Source: Isurus oxyrinchus
Taxonomy: Eukaryota
Length of the DNA: 64,000 bases
Direction of reading: 5' to 3'
Assembly: GCA_026770705.1 (NCBI GenBank)
Contig: JANJGN010000007.1
Span: forward strand, 96,968,001 to 97,032,000
Part shown: piece by piece, positions 1 to 64,000 of the stretch
Position numbering within the stretch: position 1 is the first letter of the stretch
Layout of the letters: every line of letters starts with the position of its first letter
Made by a program: the position numbers and the translations under genes
Notes under the pieces: generated by a model
Databases searched by the model: none
What the model was told of the DNA's origin: nothing
Seen by the model: only the letters and a program-made list of their open reading frames with translations

Positions 1-900
1 AGGTAGCTTCACCGAGAGACCATTGTCAGAGGAATGAAGAGGTGGCGGGTTGAGGGATAACTGGTGTTCAATTGCGGGTTTCATTGTTTGATGGGCGTAG
101 ATAGGGTCAATGCCAAAGTTATTCCAGAAGATGGCTGTGCTTTATGATGAAGGGAACATGAGCTCAGAAGTTCAGTTTAAGATATATCTGGAGTTATACA
201 ACATCACATTAAGTCTTAGACAGCAGCTGGAGATAGAGAATGGAATCGCTGAAAACAGTGTGGAATTTCTGAAGCTCCTTAAATTGGAAAATGCTGTTTT
301 TCCCCAAGAATAAATGCATTTAATGGCAGCTCATTTTCAACAGTTTGTGACGTTTCGATAACACAAAGGCAGTGGAGAGTCGAGGGTGATTTTGGACAGT
401 TTGAGTTGTATGTTATCAGTGCATATGCCGAAGCTGATTCCATGCCTGAAAATGATGCTGCCAGTGAACAGCACATGGATGAAGAAGATACGCGTGCAAC
501 AATAGAATGTTCAGGCTACCCTTTGGTAACGGAGTTCCTGTGGGAAGATATGGCATTACTGGATATCCACTGGTTACTAACAGGTGTAAAGAGAAAGAAT
601 GGAACCAAATGAGGGTAACCCCATCAAACTAGATCAATGCTAAGTATATTGAGGGATCAAGGGTGGTTTTGGTTGTAGGCGATGTAGATGTGGCTCTCTT
701 AAGCATAATGATAACGCTTATACATATTAAGCGTGGGGGCAGTGGGAAACAGCTTGTTCACCGAGCGTAAGAACGATGGGTGAGTGGGATTCTTGAGAGC
801 TGTATATGGACATCAGATTTTTGCACCAGTTGACATGGGTGAAAAGTAGAGATTAGGTGACTAGTCAGAAGTGGACTGGAGAAGACTGAGTCAGTTCCAT
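1..900 (-). mobile_element. Decayed L2-type LINE, reverse transcriptase region
   Basis: The minus strand at ~390-530 reads SVTKG*P...IFFIHVLFTGSIIFRHGISFGICTDNIQLKLS, matching the L2 RT motif GVPQGSILGP..LF.IYMLPLG.II.KHGISFH.YADDTQLYLS. Stops and frameshifts are present. Boundaries approximate. Confidence 0.7.
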
Positions 901-2845
901 TTATTTGGAGACGTTAACCAATGTAGAATATTTAGGGAACACCTCTGAAGTAAAATAAAGAGAGAGGAATATCAAGGTGACGCATGCTACATGCGTGGCC
1001 TAATACATCCCCAAGTAATTTGTAGTCTGCAATCTGAAACTTGACCCAGAGTCGGAGGGTCAAAGCTAAGATTTTAACTGGGAAACTGCAACAAGAACGT
1101 GACACAGATCTGTTCTGTATTGAGTGCACACTGAATAAAAAACTATGGTATTTATAAATGTATCTCCAGAGTGACCGAATAAATAGTTATATTAAAACGG
1201 TAAATGTTCAACGCCGTTGGACCTGTTCTGCATGAATATGGCTTTGCGCTTTATTCCTGTGAGAGCTCTGACTAAGAAAATGCTCTCAACTAAGATAAGT
1301 GCGCCTTTTGTACATATAGTTACTCATAGCCGAGTCAAAGCTATTGGTGTAATGTGTTTGATCAAATAGCTGTAATAATTACTAATGATCAGCACAATAA
1401 CAGCGTCAGTGAATACATATCTCGTGTATAAATCGGATCTTAGTGTCATGAGTCATTCAGATTAGCTGCCGCATTTGTGATTACCAGGCCAACAGAAGTT
1501 GGTGCTTCTCACAAACATGGAATATGCAGAATAAAATATATTGTGTCTCCGATAATTTCAGCTGTGAGAGCTGTTAGAAAAAAAACAGAGCCTTTTTTTC
1601 AGTCCTAATGACTTGAATTGATGTTAATTGTCCTTATATAAGAATAATAATTTCTCATGTCACTTGTTTTTTACTCAGTCACCTGTTCTGTTCAAACGAA
1701 TATCCTCTGCCTCAGCATCAACAGTTTTGTAGCAGTAACTATATTATATTTCTATGATATTATCTGACCCGAATCGCGCGGGCAATGTTACATGAGTATT
1801 CGCTGCACTCAATGTAATGGATTTGGTGTATGGACGGAACAAGGCGGGAAGGTGCCGTTAACAATTTCATGTTGTGAAAATGACCTGGCCAGGAATAAAT
1901 TTATGAATTTGTTTTTTTTAATGATACTGGGACAGCATCTGGTGTTGAAAGGCGGCAGCAAAATACATTCCCTTCGCAGAAGAATGTTTCAGTTTAAATA
2001 CAATTGGAAACCATGTTTGGATATGGCTTGAGAAGTTCATGAATATGTCTGATTCCTCTTCAGATTTCTGCTACGGAAGTGACTTTGTTGCTAATACTTT
2101 CACATCTCCTTCTCTGATTCGCTGTGATTGTATTCACTATCAATCAACTATTTTGTAAGTGAAACGGGAAATGTGATTATTTTACATGCTTACATTGTAA
2201 CTGTTTGGATTCCGAGAAGGAAAACTGTAAAAACTGCGAAAAAAGAATACTGGTCCGAAATGATCCTGTGTAGCTTAAAATGGAACACCAGTAAAACTGA
2301 AAAAGGAGCACAGGCATGAACTACTTCCACGACCCCCGCAATGCAACTCAATGTTTTAGGCACGAACTGGATCCTCAAACGCGATCTGGAACTTCAGCGT
2401 CATCGCTGAGGCTGAGCCTTTTTCCTATTTTGGACCAGGCCCGTAGGCTTATTTAATCAAGAGCAACGGATGACCTGCACCTACCCTGTCCGATCATCGT
2501 CCTGATTATTGATTCGGAGCCCATAGAACAGATTATCTCAGTGTGGCCAATTTTGTAAAAATCCATCTCCCTGCCCCACCAGCATGGAACACTCACTCAG
2601 TCCATTCTATTAACTCTTTGCTGGCTTTCTTCACTAAATATATCGAGTTCTAAGTCATTACTGATAGCTGCATTTCAAACAATTCTCGGTGGGAAAACAC
2701 TGCTCGGATCGCTAACTCAGTTTTCACCATCTGATGCAGCAATCGAGTTAAGCATTTCATCGCTGATGCTGACCAATTGCTGTTTCGGCCCCAGGTCTGA
2801 ACAGTAATATCTCAGATTACTTTTACTTCTGTTCCAATTTTATGG

Positions 2846-3680
2846 TGTGGTCTCCCCATCTGCGTAATTCATTAGCAAATATGAATGACAACGGATGAAT
2901 TCCTGGTCGTTCTCAATGAACCCATACTAGGCTGCAATTAGTTTGCCAGAGTCATTTCTGAACATAACTCATGTGTTCGCACTCTTTGCCTTTCAGTATG
3001 AAGGCACTTGGTTTCTGCATGGTTCACAGTCGCTTTTACCATGGGTCGAGTTGTGGCCATTTGTTGCGAGAGACTAAAAACAAAATGTTGCACTGAGAAA
3101 AGAACAAAAGTTGTTCTCGGAATGGTGAGTGCCTCGGCTGGTTATTCTCTGTTCCCTGGTAATTTACATATGAACTACAATACACACTTGGCAACGATTC
3201 CTGGCTCAGGCCCATAAATTGAGCTTTGCTACTCCCCCGCATGTGCCACATTTGTATTGTATCATTCAATCTCAACTCTTGGTCACCCTGCCTGACTTTG
3301 CTACCAAATATTCTGGCATTCAGGCTTGCTTTAATGACCAGTTGAGTCCATGAGGAATTCCAGGGATGAATTAATGGACTTAACCACAAGGATCCAGAGA
3401 TGGAAACACGAAGGGAATAGATAATTTCACTTTTCAGTACACCTGGCAGCTTTATTCCGCTAAAAGTGACATGTATTGCATATAATATTTGCCAGCGAAG
3501 GACAAATATTCGATTTCATTCCTTCAACGGTGACTACTGCATCTCAGAGCATACATGAAAGATGCTACGACATCTCAGTTCTTGCACCATAACTTGGATA
3601 TATGCTGTGGCACAGTCTAAAGCTAAAGAGAGCAAAAGAGACTGCATAACGTTCATTTGTTCTTATTATTAAGTTAGTTA
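2846..3680 (+). pseudogene. GPR139/GPR142-like class A GPCR pseudogene (main coding exon)
   Basis: Collinear motifs: CGLPICVIH* (cf. CGLSKCITRYL), VSAWFTVAFTMGRVVAICCERLKTKCCTEK (TM3/DRY region, cf. SVWLTVAFTFDRFVAICCQKLKTKYCTEK), KDPEMETRRE*IISLFSTPGSFI (IL3/TM6) and MLRHLSSCTITWIYAVAQSK (TM7). Multiple stops and frameshifts. Confidence 0.85.
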
Positions 3681-3739
3681 ATTCATAGAAATTGCCGAAT
3701 AGTTTCAAACATTGGCATTTCTCCAAGTGCTGCATGTAA

Positions 3740-4810
3740 TTGAGCACAGAAACAAAAGGATAAGAGAGAGTAATACCTGGTTGGAAGATGGTTCAGGAGG
3801 ATGGGCTTTAGGTTGCTGTTACACTGGTACTGTCTCTGGGAGAGATGCACCTGAAAAGAGCCTGGATTGTGTTCCTTGTGGAAAGATTTAGCATGGGCTT
3901 TAAAATAACGGTTTATAAACAAAGAGGGAATATTAGTGAGCAATAACAATATCAACAAAATGCTGGGACAGAAAGATACCACTGGAGTAGGACACAGTAA
4001 CGTCTTAGGATGCGTCGGAGTAAGGGAGAAAAAAAGCCTCAATTAGGGTTACATTGCATATAAGTGAATGCACAGGTTATCGTAAATAAAATTGGTGACT
4101 TACTGGCACGGATTGCCATGCCGAAATATGAAGTTGTGCTGATAACAGATAACTAGACATGGAGGACTGGGTGTTCACTATTCCTGCGTACAAGGTGTTC
4201 AGGAAAGATAGGGTGGGGAGAAAACCAGGAGGGGTGGCTGCATTGGTTAAGATGAGGATTACAGTGCTGGAGAACGATTATGTCCCAGAGGGGTCAGTGG
4301 CAGAATCAATTTCTCTGGAGCTTAGTAACAAAATGGAAGGAATAAGATTGTGCGGTGGAGCATACAGGCCAGCAAGGGGTACGAAGGATGTAAATGGACA
4401 ATTCTGAAGGGAATTTACAGGGAGGAACATAAGTTATGGTGCAATGTTGGCCTTTAATTATTCGCATATAGACTCATGAGCGGCAGTGTAAAGAGCCGAA
4501 TGGGGTACAAGATAATAGAATGTTTTCAGGAAAATCTTCTACAGCAATATGTGTCCAGTCCAGCCAGAAAGGAGGCACTGCTAGACTTTTTTCTGAGAAA
4601 AGAGTTGGGGCAAGTAGATGAACTATCATTTGAACAATCTAAAGGAAACAGTCTTCAAGTTGTCAAAAGATTTGGAAGGACGGCAGAAAAGTGCAATGAG
4701 CAACAAGAGAAACAATAATGAACTGAGGGCGGGGCGACTTCACTGGGACAAGAACAGAGCTGGGCCAGATTGATTGGGACCAACGATTGGCGGGAGCAAC
4801 TATGACTGAA
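3740..4810 (+). mobile_element. CR1 LINE fragment (end of ORF1 plus ORF2 AP-endonuclease)
   Basis: VNAQVIVNKIGDLLARIAMPKYEVVLITD, IPAYKVFRKDRVGRKPGGVAALVK and ECFQENLLQQYVSSPARKEALLD are CR1 endonuclease motifs. Confidence 0.85.
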
Positions 4811-4819
4811 AAATCATAA

Positions 4820-6873
4820 TTTCCATGTTGTTGATATAGAGGGATTCAATGATAGTAATGCGATCAAGCTTCAAGGAGCGATGGTTATCTCTAGAGTAGA
4901 TTATCTCTACTTGGACATGGTCATTTCCTTGCACTTTTGTTGCGCAAATGTTATTTGCCACTTGTCAGTACAAGGCTAGATATTTTACATGTCTTGCTGA
5001 ATTTCGATATGTACTGCTTCAGTATCTGAGGAGCCGTGAATGGTCATAAATATTGTGCAAACAACAGCGATTATCCTAACTGCTGAACTTATGTTGTAAT
5101 CACCATCTTCCTTTGTGCTCGGTATGACTCCACTCACTGGGGTATTCCACCTGATTCCCATCGACTCCAGTTTTGCTAGGTCTCCTTGATGCCATGCTCT
5201 GTCAAATGTGACATTGATGTCAAGGGCAATCGCTCTCACATTACCTCGGGAGTTCAGCTGTTTTATCTATGTTTCAACAAGGCTGCAATGAGGTCGGGAG
5301 CTGTGTAAGCCTGGGCGGAAAATGAACTGGGAGTCATTGAGCAGGTTATTGCTAAGCAAGTGATACCTGATAACACTGTTGATGAGGCCCACCATCGCTT
5401 TACTCATCATCGAGAGTACACTGATGAGGCAGTAATCCGATGGTTTGGATTCATCCTGCTTTTTGTGTACAGAGCATACCTTGGGAATTTTGCACATGGA
5501 CTGTAGATTCCATTGTTGTAACATTACTGAAACAGCTTGCCTAGGAGACCAGTAAGTTCTGAACACAAACCTTTGGTAATTTTGCCAGAATATTGCCAGT
5601 GCACATACTTTGCACTATGTCTTCGACCATTTTTTTCATATCACGTGGAGTTAATTGAATTGACTGGAGACTGGCATCTGTGATGCTGGAGGCAACCGGA
5701 AGACGATGATGGTGATGCCCCTGTCGACACTTGTGGCTTAAAATTATAGCAAACTCTTCAGCTATATCTTTTGAACTGATTGCTAGTAACCAACCTAAGA
5801 CAACACTCCCCCTCCCCAGCCACCCCGCCGCCCCCCTCCCCCACACATCCAACTGCCCAATTCAATGAGGAAGCGGATATTTGTGGAAGCTTCTCTGTTG
5901 TTGTTTAATTGTCCACCACAATTCACGACTGGATGTTCAAGGACTGTAGATCTTCGACCTGAATCGTTGGTGTATCACCTTTCTCTGTCTATCATTTCAT
6001 GCTTATGCTGTTGTCACGCAAGAAATCTTGCGCTTTAGTTTCATCGTGTCATTTTTAGTTATGCCCGATACTGTTCCTGGCAATCTTCATTGATACAGGG
6101 TTGCTACCCTGGCTTAATGGTAAGGGTAGCATCTGGGATATGCCGGGCCATGAAATTACAGTGTGTGTGTGAGTAGAATTCTGCTGCTGCTGATGGTCCA
6201 CAGCGCCTCACTGAGTCTGGAGCTGCTTGATCTGTTCGAAATCTATCCCATTTAGAACGGTGGGAGTGCCACAAAACACGATGGGGTGTATCCTCAATAT
6301 GAAGGCCGGACTTCCTCTGCACAATGACTTTACAGTGGTCACTGCTATGATGCTATCATGGACATATGCGTCTGAGCCTGGCAGGTTAGTGAGGATGAAG
6401 TCAGTACCTTATTTCCCCTGAGCCACAGACTCAGTCTAGCCGTTTGGTCTCTCAGGACTGAGACAGCAGTATTGCTGCCGAGCCACTGTTGCTGATGGAA
6501 ATACTGCTAAAGGCACATTCTGCACCCTTGCACTCTTCGGTTTCACTCTTCTTTGTAACTTTGTCGTGGTTTGTTACAACTGGATGGCTTACTGGGCCAT
6601 TTCAGAGGGCATATAAGAATGAACCACATTAATGTGGGTCTGGAATCACAGACCAGGTAAGGACGGCAGTTTTCCTTCTCTAAAGTGCATAATTGAATTT
6701 GATATTTCTTTTTCTCAAGAACCACCAATGGTTTAACGGCCATCATTGGATTTTTATTTTACAGATTTTGCTTTATTGAATTAAAATTCCAGCCTTTTAC
6801 GCGGCATGACTCGAATCCATGCCCACGGACGTTTGCTCTGCATTCACTAGTCGAGCAACAATACCACTACGCC
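4820..6873 (-). mobile_element. CR1/L2-group (Crack/Daphne-like) LINE with a tRNA-derived 5' head, internally deleted and decayed
   Basis: Minus-strand RT motifs VHKKQDESKPSDYCLISVLSMMSKAMVGLIN...LLNDSQFIFRPG and RAIALDINVTFDRAWHQG, plus endonuclease remnants at 6100-6480. The 5' end (6575-6873) starts GGCGTAGTGGTA (A-box-like) and contains GGATTCGAGTC (B-box-like). Confidence 0.75.
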
Positions 6874-6929
6874 TTGGCATTTCCATGTCATCCATTTAAA
6901 GACATTGAAGGAAGTGAGCGTGGAAATTG

Positions 6930-8240
6930 CACGGTCAGGGACCAATTTAATTCAGTCATTCCGAGCCTCAGGGGAGGTGCCAGAGGATGGTAAATTCCAA
7001 ATATTATGCCCTTCCTCAAGGAAGGTTGTAAGGATATGCTCAACAAGTACAGGTCAGCCAATTTAACTTCACTGGCGGGGAAACTTCGAGTGACAATTAT
7101 TCGTGACATAATTGATTGGTCAAGTGGAAAAATGTGGGTTGAAAATGATGAGCCAGCATGGGTGCCTTAAGGGAAAATCTACTAACTAAATTTCTGTCTT
7201 TTTATGAAAAAATAACACAGACGTTCAATGAAGGATTTTATGTTGATGTGGTGAACATGGGCTTCAAAAGGCCATTTTTGGCAATGCCATATGACAGTTT
7301 TGTGGGAAAACATATAGCTCATGGGATATGAATGATGCAAAGCATATAAGCAATGACAACTGTAAGCAGGGCAGCGCAGAACTTCAAAAGGACTTAAACA
7401 AGTGATTGGAGTGAGAGGATGATGGCAGATGAAGTTGAATGCAGAGAAGTGTTAAGTCATTCATGTTGTTATAAATAAAACGGAGAGACAAAAAAAGTAA
7501 TGTCTGCAACGGTTTAGGGTCTGCAAGGCCGTAAGGACATAGGTGCATATGTACATAAGTCATTAAAAGTGGCAGGACCGGTGGAGAGAGCAATTATTAA
7601 TACATACAGTATCTGAAACTTTATTAATGGAGGCATAGGCTTTATGTGCAAGGAGGTTATACTGAACTTGCATAGGACACTAGTTAGACCACAACTGGAG
7701 TATTGCATACAGCTCTGTTCATCACAATTTCGGAAGGATGTGAGCACATTGAAGGGAGTGCATAAGAGGTTTAATAAATGGTTCCCGGGATGAGAATCTG
7801 CAGTTATGAAGATAGGTGGATGATTTTATGGCTGTCCTCCTTGGAGAGCAGAAGTTTAAGAGGAATTCAGATAGATGTGTGTAAAATCATGACGGCCTCG
7901 ATAGAGTAGATATCGATGAACATTTCCCATTCTTAAACTGTCGTGAACCAGCGGGCATAGATTTAAAGTGATTTGCAAAAGAAGCAAATGCAATGTGAAT
8001 AAACAATAACTTCTTTTTGCACACATGGAGTGGTCCGGGTCCAGAATGCACTTCCTGGGAATGTCGTGGGGGCAGGTTCAATCCATGTGTTCAACATGTC
8101 CTTCGATTATTATTTAAATATGAACAATATTAGAGGGAAAATGCAGGAGATCGGCACTGAGGCATAATTCCCATTTGGAGCACAGGTAGAGACATGATGC
8201 TCCAAAATGATTCCTCCTGCACCTTAAAAAACATATGATT
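6930..8240 (+). mobile_element. Decayed CR1 LINE (RT and 3' region)
   Basis: Remnants of YRSANLTSLAGKL, DVVNMGFKRPF, LNLHRTLVRPQLEYCIQL and a CR1-like 3' UTR. Confidence 0.8.
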
Positions 8241-8739
8241 ATGTATTTCTGCAATCCTTGATTTCACATTACACCACCTGCGCTCCTCAAGGGACATAAA
8301 TTGTATCTTATATTAGCAAAAGAGAATACTAAAATAATTTGAACCTGATTCTGACTTTAGATTTCATTCACATTCTATCCATTTGAGACAGTTGGATGGT
8401 CGGGGATGGGAGTAGGTGGCGTTGTTCAGCAGATAAATCATGAATTGTTTTCGAAATCAATATCAGCTGCACTTCAACTGAAACCAACAGTTCCAATAGC
8501 AGAATGGACAACAATACAAGTCCACACTCCTTTATAATGGGGTGCTGGGGCTTTGAGGGAGGGGGGGGGGGTTGGGATCGGTGTTGGTCCTCCAGGCATA
8601 CAATTCAGCACTCCTCTCTGTTTCCCGTCACTCGGTCAACTACTTAGCATGCTGCAACTGTGACGTGTATGCCATGCCCCTATGTGGTGGCAGTCTTCCT
8701 GGACATGACAAACTGCACCCACTGCATGTAACATAGGAT

Positions 8740-9125
8740 TGGGACGTAGTAACTATCATCCCTCTGTTTCAGAAAAGATGAAAGGAAAACACAAAACGGT
8801 GGAATATAGGCCATTTAGTCCAGCATCAGTTTCAGGTAAAATCCAAGTGGTTATTATGAGGGACCTCCTAACAGGGCACGTAGAACATCATAACGTGATT
8901 ATGAAGAGGCGGCAGGAATTTTCATCAGAAAAACGTGATTGACAAATCGTTCTGCCTAATGTTCCTGGTAGGATAGATAATGTGAATACAGTGAATGTAA
9001 CATTTGGAAAGTTGGCAAACCAATAGGCGATTACACAAAATGTGGATACATTGAATTGGCGGTAAGGTATTGACCTGGATTGAGGATTGCATAATGGGTA
9101 GAAAAGGGAGACTAAGTCTGGACAA
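8740..9125 (+). mobile_element. CR1 RT fragment
   Basis: EYRPFSPASVSGKI motif (cf. NYRPVSLTSVVGKI). Confidence 0.65.
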
Positions 9126-11880
9126 AACATTTGGTGGGAGATGCTGGTGTAGTGGCACTGCCATTGGGCTAATAATCCAGAGGCGTAGGCTAATGGTGTA
9201 TTTGCTCAAATCATACCACCACAGCTGGTGACATTTAAAATTCAATTAATTCAGCAAAAGGTTAGACCTGATCAGGCCTACACTGACCAGCACCAATTGT
9301 GGTTGAAAATTGAGTGCTATCATGAGTAGTTAGGGATGCACAACAAATGCACGCCTTGCCAGTTGCACTCACATTCCATGCACAAATCTTACTAAGAATA
9401 AATAGATGTATTGGCAAGCTAAAATTGATATGGTGCCAGAAGGATAAGTAATTGAGCCTGAAATGTTTAACACCTGCGTTTGTACCCTAAGGAGGGTTCC
9501 TATGACATGAAACACGTCAAATTCTGTATGCCCAACATTGTTTTATTGTTGCAATATTATAATATTTTATGCTGCAGTTAAAAAAGGGCTGCTTCAGGTC
9601 AGATGAGGACAGTGCTGGCCCTTTGTCCTAGGAGATATCACCAGGAATTACAGAATAAAATTGGTGGGCAACAAATACTGGCCTTGCCAGCTGCACTCAC
9701 AATCCATGACCAAATCATGATTAGAATAAATGGATTGTTTGGCAAGCTGTAGCTAACAAGGTAGCACAAGGCTTGTTAAACTGCAATTAACCATGAATAC
9801 GACATCACATGGTACATTGATCTGGACTTTATGGACAGTTTTAACATTTTCTCTTAAACTTCACAGGCAGTCTGCTGTTTAGCATTGAATTGGCGAACCA
9901 GCAAGAATCAGGCCACCAGGAAGAACAGCAGCCTCTTCCTTAACGCTGTCTCTTCTCGAAGGTTTCCTATCATCGCTTGCAAAGCCGGCCCAGTCTCTGT
10001 GTAGGAGTATCATCTTGCCGTATGAGCACCAATTGTAAAGCGACTTCTACAGCTTTGGTCTTCAGCCAGGTAAACTCGAAAAAAGTAAACGGAAAAAAAA
10101 TCCTTATGGAAATCTGAATAGGGACTCAGAAAATCACATGAACACGTAGTAATTTCAGTGGTTCTTGTACAGTTCCTATCCATAGTTTTATAACTCCGCT
10201 TTTTCTGTCACCAAACCACTCCCCCACCCCACCCCAACTTCAATGTGTGTGTTTGCGTATGCGTGTGTTTGTTTGCGTGTCTTTGTGTGCCTGTGTAGAT
10301 GTGTCGTCGAGTGGGAACTTGGAAACACCCTTCGGTAGGGATTTTATTGTGCAATTAATTAACTATTCTAAGTTAATTATAGCGCGAATTTACTGAAGAT
10401 ATTTGTTAGATTCGATCACAAAAAATGACAGTTTGGGAAAACAAGCTATTGCATTATTTTAAAAAAACCATGAGACTGTCTCGTTGAGAACAGGTGGGGA
10501 CAGGAATTAATTACCGTTTGCCTGTCTCTCGCCTGAGTGCAAAAACAAAAAACCTATTATTGCTTACAGTCTGGGGCAAGTTTGCCTTCATCGGCATTTG
10601 CGAATCAATGTCAATGGAAGTAACATGTTTTTAAATCAAGTTATTATAAAGCCAAATGGAATGATTGGTTTTTTTCTCACAAAATGATTGCAATCCAATA
10701 ATTAAGACGTTTACTTAAATTATACAGCGTATTGCAAACTTACATGTAGCAAACTGTGTGAATCCTTGTCCCCTTACTTCAGGAAAAGAAAAACGCATGC
10801 TTGCCGTACAGGGGCTACATCTAATTCTAACTAAACGGCTTCCCTGAATCTCAGCACTGTCCTATGAGGAGAAGTTGAGTAGACCAGACCGATATAGCGA
10901 TTTGCAATTAAGTCGTTATATAATTCTTAGGGCGTTTGAAATGTAAGTGCTGAAAAATGGTTCTAATTGTTGAATAATGTGCAATACAAGTTCAAAGTCT
11001 CAGAAAGCATCCTAAATATATATGCTAATAGGGTACTGTCTAAACCATGACCTCTTAATTCGCAGAGTAAAACTTAATGTAGCACATTGTCAGATACCTT
11101 TTCAAAATTCAGTATAAAACATCTATTCGTGCCTGTTGATTCAGCCTGATTGCAAATGCTCAAATATATAATAACTTTATGAAACATGATTTCCCTTTCA
11201 TGAAACCATGTTGACTATTCCTCATTTCATTATGGTTTTCTAAATGTCCTGCTGATGTTTTCTTAATAATTGTTTGGAGCATTTTTCCTGTGAAAGTCTA
11301 ACTGGCCAACTGTGTTCACTTTTCTGCCTTCCTAGGTTTTTAATAGTGCTGTTATATTTGCTATCCTTTCTTCTAAACTCTAGGCAATGTAGGCAGTGTT
11401 TACAAGTTCATCTCTTCCCAGCAATCAGTCACGTAACATTTCACATTTACAGTCACCGCAACATCTCAGCGTCGTGCTACATGTGACATCAGTAAAAGCT
11501 ATTCCGGCGTTTTGGACTGAGGGCTGAATTATCTTCTGTCTGGAGGTCAATGCTATCCTTCGCATTCTTGTGACCAGGGTATAATGATGGCCATACAGCT
11601 GTTGGACATTAGTAGCTATCGGAAGGCCGTTCAAACTCTCATCCATCGGAATTGTCTGGTAGTTTAAAACTTCCCATAGGCTTAATAATCTTTCACAGGT
11701 CCCTCTGCCAATGTTTCTTGCAGTGGTCTCGGGGTTTGAGATTTGGACTAAATGTGGACTATATGCCCTGGTACTTTCCACAGTATTGATTCACTTTGAT
11801 AATTTCTGGTGGAAGCCAGTGTTTAACAGTGTAACAAATTCACATCAGCAATTGTTCTCCTGCGCATCACCAACCTCAGA
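9100..11880 (+). repeat. Segmental duplicate of ~21930-24000 joined to ~34080-34720
   Basis: Collinear shared blocks: SINE copy, CCAGGAATTACA, GTAT(G/T)AGCAC...CTCGAAA, ATTTC(A/G)GTGGTTCTTGT, a TG-rich tract, CCTGTCTCT, then GAA(A/C)CAT(G/T)ATTTCCCTTT...ATGTGACA and AACTTCCCA. Confidence 0.7.
9140..9390 (+). mobile_element. tRNA-derived SINE (same head and tail as the 4.8-6.9 kb LINE family)
   Basis: Head GGTGTAGTGGCACTGCCATTGGGCTAATAATCCAGAGG...TCAAATCATACCAC and tail TTAGGGATG..CAAATG..GCCTTGCCAGTTGCACTCACATTCCATG. A second tail copy lies at ~9660-9720. Confidence 0.7.
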
Positions 11881-11889
11881 CCTCTTACC

Positions 11890-12490
11890 TTAGTAACACC
11901 CTTCCTGATCTCACCACCCCGAGCCCTTACTATCAGCACCCCGACTCGACGACTCACTGCCGCTCAAACTAAACATCCCCAGTTATGGCCACGCATCATT
12001 TACCCGACTATCCACATCGCCTAATCGAGAGCACCCCCTTGGACAACACTGCCTACCTAACAGTATGGACTACAGAACCCGACAGAACCACCCAGCCAAC
12101 CGGTCCATCTCCTCAACTGCATGTCCCTAGTATCTACTTCTACGTCTACACCCACCAAATCAACAACACATGCCCTGACACGATTTCCGACCTTCCTTGA
12201 CTAGAATGACCACACCCACTACGGGACTACCCACAAGCTGACCCGATTACACACGTTCTCTGCTACTACTGCCTACCATCCCCAACAAGTCTAGTCACAT
12301 CTACACCCGTCTCCACAGCCCCTGGACTCGACGACCCACCCACTTGTCATGATTATCGACGCACCCGATGCGACTGCACACTGGGAACTGAGCTTCAAAT
12401 TCAGGGCCCGACTGACCACGGGCACACTCGACTGCCCACCCCGGATGCGTCTACTCAATTTCCGATCGGACTGCTCAACCTCCCGTTCTT
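11890..12490. repeat. C/A-rich degenerate low-complexity repeat (CCCGAC/CCACCC units)
   Basis: Recurrent cccgac, cgact and ccaccc motifs with strong strand asymmetry. Confidence 0.55.
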
Positions 12491-13899
12491 TATGCTATCA
12501 TTCCCACCCCTAAAGTTGGTTTATCGGAGGATTGCAAAAATACCAGCTTTACTGTGTGATGATCCCTTGGCCCTAGAATGATATTCAATTAGTTCACCTT
12601 TACCTTCTGTGGGGTTGGATGCCCTTCATGCAGGGCGAAGTGCAATCATCAAGCCTGAAGAATTGCAGAGAATTCGGTGCACCCTGCATTAGACCCCAAG
12701 GTACAAAGTCTGGGTGTTAGTGTACTATAACTAAGAGAGTGAAGGACAAAAAGGAAAGTTCCATGTAAGGTTATACTGTCTGATGGGAAGACAGTGGCTG
12801 AACAGCATTGTCGTCAAAATATTAAGAGGAAATTGTTTCAGTCCATCTGCATTTATTTTAAAGCTTCAGAATCTGCGCAATTCACAGAAGGTGATGAGGC
12901 ATCCTGCACTTCACATATTCAAATGATTGACAGCTATGAGTAGCAGAATATGGTTCAAAACGGGCCGCATGATGATACATTAATTATGACTCATGGAGCA
13001 AAGACAGCTATCCTACCGAAAAGTCAACTGCTTATAGTCGCCTCTTGGAGAACCTAAATAGCTGCAGCGATCAGTAAATAGAGAAATGCGAAAATGGTAG
13101 ACAGCACAGGGGGAGAGAGTGGCAGAATCAACTTTGGGCTAAGTGTCCAAGATGATTGACAAAAGATAAGATCTAGGGACTGGGAAAATGACGTGCAATG
13201 ATGGAGAAGAAGGCAACGCAGAGTGACACCCATTGTGGATCAGCGAGTGATTCTGGCAAAAGAAAGTGATCATGAACAGCAGTGATTCTGGGAGGATGAG
13301 AACCTGAACCAGTAATGCAGAAATATAGGAGAGCAAGTAAAGGCCACAGCTTGACTAGAGTATGTGGTAGGCCAAAAATTATAGAACAACCTAGGAGCAC
13401 CATTCGAACTAGAGACCCTTTTGATAGGAATGTATTTGTGGCTGCAAACAATTTGGAAGACAATTTAAAAGAGAGGGAAAAGTAAAACTTTGAATAGTTG
13501 GTAGGAATTTCGAATCTACTCTGAAGTGCCAGATAGGAGACATCCAGATTTATCACACAGATGGATATGCAAGGAAACATTAAGCAAAATGGAATAAAAA
13601 AAGACTGAAATAAGACCAAAGGCAAGAGGTTTGGAAGGGAGACTTGGATATGAACATGTCAACGTGGACTCCTCCACGGCAAGAAAAGTGATCTTGAAAA
13701 ATTTGGTTTGCTGCGCTATCCTAAAAGTCGTGAGAATTTAGGTCGATTAGTACAAACACTATACTTTCTGTAGGATGAAAACAAACAAAAATCAAGCAGA
13801 AGCATTATTTTACAGCACCCATGGAAGGAAGTGTTGTAAACGTGAAGCTGTGGACATTAAATACTTGTGTTTATGAGTTCAATGATGTACCAAGAGTCT

Positions 13900-14360
13900 A
13901 GCAATTATTGGCTAGGCCTGCCTTGCCAAATAAAGGCTGTAATCATCTGAAAGCAGGTCGAGCAATGATCCACTGATATCACAGTATGACACGCCAAGCA
14001 CCATTATGATGCCTGTCAATGATATTCTATGGTGTGGTTTTGTGAAACACCCCCAGGAAAGCTGCTCACTCTCGGATCGACTGCCTACACACTGATCTGA
14101 AAACGCTCTCACCTGTCCCGAATTTTACTAGACCTGTGACAGCTGAATTTTATCAGGCAGACATAGAAGAATGGCTGGGCAGGCGAGGGATAAGACATCC
14201 ATTATTAATGACATAGCTCCTGGATGACTTGGTGAAACATTTGGAAATCTTTTTTGGGGAATGCAGCAGACCCAAAACGCACATTGATAAGTCAATGGAT
14301 CCGAGAAATGCATGCTAACCTTGCAGCCACGAGAATAAGATATGTTGTCCTGCAAGTTCA
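13900..14360 (+). mobile_element. Possible PIF/Harbinger transposase remnant
   Basis: Across frameshifts: EWLG...DK..PLLMT*LL..VKH, resembling the Harbinger motif GWLLGDKGYPL.TWLMTP. Weak match. Confidence 0.3.
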
Positions 14361-15359
14361 ATTATCTCAAATGAACTGTTATGTGCAGTAAATCCATCTT
14401 CAAATTCTATTTCCAAGCTCTTGCATTGCCAGCCTAAGCCACTGGTCCCTTTTCCACAAATTCATCACATACCGACCACAGATTTGTATTAATCAGGACT
14501 CACACTTAACATACACATACTTCAGCTCACAATCACACAGTTTGCTTGCCGACAGTGCTTGCTTTTCAAGCATAATAGACGCTCACATAAACACATTGTG
14601 TGATATTCTCCAATATAGTTTATTCTGCCTTGCAGGAGAACCTGGTACAACAGCAGGAGTAGCAGAAACTAACCAAGCTGGCAATACACCTCAGTGTGCT
14701 CTATAACCCCTGGGTTGGTATGGACTAGCAATTATAGGAACAGCACTTAGAACGTCTGTGGATGACAGTGCGTTTTTAATATCTTAAATGATAGTTCCTC
14801 TTTTGTAACGTTTCATCTCAAATCCCATAGACTGTTCATTCAATACAATCTTCTAGTAACCTTTATGTAGTGTAAGCATGCATCTCTATTCCTTCCTCTT
14901 CCTTTCACCATAGCTTTACCTTTGTCTTCTACACTGCAACTCGCGGCCATTTCAAATTTGCAAGGTGCGTGTTAATGAAAATTTGGTGACCTCTCATTTT
15001 GATCTAAACCTTTTATCTTGTGGTGACTTTTACATTTGTATCGTGGCCTGACAATTAATTCTGGGGCAGTGTTAGAGAAACGTTAAGGATGAAGGCGCCA
15101 TTGCTGACCTGGGAACTTTATTTATAATTAATTGTATCACACTTGAATGAGATAATCTATTTCTGCACGCAAGGGTGTCCTCACAATTTCTCCTTCTCCA
15201 ATATTTATTCCCAAAATGGCTCCACATATTCCCCTTCTTCCTTCTCTTCAAGATTCTCTCATGCTAGTTGATGCCAGGTTTTGCCCCTTCATGCTAGCAA
15301 CACTGTGCAATGCAACACCATGAATATTGAACTCCCCTAATCGATTATTAGATCTGTCG

Positions 15360-15525
15360 GGCAGAAAAACAAGATGACAGTAAATGTATGAGTTTAAGAA
15401 TAAAGTTGGTGGCTTCATTCAGATTATCAACGTGCACGTGAAGAATGCAATGGGTGTCAGACGCATTGCCACACAACCTGGCAAATTTGTTGGAAGCGGA
15501 ATGATATCCAATTTATCAGCATGGG
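15360..15525 (+). pseudogene. IgSF V-domain exon remnant (3' half), paralogue of 59789-60106
   Basis: Reads NKVGGFIQIINVHVKNAMGVRRIATQPGKFVGSGMISNLSAW(G)|gtagc versus [43 protein letters not shown](G)|gtagg. The F-strand Cys is replaced by Arg and the 5' half is missing. Confidence 0.75.
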
Positions 15526-15639
15526 GTAGCTATGAAGAAGAAAAAAACTGAGTTTTCTGTAATTAGCAACTCGCGTTTGGAAGAGTTTCCGATTGTGCAT
15601 TGAAAGTTTTATATTACCAAGTAACACCTTATATTTTTC

Positions 15640-15790
15640 TTAATCTTTCATGGGATGTGTGGCAAGAACAAAATTTGTTACCATTACCAATCACTCTTGA
15701 AGTAGCTTGCTCGGCCATTTCCGAGTGCATTTAAGAGCCAACCACATGACAGTGGACCAAGGGTTACATATAAACCAGGTAAGGCAAGGA
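15640..15790 (-). mobile_element. tRNA-SINE family 3' part; same position as the copy at 60222-60360
   Basis: TCATGGGATGTG...GGCCATTTC..AGAG.CAACCACAT, located just downstream of the V exon in both gene copies. Confidence 0.65.
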
Positions 15791-16654
15791 GGGCTAGAGA
15801 AAGCCATATAGCGCGGTGAGCCAGCTATGCAGTTTCCAGTTGTGCTGTATGTACATATTCAGTTCATACAGTTGGCATATACAACACATTTTACCATGTA
15901 CTACAACATTTCAGCATGATTGGTCAGGTTGGGCATTGTCTATTAGTTGTTTTATTGAAATTGCAGTCGACGCGTAGAAAACCACAATTTCAAATATTAT
16001 TGCTATATCGGTAAAGGGTGATATTAATCGCACAGAATGCAAACAGAATGTTTTTAATTGATGGTTTGATTTCATTACCTTGGCTATCGAAGGATGAACT
16101 TCCATACTGTGATTGTGATTTGTGCACCTGTAATTTAACGTGGTATATCGAAGTCCAGTGAAAGCTGCCTTTGCTAATAAGGCTGCTCAAATGCTCTTCC
16201 CACCACAGCACGGCGCCAACAACCATTACCACCACCATCTTATACTGTCATCATCCTTTTGATTTCCAAGGGACCATGCTAAATCTTCTTATCAGACATG
16301 GGTAGAGTTAAATTATTCATCAGTTGTTATTGTTAACAAAGTGATATTTTTCCTCAGTCTCTTGTCAAAAGAGGCGGTATTCAATATGAAGACAAAGTAC
16401 AACCCACTTGACAATACCTTCCAGCAGAAAGAAAAGCATGCGACCCTTAAAATGGGTGGCCTATTTACTTGCACCTGAGTTGCGTCCTCTCATACCTTGA
16501 AATTCCCGTCAGTATTAAATTATCTTTAAAAAGATTTTGATAATGATGCAGATATCTATTGCGCACAGTAGAAATCTCTGCCTAATGTCAACCATCGCTT
16601 TTCTTCCCCCAAAGCAATTCAGCGAGGTCAGGAATGGGTTGACACAAAGTTTTA

Positions 16655-18075
16655 GAACCATAGAACCACAGAAATGTTACAGCACAGAAGGAAGACATTC
16701 CACCCATATTGTCCATGCCAGCCCGAGGACACCCAGGTATCCTTTCTAATCCCACCATCTTTGCTTTGGGCCCATTAGCCCTGCAGCTTACAACACCTTT
16801 GGTGCAGATACAGATACTTTTTAAAAGAGTTTCATGTTTGTGCCTCTACCACCAACTTCGGCACCAAATTCCAGGCACCGACTTCCCTCTGCATAAAGAA
16901 GTTCATTCTCATGTTCCCCATACACATTCTGCCATTTATCTTGAATCTACGTCCACTATTTCTAGAATTCTCCATCAAGGGAAACAATTTTATCCTGTCC
17001 AATCTATCTATTCCCCTCATAATTGCGTACAAATCAATCAAGCCACCTCTCACCTCCCAAGTAATCCCAACCTATCCAATCTCTCATCATCGTGACACTT
17101 TTCTAACCCTGGCAACATTCTTGTAAACCCCATCTGCATTCTCTGCAGAGCTATTTCGCCCTTCCTGTAATGTGCGACCAGAACTTCACAAAATACTCCG
17201 GTTGTGCACTCACCAGTGTTTTATACAATCCCAACATTATATCCTTACTTTTATATTCTATACCTCTGCCAATGAAAGAGAGCATTCCATATGCTTTCAT
17301 TACAATCTTGTCTTCTTGGACTGCTGTCTTCAGGAATCTGTCTACTGTTAAGCAAATATCTCTCACTTCATCTACTCCCATTTATTTTGTAATCCTTGTA
17401 ACTGTTTGACCTCCCTTAATGTATCACCTCACACTTTTCTCTGTTAAGATCCATCTGCTGCTTTAATGCCCACACCACCAAACCACCTAAATAGTTTTGG
17501 AGATTATGGCTATCCATTACTATATCCACTACTCAGCCAATCTTTGTGTCATCTGCAAGTTTCCCAATCATGCCCCCCACGTTCACGTCCAAATCATTAA
17601 TATATAACACAAGCAGCAAGGGTACAAGGCCGAACCCTGTGGAACACCCCTGAGACAACTTTCCATTCGCAAGAACATCCAGTAAAAATTACCCTTTGTT
17701 TCCTGTTACAAAGCCAACCTTTTATCCAGTTTGCCACATTACCCTGAATCCCATGGTCTTTTCCTTTCCTGACCAATCTACCATGTGGAACTTTGTCAAA
17801 TTCCTTGCTAAAATCCATCTACACAACATCCACTACACTACCTTTATCAAATCTTCTTGACACTTCCTCAAAGTATTCAATCAAATTTGTGAAGCAAGAT
17901 CTTTCTTTAACAAATCCATGCTGACCATCCGTAACTATCCCATGCCTTTCCACATGACAGTTAATCCTATCTCTCTGGAATGATTCTACTAATTTGCTCA
18001 CCACTGATGTAAGAGCAATTGGCCTCTACTTGTTTGCCATTTCCTTTGATCCCTTTATAAACCATAGAACTATGT
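16655..18075 (-). mobile_element. CR1 LINE 3' half inserted in the V-C1 intron
   Basis: QHGFVKERSCFTNLIEYFEEV, MDFSKEFDKVPHGRL, LYKTLVSAQPEYFVKFWS and RGGLIDLYAIMRGIDR; 3' tail repeats AGAACCAT/AGAACCAC. Absent from the paralogous intron at ~61140. Confidence 0.9.
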
Positions 18076-18138
18076 TTTTAGCTGTTTACTTTTCTGATGT
18101 CAAAGTTAAGATTTTTCTTTTCATTTTCATTTTCCTAG

Positions 18139-18442
18139 TTCCACCAACTCCACTGAAAAATAATTATCAGCCACCTGAAAATGTTTCATCAGCGGCCCCT
18201 GCAGTTCCATGCTCATAGACTCCTTTTACCTGAAGAATATCAGGTTTGCTTAGTACAAGGATGACACCAAAACTACAACAGGGACAAAGGTCACGATGAA
18301 ACCCAAGAACGATATGCAGTACTATGTTTCTTGTGGCTTTCAAGAGGCGCAGATTATCCAGCACGGAAATGTTAATTCCTCACAGTGCACTCAATATTTC
18401 TCAATGCCTATGCCACTCCGATTATCACCCACCATAACACAG
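18139..18442 (+). pseudogene. IgSF C1-set exon 1 (pseudo) of the decayed gene copy
   Basis: Acceptor tttcctag| then (V)PPTPLK...FYLKNIRFA*YKDDTKTTTG...YYVS, ending at donor ag|gtaaga. The FYPxxIxxxW motif has Trp changed to TAG; frameshifts present. Confidence 0.8.
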
Positions 18443-19543
18443 GTAAGAATTCTGACAGAACCAGATAGTCTGAAAGTACATTCTATCTGGAACCCAAGTG
18501 GGGCCTCTGTGGAAACGCTTTCCTATTTAGTGTAATGCAGCGCCTTATTTGCAAAACTGCAAATTAGCCACTTTCAGGAACATATTTAACTGCCTTTGTT
18601 AAATGTTACAACGTAAGGTGCTCTCTCTGGATCTTCCTAACATATTGCTCCTCAATTTCCCTCTATTTTTCGATGTATTTTAATTTTAGCTATGTGAACT
18701 TGGTTAATGTATACATTTACAAATTGAAATAGTTCCACCTTACTCGATCAACACTTCAAAATGTTATTTCCTTCTCTTCCGTAGCCCTCTGATCTTCATT
18801 GCGTAATGGAGAAACCCTAACTTCTCCCAGGGCTCCAAGTAGATGAAGGCATTCATTCCTGAAATCCTCTCCTGCCGCCTCGTCAATGTCAAGGCTTCTT
18901 TGCTCTTCTGCCATGCCCATATTTGAACATGGCACTGCGCAATGGTCTAACCAGTGTTTTTTTTTAATAGAAAGTTTTCCAAGGACTCCTTTCTTATATT
19001 TTCACTCTCGCTATCAACCGTTAGTTATTCCAAGGAACACCTGTAATCACATTATGACTTTGCCCTACCGCCTTGAAAGGCTACGGAATGTGCCCTCTGA
19101 GATTCGACTGCTTTTTCCCCAAAATAATGTTGTTTTGACTATGCTAACTCACGCCATTGTTACCCGCATTGTATTTCCCCTCTTTTGCTTCTGACAAATT
19201 CGTCATGCTAAACGTGTAAGCTTCAAGTCTGCTGCTCTGTTCCACAGGTCATGTTCCGCAATATTGCTTTCATCTCCGAACGCTTAAATTATCCGCGCGA
19301 TGTTCAAGTCCATCCCTTCACCTATATCACCGAAAGCATTCGTGGCACTATTAGGGCGTGCCGGACCGGATATAATGTCCGCTCTTATAAATACCTTTCT
19401 CAGTTTGAAGCGAATCAATAGGCCACAAACGATTTTTTTTTAAAAAAACCTCCACCACAAGAACTCTTCCCCCACCGAGTTCTCTCGTCATTAATGTGCT
19501 GAATCATATCCGCTGTGCTAGTAGTTTTTCTCCCCCTACTCTT

Positions 19544-19834
19544 TTCCGTCAACTCCACTGAAAACGAACTCTCAGACAAGTGAACATGATTCTTGCCACG
19601 TATTTTGACGTTATTTGCATGACAATTGGGAATTTGGGTTTAATTTGGTATAAGGATATCACCAAGGCCGCAGCACGGATCATTAATATTGTTCACTCCG
19701 CAGTTAGATTCTATGATCCTTCCAACTTTTGCAAGACGCATAATGTATGTCGGAGCTATTAATACTCCCTTGGCATCTCAATGTACCCTCCAGGTTTTTG
19801 CCGTGTCAATCACACATTCATGCATTCCAACAAA
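19544..19834 (+). pseudogene. IgSF C1-set exon 2 (pseudo) of the decayed gene copy
   Basis: PSTPLKTNSQ...VICMT...LGLIWYKDITK...FYDPS; acceptor lost. Paralogous to 62621-62929. Confidence 0.7.
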
Positions 19835-20305
19835 GTTTCAATGATGAGTGCAATCTTTCAAAACACACAGTCGGACATTTCAGTGGAAGGTCTTTGGATG
19901 AGCCATCCAGTTTACGCCCACGCCACAGCATTCCCCATACCCCGTAAAAAAAAAATCCGCTTTCTGCCACGGTCTTTGCTTTTTTTTAGAAATGCTTCCA
20001 TGTATGGTGCCTCCATAAAGCATTCAATTAAGTCTTCTCAAAGTTACAAACGTACACAGGAAACTTATAATCCTCAATTTCCCTCTAACACTTTGGTAGC
20101 AAGACTGCCTCTAATTCTGCTGGTCACAAAGCATTTTCCAGAGGCAATGCCTTCTCTATACCAGGAACATAAAGAACACATAATCCTGAGCATTTTACTT
20201 CGTTATAAAGTTAATTAATTCAGTTGAAAGTAAAAAAAAAAGAATCTTCACCAGCCTTTCTCCATCAATTAATATCCAGATTCGTGGTATACCTTCATTA
20301 TGCTG

Positions 20306-20348
20306 TATATATATATATATAATATATATTATATATATAAATATATTA
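20306..20348. repeat. (TA)n microsatellite, imperfect
   Basis: Run of about 40 nt of alternating TA with a few interruptions. Confidence 0.9.
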
Positions 20349-20959
20349 CATTCTTGCGAAACAAATCTAATAAGCTGTCATATCCGCCACTCAAAATTGG
20401 TCAAATTCCTACATATACTTCTGAGTATGAACTCACGTGTTAATCATAATTTGCATGCACTTCAAACAGTAGCCCTTCATGTTGCTTCGCGCGAATTCAA
20501 TATTTTACACTTATTTGCATTAAATTTCACTTACCATGCGTTAGACAGTTTTGCCAAACTATTCGTGTCCTTCTGAAGACTGAGTCTTTTTCTCAATATT
20601 TTCAAAATAGTCCAATCCTTAATATTTGTATTTTAATTCTAACCCGTACGTGTCCATTTACATATATAAGCACGATTAATTAGTTGAGTTAGACAGATTG
20701 TGTATTCGCTTTGGGCATTCATTATAAGCCCATGCTTCTCTCTGAGAGAAATATTTCTATCCTTGGAAATGGTCCTCAGAAGATTCGTAAAATTCATCTT
20801 AGGTTTACTGCACCCTAATTACCAGTTCAGCAAACTCGATTATTGTGTGAGTAAATCCTACGTTGTGATCCCACCCGTTATCATTCGTTTAGTTTTAATG
20901 AGTTACCATTATCTTCGGAGTTTTGTCACTTGTACTGCTTCAGGATCCCTTTAGTTGTT

Positions 20960-21330
20960 TGTTTTTATTCATTCAATAGGTGTAGGCTTCGCTGGCTCAG
21001 CCACAATTTATTGCCCATCCCTAATTGCTTTAAGTGTTGATGGTGTGCTGCCAACTTGAAACGCTGGAGTACTTGTGGTGTTGGTACAGCCCCAGTGCTG
21101 TTACGCAGTACCATGATTTTGACTCAGTGGCAGTGAAGGAACAGCGATATACATCCAAGCCAGGGTGTTGTGTTTTGGGATGGAACTTCCAGCTGGTGGT
21201 GTCCCCATGCTCTCTTGATGACCCCTTCCATCACTGTACTGATGATCGAGAGTCACATGATGGGATGGTAATTGCATGGTTTGGATTTGTAATGCTTTGA
21301 GTGTACAGGTCAGAGCTGGGCATATTGTCC
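20960..21330 (-). mobile_element. 3' end and fragment of the CR1/L2-group LINE family
   Basis: Reverse-complement tail TTTATTCATTCA..GGCTTCGCTGGC..ATTTATTGCCCATCCCTAATTGC, followed by an RT fragment similar to 5400-5500. Confidence 0.75.
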
Positions 21331-21939
21331 TCCATGGATTCCGTCCTGGAATTGCAGAACTGGTTTGTATAAACTCATGTTCAGTGATTGCATTTAATAG
21401 TGCTTGTCTCAAGATCTCTCAACTGAAAGGCAGTGTTCTGGCTTCCTTAAACAGTGCAATAATTTTCAGCAAAAAATTAAGAAGTGATCGTAGACACTTC
21501 ATAATTTAACAATTAACCATTTACAGACTAAAGGCATGCAAAAAATAATTGGGAAAAATGTGAAATAATCTGTCGAATATCTGACATTGCAAAGAAAGAA
21601 CATGGAATCAGGCAAATACTAAATGTTCTTCTACACTCCGTGTTGAATTTAAAGAGTGCAATTTTTCCCCACTAAAACAGAGTCCTTTGATCGACCTGAA
21701 GCTGGTGAATTATTTAGCATTGGCATTTCCTGCCCTCATATGAGCAATTTAATGATTCAATGTTAATTGACTTTTCATGAACTTATCCATTGCGACTTTT
21801 TCAAGTTAACGGTAATTTGTTACTTGATGTTTCATAAAGTAAAAATAGCACCCGTGGAATTGGCCATATATACTGAAATGGATTTAAGGTTGGTTAGTGA
21901 AGGACAACGAGAAACTAAGATTGAATGGAATATTTGGGG

Positions 21940-22200
21940 CGAGATGGTGGTTTTATTTTAATTTCATTGGACTAAAAATCCAGTGGACTGCCGAATGTTT
22001 TGCGGGCATGGATTAAAATCATACCACGGCAACTGGTGATATTTATAATTCATCTAATTGAAAAAAAATCAGGAGGTTATCAAGCCGTAACGTGTCTCAC
22101 AACAACGTGGTTGACGATTAATTTTTGAAGTTTGTTTGAAGAGTAATTAGGGATGGATACCAAGTGCCTTGCCAGTTGCACGCAAATTCTATGAAATAAT
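21940..22200 (+). mobile_element. tRNA-derived SINE
   Basis: TGGACTAAAAATCCAG..GGGCATGGATTAAAATCATACCACGGCAACTGGTG head and TAATTAGGGATGG..GCCTTGCCAGTTGCAC tail. Confidence 0.65.
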
Positions 22201-24284
22201 AGTAATGTTAATAATAAAAATAATAATAATTATTATAATGGGAAGCTGTAACAGACAGGCTAAGGGTAATGGAAACAGACAGTAACGTTCAGTAGTCAGG
22301 CCTCAGGTTAATGACATATGCTGGGTTTCTACCACACGAAGAAAAAGCAATCCAACAATGTGCGCTCAAGCTTTATACTTTTGACATTGTTTTTAAAATG
22401 GATTTCCCACCGAACCAAAAATTATGGCTGCATCAAGTCACATGACCACAGATTTGTCTTCTTGACCTGGAATCTAAGGCCAGGAATTACAAGAACAAAT
22501 TAATTACTCACTTAGCCTGTGGAATTGCACGCCGGAGTGTACATGCACCTTGTAATCCCAAAAAGAAGCGGAAGTTCAGAAGAACTGCCCACAGCTCCAA
22601 CCGGAATTATCACAGAATGGAGGGACCAACGCTCATGACATTGCAATATATTTTAATAACCACCTGGCTCCCGCGGAGAAAAGGAGCAATGGAATTTTGG
22701 CCAGATGGATAGAAACTGCTTGTTAAACTTCAATTTAATGTTAATGCGACCCGTCACGTAACGCAAGCACCTGATCTTTTCGGACACTTTTACCATGACA
22801 TGGTTAGCTTCACAAGCAGTCTGATGCTTAACATACAAGTGGTGAAACACCATGAATGAGCCCTTAAGGCAGAAAAACTGCGTATCCCTTTAGTCCGCCT
22901 TTGCCGGAAGATGTATTGCCATCAGCTGCAGAACTGATCCATTTTGTCTCTATCTAATTGATTGTGCAGTATTAGCACAAACTGCGAAGCTAATTCTACT
23001 ACCGTTACCTTCATCTACCTGAGCTCGAAATCCTTCATGAAATAAATCCTCATTGGGCACTGACTATGGGCTATGGATTCACTCGAGCTAACATGCATTT
23101 CGGTGGTTCTTGTTCTGTTAACATTAATAGCTGCAAAATGTATTTGTCTATGCCATCCTTACTGTGTGGGTGGATATGGGCGATAAAGGGCACATTTAAT
23201 CCTGTGGGTGTCTGTGTGTGCTTGTGTGGTTGTGTGATGAGTTGTGCGTGCATGTGTGGAGTGGAGAGTGACCTTGAAACCACCCACCCTCCCCCACCGC
23301 CACCCCTGCACCACCACTCCATCACACCGCCAAACACGAGTTTTGAATGTCAAATGTAGTAACCTTCTGAATTAATAATAAGGCGAGTTTGCTGTGGATT
23401 ATTAATAAAAATGTATCACATAAAACTAAGCTTTTTGGAAATAGCTAAAGGCATACTCTAAAAATAATATACATACCTTCTGCTTGCAGAAGGCGTTGAG
23501 ATAACATAGCTACCACTTTCCTGTCTCTGTGCTTTCTTTAATAGTCAGATGAGTGGCAGAATCGAAATACATCCAGGTTTTCTGACAATACAACTTGATG
23601 TGGAAAGCAATGTCTGAGGATTCAAAGGAGATGCAGGGGAATGTCGAATGAGTGGGCAAGTAGAAGTCAAATGCAGTTCAGTGTGGCAAAATGTGAAGTT
23701 TCCTTTTTTGGTCAGAAAAGTAGCAAAGCAATATATGCTGCAATTCTGAGAAATAGGGACAATTTTCCTGTCAGAAGCACCGTGTGTCCTTTGTTAATGG
23801 AGGTAACATGGTGGAACAGCTTGCCATTAGAACGCTAATATTATACATGTTATTTTTCCTCAAAAAGGAAAGAAATGCAGTGATTAAGAAGTTTAGTGAA
23901 ATCATGCCTTGCGTTGATAGGTCATTCTATCAGAATAAGTCTCTCATCGTTTATGAATCAGTTGAGGAGGGGTTGTGGAATCTTTGAACCTCAGGCTGCG
24001 AGGGCTGTGGGTTTTTAGCCATGAGATATATTCAAGAGAGTTAAATGCATCTTTGAATGCTACGAAAACGAAGGATTATTTACAGCTTAGGAAAGGTTAC
24101 ACCTGCTTATGCTCAGTGATGAACAATGCTTGCTGGCCCACTTGGCCTAGCCTGGCTTCTATTTCTAATAGTCTTGAGTTCTTATATTAACCCTGCCCAT
24201 TTGCTTCCCCGCATGCCCAGCCTCCACCCAGCTCGAATTTCGACACTTCTTCTCGAGAATATGTTGGAGGAGGTTACATATCCA

Positions 24285-25440
24285 CATAGAGATATAAGAA
24301 TGTTTAGCTGACAGGAAGCAAAGCATAGGGATAAATTTGCCCTTTAATGCCCATATCCCTTGACTGCCTTATCGTTCAAAAATCTACTCAAACTTGAATT
24401 GAATAAATTAAATGATCCAACCTCTAATGCTCTCTGGGGAATAAAATTCTACACCTATCCTGTTAGGTGCCCAAGGGATTTTATGTGATTCATTAAGTTC
24501 GCCTCTCATTACTCTAAACTCCAATGGTTATAGGCCTAATTCACTCAACCTTTCTTTTTAAGATATCTCCTTCAGCCGCAGAATCAATCTAGTGATCCTT
24601 CTCCGAACTCCTACAAATGTAACTATATCCTACCATAGGTAAAGTATCCAGAATTGCGCACAATATTTCATATGCAATCTGATCAAGGCCATGTACAGCT
24701 GTAGCAACACTTCCCTACAATTGTCGTTAATTCCACTTGCATTAACAGTCAGCATTCGATTTTCCTTACTAATCACATATTGTACCAGTACACCCAGATC
24801 CAACTGTACCCCAGAATTGTGCTGCCTTCTCAATTTATATTACATATTGCTTTTCTACACTTCAAATGTTGACAATGTCACATGTTCAAACATGGTACTC
24901 CATCTGCCAATGTTTCTACCTATATCTACCCTTCTTGTTCTTTGTTTGTCCTCTTGACAACTGACTTTCCTACCGATTGTTGTGTTATCCAGAAATTTAT
25001 CAGTCAAAAATGTGGTCCCTTCATTCGAGTCGTTGATCTGAATTGTAAATATTTGAGGCTTCCGCACTGACTAGTGTGGCACTTTCGAAATTACAGATTT
25101 CTAACCCGAAAATAACTCAAGGATTAAAGCAAAATACTGTGGATGATGGAAATCTATAACAAAAGATAACAATACTTGGAGAAACTAGCAGGTCTGACAG
25201 CATCTGCAGAGAGGGATACAGTTAACGTTTCCAGTCCGATGAATCTTCATCGGAAGAGTCATTAGAACTCGAAATGTTAACTCTATCCCTCTCCGCAGAT
25301 GATGTCAGACCTGCTGAATGTTCCAGTTATTTTGGTTTTTGTTCTGAAAATAACTCAATTGTTCATAGTGATTACTTCCAGTTAGTTAAAAGATAGTCGA
25401 TCTACAATAATATGACCACCTAAAAAAAATGACCTCTTAT
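24285..25440 (-). mobile_element. CR1 LINE 3' part, interrupted by a palindromic insertion
   Basis: FTIQINDSNEG..DKFLDNTTIGRKV and REVLLQLYMALIRLHMKYCAQFW. Confidence 0.85.
25121..25345. mobile_element. Palindromic Penelope-pLTR-type insertion with 13-bp target site duplication
   Basis: Inverted arms AGCAGGTCTGACAGCATCTGCAGAGAGGGATACAGTTAACGTTTC and GAAATGTTAACTCTATCCCTCTCCGCAGATGATGTCAGACCTGCT. Direct repeat GAAAATAACTCAA at 25108-25120 and 25346-25358. Confidence 0.8.
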
Positions 25441-25699
25441 TTTGCATGTTCAGCATTGAATTTCTGCTTTCATGTTCAACTGGCGTCCTTACGCTGGAGG
25501 TGATGAGATGATGGAGAGACATTTAAGGGTTAATTTCTATCGAAACTCCACCGTTTTCTCTAATTTATTGATTAACCAGAAGTTGCTTATTGTGTTGGGA
25601 GAAGTGTAGATTTACGTCAGATTTAGAACAGGCATTATGCAGTCTATCAGTAAATTCGATATAAAAATTGACCTGTTTTTTTATTAGAAAATTCATTCA

Positions 25700-28050
25700 T
25701 GCAACAAAATAAACTGGCCACCTTCAGTGATATTTTAGCTGCACTGGAGTTCTGCTTTGGACTGCACTAAAGTGCGTAACTTCGGGTTTGGTGAGTGAGG
25801 GAGTTCAGTGAAGTGGAATGGTAGAAGACCTTTTACTTTTTGCCATTCATCAGCTGACTGATAATTTGCTACTGGAGAAGGCCATAAAGCAGTGGGAAAA
25901 CGAGGAGACAGAGAGAGTAGATAGTTCACAGATTAAATCTGAAAGTGACACTACAAGAGGTCTGTAAATTAGTTTTATGGTAAGCCTATGGCTTTCTGGA
26001 CTTGGTACAAAGGAGATGATTGTTGAGTGAGAGGTGAGTTACTATATCATAACTTTCTGCAGTAATCAATTTATATAAAGTTTAAGGTATGTTAGTACAT
26101 CTCGGCCGAGTGGAACGTGCATCCTGCTGGCTATGGGTCATCATGCAGGCAAAAAGTGCCCTAAATACAGAAAACTGAAGTGAGTATCACCAGTTGCAGA
26201 AACATAAGCTCCAGGTAGGAGAACTAAAGTGGTGGCTGGAGTACTGTGGTATATCCACAAGGTTGAGGATCACGTGGATAGCAGGATTAGATAGATAGCG
26301 ACATCACAGCTAAGCAGCATAGAGGAAATGGGTGACAATCTGAGTATTTAAGAGAAGCAGGAAGGTAGTGCAGGAATCACCTAAGTCTATCATTTCTCTA
26401 AACTCTTTTCCCTTTTGGATACTGTTAAGCGCGATGGTACATGTGAAGGCTGCAGCAAGAGTTAAGTTTCTGCAACACGGATAGCTCAGCTGCACATTAG
26501 GGGAGAAGGGATATTGGAAGTACTGCACTGGCAGGGGATTATATATTAATGGGAGCAGACAGGTGTTTCTGGGCCTGTTGACCTGACTCAAGGATGACAT
26601 CTTGCCTCCCTGGTTCCAGGTTCCAGGATATCACAGAGAGGCTCCAGGGATTTCCTTTGAGGAGGGTGAAAATCCAGTGGTCGTGGTCCACATTGTGACA
26701 CATTACATAGGTATATAAGGGATGAGGTCCTCAAAGCACATTTTAAGGAGGTAGAATGTGAATTACAATGCAGGATCTAAAAAGCAGTAACAATAGCTTT
26801 TGTCCTCGTGATATATGCGAGTGGGCATATGAATAGGACAATTCATATGTTCAACACATTGCTGGAGAAATGGAATAGGAGGTAGGGTTTTGGAGTTCTC
26901 AGACTTTGTGGCGGTCCTGGAGCAGATGGGGTATGTACAAGAAGGGGGGATTACACTTTACAAGGATTGGGAATAATGTTTTAATGGCAGATTTGTTCCT
27001 GCTGTTGGGAGGTTCTAAATAGATTGGCAGGGGAATTGGAACCTAATATATAACCGAATAAATTAAGGGTAGAGAAGAGAATAATTGGCAGTAGGAAGTA
27101 GAGGTGTGTTAGCTGATAAGGGTTATATGACAGAGAGCAGTATCAATGGAAATATAATATGTGGGGTGTCTAATAGAATTAGAGAAGGCTATTTTGAGCC
27201 ATTAGATGGAGTTACAGTAAGAGGGAAAATAACAATAAGGACTAAATCAGGTTTAATATGCATTTATGTGAATGTACGAGGTGTGGATAATAATGTTGAT
27301 GAACTACAGGCACAGGGTAACAAATGGGTTAATGATGTCGTTGCTGTAAAAGAGACCTGACACAACAAAAGGCAGAAAGAGCAGTTAATTTTTCCTGAGT
27401 ACATGATATTTAGGAGAAACAGGAAAGGATGAAAAATGAAGAGGTAGTGGCAGCATTCGTAAAAATGACATTACATCACTCGAGAGAATGGATGTTCCAG
27501 AGGTGCCAAGGGTGGAATATATCTGGCCTGAAGTAAGGGCTGGAAACGGTGCCAAAACATGTATTGGTGTAGCAGATAGAGCACCCATTAGTGGAACGGG
27601 TGTAGTGAAACAAATCCGCACATAAATTAGAGATAAGTAAAGCTTAATTATAATGAGGGAATACAAATATCCAAATATCAACTAGGATAGGAATAGGAAA
27701 AAGCGACAAGAAGGCATGAGTTCCTGTAATGTTTTCATTATTATTTTCTGTAGCAATATTTTTCTGGTCCAACGAGAGGGCAGGCACTGTTGGATATGGT
27801 TCTGGGGAATGATCTTGCCCAAGTGGGACAGATATCGGTGGGAGAGCACTTAGAAGGTTTCGTTGGTGATGGAAAATGAAAAAGAACAAGACAGAAGAGG
27901 GACAAGGAATTGGGGAAAAAGCAACTTCGATGGGTTGAGAATCCATCTGAGAATTGCAAGCTATTAGCAAGTGTTGACAGAAAGGGTATTGGCTGAAGAA
28001 TGGGTCATCTTCAAAAAAATGTTGCAGGCAATAGTTTTGGTTTAGTTTAC
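25700..28050 (+). mobile_element. CR1 LINE 5' portion: 5' UTR, ORF1 (SGNH/esterase-like) and ORF2 endonuclease
   Basis: AGDYILMGADRCF..PDSRMTSCLPGSRFQDITERLQG..PVVVVHI (CR1 ORF1 esterase) and CIYVNVRGVDNNVDELQAQ..DVVAVKET (endonuclease). Confidence 0.85.
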
Positions 28051-28272
28051 ACAAACTAAAGATATATCAATAGATTAACATAATATTATATTATTCTGTT
28101 TAAACTATAACCAATTGAGGATTTCCGTACACAAGTATGCCATGTGACTCTGCTTAGCTTCACGATAGAGAAGTGCACCACGGGACTTTGGATAGAATAA
28201 ATGTATCAGACTACTAAACTAATTAAAGGAAATTTGGTAACCCCTACCCTGTTGCACTTATCCCTAACACAG

Positions 28273-28601
28273 AGGCACATTGCGAGAGCATGCAGCCTTA
28301 AGGTTGATTGGGCTTGATCTTAATGTGCCGTTATCACCAAAGGAAAGTTAGATGTGAGTTACTGTATGGAATGGAAATAATATTAACATCAAATGTGCTC
28401 AACATTAAAATAGTTTTTGTTTTCTGCGTTTTAGATGAGAGTAATTGTTTTAGCTGAATGCAATCTTTGCATTGTAGTTAACTATTTTAAAAAATGTAAG
28501 AAAAGCTTTGCAACTGCATAATCCTTTTAGACTTTTATCACTGAAGACATGCTATTAACTGAACGTACAAAAACACAGTGCTACCTCACATTTAAAACAC
28601 C
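28273..28601 (+). pseudogene. Tentative decayed antigen-receptor V segment with 12-spacer RSS
   Basis: Acceptor cctaacacag| at 28272. Cys (28324), Trp (28372) and ED (28543) lie in one frame with several stops between them. CACAGTG at 28574-28580, a 12-nt spacer, then TAAAACACC (6/9 match to the nonamer). Highly degenerate. Confidence 0.3.
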
Positions 28602-28829
28602 GATTATTTATATGCACATGTATTTGATACACAGTCTTATGTACTACCTACTTTGAAATCTTTTGTATTAATATTATGTAATCATCTTTATTAGGTTTGC
28701 ACAATTTTAATGTTATAAGCAACTGTACCACTTTATCATTTGTTTGAAAAGCAAAGTAAGTCATACCAAGGATGAACAACCAAAGATAGAAAAACACCAC
28801 TTAGCAAATGGCCTCTAAAATCAGTCATT

Positions 28830-31351
28830 GATGGGGCTTCCATTTAATGTGTAATTTGATTCTTTTAGCCAAATATGAGATGAAGAGCTCTCGGCATCAT
28901 TCATGAGGGCAAGACAGTACATTTTGCCTATCCTGAACAAATGGGCGAGGAAGATAGGATAGAACAGTTGTGCAATGTCTACAAGATGGCTTTTTGGAGC
29001 AGCTTGTTGAGTAACCCACAAGAGAAAAGGTAATTCGACCTTTAGTGATGTGTAATGAGGCAGATTTGATAAGGGAGTTTCAGGTGGAGGAACCTTTGGA
29101 GGAAGGGACCATAATATGCTAGAATTTACCCTGCATTTTGAGAGGAAAAAGCTGGAATCAGATGTAACAGTATTACAGTTGCATAAAGGCAACTACAGAG
29201 GCATGAGGGAGGAGCTGGCCAGAATTTCCAGGGAGATGAGCCTAGCAGGAAAGACAGTGGGACAGCAAACGTAAGAGTTTCTGGGAATAATTTTTGAGAC
29301 ACAGCAAAAAGTTCATCCCTAGGAGGAAGAAAAAAACTAAAGGGAAGACGAGGCAGCCATGGCTGACAAAGGAATTCAGGGACAGCATAAACGCTAAAGA
29401 GAAAGCATACAATGTGGTGAAGAGCAGCGAGAAACCAGCGGTTTGGGTAGACTATAAAGACGAATAAAGAAGAAATAAGGAGGAAGAAGATTAAATATGA
29501 GGGTAAGCTTACCAGTATTATAAAAAAAATTGCAAGAGTTTTTCAAGATATATAAAGCGTAAGGGAGAGAGGCAAACGTGGACATTGGGCTGCTGGAAAA
29601 TGACGTTGGAGAAGTAGTAGTGGGGAGCAAAGAAATTGTGGAGGAATTGAATAGGTACTTTGCGTCAGTCTTCACAGTGGAAGACACGAGTACCATCCCC
29701 AAAGTTCAACAGAGTCGGATTCAGAGGTGAATATGGTGGCCATTATCGAGGAGAAGGTACTAGGAAAGCGGAAATGTCTGAACGTGTCTAAATCACCTGC
29801 ACCAGAGGAATTACAACCCAGAGCTCTGAAGGAGATAGCTGAAGAGATAGTGGAGGCATTAGTGGTGATCTTTCATGAATCACTACAGTCAGGGAGGGTC
29901 CCAGAGGACTGGAAAATCGCTAATGTTACCCCCCTGTTTAAGAATGGAGTGAAGGAAAAGACGGGAAATTCCACTCTGATTAGTCTGAACTTGGTCGTTG
30001 GTAAGATTTTAGAGTCCATAATTAAGGATGAGATTTCATAATACTTGCAAGTGCATAGTAAAATAGGCAAAGACAGCATGGTTTCATCAAGGGGTGGTCA
30101 TGCCTGCAAAACCTGTTAGAATTGTTTGAGGAGGCAGCGAATATGTTAGACATGGAGAGCCAATGGATGTTAACTACTTGGACTTCCAGAAGATCTTTGC
30201 AAGGTGCCAGACAGGAGGCTGCTCAGTAAGATAAGTGTCCATGGTGTTAGCGGCAAGGTACGAGCATTGACAGAAGAATGGCTGTCTAGCAGAGAGTGGG
30301 GATAATGGGGTCCTTCTCAGGATGGTGGCTGGTGACTAGTGAAGTTCCGCAGTGGTCAGTTTTGGGACCACAACTTTTGACGCTATATATTAATGATCTA
30401 GAGGAAGTAACTGAGGGCATTCTGGCAAAGTTTGCAGATGATACAAAGATAGCTGGAGGACAGGTAGTATTGATGAGGCAAGGAGGTTGCAGAATAATTT
30501 AGACAGGCTAGGAGAATGGACAAAAATGTGGCGGATGGAATACACCTTGGGGAACTGTGAAGTCATGCATTTTGGTTGGGAGAATAGAGGCATAGACGAA
30601 TTTCTAAATGGGGAGATAATTCAGAAATCTGGAGTCCAAAGGGACTTGGGAGTCCTAGTGAAGGATTCTGTTAAGGTGAACTTGTAGGTTGAGTCAGGAG
30701 TTAGGAAGGCAAATGCAATTTTGACATTTATTTTGAGAGGACTAGAATATAAAAGCACGGATGTGCCGCTGAGGATTTATACAGCTCTGGCCAGACCGCA
30801 CTTAGAATATTGTGATCAGTTTTGGGCCCTGTATCTCAGGAAGGATGTTCTGGCCCTGGAGGGAGTCCAGAGGAGGTTCACGAGAATGATCCCAGGAATA
30901 AAAGGCTTAATATATGAGGAACATTTGAGGACTCTGCGTATATAATCGATGGAGTTTAGAAGGATGAAGGGGGACCTGATTGAAACTTACAGAATGCTGA
31001 GAGGTCTGCATAGACTGGACGTAGGGCAGTTATTTCCAAGAGTAGGAGAGACTGTGACCCGAGGGCACAGCCTCAGAGTAAAGGGAAGACCTGTTTGAAC
31101 AGAAATTAGGAGAAAATCTTTAGCCAGAGAGTGGGGAATCTATAGAATTCTTTGCCGCAGAAGGTAGCGGAGGCCAGGTCATTGAGCGTATTAAAGACGG
31201 AGATAGATAGGTTCTTGATTGGTTAGGGGATCAAAGGTTACGGCGAGAAGGCGGGAGAATGGATTTGAGAAACTTATAAGCCTTGATTGAATGGCGGAGC
31301 AGATCCGATGGGCCAAATGGCCTAATATTTGCTCCTATGTCTTATGGTCTT
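28830..31351 (+). mobile_element. CR1 LINE ORF2 (RT) and 3' UTR, least decayed copy in the window
   Basis: KSPAPEELQPRALKE..VPEDWKIANVTPLFK, TSEVPQWSVLGPQLLTLYINDL..KFADDTK and YTALARPHLEYCDQFW; 3' end CCTATGTCTTATGGTCTT. Confidence 0.95.
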
Positions 31352-31979
31352 GTCGTCTAACATCCTTTTATCTCAGCATGAATTCTCGAAAGTAACAGAA
31401 GCAAACGATAACGAGGAGGATCATCCTATAAGTTATTGACATTTTAACGAACCTTTGAATGGATAGGTGGAGGTGACGCCCGTCCATGATCATCAACCTT
31501 GAGGGCCAATCACAGATTGGTCACGCACCCCATCGGACAATTAGAAAGAAGCCTCGCCTAGTTTTGACCAATCATACTGTAGTAACATCATTGAGCAAGC
31601 TGTGTGTTTTTGCTTGAAAGTAGTTAATAAGTAGCAGCTTTCACTGACCAAAGCACGCACCAAGTATGAAGCTGAAATTTGCTGAGCCTGCTGACCGGAG
31701 GGAAGCCGAAAACGGGGAGACAACAGAGAGTGACGTTGCCTCTCGTCCTACGCGGAACCGGGAAGCAAGGTGCGTAGTGCGCCCGTCAATTCACTGCCTT
31801 GCTTTAAGTATTAATTTATAACTTGCGTAAAGTTCCCTGCGTTTCTTCACCAGATTGTCTCCTGTTGCCTGAAAGGTTAAGTGTCATTTGAGAAGATTTG
31901 GTAGTTATGTTCGAGAAGGACCTAAAACTTATAATAGTAGGGGCAATAAATCCAACTTGCCTAGGTGACGAGAGAGATA

Positions 31980-33960
31980 GAGGTGAAGTTAAATGGAAGA
32001 ACGCGCGCACGACAGATGTCAGGTAGAAAATGCATTGGAGAATAATGCTGAATGTCGAAGGGCCAGCGGGGACGTGAAAAAAAATCTGATTTTAAAAGCA
32101 AATAAATTGTAACAGCAAGAAAAGCAAGCATGAAAAGTGGCTGCCAGAGAACTTGGCCAGAAAAAAAACGAGGCCGATGTCTTCTATAGGATTATTACTA
32201 ATACAAGGGTGATAAATGAGACAGTTGGGCCGAATGCGAATAAAAAAAGTGTTCTTGCACGTTGAGGCAAGAAAAAAAAAACAGGCGGTATTAACCGTTT
32301 AATTTACAGCTGACTATACAAAGGAAGCAGATTGTACCCAGGCTGAGGTGAGCGAGGAGATTACATGTAGAGTTAAAAGATTTACATTTGAAAAGGCAAA
32401 GGCATTATAAAGGCTACACTTAATTTAAAAAGTCACGATGCCACTTTCGGATCAAATGCATGCAAGGGTAATGAGGGAAATGAGAGTTGAAATTGCAGAG
32501 GCACTATGGTTAAAATTCCAGTATTCGTTAGGCCAAGGGTTACTGCCAGCGGACTGAAAAATTGTGAATATTACGCACATGTTCAAAAGGGTGTGCAAGG
32601 ACAAATCTGGCAACTATAGGCCAGTCAGTTTTATGCCAGTATTAGTGAAAATTCCGAAAAGTTTAGTTGGGAATAAAATCAATAACCGCATAGAAATCTG
32701 CAGGGTAATTAGTGAAAACCGGATTGGATTAATTAAGAGAATATCGCGTCTTTTTTCCCTAATAGAGATGTCTGAGGAGGTAACAAAGAAGGTTGCTAAG
32801 GGCAACGCTGTATACGTGGTACAAAACGGCGTTCAAAATACATTTGATACATTGCCACATGACAGGCTTGAGAGCGAAAATCTAGCTCATGGAATAAGCT
32901 AGAAAGTAGGCAGTTAGATAATGAACTTTCTGAGTGAGTGGAAAGGCAGAATAGTGATAAATGGATTGCTTCTTTTCAGAATTGACAAAGGTCTGCAGTG
33001 GAGTTCCGCAGATGCATGTTTTGGGATCCTTGCTCGTCATAAAATATATCAATGAATTACACTGTAGGATTCATGGCATGATTTCAAAATTTGCATATGA
33101 TCGAAGAATGGAAATGTTGTCAACCATAATAAGTCTGGTCATGATCTTCAACGGGACAGGGGCGTGTCGGTGGATTGGGCAGAGAAGTGTCAAATGAATT
33201 TCAATACACAGAAGTGTGAGATGATTCATGTTGGCACGAATACTATGGAGAAACTCTCTTGAATAAAGGGAGAAACTCCAAAGGAGGTGCAGAGTCACCT
33301 CGGCATCTTCAGAAGCCAGTTAACAATGCACAAAGTAACTTATGATTTATTAATAGGGGCGTTGAGTACCAGAGTATGGGGGTCATGCTGAACTTCTATA
33401 AGACACTAGTTATGGATCATTTGGGGTACTGAGTTGAGTCCAATGCGCTATACTTGAGGAGGGATGTGAAGGCTTTGGTAGAATGCAGATGAAGGGCACA
33501 AGAATGATTCCTGGGGTAAAGATTTGCAGCTATGGGAAAAGATTGGAGAGATTGGGACAGTTTCATTTGGGGAAAAAAAGCCTGAGAAATCGTTTGATAA
33601 TAGTATTCAAGCCTATGAGTGGGATGGATACGGCAATGAATGAGAAGCTGTTCACTCTCAAGGGGGCATAAAGAACTAGAGGTCACAGCATCAGAATAAT
33701 TGTCACATGGAGAAAAAGTGAGGTGAGGTAAAGTCACCCAGAAGGTGGTTGGAGCCAGGGCGATGTAACTCAGAGGATGGTAGAGGCAAGTTCGATCGTG
33801 GATTTCAAAAATAAATTTTATTGTGACCTGAACGGAGTGAATCTGCATGGCTGCGGTGATAAAGCAGGGGACATTGACAGTGCGGAATGCTCTTTCACAG
33901 GGACAGTGAGGATTTGATCCGGGGAATTATCTCATTCTGCACAGAAAATATTATTTGACC
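31980..33960 (+). mobile_element. Decayed CR1 LINE ORF2 and 3' UTR
   Basis: GNYRPVSFMPVLVKI and CSGVPQMHVLGSLLVIKYINEL..SKFAYD. Confidence 0.85.
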
Positions 33961-34599
33961 GTGGGACATTAAATTTTGGTGCGGCACAATATCGAATGCA
34001 TTTTCGAAATCCAGATATGCAACATTTAATGGCCTCCCGTTATCTGCCATATTTCATACATCCCCAAGTAACCAACACATTTCTGAACCATTATTTCCCT
34101 TTTCCGAAACCATTTTGACTTTTCCTGATTGCTTTCTGATTTTCAAAATATCCTGCTGCTGCTTTGTTAATACTGGATTCCAGTATTTTCTCCATGGCAG
34201 ATTTTAAGCGAACTGGCCTATTGCGTCTTGTTTTCTGCTTTCTTCCTTGAATCATAGTGTCATATTTGCTGAGAGTTCCATTAAGCTGTAGGTAAATAGG
34301 CAGAGTCCATTCAATACTATCATCCCAGGAGTCAGTCGAATGTCAACTCACAATAACAATCACCGCGGCATAACAGCGTGATGTGACACCTGAAATCAGA
34401 CACAGTACATTCCTGTGCCTTGGAGCTTTTGATCAAATTATCTATTGTCTGGAAGTGATCCTCCTGCTCCGCACAACTGTGGCCACGTTACAATGGACTG
34501 ATCTTATGATGCATTCACAGCTACTGCTTCTTAGGATCAAGCAGGAGACATGACGGACGCACAGCTGCCGCAATTGACTGGGGAATTTGAACTTCCCAC

Positions 34600-35170
34600 C
34601 GGCTGATTTATGCTGGCAAAGCCCATCTACAAATATTTATTGCACTGGGCACAGAGTCTGGGTCCTGGGCAAGATGTGCACAATTTACCCTGCTCCTCAA
34701 CAGAGTTTAACAGCGCAACCATTTCGGATCTACAAACGATCTCCAACTCATCCCCATTATCGGACAGCAGACACGAGAACCTACTCGTATTTTTCAGCAT
34801 TGAAATTCCGTTGTCTCGAGAAATTGATGGATGTAAACTGAATAGCTTTAACCATTCCATGAGGTGCCTGTCCCGAGATTCGCTGCAGACATTGAATGAG
34901 GCTGGTTGATTCACATTGTGAGCTATTGTCAGAATGAGCGGAACTATCAGATTCCAATCTTACATGCCGTCAATCCTCGCCTGTGGCCCTGCAAAGCGTG
35001 GAAAAGTAGTTTTAATATTAGTACTTGTCTGTATCCGAACACCAAAAATATAGAAGTTGGACGGCAAGCCATTTTCTGACAGTGCAAAAGCCCGCTACGG
35101 ATTTTCTTGGACAATCCAGCGGTAAACTGCAGACGAAATTTGGGACACAATATTCTGTTCTCATGCTGGC
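34600..35170 (-). mobile_element. Probable Penelope-like element C-terminal (GIY-YIG region) remnant
   Basis: Minus-strand VSQISSAVYRW..NP*RAFA..LPS and EIVCRSEMVALLNSVE..PRLCAQ resemble the PLE C-terminus (..LEA.I...P.LC.QK). Degenerate. Confidence 0.45.
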
Positions 35171-36779
35171 TGATATATAGGCGGGGCGCTATGGTTTGGA
35201 TTTTGGTGACCGCAAAACTCTTTGGATGACCTCTCCACTGTGCTTCCTCCTGCCTCGTGCTCGACACAATTTTAGCGTGAGGAGGGCGAGGGCGAGGTCA
35301 AATGCCTCCACCCCTCTCGCCAACCGTACCCGTGTCCCAAATGAGGCTCATAGTTGACCTGTTAATAATCGCTAATGAGAGCTTCCCGCATATGCTAAAT
35401 TTTCATTCTGGCGGGGGGAGATCAGGAGGGGAAGCCCAGAAAGTGACCCTGCTCAGGTATTGGGCAGAAGCGAGATGGTGGTTGGCGGTGCTCTTTCAAC
35501 ATCGAGCACCCCCTTCCACAAATATATCTGCTCTCTGCAGATGCACTCGCTCGAAGCTCCCACGTGAACCGGCACTGCCCGGCCTCATTACCTTCCTTGC
35601 CCTGGTGGCCCAAAATGTACCTAGTCATTGACTCCCAGGAGTAACTCTAGAGGTTGCTTGCAGTCACAGCTTTGTCCACTGTATCTTCTGAAGCTGTTAG
35701 GACTAGAGAACAGCACTCTAATCACATTTGCATGAAGATCTCTGAGGCTCACCTGCCTTAAATTACCTGTGAAATTTCCATCCCAAGACAATGAACACCC
35801 GTTGGAGTTTTAAATGGCTGCATGGAAGCCAGTGCCTGCGAAGTGTTCCCCATCGGCTCCTCACAAGGCCTCCATCCGAAAATTCATAGACCTAGATTCG
35901 CTATCTATGGCGATGCCATCTCCATCTCCGGGCAGAGACACATAACCCGATATCTGCTGAAGTCCTGGGACGCCATGTCACAGCATTTACTTCCTGCAGG
36001 TCGCGAATTCCCCATGGCAATAGGAAGTGTGATGATGTAATCCACCGTTTGCCCATTCTCGTGATTCTCCGTCCACCTTTTTGGAAATGCCCCTGCTGTA
36101 AACCATATATCTCCGACTCAAGAAACAAGTTCCCTGAACAACCACTCAATGTCCTAAACATTATATTTCATTCCGACTTGCTCCAGTTAGGAATTATAGC
36201 AGAGTTAACTCGAAATCAATTCCCAATGTCACCGACAGGGAAGATACAATAAAAGAGGTTCCATAGAGAATATTGGTGAAAACATTTGCTCAGTCTTAGC
36301 AGCATTGTTCTTGTTCTCTATGTCCATATTAATAAAGCAGGAGATACTGCCTTCTTTTGAGCCTCGCTCTGATCCTTTCTACCACCATCGTCAGTGCCTT
36401 ATGCACATACACACCCTTGCTCCACTGCCCTTACACCACATTCAGAATTTTACCATTTTTAATATTTCCTTTTGCTTTCCTTCCACTAAAATTAATAATG
36501 TTACACTTACCGGCGTTAAATGTCTGCTGCTACTTTTCTCCCCGTTTTGTTTCCAACTATTAATTACTTTTTTCAAGATCTACACAATCCTACTCACAGT
36601 TAACAATAATTCCACATTTTGAGTTAGCTGCAAACGTTTCATTGTATCATGTTAACCAATTACTTGTAGTGCTTGGAGATGGGCGTCTTGTTTACCCACT
36701 GAATGGAAAAAGCTATTTCCTTTGTGTGTGTGTCCTTCCTTGGTTTTATATTTAATTTGATCTCAACTGGAGGAGCGTG

Positions 36780-37100
36780 TGTTCTTTTTCCCCAATTAAC
36801 ACAGCGTATGCCGGTTCCTATCAGTATCCTTACACGTTCTATCTCTCATGGGCACATCTTTAGTGTTTGCACCAGAGATTGCCACATCACGTCTAACCTT
36901 GGAAACTCTTCCCGGTCTCTCATAGACAGAAATCCTAAATGTTCCCTGGATCCTGCCTTGCACAATTGTGGAATTTGACCTAGACGTCTGATCTGTCTGA
37001 GCGATATTTTCACTGGAGCATTCCAACTGTACAGCATATCCTTCAGTCACACCTACAAAATCATAATTTTTCTGCCATTGGATATTTGGTGTTGTCCTTT
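36780..37100 (-). mobile_element. Possible LTR-retroelement gag-protease remnant
   Basis: Minus-strand ERVRILIGTGIRCV at ~36800-36840 resembles the retropepsin LxDTG motif with D changed to G. Nothing else confirms it. Confidence 0.25.
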
Positions 37101-37344
37101 TATCACCCTTTTTCTTAAAACCATGACGCCACTTGGCATATTCTCGAAGTTCTAATTTTAATCAGATTAGTTTCTGTCCTGTTAGTATGGGACAGAGATT
37201 TAGGGAAATTGATCTTGTCGTCTTTTCACGTTCTACACTACACATACATAATTCTATCTGTCAACTTTACATTGTAAATATACAATCGTCTTTGCGTCCA
37301 TTCTCTTTAATAGCTTTCCCAAACAAGTTATAGCATACATCATT

Positions 37345-37465
37345 AAAAGAGAGAATGCTTGAGGAACACAGCAAGTCTGGCTGCATCTGTGAATGGAGAA
37401 GCATTTTCTTGGAGTCCAATATGACGCTTCTTCTTCCAGCATCCATAGTTTTTTTTTTGCTTGTA
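37345..37465 (+). repeat. Short Penelope-pLTR-type repeat related to 25121-25345
   Basis: AATGCTTGAGGAACACAGCAAGTCTGGCTGCATCTGTG...TTCCAGCATCCATAGTTTTT. Confidence 0.55.
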
Positions 37466-40010
37466 CTTATTATGCCATAGAAAGGTCTCTGTCACTCCTT
37501 TAGCTGCAGACAGAGGATAAAATGCTACACCTATTCTTAATTCTGCATCTTCCCCTTCTCTTTATAGGGTTCAGCGGATCCCCAGGATACAGCAGAGATT
37601 GTACCTTTTTCCTATTCCACTAGGGGACAAATTTAACTTTGGTTTCTCTAAAATTTTTTACAACTTTACACGGACATTGTTGTTTTCCTTCTAAGGCTAA
37701 ACTGCTTTATAGCACTTGTACTAGCATCACTTGATCAACAATTGTTCAGGGCATAGACGATCATTGATGAAGTTAAGAAAATTGAACAAATGATGTTGGG
37801 AAATAAAAGGTGTGAGTGCATCCAACAGCAACACAAATCAATTGGGAGCGCTTCAATTAAATAGTTCAATGTGTTAGCAGTATACAACCCATTCATTTTT
37901 TTGTCAGCATGGATGTAAAATAATAACTTTTGCTTCGAAATGGGAGCCTCCTTGCCTACAACAAACATATGAATACTTGTAATCATGTTCCACAGTGAAG
38001 GCAACCCTTGAGAACTAAAACAGTGATGGGTAGAGCTAAAACGATAAGGAAAAGAAAGGGGTGATGTGTAATTGGTTCTATGTTACAAGAGCTGTTTGTG
38101 CTGACGACAGAGAGAGAGAAAAAAGAAGGGTACCCCTAGGGAGTTAATAAGTACTGGTAGGCAGGAGCAGAGGAAATGTGCAGTTTCATCAGTTTGATGG
38201 TTGCTATAGGTGGAGCCTTCAAGATCCCTTTACTTCCACCACTGTGATTTGAAGATTTGTTTAGAATATGGAGGTTTACATCGTTAAGTTAAGGATAAAG
38301 GACTATAAGTACATTCCTCTAAATATGTTTGTTTGTGTGCAGTTAAGGATTTTTTTGTGAGCTTTAAAGTGTTTTATTCTGTAAATTGCCATTTGTATGT
38401 GTAGTTACGCAGTTTAGGTTTGAAAGCCACATGTTAGATTAAAGGAAAATGTCGTAAAACATTCGAAAGTTTTAAACATAAGATTTGAGTTGAGATTACT
38501 GGCAAAAATAAATCTCAATTTGAAGATATCATGAAGCTAAACAGGGTAAAGATGAACCGACATTTGTACCACCCTTTTGTAGACTAGCATCACCAGTGTC
38601 CAAACAGATTGGGATCGACACAGACGAGTTGCATTAACATATCCACGTTAGTATTCAAAAACTCTGAAGGAAAAAGAAAACCTGAAATTCAAAAGGATTC
38701 TAGGAAACCCAGAAGACATAAACAAATGATCTACGTGATTCCAATGGATAAAAGAGGTTTCTTTTGAAGAGATGAATTAAATATGATAGGAAATCTGCAA
38801 CCCAACAGCACTGTAATTTGAATTTGGGACAATCTTGAAATGTAAAGTGCCGTGCAATTTAACTACGATGCTATCCAAAGGTAAATAATGTGTCGATAAA
38901 CGTATGGGACTTTGAACCTGGATACAAATCATTGCACGTGAAGAAGAGGTTGTTTTAATTTTGATAGTGTAACTTATATATCTCACAATGTTTGAAATTT
39001 GACGTTTGGTTCCTGATAATTGCTCAAAAAGGAATTTTAATTTTAAAAGGGTTGGCAACAATTGACACTAATTCAAATGCTGCAAGCTTTTGTATTTTTA
39101 AGCCTGTTCCCACAATATGAAGCTAAGCTCAAGGCCTCGGCAACGTTTGGTAGAAATCAGATTTTTGGCCGTGTTAATGAATCTGGGACAATTCTAAAAT
39201 AAACGGGTCAGACAGAATTTAGTGGGTTACTTTTGAGACAATAAATTGCTGTTTTAGAAAAAATTAAGGAAGCAAAACATTTCAAGGCTTCATTTCTATT
39301 TTTAAAACTGTTATGAGAATATTTTATTTATTTTAATATCCCTCCAGGCTGCCTGAACAAGATGGCATCATAATTGTTGCATGTGTTAAATGCTATGAGG
39401 CAAATAGGTGAAAGAGTAAGGAAAAGAGGACAAAATGTACAAATATTTTTACGGCAAGTGAATTTGATAATCTGGTCTTCAACTGAAAAATTGGAAACGC
39501 ACAGGGGGAGATAAGCAAACATCTAGGGACAGAGATCTTCATTGACACGCAATTGTTAATGTGGCCTAAAGAGCACGGAAATATTATAAACCATAAAGAT
39601 AATAGAGAAACTGACATCAAGAGAATCTTAGGATGATCATGGTCAGCGGAAAAGAAAGTAGAGGTAAAACTATGTGGAATCTATAGATCAGAAATTGAAA
39701 TGTAAGGAGAAATGATACTTAACAACTTACCACAAGATGGATATAGGTAAAGGGAAAGCTGGGAAAAGGCTAAATAGATGTATTACTGATTGTATTAATA
39801 TGCCTGCGAGCAACAAAACGTAAACCCACAGGATTAACGTTATGATGAAAGACAGAGTTAAGTGGCTCCCACAGAGAACCGTCACAGGGAGTTAAAAAAA
39901 CGGAGCCATTGAAAGATAAGATAAGAAGGTGCATTGTAGAGTTCTGTAGGCAGTTTAAGGAATTGAAGTCCGACGTGGGACAGCAGCAAGAAATAGTAGA
40001 CTGGAAGGAG

Positions 40011-40280
40011 TGGAGGGTGCCTATCCAGATGGATTCAGATTAGGGAACTCATTTCACAGGAACAATAATTAAATAAATTTAAATCCACTTCTCTACCAAC
40101 CATAGAGCTCGGGGATGATGGAAAGCATGAACTGAACTTTAAAAAAAAAATCATTGCAAAAGCAATTCAAGAGAAAGGGAACAACGCAATATTCTAATGC
40201 GCCTAACGTTAACCCAAGCAGAACGACCAGGTTCACCTCGTTTGAATTATTGATAGGGAGAGCAATGTAGATACCCGAGG
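40011..40280 (+). pseudogene. pol: Retroviral integrase core, C-terminal half (ERV1)
   Basis: WRVPIQMDSD*GTHFTG...YQP*SSGMMESMN*TLK...TRFTSFELLIGR, covering the second D to the E of the DD(35)E core. Confidence 0.8.
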
Positions 40281-40575
40281 GGATCACGGAAGCAGCGGGA
40301 GACGTAGGACCACTAAAAGGAGGGATGAGAGACTATGTGAGTGAAATAAGTAAGCAATTGCATGAGTTAAGGTAAAAAGTCAGAGACAAACAGGTGATGG
40401 TCAAGGTGAACCTGGAGCGAACATACGACAGTGATACTGTCAATTATGACAGTGATACATGCGCACTTGAAGATATAAGAACGGTAAGTAAATGGATGCA
40501 CTGCACACAGTTAAAGATGCATGACAATTGACCAAGCCGTAACCCGGAGAATGTTAATGTCTCCACAGATATAAC

Positions 40576-42530
40576 ATGCAGGTCTTGGGTGTATATATGC
40601 TGGAAACAAGGTCGGGGATCATCACTGCTCATCCCACAATGCAGGAGGCAATTTGGTACAGAATGAACAGTGCCAAATGCGACATGCAAAGCGGAATAAT
40701 AAAGGTAACAGTTGGAGAACACGTGCTTTTAAATTATAGTAACGGTTTGCATCAGGTCGGGCGTGGGAGTTCCACCCAAAAGAGAAGGTTAGTGCCACTA
40801 CCCAGCCACCTCACACCTCTACTTCCACAGTTCGAGTAGAGATATTTGAAGCCTCAGAAACCACGCCAACCGACCCTCCTTGTCCAGCCATGTATCCAGG
40901 GCCGACAAATTGTCTCGTATTGATCAATCAAAATAAAGTTATATATGATAATGTATACCATGAGCAGGTGCCATAGTCTTGAGCGTATCCGTTTTCGCCC
41001 TCCCCAATGGTGCTCAACCCACACCCAAGCAGTTTATACAGCTCTGACGGATCAGTTGATGACTGAAGCAGTTGCATTGAATGGCGAGCTGCGATATGGC
41101 TTGGGTGGAGTGGGGGTTGGAGGGGGTGTGGGGAGAGGGAGAGGTGGGGACCACGTTAAGAGCAGCCTGATAAATGATGTGCTACGATAGTCAATACAGG
41201 GACATCAGTGATTGATTCAGAACCTAGCAACTGTTGATCAGAAGTTCCAGACCATGAGCTCTAAGCATAAGGAGATTCGACAGCAGGGACAAGGAATTCA
41301 TAACACAAAATTAAACACAGACCAGGACATGGCACTGCTAATCCAAAACCTGGCAATTGTGCTCGAAATTCATGCGGGTTCTAGCAATAAACTGATTACA
41401 ATAGGGGAAAATATTTCAGACGAAACAAGTAGAAATGATATTTGCAACACATACGGATCCTGGGCTCTTGTGAAAACCTGAAAGAATTTAAGACAGATTA
41501 ATGAAGGGCATTCGGCACTGTCCAGGCTGTACCAAAGTTGCTTTATGGTTAATTAATAACATTTATGTAATCTTTCACGACACAAGGATCATGACTTGAC
41601 TGGCTGCCATCTCAGAGGTTTAATATACATATATAGAATGAATGTTAAATGTATAGTAAATAATGATATGCTAATTGCCTTAGTGATACCTGTTATATCT
41701 ATGTCAACATCCGGCAGGACATTTTATATAGTAGAAAATATTGGTGTAATATGGGGGGGATTAATATATTAAGTCCCACGATATTCCACCATATGCAGCA
41801 GACGTAAAAGTGAATACAGTTAGCACACATTAGAAGAGTGTAGAATCGAGGCCACCGCAGTAGTATGACCACCCCCTATATGAGATGGAAGAAGTGAAGT
41901 GGCGATTTTAAACAGCAGCAAACTGTGGAATGGAAACTATATAGGCTGCAAAGGAACCGAGCAATGTTGCAGACACGGGGAATGGGAGATATTGCATCAC
42001 CATATGGCAGGAAAAAATCCAGTATGGTTGCAACTGGATATGCCTCAAACACAATCATTTGGTGTACCTACACCCACAGGTGCTGGCAAGGGTGGGAAGG
42101 TGGAACTGGTTGAAATATACAAGAGAGGAACGACTACTATTGAGGTCATGGAAAACCTTAAAGAAAATCTGACACAGTATCTGTACCAGTTCTCCTACGA
42201 AATTACTATGTTACTAGAGTACATTATCGTGATTTGGAGGCAGACTCAACAGATGTACAGAACTCACTATACACTGCAGCAACAGGTTAGATCCTGAAAG
42301 GAGGATATCAAACAAAAAGATTATTTCACATGGTGGGATGACCTGTGGAACTGGCGCTCAAACGTACAGGTACATCCCTGGAATCGGAATATCTCCCATG
42401 CCCTAGTTATAATTCAACTGATATGATTATCTGCCTTAAACAGTTAATTCACCCACCCTGAAGAGACAAAGACGGTAGCGCTGGGGTTGTTTCAACAGAT
42501 GGAGAAGGGATTTAGCAAGCCAGAGGCCTG
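40576..42530 (+). pseudogene. env: env pseudogene (ERV1), class I fusion glycoprotein with F-like subunit proportions
   Basis: Acceptor ctccacag| then ATG at 40576. Degenerate basic cleavage site followed by SLINDVL..NTGTSVIDS.NLATVDQKFQ and a heptad. LIALVIPVIS..FYIVENIGVI, C-terminal heptad, WWDDLWNW and TM ISHALVIIQLI follow. Stops and frameshifts. Confidence 0.75.
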
Positions 42531-42686
42531 AATTGAATGACTAGATGATACAAGTGGTCTGTTGATACCATTTGTAACCCAAAGCTGGATGACTGGTAAG
42601 CATCAATGGTCGGCGGTGGCTAAAGGGACAGACAGTGCCACTATAGTTGGCTACCTTGGGCTAGGTCAAGAGCCAAAAGTGGCGAC

Positions 42687-43229
42687 TGTTCTGGGGGAAT
42701 AAAGCGGTACAGTAAGAATTTATTTTCAGGGAATGCTACTGTTGGAATCTCCAAGCAGCCAGTGCCTGCAAGTACATTGACAGTGAAAAAGCACCAGACG
42801 AACCTTATACACTCTTGGGCTTTCTACACCCTGAGGGTTTGAAATCACCAGCAAGGACCTGGGAGTCAGACTGGGGACTTAGTTTATAAAAAGAACATTT
42901 AGGTTTGAGCCTATTTACCGCAGATAGGGAGAGAACAGATGGTCCCAAATTAGACAGGAAGGAACGTCTCTCCCTAGGCGAACAATAGGGACATACAATG
43001 CATGCACCTGTTACCAGAGATGTCTTTTTAATGTAAACATATATGTTGACAAGATCGGAATCTGGAAACTGTTCTTGTACGTGACCAATAATGTATAAAT
43101 ATGTTGAACACTTGTAATTTGGCAGAGTACTGTCTCATGCTGTATTGAGGTAGTGCTCTCCTTGCAATTGCTCAAATACATGATCGTACCTGAGACTCTA
43201 GCGGTCCTTTTATCAAAGTGACCACAACA
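42687..43229 (+). repeat. 3' LTR of ERV1
   Basis: Preceded by PPT-like AAAAGTGGCGAC (42675-42686). Starts TGTT and ends ACCACAACA. TATAAA at ~43095. Similar to the LTRs at 52611 and 58134 (TTGTACGTGA.CA, CTCTC.TTGCAATTG). Confidence 0.85.
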
Positions 43230-43526
43230 AATAATAACTACTTCAACGTTTTTTCATGTATATAAATAAAATTAGTTTATTTTTAATTTTACCACCACAA
43301 TTCTATTGTCTGATTTTGGAACAGAGGGAGTGAGGGAAGGAGGAAGGGAGAAAAGGACACATTGTTAATTTTCAAAGTTCATTTTACAAATGCAGAAGCG
43401 ACCAGGCGATCTCGACCTGCCCTTACGGCAGATTAAGCCTAGGACTCCTCAAGTGCTCCAAGGAGGCATGTGTGTATCTGGTTCCATGTTGATCTACTCC
43501 AGTTCCTCCATTTCTTCATTGCCAGG

Positions 43527-44845
43527 TGTTACGATCGTAGCTGATATTACTACTGGACAATTCAGATACAATGGTGGAACCCAGTTGGATAGATCATAAC
43601 TTTTATTTTTGTTTAGATTCGTGGAGAGTGGCGACTGAACAGAGTGACAGGAGTGAGCTTACAAGCTTCCACCAAAGGCATAAAACAATTATAAAGTAAG
43701 TAAATATGAATTACGTTACACTACACCTTCATCCACAACTACACCTTTACAAGTATATACAGATGCAAAAGGTTAACCCAAGTTATCAAAGTAATCTTAT
43801 ACTCTAACGCTCACAGTCCATGTCGAACAGCAGTCTACATGTGACACGCCACACTCTGAACCAAGAGACGGTTGCCACCCGAATAGATTTTCTGGATCCT
43901 CCATCAACTCTCCCAGACCCTTGTCTCACTGTGCAACATCCGGCAACAGGGAACTTCATCTTTCACACGAAGTTTTCCAAACTGCACTCTCGAAACTTTG
44001 GAATCTCCTCCGAAACAATGATTTTGCCCAGGCACCTTCCCCAAGGTACACCTCCAGCGTTTCAACTTCTCCTTCTGTTGCTCCTCTCCCCTGGAATCTC
44101 ACATGCGTTCAAGCATCCTTCCACGCACTCACTCTCAAATGCTCAGTAGTGCCAAAATAACACCAGCCCTTCACATGTCCATACTAAAGAGTTTCAGACC
44201 TTCAGTTGTGCCCATCTTGTTTCTTGCAAGCCATTTTTTTTCAATATGTCTGCTTGCAACAGCCTTATTTTATTTCGGCGTGAAGCTTGGTGCCTTCCTT
44301 TCTGCTTCTCAGTCCAATCTTTTCAAAACAAGATGATTTCCAAAATCCTGACTCTGTCATTGGACTTAACTGTCCTGTTGCGACCTTGCCTTTTCCACTC
44401 CCTCGGATTTGGGGACTTTCTTCCTTAGGTTCTGAAACCTGTTCCTGCAATTTTCTCTCCTGCACATCGTCTCTGGAATGCTGGCTTCGACTGAACAGAA
44501 ACTGCTTTTTCAGTTTTCTCTGTCTCATTGTGTTCCACTCTCTGGACACCTGTTGCAAGGCAACAATACAGTTTCTCTATTTTGTTTTACTTCACTAATC
44601 CACTAACCCCAAAGCCTTGATACAACTGCTCTCTAATTCAAGGGCCATAAAACTAATAAGAATGCAGGCACCCAAACAATTCATCAGAAATGCTGTATCT
44701 TCTATGAACTGAAACTAGATCCTGGCATTACCTTTTTCTACTACAGATAGAAAAATGTAAATTAATCTCGAACATAAAGATATTCTTTAATCCTAACAAA
44801 CCCAAGTACACACATAATTTCTTCAAATATTTCTGTTTGTCATTA
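43527..44845 (-). mobile_element. Probable solo LTR of another (gypsy-type) LTR family
   Basis: Terminus TGTTACGATC at 43527 and AATAAA on the minus strand near 43605. No coding motif. Partial similarity to 49385-50120. Right boundary uncertain. Confidence 0.45.
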
Positions 44846-45479
44846 ATGTGCTATGATATCTGGCTAACTCTTTTACATGAGTTTGAAATCAATCGAATTG
44901 TATATATTGAGAAACATATTATTCACCTTCAGTCGCAATAAAAATTCAGAAACTTGCCATTACTTGGTTTTGTTTCTGCTTTGTTTCCCCATTACTTTCT
45001 GCTATTCAGGATGAACATGATGTCGTGCAACTCTGGGTACCACCTGTGCTCAATTTATGACCGCATGCCCACTTCATTAGGAAAGATGTTTCCGCCTATA
45101 ACAACTCCAGTATCCACACTATCTCAGTCTAACAAATACTAAATGCCACAATCGCCCATTATTCATCCACAGACACTATATACTCTTCCTCAATGCATCA
45201 CCTACCATTCCTCTAACAGCGGTCACTCTGCCGAACGTCTCTGGCTAAGTGCTGGTCATTTACCTGCAGTCGGAGCCAGATAATCCAGCAATGTGTTGTT
45301 TGCTTCAGAACTGTCAATACCTTGAAAAGCTATCTTTCTCTACCACTTCTTGCACACCTACAAAATTATCCTTTGATCAAAAAGGCCAGGGCTGGGGATG
45401 GGTGCATATTTTGTGGGTGACTTGGGCTGGGTTTGGGTGGTTGGGTTTGTATACAAGGCAGAAATGAAGAACTACCTGC

Positions 45480-46340
45480 ATCGTAGCTTAAATTCTGTCA
45501 TAGCTGAAATGTTAGAATCCGTTGTTAAAAAAACATTACAGCAGGGAATTTGGAATTATTCAAGGCAATCACGCAGAGTCAACATCGTTTTTTAACATGG
45601 AAATTTAGTTTATCAATTTTTTTTGGAGTTCTTGAAGGAGCCACATCTGTAATGGACAAAGGGGTCGATGTCCTTTATTTGCTTTAAAGGATGAATTTGA
45701 TGAGGCGCCATTGGTCAAAGGTCATTGTGGACGATTAAATCTCATGGTGCATGGGAAATCATATTGGCATGGTTAGAGAATGGGCTAGGTAAAAGGGAAC
45801 CGATGGTTGCCATGAATACGTTTTTTTTTTCTGGTTGTTGAGTTATGACGAGCTGTGACCCATTGGAAGCAGTGCTCCTTCCTCAACTTGTCACAAAATA
45901 TATTCAACGTTTAGATGAAGGGGCCGAAGGTATAATTGTGACATCTGCTGACGGGAAAAATAAAGTAGGAAATTGAACTGTGAAGACGAAGATGCAGAGA
46001 GACATAGAGTGGTTAAGTGAATATGAAAAACTTTGGAAAATTGAGTATAAAGTATGAAATGCGAAATTGGCCATCTGGCAGGAAGAATAATAAAATAACA
46101 TTATGGAAATAAAGGGAGGTTGTAGACCTCTGAGATTTACGGGGACCTGGTGCATTAATCACAAAATATCGAACATGCAGTTACAGCAGGTAATTAGGAA
46201 AGCTAATAAAAATATTGTTTATTTTGATGGGAATCGCTTATCAAAGTAGGGAATTTATATTTCAGTTACGTAGGGCAGTGGTAAGACCACATCTAGAGCA
46301 CTGTATACAGTATTGAGGTCCTTCACTAAGCAAAAGTGAA
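45480..46340 (+). mobile_element. Decayed CR1 RT fragment
   Basis: SLNSVIAEMLESVVK..., and LRRAVVRPHLEHCIQY. Confidence 0.75.
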
Positions 46341-46699
46341 ATATATTACACTGACGAAACGTTGGATATACCTCAATACAAACGCTAGTAAAAAGTCAAA
46401 TCACATTACTTCTTCACCCCATTTATACCTTCACAGTTACATACCTCAAAGTTAATAATCACTGGAGTATTAACTGAGTGGCGTGCAAATTGGCATATGG
46501 CAAATAAGAGTATATAATTTAGCGGCTCGTTCAAAGGCAGATGTGTGAGGAGTAGGTTTAGATTGGCAGCCATACTGGGAAAAATGGGGGATGTAAAATT
46601 TGCCCACCTGCGCCTCAACCGGGCTGAACTGATATCCTAGTGATATGCTTAATTAGGGCATTAAACTAAGCGCTGGGGGCAAGGGATCAAATTTCAGAA

Positions 46700-49380
46700 G
46701 ATCTGCTGCACCAAACAGTAAATACACGGCAAGGATGAAAGGTTCAATTTGAAAATAGCAATTACAGGAACATAGATGCAGCCTGACATAGATTGAGACC
46801 TGAATGTTGAATTTTATGTGACAGTTGGGATGAACAGAAAGCTAATCAAAGGTAGAGTGGTGGTAATGTTAATTCATGATGGTATTAGCACGTTAGGGAT
46901 GGATGACCTACGTTCAAGAAGCCAGAATATGGAAGTAGTATGGGTTGAGATGAGAAACGATAAAAAGAAAAAGCACTTCTGGGAGTTATGTACCAGCGCC
47001 AGAATTGCAAATACTTGCTATAAAGCCGCTTAAAGTAAGAGATAATGGGACGTTGTCAGGAAGACGCCGACAGTCATTTGGGATGTTAACATACTGATAG
47101 AATGTAAAAATTAGATGGGCAAAGGTAGCCTAGATGAGAAGTTCATAGAATATTCTCGAGAACGTTTTCCGGAACAGTGCTTTCTGGAGAACAGTCTGTA
47201 TTTGACCCAGTGCAGTGCATCGAGATAGAATTAATTGAAAACCACAAAGTGAAGGCACCACTAGGTGGCAGAAATCCTAACATGATTTAATTTTACATTC
47301 AGTTTGAGGTTAGAAAAAGAAAAATAGTTGGACCAAGCCGAAATTTTAAAATTAAATAAAGGCAATTATGAGGGTTAGAAGGCAGAGCTATCTTAAGTGA
47401 ATAGGCAAATGAGGTTAAAGTTTAGGCACATAGTGATGCAGTCACAGACTTTAATAGCAGTATTTCACGCTACACAGAAAACATACATTTAAATGCGAAG
47501 GAACAGTTCCAAGGGGTGTACCCACCAACCGTGTTAAATGACAAAAAGTAAAAGACAATTTCAAACTGAATGAAACAGCATATAATTGTGGAAAGATGGG
47601 TGGCAGATCAGATCCTTGGACATGGTATAAATTAGAGCAAAGAATGACGAAATAATCAGTAAGGAAAGAGAGTTAAAGTACGGGAGGAAGCCAGAGTCAA
47701 ATATAAATATGAATAGTAAGACTTTCTATCCGTATTTAAGCAAGAAAATATAATACATTTAGCGTTTGTCCTATAGAAAATGTGTCTGGACATTCGTGAT
47801 TGTACGTGAGGAGGTGGCAGATGTTTTGAACGGGAATTTTGCATCAGTCTTCAATATAGAGGATAAAAGTAGCATCTGAAAATAGCTTTAAGTCAGCAAA
47901 TGGAAGGAGGGGCTAACTCAGAAACATTACAGTGACATGTCATTGAACAAATTGTTGGTACTGCGGACTAACATATTATGGGGTCCTGTTGGGCTCGATC
48001 CTGAGGTCTTCAAAGAACTGGCTAGGGAAGGAATTGCTGCATTGTTTTTTAATTATCCAAAATTCCCTACATTCGGTCAAGGGTCAATTATATTAGAAAA
48101 CAGCAGATGTAATTCCTTTACGCAAAAAATGTGTTTGGAGCCTGGGGGGAAACGTGGCTGGGAGCTGGAGGGTGTTCAGGGGACGTGTGGATGGTCAACA
48201 AGCAGGACCTTACAGGCTAGTTGGCTTAACACCTGTCTAAGTTAATGTTATACGCTATTTTAATTACCTTAAAACAGGGAACATGTTGGCATGGATATAA
48301 GCTTTGGTAGCAAGCAGCAAACAGTGGGTAGTCGTATTTGTGTTGGTGGGATGTGCCACGTGGTGTGTCAGAGAGATTGTTGCTGCGGCTTCAACTTGTT
48401 TACAATTTATATAAATGACTTGGATGAAGAAACATGCGGTATGGCTGTTACATTTGCTGACAATGCTATGATAGCTAGGAGAGTAGTTTGTGAAGAGGAT
48501 GTGAGAGATTAAGAAGTTTCAATGAAGGGTTAGTTGAGTGAGCAACGATCTGTAAAATGCAGTATCACGTGAACACATGTGAAACGATCGAATTTGGAAG
48601 GAGTGATAAATAAGAAGTATTATATCTAAATACTGGGAGATACAGGGTATCTTTCTGTCCCATTGCATGAATCACAAAATGCTAGTAGGCAGGTGCAGCA
48701 AGTAATTAGGTGCAGCAAGCTAATAGAATGTTATCGTTTATTGTGAGACAATTGTTTACCAAAGTAGGGAGCTCATTCTTCAGTTATACAGAGCACTCGG
48801 GACAGCAGGTCTGGAGAAGTGTGTACAGCCTCGGTCTGCTTAATTAACGAAGGATGTAAATGTATTCGATGTAGTTCAGAGAAGGTTTATCAGACAAATG
48901 CCACGAATGTGTGGGGATTGCCTTATGAGGAAAGGTTGGACAGATTAGGCTCCCCAACCACTGGAGTACATATAGTCAGAGGTCAATTCATTGAAATGTT
49001 TAAAAACCTGAGGTGTCTTGACAGAAAAGTTGCAGCGAAGATGTACACCTTCTAGGAGAATCTAGTATTCAACGTCGCAGTTTAAAAGCAGGGTGTCGAC
49101 CAATAACGGGAGATAAGAACCTTTCTTCTCTCAGAGGTCAGTGAATCTTTGAAACTCGCTCCCTGAATAAATAGCCGAAGCAGAGCCTTCGGAGATTTTT
49201 AAGGCAGGGCATGGTAGTTTCTAGTTAAACTAGAGGGTGAACCATTATCGGGTAAGCAGGAATGTGGAGTAGAGATTACAATCATATCTGCATGATATCA
49301 GTGAATTGCGTAGCCGCCTCATTGGGCTGAGAGACCAACCCCTGCTCATAATCCATATGTTCGAAAATTTCTATGTTTCT
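46700..49380 (+). mobile_element. Decayed CR1 ORF2 (endonuclease to 3' UTR)
   Basis: MEVVWVEMRND, GPVGLDPEVFKE, FTIYINDLDEE..FADNAMI and LPYEERLDRLG. Confidence 0.85.
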
Positions 49381-49384
49381 ATAC

Positions 49385-50120
49385 TAATTTGTAAAGATAA
49401 CACATATCAAAAAACCTATCTTATAACCTAATATAACAAAAGAAATGTAAACACATAGGAACCGACTGGTTAACTGTGGTCAGGCACGTCGCACTCCATA
49501 ATGAGTGACAGGTGCAACCAAAGTATAATCACGATATTATCTATCACTGGACCCGACACCCCGATCCTCGAACCAACACCCCACCCACTACACACACAGT
49601 CACACACAGACTCCTCGTAAACCACGAACCACCAGACTCACTGAACTCTGTCTTTCTCTTCCTGAGATTTCTTTGCACCAGATACCTGCATGCAGTCAAT
49701 TCACTTTGCATGCGCGCTTTCAGATATTCCGTAGTGCTAAGCAGAAGACCATTGCATCGAAGGTGACCTTTTTCCTTGATGTCCGCTGCACAGTGTTTCT
49801 AAACTTTGGCTACCCTCTCGCTGCATCAGCCTGCTCTCAAGCCCACATTGTTTTGAGCTTACCTCCGACAGCTTTCAATGTAATTCGGAGCAAATGGCTC
49901 TGCTCCACACCCGCCTATTTTCAGCTGGATCTATTTCTGACCTCTGTCCTTATCCTATACCTAAGAACTGTATTTTGACCGACTTCATGGTCTGGGGACC
50001 ACTTTTTTGTTTAGGGCTGCCCTCTGCCCCCTTCCTTGTCCTGCTCTTTGTGGCGCCTTCTCTGCAAAGGCTCTCGGCTTCATATAATCTGAAATGCGGT
50101 TACGCCTCTTATTCACCTTT
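49385..50120 (-). repeat. LTR-like segment related to 43527-44845
   Basis: Shared blocks such as ATCTTATA..CTAA and GTGACAGGTGCAACC versus GAGACGGTTGCCACC, with the same pyrimidine-rich composition. Confidence 0.35.
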
Positions 50121-50399
50121 ACTCATTTAAACTGCGCAGTGCCGTTCCCCGGCAATAAGCCGAGAAAATTCCGAAAAGTGCCCATGTCCCGCCATACTCT
50201 GGCTGGTGCATACGCGAGAAAGAAGACTTGAAGATATTTCTTTTTATGAAACAGAACATTGTATGTGTGGCTATTCATTAGCCGCCGCATGCGCAAAATG
50301 CCAGACGCTTCGTCTAGATTTAAAGGGGATGGTTTCTCCTTATTTTTGACCTTGGGTCTCGTCATGCCAAACACTTCATTTCACATTCGCAATCATCAG

Positions 50400-52500
50400 C
50401 TTACATTTTAACACTGCGCATATTTTAGAGGATGGATTCAAGGCTTGATTTTCAATTGGTCAACAGGAGGCAAGACAAGGGGAGAGGATAGCAACCGCAC
50501 AAGCATTCCAGAGAATATTGCTGACAGTGCACTATTCAATAGGTTAGGCGACACAAATAGGCCTGCACTTGCGCACAAATAAATGTTCGGTGCATTTAGA
50601 AGTATGAGGGAACGCGTTTGCTCTATGTCAAGAAGCCTTAAAGACTCCAGCACCGACTTCGCACAATATGTTACTCAGAACTCAGAATATATACTTTCCA
50701 GGATATCAATGGTGGCAAAACCAATGGTATTCTCGTGAACCCGGTTAAGACGGCGTGTCTGATGGTCATTGTCTCAGCTTGCATTGCCAAGGAAGTCACT
50801 TTCACCAAAAGGTTAAGTTTTTCGGTTACAGATCAGACTGGCCTCAGGAAAGGCTGGTTTCACGGTACTACGATCCTTGCTACGAATATCTGTGTGCATA
50901 GAAGCGTTCATCGTATCATTGCAGTCCACCAAGCCCTGTGCCTCTGCCAGATTTCGTGCTATATCTTGTCAGCCAGAAATACCAAACTAGTCAAGCACAT
51001 GTTTAGCTGCCACAGCCTGAAGCAGCATATTCAAGGCCCAGAACTGTTCCATGTGTCCACCCTGTCTCTGTGCAGTCTTTCCACTTAAAATCAGCGACTT
51101 CCAGATGACAGAACTCGCGTCGATGAGATAGAACTGCGTAGGCGAAATAGCATTGCAATAAAAATTAAAAATATGGTACTGTGAAAACATGATGGGTGCA
51201 AGTTTGGTGAAGATGCTTCATTTCTAAATTTGAAGTAGAATGTTTTTTTTATGTGGTGCCTTTCATTTTTGCACCATGCCATTGTGTCTTTTGTCAGAGT
51301 CACTGGCAGAGAAAAAAGCAATCACTATGACATCATTGGCGAACGGGGAATTTCGCTTATAATTCATGCTATCACAGCTAAATGAGAATTGCTGTGCTGC
51401 CTGGAAGAAAGAAACCTCTCAGTTTCTGCCTGCGTAATAACTCCTGTCAAAACCGCTCCACATATTTTTCTCCTTCCTCATTTGCAGGCTGATCGTCCTC
51501 AGCATCTCACACTGGTGGCTGATGTCAAGAAATGCCCCCTCATGATGGCCACTTTGCGCAGCTTAACACCGTGAATATTGAACATGCCGCATCAAATTTT
51601 AGATCAGTATAGGCAGTGAAGTTGTTGGTCCAGCAGGTCACTGATCTGATCTGTTGCATCAATTGAAGCAGAAAGCCCCAGTAGGAAAATTGATTCCCTG
51701 ACACTAGTGACATATGTGGCCTGATTTGGAGAAGTCTACTCCCTCCTTAAAATCCCTAATACCCTAATTTCTCCAGCATATTTGTTTTACCTTGCTACTG
51801 ATCATTCTTCAGCACATACACTACTTCATTTGGAGGGGCTGCTGTTTCAGTTACGGTTGCTGCAACTAAGTGGTGCGGAGGCCCTTAAATGCACAGTAGC
51901 AAATTTAAAAATTCCATTCACAAAATGAAACATTGGAAGTATAAAAACATGTTTAGAGTTCTAACAACAACTAGATGGAAAAAATCAATTGCCGCTGATC
52001 TGGGAATGGCTCATACACCATCCAAATGCAGATGTACGTGGTTAAAAAAAGTGTAGGCTGTTGTCACATGCAATATTGGGGCTCCGGGCACTTATAGTAA
52101 ACAAAGGAGGGTGCTGCGAACTTTAGTTCCTCACCCAGCAAAGCCCAGAGACGATTTTGCAACCAGATTGGATGAACAGTCACTCCATGTTCCATCTACT
52201 CTCGCAGGTCACACAGCCACTCTAGAGGATAATCCATTTCAGAAATATCTCTTGTAACCGAAAGTTGCACCTGATGAAAACTAAGCTGAGAGCAATAATT
52301 ATACGGAAAGGTCAAAGCATCTCCTGGACTATGGCCCTTCTATAGTTCATTGCTGAAAAACGATTTGCATTAAATGTAATGGCTGCACAGGAATACGTCA
52401 TTCTTTGACCTGTTTCCCGACAATTGCCACCCTGTGCTGTTCTGTGCAGAATGCCTCTTCACGCTCCACCCCGCCTCGTCACCACCACCCACCCTCATTG
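50400..52500. mobile_element. PIF/Harbinger DNA transposon relic (accessory Myb-protein-like ORF on +, DDE transposase on -)
   Basis: Minus strand 51535-51655: DQISDLLDQQLHCLY*S...KLRKVAIMRGH (cf. EQTIGLLKQRFRCLDRS...MLHNLAIMRG). Plus strand 50585-50790: MRERVCSMSRSLKDSSTDFAQ resembles the C-terminus of the accessory protein. Confidence 0.6.
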
Positions 52501-52610
52501 CCTCTTATCTTTGTTATATGTTGCATGGAGCCTGCGCAGAAAATGGCATTCTTCTATGCAGCCACCATTCTGTGACAATTGACATGCAGTCATCTTGTCC
52601 AGCAAGACTT

Positions 52611-53093
52611 TGTTGTGGTAGCTTTGACAAATAGACCACAGGACGCTCAGGTATAGACCACAATCATTTATTCAAGCAATTGCAGGGAGAGACCCATCTT
52701 AATGCAGCTTGAGATAGCACTCTATCAAACTAAAAGCATACAGATTATTTTATGCACTACTGATCACGTACAAGACCAATGTTCAAATTCCAATCTTGTC
52801 AGCATATAGGTTACGTCATACATATTATTTCATGCCAGCACAGACTTCTCTGACTATCCAGGTTGGGGACATCTGTCCTTTCCTTATCTCAACAGAGCAT
52901 ACTTAGTCTCTGTCGTTGTCACCCTCTGATTCCAGTCCGGCTCCCAAGACCTTTCTGTTTTTTGCAGGCCGTAAGGATGTGCAAAGTTCTTCTCGCAACC
53001 TTTTGCTCTTAATATGCTTGATAGCACTGGCATCCTGGTGATTTTATGTATTTGCATCTTTTTTTATAAATGTTTACTGTATTTCCACGAGGA
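52611..53093 (-). repeat. 3' LTR of ERV2
   Basis: On the minus strand it ends ...TACCACAACA, carries AATAAA (~52667-52672) and is preceded by PPT AAAAGGGAGGAC (53094-53105). Confidence 0.9.
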
Positions 53094-53249
53094 GTCCTCC
53101 CTTTTGGCCCTTGGCCTAGCCCACGTTAGCTTACTGCAATGATACTGTCTGTTCCTTTACATACTGCCACTCATTGATACTGACCAGGCATCCAGCTTTG
53201 ACATGTAAAACGCTACTGGTCAGATCATCTGTATCATCTGGACCTCAGT

Positions 53250-54680
53250 TCAGCCTTCGGGCTTTGTAAACCTCTTCTCCACCCGTTAAAACCCCCAGCG
53301 CCACCTGTTTTGCGACCTTCGGGTACAAGTAATTAGTTTTATTAAATATATAACTAGTATCAGCTGAATCACAGCCAGCACATTGGAAATTATTGGAATC
53401 CACGGATGTATTTGTAGGTTTGAGCCCCAATTCCACAGAGCCCCCATCTTGTGGAGGGATGTATTTGCTCAATATACTCTTTCAAGTCTCTAAACTGTTG
53501 TTGCAGTTTACAGAAAGATCTATACATCTGCTCAACCTGTGCCCGAACTGTATTTATTTGCTCTGATTAGGGGTACGTCCGATAGCTCCCGTTCTGGATC
53601 TTTTGCTGCCATGCGGTAACACATGATCTGCCATTCCTCATACATGCAACGTGAATCGGTTCTTTTGCAGCCCTGATAGTTTTTATTGTACAAGTTGATG
53701 CTGCTTTAAACCCGCACCTAATTTCCTCCATCGCATATGTTGGATGTGCGCATACTACTGCAGTAGGCTCCACACCACACCCTTCTCATGTGTTGCTAAC
53801 TCTCTACCCTTCTATGTCTACTGCATATGGTGGAATGTCATGGTACTTAATATAGTCATCACGCTGTATCACCACAATATTTTCTACCCCATAAAATTCT
53901 AACGGATGTTGAGATACCTATTAGTGGCTTCACTAAGAAAATGCCTATGAACATATATTTCTTCACTATTCATGCGACATTTATTCTACATACACGTGTC
54001 AAATCTCCGAGCTGGCAACCAGTCAAGTCATGATCCTTACTTCAGGCAAGTTTAAAGAAATGCTCATTTGTTACGCATAAAGGAACTACCCCTTCATTAA
54101 TCTTTCTTAATTCTCTTTAGCATGTTCTAGTGCCCAAGTTCCACAAGTGTTACAGATATAATTTCTGCTGCTTCAACTGAAATATGTTCTTCCTATCCCA
54201 ATCAGCATATTGATGCTCCCCAAATAACCTTCCATCACGGTAGCCAGGTATTTATTTAACCAAATCGTGCCCTTTTCTGTTTTTAATTGGGTGTTGTGAA
54301 TTCCCTGTACCCGTTCGAAAATTTCCTGATCCTTGGAGCTCAAGGTCCGGAACTTCTGGTCAACAGTAGCCCGGTCAATAGAATTAACCATTGATATACC
54401 TGTAGGTATCATATCCCCAGCATTCCCGCACCCAATTTGAAGCAAACCCTTGCTACAATTCAAAATCACTTTTTATTCTACTGTTACATTTAGCATTCCC
54501 CGTTGTTCGGCACTGTCCGTGCTGTACCAAAGTTTCTCTGTGGTGCAGAGGGAGGCGTGCTAATCCCTGGACTCGCTGCCAATATCACCATGCCCTCGAG
54601 CTTTGACGTTGTGATCAGCATTCTGACAATATAAGCAGATAACCATCCCAGTCATAACCAGTAATTTCTTGAGGTTAGTT
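53250..54680 (-). pseudogene. env: env pseudogene (ERV2)
   Basis: TGISMVNSIDRATVDQKFRTLSSKDQEIF..QGIHNTQLKT and LWNWGSNLQIHPWIPIISNVLAVIQLILVIYLIK align with ERV1 env. Acceptor ctctccatag| at 54690-54681. Confidence 0.8.
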
Positions 54681-55029
54681 CTATGGAGAGAATCCATTTA
54701 AAAAACCCTTACCTTGTGAAGACTGCTTTCAGCGCCCATTTCCCCTAAAGTCCATGCATGCACATGTGTCGCTGGTCATGTTTACTGCAAATGATCCTAC
54801 CCACTTTTGTGCAAACCCCATTCGTTTTGGGTTGATCTTAACCATCACATTGGTCTGCGCCTGTGGGATGTGTTATTGTCTTTCGTATATATGTGTTTCC
54901 ATGTCCTTAATCATCTGTTGGTCCCTGACTTCCTTCCTTAACTCTTGCAATTGTTTACTCTTTCACTGACATAGCATCGCACCCTTCCTCTTAATTTTCT
55001 ACATCGCCCACTCCTACTATGATTCTCTT

Positions 55030-55340
55030 GGCTAACTGCATTGCTGCTCTTGTCATTCGTTGAAATGCAGTGAATGGGGCGTTTCAGCTTGTGGTAGCCC
55101 TAAGGCCTTCGGAATATTGCGCAATCACAGTTTGCCGAGCTGTTCCCTGTCTTTTGAATTACTTTAACTGCTAATTTCATTTTTAAAGTTCGGTTCTTCG
55201 TTTCCAACATCCCCAAGCAGTGTGGATGGTAGGGAATGAGGAGTTTCTGCTAATCCCCTTAAACTTAAACATTTCTATAATGACTGTTCCTTTGAATTGA
55301 GTTCCATGTTTTGAATCCAAATTGGTACTCCCCCCCAAGC
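55030..55340 (-). pseudogene. pol: Retroviral integrase core, C-terminal half (ERV2)
   Basis: GVP..LDSKHGTQFKG..IPYHPHCLGMLETKNRTLK. Confidence 0.8.
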
Positions 55341-58112
55341 CCCCAACTTATTCCAGTCTACTACCTCCTGCTGCTGCTGTCCCACGTCGGATCTAAACTC
55401 CTTAAACTGCCTACGCAAATCTACACTACAGCTCCTTATCTTATTTTTCGAAAGCTCGATACCATCACTTCCAGTAGCGGTTCTCGCTCGGAGCTGCTTA
55501 ACTCTGCCTTTTGTCATGATGTTCTTCCTGTGGTTTTACATTGTTTTAGATTGGAGGCACATTAATGTAATTATTAATGCATCTGATTAGCCTTTTTTCC
55601 AGCTTTCTATACACATGTATTCATCTTCTGGTGAATTATTGTTAAATATTAGTTCCCTTACGTTCAAATGCCACAGTTACAGATTCCACAGAGTTTTGAC
55701 TCAAAGTTGTTTTTTTTTTTCCTGACCAGAATCATCCTAAAATTCTCTTCAGGTCAGTTTTTCTATTGTCGTGATGGCTTAAAATGTTTCCTTAATCTTG
55801 AGGCTACATTAGCTATTCCATGTCAATGGGGATCCCTGTCTCTAGATATTTGCTTATCTCCTCATGTGAAGTTCCAATGTCTCAGATGATGGCCAGTTTA
55901 TCAAATTCAGTTCTGTTCCCAGCGTGGGTGCTGACTGTGACCTAGAGAGATCAGGAGAGTGAGAATAGGATAGGGCGGGGAGGGGGAAGAACGTGAAGGA
56001 GTGTGGGGGTTAGAGAGAGGGTGGTAAGGAGAGATCAATATGCTGGTAGATTAGTAACTAAATTAACAGGTTAAAGCACTCAATGGAATAATTTTGCAGG
56101 CCTTGATGCAAGTAATCACAGTCATGTCTCTGCCACCCCTCCCCAAGAATATTTCTGATTTTCTTTTTCGCGTTTGTGCATTTTGTCCTCTTTCCGAAGC
56201 TCTTTCTTTTACTTTCCTCATGCCATTTTACACATGCAACAGCTACCATCTTATCTTGTTCAGCTTGTCTCGAGAGTTTTTACAGTCCAACAAAGTATTC
56301 TCATGACAATCTTAAGACAAAATACAGAATTGACATGTTATGCTTCATTACTTTCTTGTCAAACAACATCGTATTGCCTCAAAAGTAACCCACTACATTT
56401 TAGAATGATCTCAGATTCATTAACTCGGCCAAAAATTGGGTTTGTGCCAAACTTTGTCTAGGTCTTCAGCTTAACTTCATATTTTGGGAACACACTTACA
56501 AATATAAATGCTTGCAACATTTAAATTAGTGCCAGTTGTCAAAAAACATTTAAATGAAAATTTCCTTTTGACAACTTTATCAGGAAACAAACCTCACATT
56601 TTTAAATTTGTAAGAACTGTAATTTAAGTATCAAAATTGGAACAACGTTTTACTCATTTGTATTGATTTGTATCCAGATTAAATGCCCGGTATGCTTATC
56701 GACACATTCTTAACCTTGAATTGCATCCTAGTTATTTAAAAATGCCCTTCTAAATTACACTGCACATTACATCTCAATGTTGTCTCAAATTCAAATGACA
56801 GTGCTGTTGGGATGCAGATTTCATTTCGTATTTCATTCTACCATTCAAACGCACCTCCATTTTACCCACTGGAACCACATAGGCCGTGTGTTTCTGTCTT
56901 TTGGTTTTCCTAGAATCGTTTTGAGTGTCAGCGTTTTTTTCTCACAATATTAGAGTACAAACTCCTATGAGATAATTTAACTCGAATGTAGCAATCCCAT
57001 GGATAGCTTGGATGCTGGTGATACTACGATGCACGGGGTTGGTGCAATGGTTCGTTCATCTAACACTGTTTTAGATTTCCAATACCATCAAATTGCGATT
57101 TCTGCCCGATATTTCAACCCAAACCGTTTACTCAGTGCTTCTGAATGTTTGAGTGTACATTGCGTTTAAAATAAAATAGGACTGTCGACTCGAAGTACAC
57201 ACACAAATTACAATTTAAGGAAGAAAACACTTTCACATCTTGCACACAAGCAAACACATATATAAGCGTCTGCATTTATATACCTATAACATAAACTTAA
57301 GGACTTAGAGCTCTCATACTCAAACCGAAATTTCAAGTAGCAGTTGTGGGGAGGGGAGTGGGGGGAGGGGGGGGTCGTATTGGAGGATTCAAGGGTTCTT
57401 GGAAGCTGTACCAAAGGGGCCAATGAAGCTGACTGAAGGTCACATTTCCTCTGCTCGTGTATGTCATTGCTGATTGACCCCCTAGGGGTACCTCCTTCTC
57501 TCTTTTTTTTCTCTCTCTCTTCAGCAGGAACAACGCTTGTAATTTAGATCAATTCAGTTTATTAAGTTACAAAAAAATCAATAGGAGACCTATTGTGTCC
57601 GAATCATCCTTCCACATTTTCCTGATTAATTTTGATCGTTCTTCCTCCATGAACCTCATAGTTGGATCCGCAGCACCCCATTCGATTTCGATAACAATTT
57701 ACTGTTCTCCTGACCGCATTCTATTCATCTATTCCTACCTCTTTCTGAGCAGTTAATTGGCATGACTCAGAGACATTTGTCACTTGCAATTTGTCCAGTC
57801 TACTTATTGCACGAGGGATCTAGCCTCCCTGTAGGGCTTCGGCTATGTTTTTGATTACTACCGTAACCCGTCAGCACGGTTCTGCCCCCTATCTTTGTAG
57901 TTGTCCGGCCTCCCTGCGCGGCTTTGGCACCCCTAGCCCACCAGCGTGGCTCCGCCTCATACCATGGCGCCTGATGTCCTGATTACCCCCCCTCGCCGAT
58001 TCTTTTGATACTCGAACAGACATTCTCGGCGAGGCATACCGCATTAACTACAGTTGGAAAATAAAACATACTCACCCAATTTGCAGAGCTGTCCCGAAGA
58101 TCTGATCCAAGT

Positions 58113-58130
58113 ATCCTAACGAATGCGCCA
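58113..58130 (-). promoter_or_regulatory. Primer binding site, tRNA-Ser-like
   Basis: TGGCGCATTCGTTAGGAT lies 3 nt inside the 5' LTR end and matches 14/18 to the complement of the tRNA-Ser 3' end (TGGCGTAGTCGGCAGGAT, recalled from memory). Splice donor GGTGAGTAT follows at 58076-58068. Confidence 0.65.
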
Positions 58131-58133
58131 AAC

Positions 58134-58614
58134 AGTTGTGGAATCTTTTATAACCGTACCTCAGGAGGCTCAGATACTTGTCATGATCGTTTATTCGATC
58201 AATTGCAAGGTGAGAGCAATCTCAAGCAACTTGAGATAGCAGTATGCCAAATTACAAGCATACAGCTTTTTGTATAGAATATTGATCACGTACAAGAACA
58301 ATGTTCAAATTGCAATCTTGAAGGCACATAGGTTACATCATACCTGCTCGTTCACGCTGGCAGAGACCTCTCCCTCTTTCTAGACTGGGGCCATCCGTCC
58401 TTTCCTTATCTGTTGAAGAGCACACTTCATTTATGTCGTTGTCATCCTCTGGCTCCAAATGTTTCCAAGGCATTCCTGTTGGGTGCAGGCCCTGCGGTTG
58501 TACAATGTTCATCTGGTAACATTTAACTGTTAATGTGCTTGATAGCACTGGCTGGCTCGAGATTTTAAGTAATTAATTCCCTTTCAATACATTTTTAAGA
58601 TATATCCCCTAACA
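58134..58614 (-). repeat. 5' LTR of ERV2
   Basis: On the minus strand it starts TGTTAGGGG and ends CCACAACT, with AATAAA at ~58190-58196. Homologous to 52611-53093. Confidence 0.9.
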
Positions 58615-59364
58615 ATTTTCTTTTAGGCAAACTTGTATTTTGACTAAAAATCGGGACGCCTTGCTTCTGCCCCTGCCGTTGAAATCATCTCCGGCCCATT
58701 ACAGTGTGCAAGAGGCTGAACCCGCCGCATCCAAAGCGTTTCAATGTTTTATTTTTCAAGTTATTAACACACAAATAACCCAGTATTAATAAAGTATGGG
58801 AAAACTTGGCCTTGACTTTGATATTTTGGAAGCAGAAACCCTGGATTATTGAGCAAGTGCCTATTTTACCAATCATAAAATACTAATATACCGCAGCAGC
58901 CTGACGAGAAACCTTGTAGGCTGCAACGGTTTCTGTTTGGTTTGCAGCAGTCTCTGGTGTTAACCGGAGACCTGGGGCATGGCAATCAACATCTGGATCG
59001 TAGTGTTTTAAATTTTTCACAGTTTCCTACATTCCGACATGAAATCTGCCTTTTACCTCATCGGAAATGAGCTACGGCAATTAGCGATTTTGTTTTATTT
59101 ATTTATTCTTTTGTCACGCTTCGCACAATTGAAGGCTAAGTCTCCAGTGGGCGTTGAAAAGAAGCCGTGACAAAATGAGCACAGGCTCGAATTAGCAATT
59201 CTCGCTATTTCCCGTTGATTTTAATGGGCAAGTATCAAAGAAATTCAGTGAAATTCAATGCTTATAAAACTGAAATCCCGAGTTCCACAACAAAATAGGA
59301 ACTTCTCATTACAGCTTTCCTAAGGGAAGGAGGTCCCGGTACATGTTTACCCACCTGCTCTTTG

Positions 59365-59370
59365 TATAAA
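59365..59370 (+). promoter_or_regulatory. TATA-like box about 200 bp upstream of the IgSF leader ATG
   Basis: TATAAA with nearby GGAA (ETS-like) motifs. Supported by position only. Confidence 0.3.
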
Positions 59371-59567
59371 CTGTAACTGCTGTCTCTTCTGCGAATGCCC
59401 AACTCTTTTAGTAGACCTCATCAAGGTGAAAAAGTAAAGGCGTGTTCTCACCACATCGACCGGATATTACACCGCATTGTGACGTATTCGACAAGCCTGC
59501 TCATCAGATTCTTCTAAGGCACCAGCCAGTTTGTGCTCTGTTGCTCTGGCTGATCGGCTCGTTCAGA

Positions 59568-59622
59568 ATGTTATGGTGCTTTGGATTTCAGTGCCTCTCT
59601 GTGTTGATGCTCATTTTCACAG
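59568..59622 (+). CDS. Signal-peptide (leader) exon of an IgSF V-C1-C1 receptor-like gene
   Basis: ATG TTA TGG...: MLWCFGFQCLSVLMLIFT(G)|gtacc. The 55-nt exon has a phase-1 donor compatible with the next exon. Confidence 0.8.
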
Positions 59623-59788
59623 GTACCTATTCCTTTTACAGGTTGATTTCTCACTAAATCGCACATTTATATAATTTTCATCAATTCATCATGTTTTGTT
59701 GTCTTTCGGACGGATTAAGGGACTCACGTAACCTTTCGGTTTTTCTGCTGTAATTTTATCTCACACAATCGGATTTGATTTTCTGAAG

Positions 59789-60106
59789 GCTCCGGTCAGA
59801 ATTCGGTGACTGTAATACAGATTCCTGAGAACATGAACCGAAGAATGGGTAGGAACGCTACATTTGGTTGCTCTCTTCCTTTCATTGAAAACGGTGCAAT
59901 TCTTTATGGACGCTGGTGGAAAGAGGGTGAAAATCAATATTTACGCCCGGAGCAAGATTTCAGAATAATAACTTTCCCCAGCGTATCCGGCGGCATCCTT
60001 CATATAATCAATGCAAGTTTGCAGGACGTAGGTATATATGATTGTACTATGACCAATCGAGGCACATTTGTTGGAAACGCAACGGGGTCCAATTTATCTG
60101 TATCGG
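59789..60106 (+). CDS. Intact IgSF V-set exon with a germline J-like G strand (SIRP/NKp30-like architecture)
   Basis: tttctgaag|(G)SGQNSVTVIQIPENMNRRMGRNATFGCSLPF..YGRWWKEGE..LHIINASLQDVGIYDCTM..FVGNATGSNLSVS(G)|gtagg. B-strand Cys, C-strand Trp and DxGxYxC are present; phase 1-1; no stops. Confidence 0.88.
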
Positions 60107-60221
60107 GTAGGTTTGGAAAAAAAAGAGAGAAGGAGTTGTCGGTAACTAGTAATTCGCACTTTGAAGCTTTTCTCGTTTGTGCTTCGAAAGGTGTGCATTG
60201 CAACAGAAGGTATTTTTATTT

Positions 60222-60360
60222 TTAGTCATCCATAGGATGTTAGCAGACGAACATGTGTTTCCCATCCGTAATTATGCTTGAACGGAATGTCTTGATCGAT
60301 CAGTTCCAAGAGCAGTTAAGAGTCACCCACATTGCATTTGGACTTGAAGTCACATAATTG
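60222..60360 (-). mobile_element. tRNA-SINE family 3' part in the V-C1 intron
   Basis: CATAGGATG..CCCATCCGTAATT..GAGCAGTTAAGAGTCACCCACATTGC. Confidence 0.6.
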
Positions 60361-61205
60361 CAAACGAAGTCGCGCCGACTATGCAGTGTCCATTGTTTTA
60401 TGCGCATGTAATCAAATTGCGACTTGGATCTCCATACTTAATATTCTATTACCTGTCACATCATCTCAGCAATATTTATCACGATAAGCATTATCTGTGA
60501 GCAGTCTAATCGAAATTACAGAGTTATCATGTTGTGCAGTACCATAAAATGTTGCGCATATATTTACTTTATTGATTACGAGTAAAGATTCTGCCAGTCT
60601 GCACACTGATTTGAACACATTTGTTGGTTTATTTTATTACTTTGGGTAGCGAATTATAAACGTTCCTTCTAGGATTCTGATTTGCGCATCTGCAACTTAA
60701 TAAGTTTTGTGTAAGGTCTTTGAAGGTCCGTATTACTAACAAACAATGCCTGCTTAATCACGAATCCTATATGTTCATTTGATCTCCAATAAGTAAGGGA
60801 GCATGTTGAATATTGATGTCACTTTCAATTCACCGTTTCGAAAAGGAGGAGGTAGGCAATCGGACACCAGTTTATAACCCTCCCTATATTATTTCCGAGG
60901 CGAACAACAAAAGTGCTGTCCTGATAACGGACGGCCCATTTACTAGCACCTGTCGTTAGTCAGTTGATTACTTCAAATTGCCCTCAATTTACTTTTATAA
61001 AGATTGGCTCTAATTAATATTTATAAGGATATTACTTTGAATTTAGGTACCGAAAGCGTGCAGAAAAGATCTTTGCTTAAAGCCCGCCACCGGTATCAGT
61101 CCCCAATGACTCACTGTGATTAACAATGGCCTGGAATAAAACGTTGGGCTGTTAAACTTGTCCAATGCATAAATGAAGATTTTTTCTTCCCTTTCATTTT
61201 CCTAG

Positions 61206-61510
61206 ATCCACCAACTCCACTGAAAATTAACTCTCAGCAACTTCTAAAAAATCAGCTGCATCTCTTTCTCTTCAATATAGAACATCTCTCTATTTCCCCA
61301 AGGACATCAGTTTCACTTGGTCCAAGTATCAAAACTACAGCAGGGGTACATACCACAATTAAACCTAATTTCGATGGACTATATCAAGCTTAAAGCTGGT
61401 TACAGGAGACGCAGGCTATCCAGACAAGCACTATTTATACCTGCCGGTAGCTCACAGTACCCTCCAAAATTCAGCATCGGTCAATAACGTTGTCATCTAT
61501 CCTAACAATG
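61206..61510 (+). pseudogene. IgSF C1-set exon 1, disabled
   Basis: tttcctag|DPPTPLKINSQ..YFPKDISFTWSK..DGLYQA*SWLQETQ..IYTC.VAHSTL. Frameshifts, an in-frame TAA, loss of the B-strand Cys and an apparently mutated donor. Confidence 0.85.
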
Positions 61511-62620
61511 TTAACAATTTTCGTAGGGGAATAATATTTGAAAATACATCTGATCTGTTATGCCAGTACGGGTTCTTTGGAGTTTGTGTTTAACTTAGCT
61601 TCACGACGTAGGCATTTTACTTATAGTTCTGTAAATTAGTTCTCTTCAACTACACATTCAACGGCCTTTGTTGAAATGTTCTATGTGAACTGCTCCAACA
61701 ACTTTCTGGATCTTCCCAACACACAATGAAAAAATACTTCTCAAATTCCCTGTTATTTCTGTTATTGCCCAATTATTTCAACTATGTGACTGCCGGTTGT
61801 ACATTTACACTGCTTCCTCTCAAAGCCCTTCTTTTTCGTAGCCTTAATACTTTCTGTTGTAACGTGAATATCCCAGATTCTGCAATCACTCTAAACAGCA
61901 GGAGGCGTTCATTGCCCTAAGCATCATTAATACATTCACAACGGTCTTGACATCCCTGGTGAACTCTCTTCCCAACTTGGTGATAGTAGTGGAGCTGATA
62001 ACTTTCCAGTGACTTATAAAGTTTAGCATCACGCCCGTGTTTTTTTAAATTTAATGTCGCTATCTGAAAAGTAAATTAATTGCAGGAGCATCCGTAATCT
62101 GATTATGATCTTTCCCTGCCACGTTCAAATGCTGCTGAATGTGAACCTTGATATTCGACTGCTTTTGCCTCAAACTATTTTTTTTAGATTCTACTACCCC
62201 TCCATGTTTTCTCAGACGATGACCACATACATTAAGTTGCACCGACATTCTGCCTGACCATTTCGTCAGTCTATGTCATTATGATGGTTTGCAATGTCTT
62301 TCAAACTCCGAACTAAGTCGCCATCACAGCATTTTCTATGATCCACAAAATTCTGCTCGATATGTTCCAGTCCAACAGCTTTACATGTACCAAGCAAAAC
62401 GTTGGTACTCATAATTATATAGGAGAGACACGATATAAATTTGACCTTTCGAAATATACTGCTCAGTTTTCAGCTACTGGTAGAGCACAGTGAAAATCAC
62501 TGCACAAAATGAACCTCCCTCACCGTCACCATATCGTCAAGTTAGGAATGAACTGAATCACAAGACAGAGTTGCTAACGTTATCTTATCTCCAAGAAACA
62601 TTCATTTCCTGTGCTCCGAG

Positions 62621-62929
62621 TTCCACCCGTGCCTCTGAAAATCAACTCTCAGCCATAAGAAAATGATGCCCCTTCGTTTGTTACTTATCTTTTCATGGCA
62701 TCTCCCTTTTTCCCCCCCGAAGAATGCCAGTTTCACGTGTTATAAGGATGCCACCAAAACAGGAAAAGTGATACTTATAATTTCTCACCCACTAACCAAT
62801 GGATGATATGAAGATTCTAGAGGCTTTCAAGGTATCCAGGCTATCTAGACACAACTACTTATACCTGCATGGCAACTCACAATACTCTCCAAATTGCAGT
62901 TATGTTCACTCATATTGCCTCCTCTCCAA
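62621..62929 (+). pseudogene. IgSF C1-set exon 2, disabled
   Basis: ag|(V)PPVPLKINSQP*..KNASFTCYKDATK..NG*YEDS..TYTCMATHNTLQ..|gtaag. Stops and frameshifts. Confidence 0.8.
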
Positions 62930-64000
62930 GTAAGACTTCTGATATAATAATAGAACCTTAAAGGACAATTGGTCGGACATACCGGTGCATTTAATTGAAA
63001 TAGGTGCCTAATTTAGTCCCTCACCACAGCTTGTTACTTATAACTCGACAAATTGTTCTTCTTGAAGCAAATGTTCAACGCTCTTTAATCAATTTTATTC
63101 CTTATCTTCTCCCAGTTGGAAACTTTCTGGATCATCCCAACCCTGCATGAGAACATGTATCTCCAATTTTTCCAATGCATTCCTTTACCAGTGTATTCGA
63201 CTGCTGGTTATGCATCAATGTATCTCTATAATCTTTTATAACCTTACTCACGCAATTAGATGTCTTCATAAATATATTTTTCCCTCTATAGGGTAGTCTC
63301 TGAATATTCCTCGTTCTACGAGAAGATCACAACCTCTCCGATCTCTCCAAGTCACAGGAATGCACATCCCTCTGAACTTCCTCGATTCCACTCCATGTCT
63401 CCTCGTCCTTGTTATACTGTGCAGCCCACAATTGGGCATAATAGTTGACAGATGCTTAGATCCTGATTTCTAAATTTTTAGGATGACTTCGTTGGTTTTG
63501 TATTTCAGATTACTATGTACAAATTCATTTCAACCAATGCGCATCCATAGACACCTTGTGTTCTTGTCCTACCATCTGTAAAATCTAATGATAATGCATA
63601 CGCAGTTTCTACTGTTTTTGCTTATACCTGAAAAAAAATATTAATTTCATTTCACTGCCTCTGTTGTTTAACCCAAAGTCTGCATTTCAAATGTATTCAC
63701 ATTAAATAATAATTACGATGCTTCCAACCATTCCATTAGTCTATTTGTGTCATCCTGAAATCCAAGACGGTCTACAAAACCTGAATCATCCATTGTTTCT
63801 ATCATGAAGGATCTTTGGAACTGCAGTCACGATATTCCAGCCAAATTCCTTGTCGCATATCCAATAAAGCATTAGTCATCACATTGATTCCTGGGGGATT
63901 CCCAGTGATTATGAGTGTCCTGTTTAAAAAAGAAACATTTGTGGATCACAACTTTTTGTCTCCTTGATTATAGCTATTCACCTGCAGAAGGTGCCTTATT

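Follow-up and report, generated by a model that had tools for sequence, protein, structure and literature searches.

Fossil copies of a shark retrovirus of undescribed type lie in the 64-kb stretch of Isurus oxyrinchus DNA analysed here (hereafter the window). We consider it very probable that the two elements of the window, ERV1 and ERV2, are dead and lack a polymerase, and that they derive from a shark endogenous retrovirus (ERV) family with two hallmarks: a reverse transcriptase (RT) that belongs with the retroviruses proper, likely near snakehead retrovirus (SnRV) and apart from the lokiretroviruses, and an Env of the predicted paramyxovirus F type. As part of this reading, the host likely kept the env of one family copy under selection elsewhere in the genome (contig C40), and a distant relative of this env, on contig C11, has likely turned into a gene of sharks. 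These two captured-env candidates matter more than the window copies, which are ordinary fossils.

Two decayed elements in the window

The window contains two related, decayed LTR elements at ~38.0-43.2 kb (plus strand) and 52.6-58.6 kb (minus strand), whose DNA is ~70% alike. In each, a broken env follows a region X of 1.35 kb and a set of duplicated integrase C-terminal remnants (Table 1). A first-pass annotation, made from the sequence alone, had described two proviruses with a decayed env. Both elements and their env remnants are real, but ERV1 has only a 3' LTR, and no partner of this LTR was found upstream anywhere within the window. In blastn and tblastn comparisons with full-length copies, gag, protease, RT and RNase H were undetectable in ERV1 and ERV2, and only the integrase C-terminal remnants of pol were recovered. 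Region X, with more than 1,200 candidate copies in the genome, showed no match to gag or pol. No tRNA genes were found in the 64-kb window.

Table 1. Features of ERV1 and ERV2 in the window, with the basis of each assignment
Feature	Position	Strand	Basis
ERV1 5' end, family leader remnant	37989..38086	+	blastn to full-length copies
ERV1 region X, 1.35 kb, in the place of the pro-RT-RNase H absent from the subfamily	38100..39450	+	1,240 candidates, best 40 scored at 77-85% identity; same position in 12/12 fetched copies
ERV1 duplicated, decayed integrase C-terminal remnants	39762..40516	+	tblastn to shark-clade Pol P0022, E 5e-20; 74 bits vs 28.5 to loki-type Pol
ERV1 decayed F-type env with the subfamily-wide N-terminal-domain deletion	40576..42530	+	tblastn to P0001, break counts, predicted fold of P0001
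ERV1 3' LTR (TG...CA), purine tract just 5'	~42687..43229	+	
ERV2 5' LTR; decayed primer-binding site downstream of it	58134..58614	-	LTR pair 73.6% identical, K2P 0.32
ERV2 region X	56173..57548	-	68-70% identical to ERV1 region X
ERV2 integrase C-terminal remnants	54693..55912	-	
ERV2 decayed F-type env without F2-like strands and cleavage site (ends approximate)	53250..54620	-	tblastn to P0001 skips from residue ~81 to ~292
ERV2 3' LTR	52611..53093	-	

Two observations concern other parts of the window. Near ERV2, an exon-like frame at 59779-60225 (plus strand) gave weak matches to immunoglobulin domains (Ig_3 E 7e-5, V-set E 2e-4) and probably belongs to a host receptor gene. Related repeats with a spacing of ~1.4 kb occur at two distant places, 18113-19592 and 61180-63168.

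A non-autonomous subfamily and its complete relatives

At the DNA level, 1,006 candidate relatives of env were counted across the genome; the best 40 were scored and are 76-86% identical. All 12 region-X copies fetched were devoid of pro-RT-RNase H in an identical manner, and eight of them retain gag remnants. Since this absence is alike in every copy, the window elements belong to a non-autonomous, polymerase-less subfamily of a large shark ERV family with more than 1,000 candidate copies. The subfamily would have lost pro-RT-RNase H together with part of env, and its copying in the germ line was likely carried out by the enzymes of complete relatives.

An RT-containing full-length parent had been proposed as a target for a genome-wide search, and full-length kin with RT are indeed present. 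Their LTR pairs differ by K2P 0.03-0.23, and 4-bp target duplications were legible in five of six inspected copies. Natural open stretches of these copies matched the Pfam families RVT_1, RT_RNaseH_2 (tether), RNase_H, rve, protease (weakly) and two zf-CCHC; the parent virus would have had the layout LTR-gag-pro-RT-tether-RNase H-IN-env-LTR. In the copies inspected, env is followed by the purine tract and the LTR within ~200 nt, which leaves no space for accessory genes, and no smc gene, which is optional in lokiretroviruses, was seen there. Just inside the 5' LTR lies a primer-binding site (L078, L080, L082, L086, L088, L092) that we take, from its look, to be complementary to a serine tRNA. 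Absolute dating was dropped because the two rates used in the literature consulted differ tenfold.

Several side observations were made among the genomic relatives. At least two further ERV families carry a homologous env with ~20-39% identity to P0001, the intact copy described below (L188-L209, L212-L217). One further env-bearing family is characterised by LTRs of 1.25 kb and includes copies that lack pol but retain an open stretch of 602 codons, and in another the env lies downstream of an RT from a different retroviral subclade. Many similar RT-bearing copies were found on small contigs (G000:C44, C59 and C213; L066-L077); the one fetched (L094/L095) had no env within the stretch. In one copy, a ~33-nt unit is tandemly expanded within the RNase H region (L096:6500-7500).

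The window env genes compared with an intact natural copy

The decayed env genes were read against P0001, the unbroken 727-codon env frame of a natural copy on contig C40 (G000:C40). It was the sole stop-free match covering the whole 446-residue query among 114 matches from the best 95 scored of 4,166 candidates. The N-terminus of P0001 is hydrophobic, a furin-type site occupies residues 284-287, 18 cysteines are present and a transmembrane (TM) helix lies near residues 690-715. P0001 contains neither CXXC nor CX6CC and matches neither TLV_coat nor another retroviral Env family of Pfam. A gamma-type Env was rejected on these grounds, in line with the first-pass annotation, which had seen no CX6CC motif or immunosuppressive domain.

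The proposed start of the ERV1 env at the ATG at 40576 was confirmed. Likewise, the order of parts described downstream of the cleavage site was borne out by P0001, in which a fusion-peptide segment of weak hydrophobicity is followed by a long helix, a beta core rich in Cys, a second helix, a segment rich in Trp and, finally, the TM helix. Decay, also recognised earlier, amounts to 16 frameshifting indels and 6 stops over 537 aligned codons in ERV1, and to 6 and 5, respectively, over 386 codons in ERV2.

Two points of the earlier description have to be revised. The ~190 codons ahead of the putative cleavage site of ERV1 had been compared to a short F2, but this length is due to an internal deletion of about residues 74-166 of P0001, whose own pre-cleavage part comprises ~283 residues. 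Furthermore, the basic motif of P0001 is not present at the site proposed in ERV1. The comparison with F2 holds otherwise: the F-like fold of P0001 begins near residue 205, ~80 residues ahead of the cleavage site. According to tblastn, the ERV2 env lacks about residues 82-291 of P0001, cleavage site included. Both deletions recur in the family, as 28 of the 47 env copies classed carry the ERV1 type and 4 the ERV2 type, next to 12 full copies and 3 unclassed ones.

The predicted Env fold resembles paramyxovirus and pneumovirus F

Searches by sequence assigned this Env to no F family. In Pfam, neither an F family nor a retroviral Env family was matched by P0001 and eight window fragments, and 34 homologues gave one weak Baculo_F match only (E 0.0011, in one homologue); the PDB, searched by sequence and by profile, yielded no F family either. 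A word-indexed protein search with Env returned 0 of 7,902 candidates. By HMMER, 34 Env relatives were found among proteins; 20 were looked up, and the 19 with a name comprise 17 from sharks or rays and 2 from frogs. The nearest relatives come from Mustelus, Heterodontus, Chiloscyllium and others, in agreement with the cartilaginous-fish host suspected from the letters alone. Env-like homologues are also annotated in frogs (P0180, P0198, P0202; Pelodytes, Xenopus tropicalis), and a 723-aa Pelodytes protein looks complete.

Single-sequence AlphaFold prediction of Env was unusable (pLDDT 34.5). The model of P0001 used here is based on a 106-row alignment of relatives and stop-free natural stretches from three families. 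The monomer reached a mean pLDDT of 61 and a pTM of 0.49, with high values over most of residues 200-600 and an unusable prediction over residues 1-198. Foldseek against the PDB yielded 251 matches with E<=0.001; the 40 that were listed all belong to F proteins of paramyxo- or pneumoviruses (RSV, hPIV3, NDV, Nipah, PIV5). For RSV, hPIV3 and NDV F the E-values were 2e-11 to 6e-10 (best 2.2e-11), with TM-scores near 0.3 by query length. Using VIA-align, nine F proteins ranked first with Z 12.4 to 8.5 and large rmsd, among them NDV F at Z 12.4 (377 residues aligned at rmsd 17.9) and HMPV F at Z 9.5 (285 residues at rmsd 6.7). Foamy Env followed below the F proteins with Z 8.3 (rmsd 10.0, 299 aligned) and 6.9, and unrelated helical bundles scored Z 5.9 and lower. 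The matches listed from BFVD include lispivirus and baculovirus F, the Env proteins of WEHV-1 (E 1.3e-10) and WDSV (6.9e-8) and feline foamy Env (1e-5). In the ESM Atlas, the top match (0.93) was a cluster with Fusion_gly on 21% of its members. Taken together, the predicted fold supports the F-protein-like Env that had been proposed from the sequence.

The likeness to the F proteins of NDV, hPIV3, RSV and HMPV extends over residues ~205-665 of the model and comprises F2-like strands, the cleavage site, a long first helix, beta domains, a second helix and the TM segment. In contrast to these proteins, with which it shares ~10% identity, the shark Env is encoded by a retrovirus, has ~200 additional N-terminal residues and possesses a weakly hydrophobic fusion segment. 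By prediction, the shark Env works like F: after cutting at the furin-type site, the trimer would insert its exposed peptide, the two helical repeats would refold and the membranes would fuse.

For the N-terminal domain (residues 1-198), the best Atlas match was 0.76, and Pfam returned nothing in three family members. N-termini of relatives gave, below threshold, V-set at E 0.0024 (a Logan relative) and Ig_3 at E 0.16, the family's own N-termini gave no Ig match, and that of the solitary C11 gene matched antibody V-domains of the PDB at E>=0.11 only. The domain may be Ig-like, and these ~200 residues, attached through a Pro/Thr-rich linker, could perhaps supply receptor binding.

An open env copy among histone genes

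P0001 is encoded in a provirus of the window's family at G000:C40:8.927-8.935 Mb (minus strand; L031/L032), which lies among histone H1, H3 and H2B genes and combines a broken gag-pol with the unbroken env. Judged from codon changes and breaks, this env shows purifying selection and is probably a captured host gene. A competing explanation accepts the virology as described here but takes the C40 env for a chance survivor or a late recombinant, so that only the solitary relative would have been domesticated. We regard this as unlikely, although it deserves more weight than the other alternatives discussed below.

Chance has some room, as thousands of candidate copies exist and C40 was chosen because it is open; at the rate of the least-broken copy, 724 codons would stay free of breaks with a probability of 0.007. 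Over the length of the C40 env, ~16 breaks would be expected at the median rate of the other copies and 5 at the lowest rate. In addition, the provirus is old, as indicated by its LTR divergence (K2P 0.167 over 417 columns) and its ruined pol, which contains 8 stops in 735 projected codons and ~8 frame changes. Among the best 95 scored of 4,166 candidates, no copy covering most of the query exceeds ~84% protein identity, which argues against a late recombinant or a chance survivor.

The pattern of substitutions points in the same direction. Measured against the commonest codon per column, the C40 env has a high synonymous divergence (pS 0.215), with a nonsynonymous one (pN 0.038) among the lowest, and its pN/pS of 0.18 is the lowest in comparison to 55 others (median 0.39, range 0.25-0.58). 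Counting single changes only, the ratio is 0.13 versus a median of 0.34 (Fisher p 4e-6). Restricted to transversions, it is 0.37, compared with 0.97 as the median of 53 others (Fisher p 0.025), with one other copy lower (0.25). The pol of the same provirus has a pN/pS of 0.38-0.75, with stops. The cytoplasmic tail of the C40 env is ~22 residues shorter than in other copies.

The insertion is shared with a related organism represented by two DNA runs, in which a 1,507-nt contig crosses flank and LTR and is ~3% different. An env piece of this organism has 2 differences in 290 bases versus ~3% in the flanks, again at odds with chance survival; no contig spans env. In one contig of single-copy depth, the sequences on either side of env are joined directly (the shorter side measures 27 letters), and this joint counts in favour of a chance survivor or late recombinant. 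No RNA data set was listed as containing the C40 env, and short presumed-RNA contigs were not assignable to one copy; neither informs on expression.

A solitary env-like frame with a bamboo-shark counterpart

A 765-codon open frame at G000:C11:34,566,575-34,568,869 (minus strand; L210/L220) is 24% identical to P0001. No pol, gag or direct repeat was found within 37 kb of it. The C11 protein and GCC29952.1 of Chiloscyllium punctatum are identical at 633 of 734 positions (86%) without any gap. Because copies of the window's family carry many breaks at like divergence, two open, gap-free frames indicate selection. The best relatives of C11 in the genome are broken (39-55% identity), and one of the four checked lies downstream of pol remnants. 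We therefore consider it very likely that C11 is a domesticated F-type env gene, and by analogy with other captured env genes its likely functions would be cell fusion or receptor blocking.

Captured env genes such as the syncytins, percomORF and the shark syncytin-like candidates have several traits in common with C40, C11 or both: an env frame that stayed open while its provirus decayed or disappeared, purifying selection, and conservation between species. Unlike the F-type shark genes described here, those genes are of the gamma type and carry both CX6-7C and an immunosuppressive domain. In the accessible part of its report, a syncytin screen of 36 chondrichthyans is described as using syncytin queries and requiring the immunosuppressive domain and CX6-7C (10.64898/2026.05.06.723177); captured F-type env genes are thus undetectable by it.

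Placement of reverse transcriptase and integrase

The F fold is common to foamy Env and the predicted Env of walleye epsilonretroviruses and therefore identifies neither lokiretroviruses nor any other virus group. The family was instead placed by its enzymes. Against the PDB, the shark RT scored 136.7 bits with foamy virus, followed by MLV (115), HIV-2 (79) and Ty3 (76). The best integrase match by sequence was also foamy virus, "best" being relative here since the PDB covers few retroviral genera. The nearest database Pols, including Mustelus and Heterodontus records, are 59-60% identical. No RT relative was found in viral contigs; metagenome contigs gave 80 loci at 25-39% identity, and a screen of the first four for env-like frames listed none.

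A careful, gypsy-rooted RT tree of 35 rows was built, the rows being chosen from the 81 of a quick tree, which agreed. The tree is anchored by one distinct loki-type sequence (P0015), labelled by motif match and not by database name, and contains no named SnRV or foamy row; class I-type rows were labelled by Pfam domains and motifs. P0015 split off by itself from the remaining retroviral rows, as their sister (100/98), and the shark clade (99/95) fell among the latter, its placement within the retroviruses having 83-92% bootstrap only. A class I-type clade (100/99) excludes the shark rows, by which a class I (gamma/epsilon) ERV was rejected, and ERV-L-like rows fall in another subclade than the shark clade. 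In the RT alignment of PMC7947760, read by eye in its accessible part, the shark RT resembles SnRV with ~43% identity. Its identity to the loki-type RT is 39%, so the gap between the two values is small. Together, tree and alignment suggest a family apart from the lokiretroviruses and likely near SnRV, the SnRV likeness coming from the alignment by eye and lying outside the tree.

A shark foamy-like ERV would accommodate the PDB matches of RT and integrase and the resemblance of the model to foamy Env, which is known to share the F core, but we consider this identity improbable. The few genera in the PDB make those matches relative, and the Env model is closer to paramyxovirus F than to foamy Env. 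The shark Env is also shorter (727 aa, including a short hydrophobic signal at the N-terminus, versus ~980 aa), has an extra domain N-terminal to the F2-like strands, and leaves no room before the LTR for accessory genes. Moreover, the shark Gag carries two CCHC zinc knuckles, which to our knowledge tetrapod foamy Gag does not have. The spacing before YVDD, compared by eye in the accessible alignment of PMC7947760, is SnRV-like rather than foamy-like.

The first-pass annotation had favoured loki-like retroviruses and, with them, a possible extension of the known loki host range to a shark lineage. The hosts it named agree with the accessible text of Wang and Han (2021, PMC7947760), in which lokiretroviruses are reported from lampreys, bony fishes, amphibians and reptiles, with an Env related to Mononegavirales F, an RT sister to other retroviruses and an integrase closest to CGIN1. 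The shark family shares with this description a dual RNase H, the LTR-gag-pol-env layout and an F-like Env that comprises a signal peptide, the RxKR site, a coiled coil and a TM segment. However, tether and RNase H are common to all retroviruses and F-type Env is not loki-specific; the shark Env, furthermore, has no Pfam Fusion_gly match. Forcing the shark clade together with P0015 cost 36.6 log units (AU p = 0.0007, one anchor), and the window integrase remnants score far higher in pairwise comparison with shark-clade than with loki-type Pol (Table 1). The motifs PLSRWP and PFGYxN, which loki RTs show in the accessible supplement alignments of PMC7947760, are absent from the shark RT; in a screen of 153 stored RT matches, only P0015 and its cluster-mate P0050 carried them. 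A genome query with the loki-type RT gave at most 43% identity among the best 150 scored of 19,198 candidates, which is not proof of absence. In addition, six chondrichthyan assemblies in Table S2 of PMC7947760, as far as accessible, stand without the asterisk that apparently marks loki-positive genomes. Loki membership thus fails on RT, its defining feature, the host-range extension is not supported, and we give the loki identity very little credence.

Ty3/gypsy errantivirus-like retrotransposons with an F-type env, a type widespread in metazoan errantiviruses according to the accessible text of 10.1101/2023.10.26.564294 and compatible with the baculovirus F matches of the model, are next to impossible here, given the tether and RNase H, the separation of the gypsy rows at 100/100 and the lower RT score of Ty3 relative to foamy virus (76 versus 137 bits).

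Discussion

The closest known viruses are likely the SnRV-related ERVs, which are fish and shark retroviruses outside gamma/epsilon and foamy groups, match the shark family in RT and RNase H motifs (by eye) and are known from cartilaginous fish. As far as these sources are accessible, such ERVs are reported in the elephant shark (CmiERV lineage I; Han 2015, PMC4422223) and define clade Huo (Xu et al., 2018, PMC6001957). The accessible parts of both papers make no mention of an F-type Env. In the literature covered, which was mostly open-access, neither shark retroviruses with an F-type Env nor the capture of such an env by a host were found to be reported. Likewise, the accessible portions of 10.1101/2023.10.26.564294, PMC12440569, PMC10435555, PMC11521997, PMC13709493, PMC12583693 and PMC12813294 contain nothing on this shark family.

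Other retroviruses share the fold. Foamy Env shows the F core, while orthoretrovirus Env is put in a separate subclass in the accessible part of Fernandez et al. (2024, PMC11468914). The BFVD-predicted Env models of the walleye epsilonretroviruses WEHV-1 and WDSV match the shark Env model at the E-values given above, but these proteins have 1,160-1,320 aa and belong to viruses of the class I group, outside of which the shark RT falls.

A broader reading, to which we give even chances, is that sharks domesticated F-type retroviral env at least twice, once as the solitary gene shared with bamboo sharks and again in a younger capture from the window's family. The products would serve as fusogens or receptor-blocking antivirals unrelated to the syncytins. 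On the same reading, F-type Env with a variable, maybe Ig-like N-terminal module would be ordinary in a broad radiation of shark and amphibian retroviruses and, together with the loki, foamy and walleye viruses, would point to an ancestral retroviral fusogen.

In its accessible text, PMC7947760 leaves four scenarios for the origin of retroviral Env open. The presence of F-type Env in several shark lineages that are not loki and apparently not foamy, and in relatives from frogs, makes the scenario of an ancestral F-type and a later gamma-type Env testable with many natural sequences. For the hosts, env screens based on syncytin motifs miss the whole F-type class, and vertebrates may have a group of host genes, captured F-type env, that has so far gone uncounted.

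Follow-up and report, generated by a model that had tools for sequence, protein, structure and literature searches.

Retroviral genomes that have lost pol while keeping env sequence are known from chicken EAV-HP, a young element of 4.2 kb from which pol is missing entirely and gag and env in part. It retains sequence of both genes, is believed to depend on a virus acting in trans, and also exists in intact versions (PMC3554524, PMC3747184). In cattle, the non-autonomous D-type ERVK[2-1-LTR] indicates, in the portion cited here, that trans-complemented defective elements can dominate new insertions (PMC10924933). Lokiretroviruses have an LTR-gag-pol-env layout and are defined by an RT tree, and an RT-based survey recovered none from 6 cartilaginous-fish genomes (Wang and Han 2020, PMC7947760). 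Here we describe two old, broken proviruses, ERV1 and ERV2, in the window (the whole 64,000-nucleotide stretch of DNA analysed), neither of which has detectable RT or RNase H. We consider it reasonably likely that they were separately inserted from a deleted genome that was copied in trans by intact relatives.

Compared with EAV-HP as excerpted, both proviruses also lack RT and RNase H, keep env sequence and were likely moved in trans; unlike it, they keep half of integrase, are far older, reside in a shark-like host and carry an unrelated env. A helper-dependent, pol-deleted ERV architecture is already known from the EAV-HP excerpts (PMC3554524, PMC3747184), and the initial annotation's view of the arrangement as an unusual reverse of the usual env loss has to be given up; novelty may lie in the little-described lineage and host. 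The cattle elements are likewise defective and mobilised by trans-complementation, but they are active and betaretrovirus-like, and the cited portion describes non-functional genes rather than a shared pol deletion with env kept. With lokiretroviruses the proviruses share the layout, and their env relatives bear a weak likeness to F-type fusogens; the RT-tree criterion and that of a tether plus RNase H, however, are inapplicable, the region concerned being missing from both copies.

ERV2 lies on the minus strand and measures 6004 bp between its outer LTR ends (52611-58614; Table 1), in agreement with the ~6 kb first estimated, with the primer-binding site, splice donor, splice acceptor and purine tract located where expected. 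Paired LTRs, a primer-binding site and a polypurine tract together mark it as an LTR retroelement, and its primer-binding site may resemble the end of tRNA-Ser. At the putative target-site duplication, 3 of 4 bases agree across the two sides of ERV2. The assembly of its junction is backed by an own-species sequencing contig covering 54904-55844 with 0 differences. ERV1, on the plus strand (38070-43229), is 5'-truncated and retains only the 3' end of the LTR/PBS/PPT set, with a purine tract preceding its 3' LTR. Five aligned blocks, each 64-70% identical and together running from 38070/57554 through to 43231/52609, link the two copies, which are ~25% diverged (distance 0.29). The proposed collinear interior is borne out by these blocks, but the 5' portion of ERV1 is missing within the window. 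Similarly, the junction motif said to be common to both copies occurs in each, but it marks the start of integrase homology, and the breakpoint itself cannot be placed because there is no intact parent element for comparison.

Table 1. Features of ERV2 and ERV1 (positions in the window)
Feature	Position	Strand	Remarks
ERV2 5' LTR	58132..58614	-	begins TGTT; end placed within a few bases; 74.5% identity, K2P 0.31 to 3' LTR
ERV2 primer-binding site	58113..58130	-	TGG start
ERV2 splice-donor-like site GG|GTGAGT	58070..58077 (58075)	-	consensus match only
ERV2 leader			0.42 kb; GC-richer
ERV2 decayed sense-strand ORF, probably gag by position	56176..57681	-	starts with myristoylation-like M-G-x-x-x-S
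ERV2-only insert	55913..56175		~0.25 kb; low copy
ERV2 pre-integrase segment	55400..55912	-	0.5 kb; also in ERV1; weak candidate for protease plus protease-RT linker
ERV2 junction and broken C-terminal half of integrase	54720..55400	-	E 0.014, z 12.6
ERV2 splice-acceptor-like site	54681..54692	-	upstream of env; pyrimidine-rich ..AG; ERV1 counterpart at 40568
ERV2 env pseudogene	53320..54680	-	two internal stretches absent relative to ERV1
ERV2 polypurine tract	53096..53105	-	precedes 3' LTR
ERV2 3' LTR	52611..53094	-	from LTR comparison
ERV1 interior, collinear with ERV2	38070..39945	+	5' LTR, PBS and leader absent
ERV1 junction and C-terminal half of integrase	39945..40520	+	E 4e-4, z 10.6
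ERV1 env pseudogene	40570..42440	+	longer than ERV2 env
ERV1 3' LTR	42687..43229	+	from LTR comparison

Retroviral Pol profiles confirmed the proposed C-terminal half of integrase (DDE integrase homology) in ERV2 (score 36.9) and ERV1 (score 36.4), and gave no signal for protease, RT, RNase H or N-terminal integrase in either copy. All 22 interior tests (11 profiles on 2 copies) scored a shuffle-like 12-19, with a top z of 2.6. The RT profiles were built from gamma-, delta-, foamy- and gypsy-type viruses and not from the lineage of ERV1 and ERV2; held-out RT decayed by 14-18% scored a median of 29-63 in all four settings, with the lowest-scoring simulated RT at 15, within noise. An RT, if present, would usually have been detected by these profiles. 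Searching both ERVs by tblastn with 56 retroviral ORFs, a method that we judged too insensitive, produced no match at E<0.05, and a protein search with the integrase piece matched 0 of 85 candidates and revealed no Pol relative. RT and RNase H remnants, which were sought as a refutation of the deleted architecture, were thus found in neither interior by profiles or tblastn. Pfam returned nothing meaningful on stop-read-through frames of both ERVs, and as it misses even integrase and env in these elements, we did not accept it as evidence on RT. The pre-integrase segment offers a hint only of a protease-RT linker, a block just upstream of the junction ranking 2 of 127,852 in ERV1 and not seen in ERV2, with 60 blocks tried.

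The interior upstream of integrase had been described as 2.7 kb of AT-rich sequence without protease, RT or RNase H; the lack of signal for all three stands, but the region comprises a GC-richer leader, a decayed ORF, an insert and the pre-integrase segment. About 1.5 kb of the ERV2 interior bears a decayed sense-strand ORF signature (P=0.015); what had been taken for filler is thus probably the remnant of a reading frame, whose position is that of gag. The element probably retained gag besides env, making it gag-env instead of env-only. Gag profiles from four lineages found no match in the interior, a protein search with the interior alignment matched 0 of 7999 candidates and PDB searches gave nothing significant, so that none of the three approaches found a homologue supporting the gag identity. 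An antisense reading frame across this interior, also considered, was not supported (P=0.19).

Retention of env and its splice signals was upheld in that an acceptor-like site is present in both copies and a donor-like site in ERV2, but env itself is a pseudogene in each, with many stops and frameshifts, and that of ERV2 lacks ~0.4 kb and ~0.16-0.19 kb present in ERV1. Between the copies, env gave a dN/dS of 0.53 (95% 0.39-0.73) against 1.25 and 1.48 in the off-frames, although 1 of 8 off-frame controls also reached 0.48; the interior and integrase gave 0.92 and 1.20. These ratios point to modest purifying selection on env, alone among the regions. Four-fold sites numbered 18/57 versus 14/68 (p=0.22), and the comparison of divergence in the 5' and 3' halves gave p=0.09.

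We then weighed whether the two copies could descend from a single insertion of a deleted provirus, followed by an early inverted segmental duplication whose flanks were later overwritten by LINE insertions and deletions. The copies are only 9 kb apart in a duplication-rich window, where a host pair (15408-16180 versus 59989-60742) is of similar age (K2P 0.36); AA starts both 3' flanks, and ERV1 has lost its 5' end, leaving a target-site duplication unreadable there. However, these host duplications are direct and the ERVs inverted, and the 3' flanks are as different as had been reported (local score 14, shuffle mean 13.5), with no flank homology of the kind expected from an inverted duplication detected on either side. 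Duplication of ERV2 would be expected to make its 5' LTR the outlier of the three LTRs; instead it is the ERV1 LTR that stands apart, at 87 columns versus 47 and 40 (87 versus 40, p=4e-5; only 25/19/15 in the best-aligned block), and it is no nearer the ERV2 3' LTR than the 5' LTR (0.365 versus 0.364). Selection on env between copies would also be unexpected if a dead copy had been duplicated. We regard this duplication as unlikely; because the flanks are unrelated and the ERV1 LTR is the outlier, ERV1 and ERV2 are most likely separate insertions.

An RT too decayed or divergent to detect, within an interior representing a compact or rearranged gag-pol, appears very unlikely to us. The ORF signature persists in the interior, even integrase and env escaped Pfam here, and visual inspection can conjure up short patterns reminiscent of RT; on the other hand, the same profiles saw the less conserved integrase half in both copies and no RT, and the span from the putative start codon to integrase common to ERV1 and ERV2 provides ~2.0 kb where PR-RT-RH-IN(N) alone needs ~2.8 kb in the retrieved Pols (~940 profile positions), with no space for gag. 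Alternatively, the family could be mostly autonomous, with ERV1 and ERV2 both descended from a single rare variant that carried the deletion and gave rise to only a few insertions, short of true non-autonomous amplification. Sequencing depth and the collapsed younger contigs are silent on the pol content of other copies, but finding the deletion in 2 of 2 window copies would be improbable for a rare variant, even though their proximity may be non-random, and we consider this scenario quite unlikely.

Both copies, most likely independent insertions, show the same RT/RNase H loss, which supports a loss predating both insertions. With prior loss and independent insertion each supported, spread in trans is the best reading; the amplification in trans proposed by the initial annotation is upheld to that extent, but its basis is two copies only, the two in which the shared deletion was read. 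In such a course of events, one deletion would take out ~2 kb between approximately the beginning of RT and the middle of integrase, and a short RNA with LTRs, PBS, PPT and leader would be co-packaged with helper Pol. The deleted genome would then integrate at least 2 times at about the same time, as the ERV1-ERV2 divergence of 0.29 is close to the 0.31 between the ERV2 LTRs. Absolute dating was rejected, since the rate implied in the cited portion of PMC4422223 (0.033 = 75 Myr) makes the age for an LTR divergence of 0.31 impossible. The synonymous excess in env suggests that both templates bore env genes shaped by selection: env may still have functioned in the deleted lineage, or its env-LTR half may have been swapped with helper genomes via template switching. 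Such selection between two RT-less templates would imply that a defective genome can hold on to a functional env, or exchange it, during its spread in trans.

ERV1 and ERV2 belong to a multi-copy family: contigs of sequencing run X2 had summed depths of 232-11,408 in 15 of 15 ERV bins versus 30-52 in five unique-looking bins, and collapsed contigs of depth 442-568 match each copy in part. Contigs of a related species (species B) span both 3' ends and the ERV2 junction (74 differences in 1194), and both insertions are orthologous there. No paralogous contig spanning the junction occurred among the contigs listed, viral contigs yielded no relatives and metagenome contigs no junction match; no RNA source was listed either, an outcome uninformative about expression. 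It is tempting to speculate, although we find it doubtful, that this is a large ancient shark family, lokiretrovirus-like with an F-type env, dispersed chiefly in an RT-less gag-env state whose env was selected or repeatedly helper-refreshed. If so, a defective genome would have furnished the envelope for its helper while pol was gone, and an RT-less family would escape the RT-based screens that report no cartilaginous-fish lokiretroviruses.

The relatives of env are unnamed shark proteins. F-type-env retroviruses may extend to sharks, where the RT-based survey had none in 6 genomes. Alignment of env against longer proteins matched 0 of 2967, gamma/delta-type or foamy env gave no score >0 in either direction against the ERV env, and PF00523 had no significant sequence match, with Pfam, PDB and profile comparison all negative for an F relation. 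The env relatives weakly resemble F-type (lokiretrovirus-like) fusogens, carrying a basic cleavage site, a hydrophobic peptide, a coiled coil and a late hydrophobic segment. In the Atlas, the clusters closest to them are Baculo_F, Gypsy env and Fusion_gly (features 0.90-0.92, low recognition). Finally, within ERV2, summed depth in run X2 falls to 54 at 55921-55960, in the ERV2-only insert, versus 1063 at 55812.

We consider it rather likely that ERV1 and ERV2 represent a real and old ERV family from a poorly described shark lineage, one that is pol-deleted, probably non-autonomous and of a type already known. Pfam and tblastn missed even the integrase in these elements, therefore we searched with profiles based on 28 Pol proteins (11 gamma-, seven delta-, seven foamy- and three gypsy-type, the lineage labels being our own). 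In both copies the C-terminal half of integrase then ranked first among all matches across the window (E 4e-4 in ERV1, 0.014 in ERV2), and a frameshift-tolerant scorer gave it z values of 10.6 and 12.6, respectively. The absence of reverse transcriptase (RT) and RNase H claimed in the initial annotation held in the profile search of the interior that it had proposed: all 22 tests for protease, RT, tether/RNase H and both integrase halves stayed at shuffle level (scores 12-19, top z 2.6). An RT, if present, would usually, although not always, show, since RT of a held-out lineage decayed by 14-18% gave median scores of 29-63 with a minimum of 15. The size of the interior agrees with this absence, as the ~2.0 kb shared before integrase is too short for the ~940 Pol codons that precede the integrase motif in the profile. 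At the junction, where the interior runs into the integrase half, the upstream frame of ERV1 enters the integrase motif without a shift, and just before it, in ERV1 only, lies a stretch weakly similar to the protease-RT linker. We infer that a deletion of ~2 kb took out the sequence between the start of RT and the middle of integrase. The ERV2 junction is spanned by an own-species contig with zero differences, which rules out an assembly error as the origin of the short form.

Features of the two proviruses and their surroundings (window positions)
Feature	Coordinates	Strand	Remarks
ERV2	58614 to 52611	minus	paired LTRs, PBS, donor, acceptor, purine tract
ERV1	~38070 to 43229	plus	five blocks collinear with ERV2
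ERV2-only insert	55913-56175		low-copy, pyrimidine-rich, holds acceptor-like tract
Immunoglobulin V/I-set-like domain	59779-60225	plus	stop-free; Pfam Ig_3 E 7e-5, under curated cut-off

ERV1 has neither a 5' LTR nor a PBS or leader within the window. ERV2 carries a private insert of ~0.25 kb, absent from ERV1; contigs place the same insert in the ERV2 orthologue of a related species. The ERV2 env lacks ~0.4 kb (ERV1 40753-41182), where relatives have a cleavage site and then a hydrophobic peptide, and a further ~0.16-0.19 kb downstream; stops and frameshifts are numerous in both env copies.

The AT-rich interior had been taken for non-coding filler, a reading we replace with a probable decayed gag because sense stops are depleted and the start and length fit. 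Stops common to both copies number one on the sense strand against 4.3 expected (P=0.04), and chaining frames across the stretch costs 2 against 6.5 expected (P=0.015; controls: env 0.005, pre-integrase 0.78, LTR 0.46). A Met-Gly-x-x-x-Ser start lies at 57681 in a stretch of ~500 codons, and position and size fit gag. No homologue of the interior was found in any search made, including gag profiles of four lineages. ERV1 and ERV2 resemble EAV-HP, a pol-deleted endogenous element of chicken, in keeping env sequence, with gag only probable here; EAV-HP is described as lacking pol, keeping gag and env sequence and being thought to need a helper. Trans complementation is presented as a standard way of spreading in PMC8922424, and PMC10924933 reports that in cattle new insertions can be dominated by defective elements. 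Sharks are not mentioned in the accessible part of bioRxiv 2023.10.26.564294, and no earlier description of this shark family was found in the literature searched, a set outside which lay most subscription papers and repeat databases.

Neither flank pair of ERV1 and ERV2 shows homology, bearing out the differing 3' flanks of the initial annotation and arguing against an origin of the two copies by duplication. Duplication of ERV2 would also predict its 5' LTR as the odd one out; in a three-LTR alignment it is instead the ERV1 LTR that is odd (87 columns, against 47 for the ERV2 3' LTR and 40 for its 5' LTR; 87 versus 40, p=4e-5). The best-aligned LTR block by itself, however, gives just 25/19/15, so a duplication soon after insertion keeps a small likelihood, and the proposed independent insertions are favoured by flanks and column counts to that extent. 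Divergence between the two interiors (0.29) about equals that between the ERV2 LTRs (74.5% identity, K2P 0.31), which suggests that the 5'-half templates of the two insertions were nearly identical at insertion.

With contigs placed at 80% likeness on 39300-59200, the own-species run (X2) gave summed depths, not equivalent to copy number, of 232-11,408 in 15 of 15 ERV bins, whereas five unique-looking bins had 30-52; this shows that interior, env and LTR alike have further copies elsewhere. Collapsed contigs at depth 442-568 (single-copy pieces 20-33) match partly the ERV1 and partly the ERV2 env, suggesting younger near-identical copies, and no paralogous contig across the junction was among the matches listed. 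Related-species contigs span the 3' ends of ERV2 (172 differences in 3309) and ERV1 as well as the ERV2 junction (74 in 1194), so both insertions and the deletion predate the species split, whose age is about one fifth of that of the LTR divergence. There are hints of a younger subfamily burst in the related species: high-depth collapsed contigs of three of its runs (X13, X6, X5) at 39459-39944 include the pre-junction interior.

Among 1.84 billion representatives, env has only six relatives, all uncharacterised shark proteins (E 5e-18 to 8e-5; Heterodontus, Pristiophorus, Mustelus, Heptranchias), which makes a shark the likely host. These (P0002-P0007) constitute a single env family that Pfam does not match; one of them, P0004 (673 aa, from Mustelus), spans the greater part of env and may be a copy that is either young or co-opted. 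Searches of env against gamma/delta and foamy env, an errantivirus env and PDB gave no sequence match. The Atlas clusters nearest to P0004 were Baculo_F, Gypsy and Fusion_gly (0.90-0.92, low recognition), a lead towards the F-type env of lokiretroviruses, a group whose membership is based on the RT absent here. A lokiretrovirus survey gives 0 positives in six cartilaginous-fish genomes (PMC7947760), and PMC4422223 adds a chimaera to the hosts of snakehead-like ERVs.

The env dN/dS, which the initial annotation had suggested estimating on internal branches among copies, was 0.53 between these two copies (274 codons, bootstrap 0.39-0.73); the interior gave 0.92, integrase 1.20 and the off-frame readings 1.25 and 1.48. 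Against this, one of eight off-frame controls gave 0.48, and neither a four-fold-site test (p=0.22) nor a half-versus-half test (p=0.09) was significant. Split by codon position, env shows 80/68/102 differences out of 294, and the 5' half 103/111/110 out of 421. As the env excess lies at synonymous sites and pN is at background level, env would have diverged under selection before insertion, rather than through later co-option.

The window also holds LINE-like repeats, which we take to be CR1, with very high-copy fragments at 45873-49362 between ERV1 and ERV2 (X2 summed depth up to 72,000). The immunoglobulin-like domain, 1.2 kb from the ERV2 5' LTR, probably represents one exon of a gene for an immune receptor, on which that LTR could have an influence. 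Old direct duplications at 57-74% identity (15408-19929 versus 59989-63619; 3935-11784 versus 21212-34706) and a tandem internal repeat (61200-62168 versus 62615-63621) suggest a duplicated gene cluster.

Follow-up and report, generated by a model that had tools for sequence, protein, structure and literature searches.

A germline-joined VJ-C1 layout has been proposed for the precursor of the antigen receptors, and non-rearranging VJ-C1 genes, among them the tetrapod VJC1 and PRARP, which is placed in the MHC, are mentioned in the same article (PMC10751288). According to a second article, UrIg is secreted and has three C1 domains, nurse shark UrIg2 has nine C1 domains and a transmembrane (TM) region and lies in an Ig/TCR complex, and NKp30 is linked to the MHC (PMC12227049). 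The shark gene described here is a broken member of a large cartilaginous-fish family of genes with a germline-joined V and a C1 domain, and its state is probably the result of ordinary birth-and-death decay.

The window analyzed is a stretch of 64,000 nt (C7:96968001-97032000, C7 being the contig that bears the gene) from a genome of 4.98 Gb. All the features given below are on the forward strand. The leader exon (59568-59622) is open from its ATG at 59568 and ends in a canonical donor, G|GTACCT, at 59622. The V domain with its J-like end is a single exon of 318 nt (59789-60106, phase 1-1), which is open but drifting, and is flanked by the acceptor TTTTCTGAAG and the donor G|GTAGGT. The acceptor is weak, having AAG instead of TAG, and the exon is shorter than those of the paralogues by one codon. 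The spliced leader and V give an uninterrupted frame with four N-glycosylation sequons. The original prediction of an open, phase-compatible leader and V with canonical splice sites and four sequons is thus borne out; the number of sequons is within the range of 1-5 found in the open V exons of the family, of which 3 of 31 have four or more.

Rearranging Ig and TCR genes have a recombination signal sequence (RSS) and a separate J. A scan of 59400-63200 with the RSS consensus found no RSS-like heptamer-spacer-nonamer, the G strand sits inside the V exon, and there is no separate J, so that RSS-based rearrangement was rejected. The layout and the absence of an RSS agree with a non-rearranging V(J-like)-C1 immune-type receptor gene, as had been predicted. 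The J-like G strand is indeed in the V exon, but its GxG has been lost. The strand reads G-N-A-T-G: Ala has taken the place of the first Gly of GxG, a residue that all 17 of the other V domains aligned have at this position. GxG is kept in 29 of the 31 open V exons of the family, and the two that lack it both belong to copies with a broken C1. A D-A-G to D-V-G change gives the motif D-V-G-x-Y-D-C; among the 31 open V exons, this one alone has D-V-G or Y-D-C.

Both C1 exons carry stops and frameshifts, as first described. The C1a exon (61206-61510) has deletions of one, five and one bases, a TAA stop, a Tyr in place of the B-strand Cys, and a G|TT donor. The C1b exon (62621-62929) is a long-dead duplicate of a C1 that carries multiple stops and no fewer than five internal indels; the intron that follows it (62930-64000) continues beyond the end of the window. 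Single-frame pieces of the broken C1 exons gave no Pfam match. One contig of run X1, which is possibly the source sample, spans the gene from the leader to beyond tail exon 1 with one mismatch and no gaps. C1a is identical in three other samples, X5, X6 and X7 (same species label, one study), where they cover it, X6 having a hole of 9 bases at the 3' end of C1a. Outside the assembly, the sequences that reach C1b come only from X1 and from a related species, B, whose contigs X8, X14 and X12 contain the orthologous gene. C1a is also dead in B. The five-base deletion, the second single-base deletion and the loss of the Cys are common to the two species, and B has three stops; the species studied here differs from B in having the first single-base deletion, the TAA and the loss of the donor.

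A TM exon downstream of the window had been suggested, and one is present at C7:97034199-97034309 (66199-66309 in extended window numbering), open and in frame with V. Its donor is G|TT here versus G|GT in two paralogues, and its read-through stays open for 23 residues. Tail exon 1 (cy1; C7:97034893-97034936, 66893-66936 in extended numbering) is open. Tail exon 2 (C7:97036870-97036967, 68870-68967) contains a YAAL motif and is frameshifted, being one base short (98 versus 99 nt), with a stop in the original frame. The last exon (tail exon 3, cy3), which starts at C7:97037164 (69164), is open and encodes VNYTAL and FYSQV. The order of the leader, V, C1, TM and tail exons is colinear with that in intact paralogues. 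The tail exon 2 frameshift seems to be common to B, judging from the B contig, in which there are two gap letters; its gap rows are limited to 8906 and 9271, and one of these is a pool of many contigs. The loss of the TM donor and the frameshift in tail exon 2 mean that decay is not confined to the C1 exons. Among the features of a functional gene, an intact C1, a TM splice donor and a tail frame are all missing from this copy. A second, more decayed copy, consisting of V and C1 remnants, is present inside the window at 15393-18391.

The family is located mainly in two tandem clusters on C7, at ~96.4-97.6 Mb (cluster 1) and ~108.6-110.0 Mb (cluster 2). The V query gave at least 43 matches in the genome, all on C7, and the C1 of an intact neighbor gave at least 55, of which 53 are on C7. 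There are at least 45 V-C1 pairs on C7, a C1 exon being present at 45 of the 47 V loci examined, and two V and three C1 exons are unpaired. If "open" denotes an unbroken frame only (some open exons have no cysteine), both exons are open in 26 of the 45 pairs, V is open and C1 broken in six, V is broken and C1 open in six, and both are broken in seven; this tally is incomplete and biased because the cluster 2 stretches were chosen by V score. The corresponding numbers for cluster 1 alone are 11, 4, 2 and 4. The paralogues closest to the V described here have 46-50% protein identity to it, 66-70% DNA identity over leader, intron and V, and 69-73% DNA identity in C1a. In the 100 kb flanks of cluster 1, two open reading frames picked by eye were tested, one of which is of a rhodopsin-type GPCR and the other of a pyridine-nucleotide oxidoreductase.

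A profile made from 18 V exons gave 44 matches in a search for homologues and has relatives in sharks, rays and chimaera. Databases name the family inconsistently, the automatic names of the relatives being SHPS-1-like, SIRP-like, Ig lambda-like, tapasin-related, NCR3LG1-like and CD276. Once two rows had been excluded, one of them a snake protein and the other a multi-Ig protein without a name, 33 database relatives from cartilaginous fish were left, of which 32 are V-C1 and one is V-V-C1. Eighteen further matches were examined, among them one skate gene model that has the layout V-C1-C1, its two C1 copies being near-identical. Four genes of the genome studied here were seen to have a second C1, and every one of these second exons is broken; the neighbor at C7:97.07 Mb is otherwise intact, and its second C1 is dead. 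The prevalence of V-C1 among the relatives, together with the four broken second C1 exons, points to leader-V-C1-TM-tail as the working layout. These same counts do not support the V-C1-C1 SIRP architecture assigned to the gene by the original prediction, and V-C1-C1 was rejected as the working form.

The tails of some intact relatives contain LTYxxV/L and TEYAxL; others have an Arg at the start of the TM and no tail motif. The sequences suggest that the intact members may be paired activating and inhibitory surface receptors which evolve by birth and death. In a quick, unrooted tree of family rows only, the V of this copy forms a clade of nine rows with the intact neighbors and with proteins from horn shark, catshark and stingray, the SH-aLRT value being 100. 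A single-sequence homologue search with the V of this copy yielded 0 of 166 candidates, and a search at 52-184 aa gave one fragment of 91 aa. PDB searches with V and the V profile, and a search on the 1.84-billion scale, returned mostly proteins with many Ig repeats, from which no family could be named. In look-alike leads, C1 was nearest to an "SHPS1 fragment", and V was generic.

Along its length the B orthologue is colinear with the gene and differs from it at 430 of 9966 bases (4.3% divergence). The V exon has 10 differences, of which nine are replacements and one is silent, and 9.7-10 replacements are expected at the background rate. An omega of 0.2-0.3 is rejected (p 0.001-0.01; ~0.005-0.01 for 0.3 or less on leader and V), an omega of 0.5 is borderline (p 0.04-0.06), and neutrality fits (p 0.22-0.28). 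The leader has no differences over 55 nt, where 2.4 are expected (P=0.09), and the 164 nt upstream differ by 4.9%, which is the background rate. In the B lineage, the changes at conserved V sites include the replacement of a Gly by Ala and, next to the F-strand Cys, of a Thr by Pro, together with the loss of one sequon. A 1-nt insertion in B lies somewhere between 238 and 730 of L051, in intron 1, in V, or in the A-run after V. The proposed selection on leader and V is mostly not supported by this comparison, which gives no support for purifying selection on V after the two species separated. The ratio of nine to one, based on 10 changes only, is also compatible with diversifying selection, as the V of an intact neighbor has an omega of ~0.83.

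The comparison of dN/dS between V and C exons had been proposed as a check. In a three-way calculation with two intact paralogues, which has wide intervals, the V branch of this copy has a dN of 0.28, a dS of 0.32 and an omega of 0.88 (versus 0.14 and 0.83 in the intact paralogues), and the C1a branch has a dN of 0.17, a dS of 0.29 and an omega of 0.59 (versus 0.39 and 0.50). The omega of the C1b branch is ~1.2. A value of 0.59 for C1a suggests that this exon died only recently, and its death can be placed, with a wide error, in the last ~18-33% of the branch, or 0.05-0.09 substitutions per site ago. These rates put the death of C1b much earlier than that of C1a. As V was kept open along a branch with a dS of ~0.32, it was under selection for most of that branch. 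In the quick tree the terminal V branch is 0.97 long, the second longest among 65 rows, the median being 0.13.

By combining these observations, it is possible to propose a history for the copy. It is probably an unprocessed pseudogene, a broken tandem duplicate of a leader-V(J-like)-C1-TM-tyrosine-tail receptor gene. The duplicate would have served for most of its branch as a fast-evolving, divergent inhibitory-type V-C1-TM receptor. Its death would precede the split from B and lie ~0.05-0.09 substitutions per site back; the copy has presumably decayed ever since, and would make no functional protein. Conserved V sites have been altered in both lineages, this species and B, as expected of a pseudogene. 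The leader and V would still be open because the pseudogene is young and few lesions have had time to land. The probability that all six lesions in the open reading frame (ORF) miss leader and V is 0.076, and it is 0.28 for the three that predate the species split; V stays free of stops after 10 substitutions with a probability of 0.68, and leader and V stay free of frameshifts with a probability of 0.43. The open leader-V thus likely reflects chance, not a new secreted protein. That V-open/C1-broken and V-broken/C1-open pairs are equally common in the family (six versus six) also counts for a pseudogene; the split of four to two in cluster 1 alone counts against it.

The alternative that survives best is a membrane receptor without C1. 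In this scheme the V exon would be joined directly to TM (phase 1 to 1) across both dead C1 exons, with tail exon 1 spliced to the last exon, for a V-TM-ITIM product. Such a receptor might be live still in B, or have been live after the death of C1a; in the species studied here it might persist only as a short-tailed read-through form or by means of a weak cryptic donor. The leader, V, TM, cy1 and cy3 exons all have open frames in compatible phases. Those that are broken can be left out: all six ORF lesions are clumped in C1a and tail exon 2, and skipping either of these keeps the frame. The probability that the ORF lesions miss leader, V and TM is 0.027 (0.06 counting splice lesions), and the probability that they miss cy1 and cy3 as well is 0.003 (0.007 counting splice lesions), both being post hoc calculations. 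The unchanged leader in B and the open TM read-through point in the same direction, and bird PRARP genes are said to have degenerate C1 domains and single-V products. Against this, the TM donor is lost in this copy, near-invariant V residues have changed in both lineages, and the omega of C1a, by dating its death late, leaves no long period without C1. V-TM without C1 was found in none of the 33 database relatives, although these are gene models and the argument is hence weak. On balance a receptor of this kind is unlikely, and it is no more probable that a C1-less form, past or present and under diversifying selection, represents an NKp30-like single-VJ receptor derived from a VJ-C1 gene.

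Far less probable still is a decoy consisting of a single secreted V, for which the V donor would be read through. As predicted, the frame past the V donor (60107-60225) stays open up to a TAG at 60223-60225, which gives an open frame of 163 aa with a leader and the four sequons, and an AATAAA is found at 61135. This read-through is not conserved, however. The stop at 60225 is TAC in B, 7 of the 119 nt of the tail are different there, and the V donor is canonical in both species. The AATAAA is the nearest polyA-like signal, ~900 nt downstream of the stop. The length of the read-through is within chance (~0.11), as 4 of the 31 open V exons, including this one, have a read-through of at least ~40 codons.

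Renewal of the leader and V by recent gene conversion, a further element of the original prediction, would need a working paralogue as donor and is hardly credible. Tandem clusters do permit conversion, but there is no donor with more than 50% amino-acid identity among the at least 43 V matches (from a search that scores only the best candidates, in an assembly that may be incomplete), the V branch is long, the identity of leader-V to the neighbors is no higher than that of C1a, and the B orthologue is colinear across the gene; this reading is largely refuted. That the C1 lesions are assembly errors in an intact gene can practically be dismissed, and is rejected for C1a, as X1, X5, X6 and X7 reproduce that exon and two of its frameshifts are common to B.

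With a decaying pseudogene as the preferred explanation, the copy itself is of small import, and the surrounding family is more informative. The germline-joined VJ-C1-TM genes of cartilaginous fish make up a large tandem family, in which both tails of the inhibitory type and TM regions with an Arg occur. No paper describing this V-C1 family was found in the literature searched, which contains few of the subscription journals, and it is possible, if somewhat doubtful, that the shark, ray and chimaera family is undescribed so far. As VJ-C1 is the layout proposed for the precursor of the antigen receptors, the phylogeny and synteny of the family relative to SIRP, PRARP, UrIg and NCR3 would bear on the question of that precursor. 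A V-to-TM splice, if true, would illustrate a route from V-C1 genes to receptors with a single V.

The likeness of the family to known receptors is partial in each case. NCR3 (NKp30) has a VJ-type V, as does the shark family; NKp30 is not known to have a C1, whereas the shark genes keep one at 45 of the 47 V loci examined. B7H6 has the layout V-C1-TM, and B7-type V domains are not known to have a J-like end. NCR3LG1-like names are given to some relatives of the shark family, and several relatives have an Arg where the TM begins and lack motifs in the tail. UrIg and UrIg2 resemble the family in having a non-rearranging VJ with C1 domains. UrIg2 is the top whole-protein PDB match of an intact relative (E 1.5e-18), but this score is a sum over multiple domains, and the values for SIRP-alpha, CD276 and light chains are close to it. 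UrIg and UrIg2 have at least three C1 domains, whereas the shark family has one and is not on the MHC contig.

The SIRP molecules (SIRP-alpha/SHPS-1, beta and gamma) are like the intact family members in having a germline V with a J-like end, a C1-set domain, a TM and a multi-tyrosine tail, which is found in intact relatives but is frameshifted in this copy. The best single-domain PDB matches of an intact family C1 are residues 223-314 of SIRP-alpha and -gamma. The E value of 1.8e-10 to domain 3 of SIRP-alpha is not diagnostic; MHC II beta domains come next, with E values of ~1e-7 to 1e-8, and Ig chains of several domains equal the score of SIRP. The V profile did not have SIRP among its 60 best PDB matches. 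NSFL1C is a neighbor gene of SIRP. No SEP-domain gene of the NSFL1C type was found on C7, the matches being only on C12 and C5, and no V or C1 of the family type was found within ~50 kb of them. The ectodomain of SIRP is V-C1-C1, whereas one C1 is the norm in the shark family; as the second C1 is a dead duplicate, the V-C1-C1 likeness of this copy to SIRP is incidental.

PRARP has a single-exon VJ, one C1, a TM and an ITIM/ITSM tail. No named PRARP was present among the V profile matches. PRARP is linked to the MHC, whereas the shark family is on C7 and the MHC class I matches are on C21 (31 of 33) and C16. In layout, PRARP and VJC1 match the intact relatives of this copy, with a single-exon VJ followed by one C1, a TM and an inhibitory-type tail.

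The germline VJ-C1-TM family, to which the broken gene at window 59568-62929 belongs, comprises at least 45 V-C1 pairs on contig C7 of the genome (G000), and both the V and the C1 exons are open in 26 of these. Family genes lie in two clusters, at 96.39-97.57 Mb and 108.6-110.05 Mb, with a single further gene at 114.8 Mb. Some members carry inhibitory-type tails and others have an Arg-bearing TM. Protein matches reveal relatives in sharks, rays and chimaera. The family V profile also scores against several proteins from turtles and snakes in which V-like domains are arranged in tandem (P0087, P0076, P0058, P0135 and P0027); their automatic names are pIgR-like, FcRL5 and titin-like.

The first cluster is flanked by a rhodopsin-type GPCR ORF (stretch L131:1196-1852, reverse strand) and a pyridine-nucleotide oxidoreductase ORF (L150:9334-9999, forward strand), presumably OSGIN-like. 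The next family gene 3' of the studied copy (C7:97071.7-97083.6 kb, stretches L034-L036) possesses L, V, C1, TM and three tail exons and looks intact; a dead second C1 is present there too. The window holds another forward-strand copy, V and C1 remnants at 15393-18391, in which decay is further advanced than in the 59568-62929 copy.

Three sequencing runs from other samples, X5-X7, each of 12-15 million letters, reach a depth of ~1000 or above over window about 59470-62370. Cover by X5 ends with this stretch, with none elsewhere in the 10 kb compared, as if these runs came from targeted capture.

MHC class I matches are found mainly on C21 (31 of 33), and also on C16. Genes with the SEP domain, the mark of the SIRP neighbour NSFL1C, are located at C12:106.25 Mb and C5:100.64 Mb, and no family-type Ig exons were found within ~50 kb around them. 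The thorny skate family gene model P0178, with an intact V-C1-C1, shares the layout of SIRP. Its two C1 copies are near-identical, and therefore a SIRP-like V-C1-C1 layout can come from local exon duplication.
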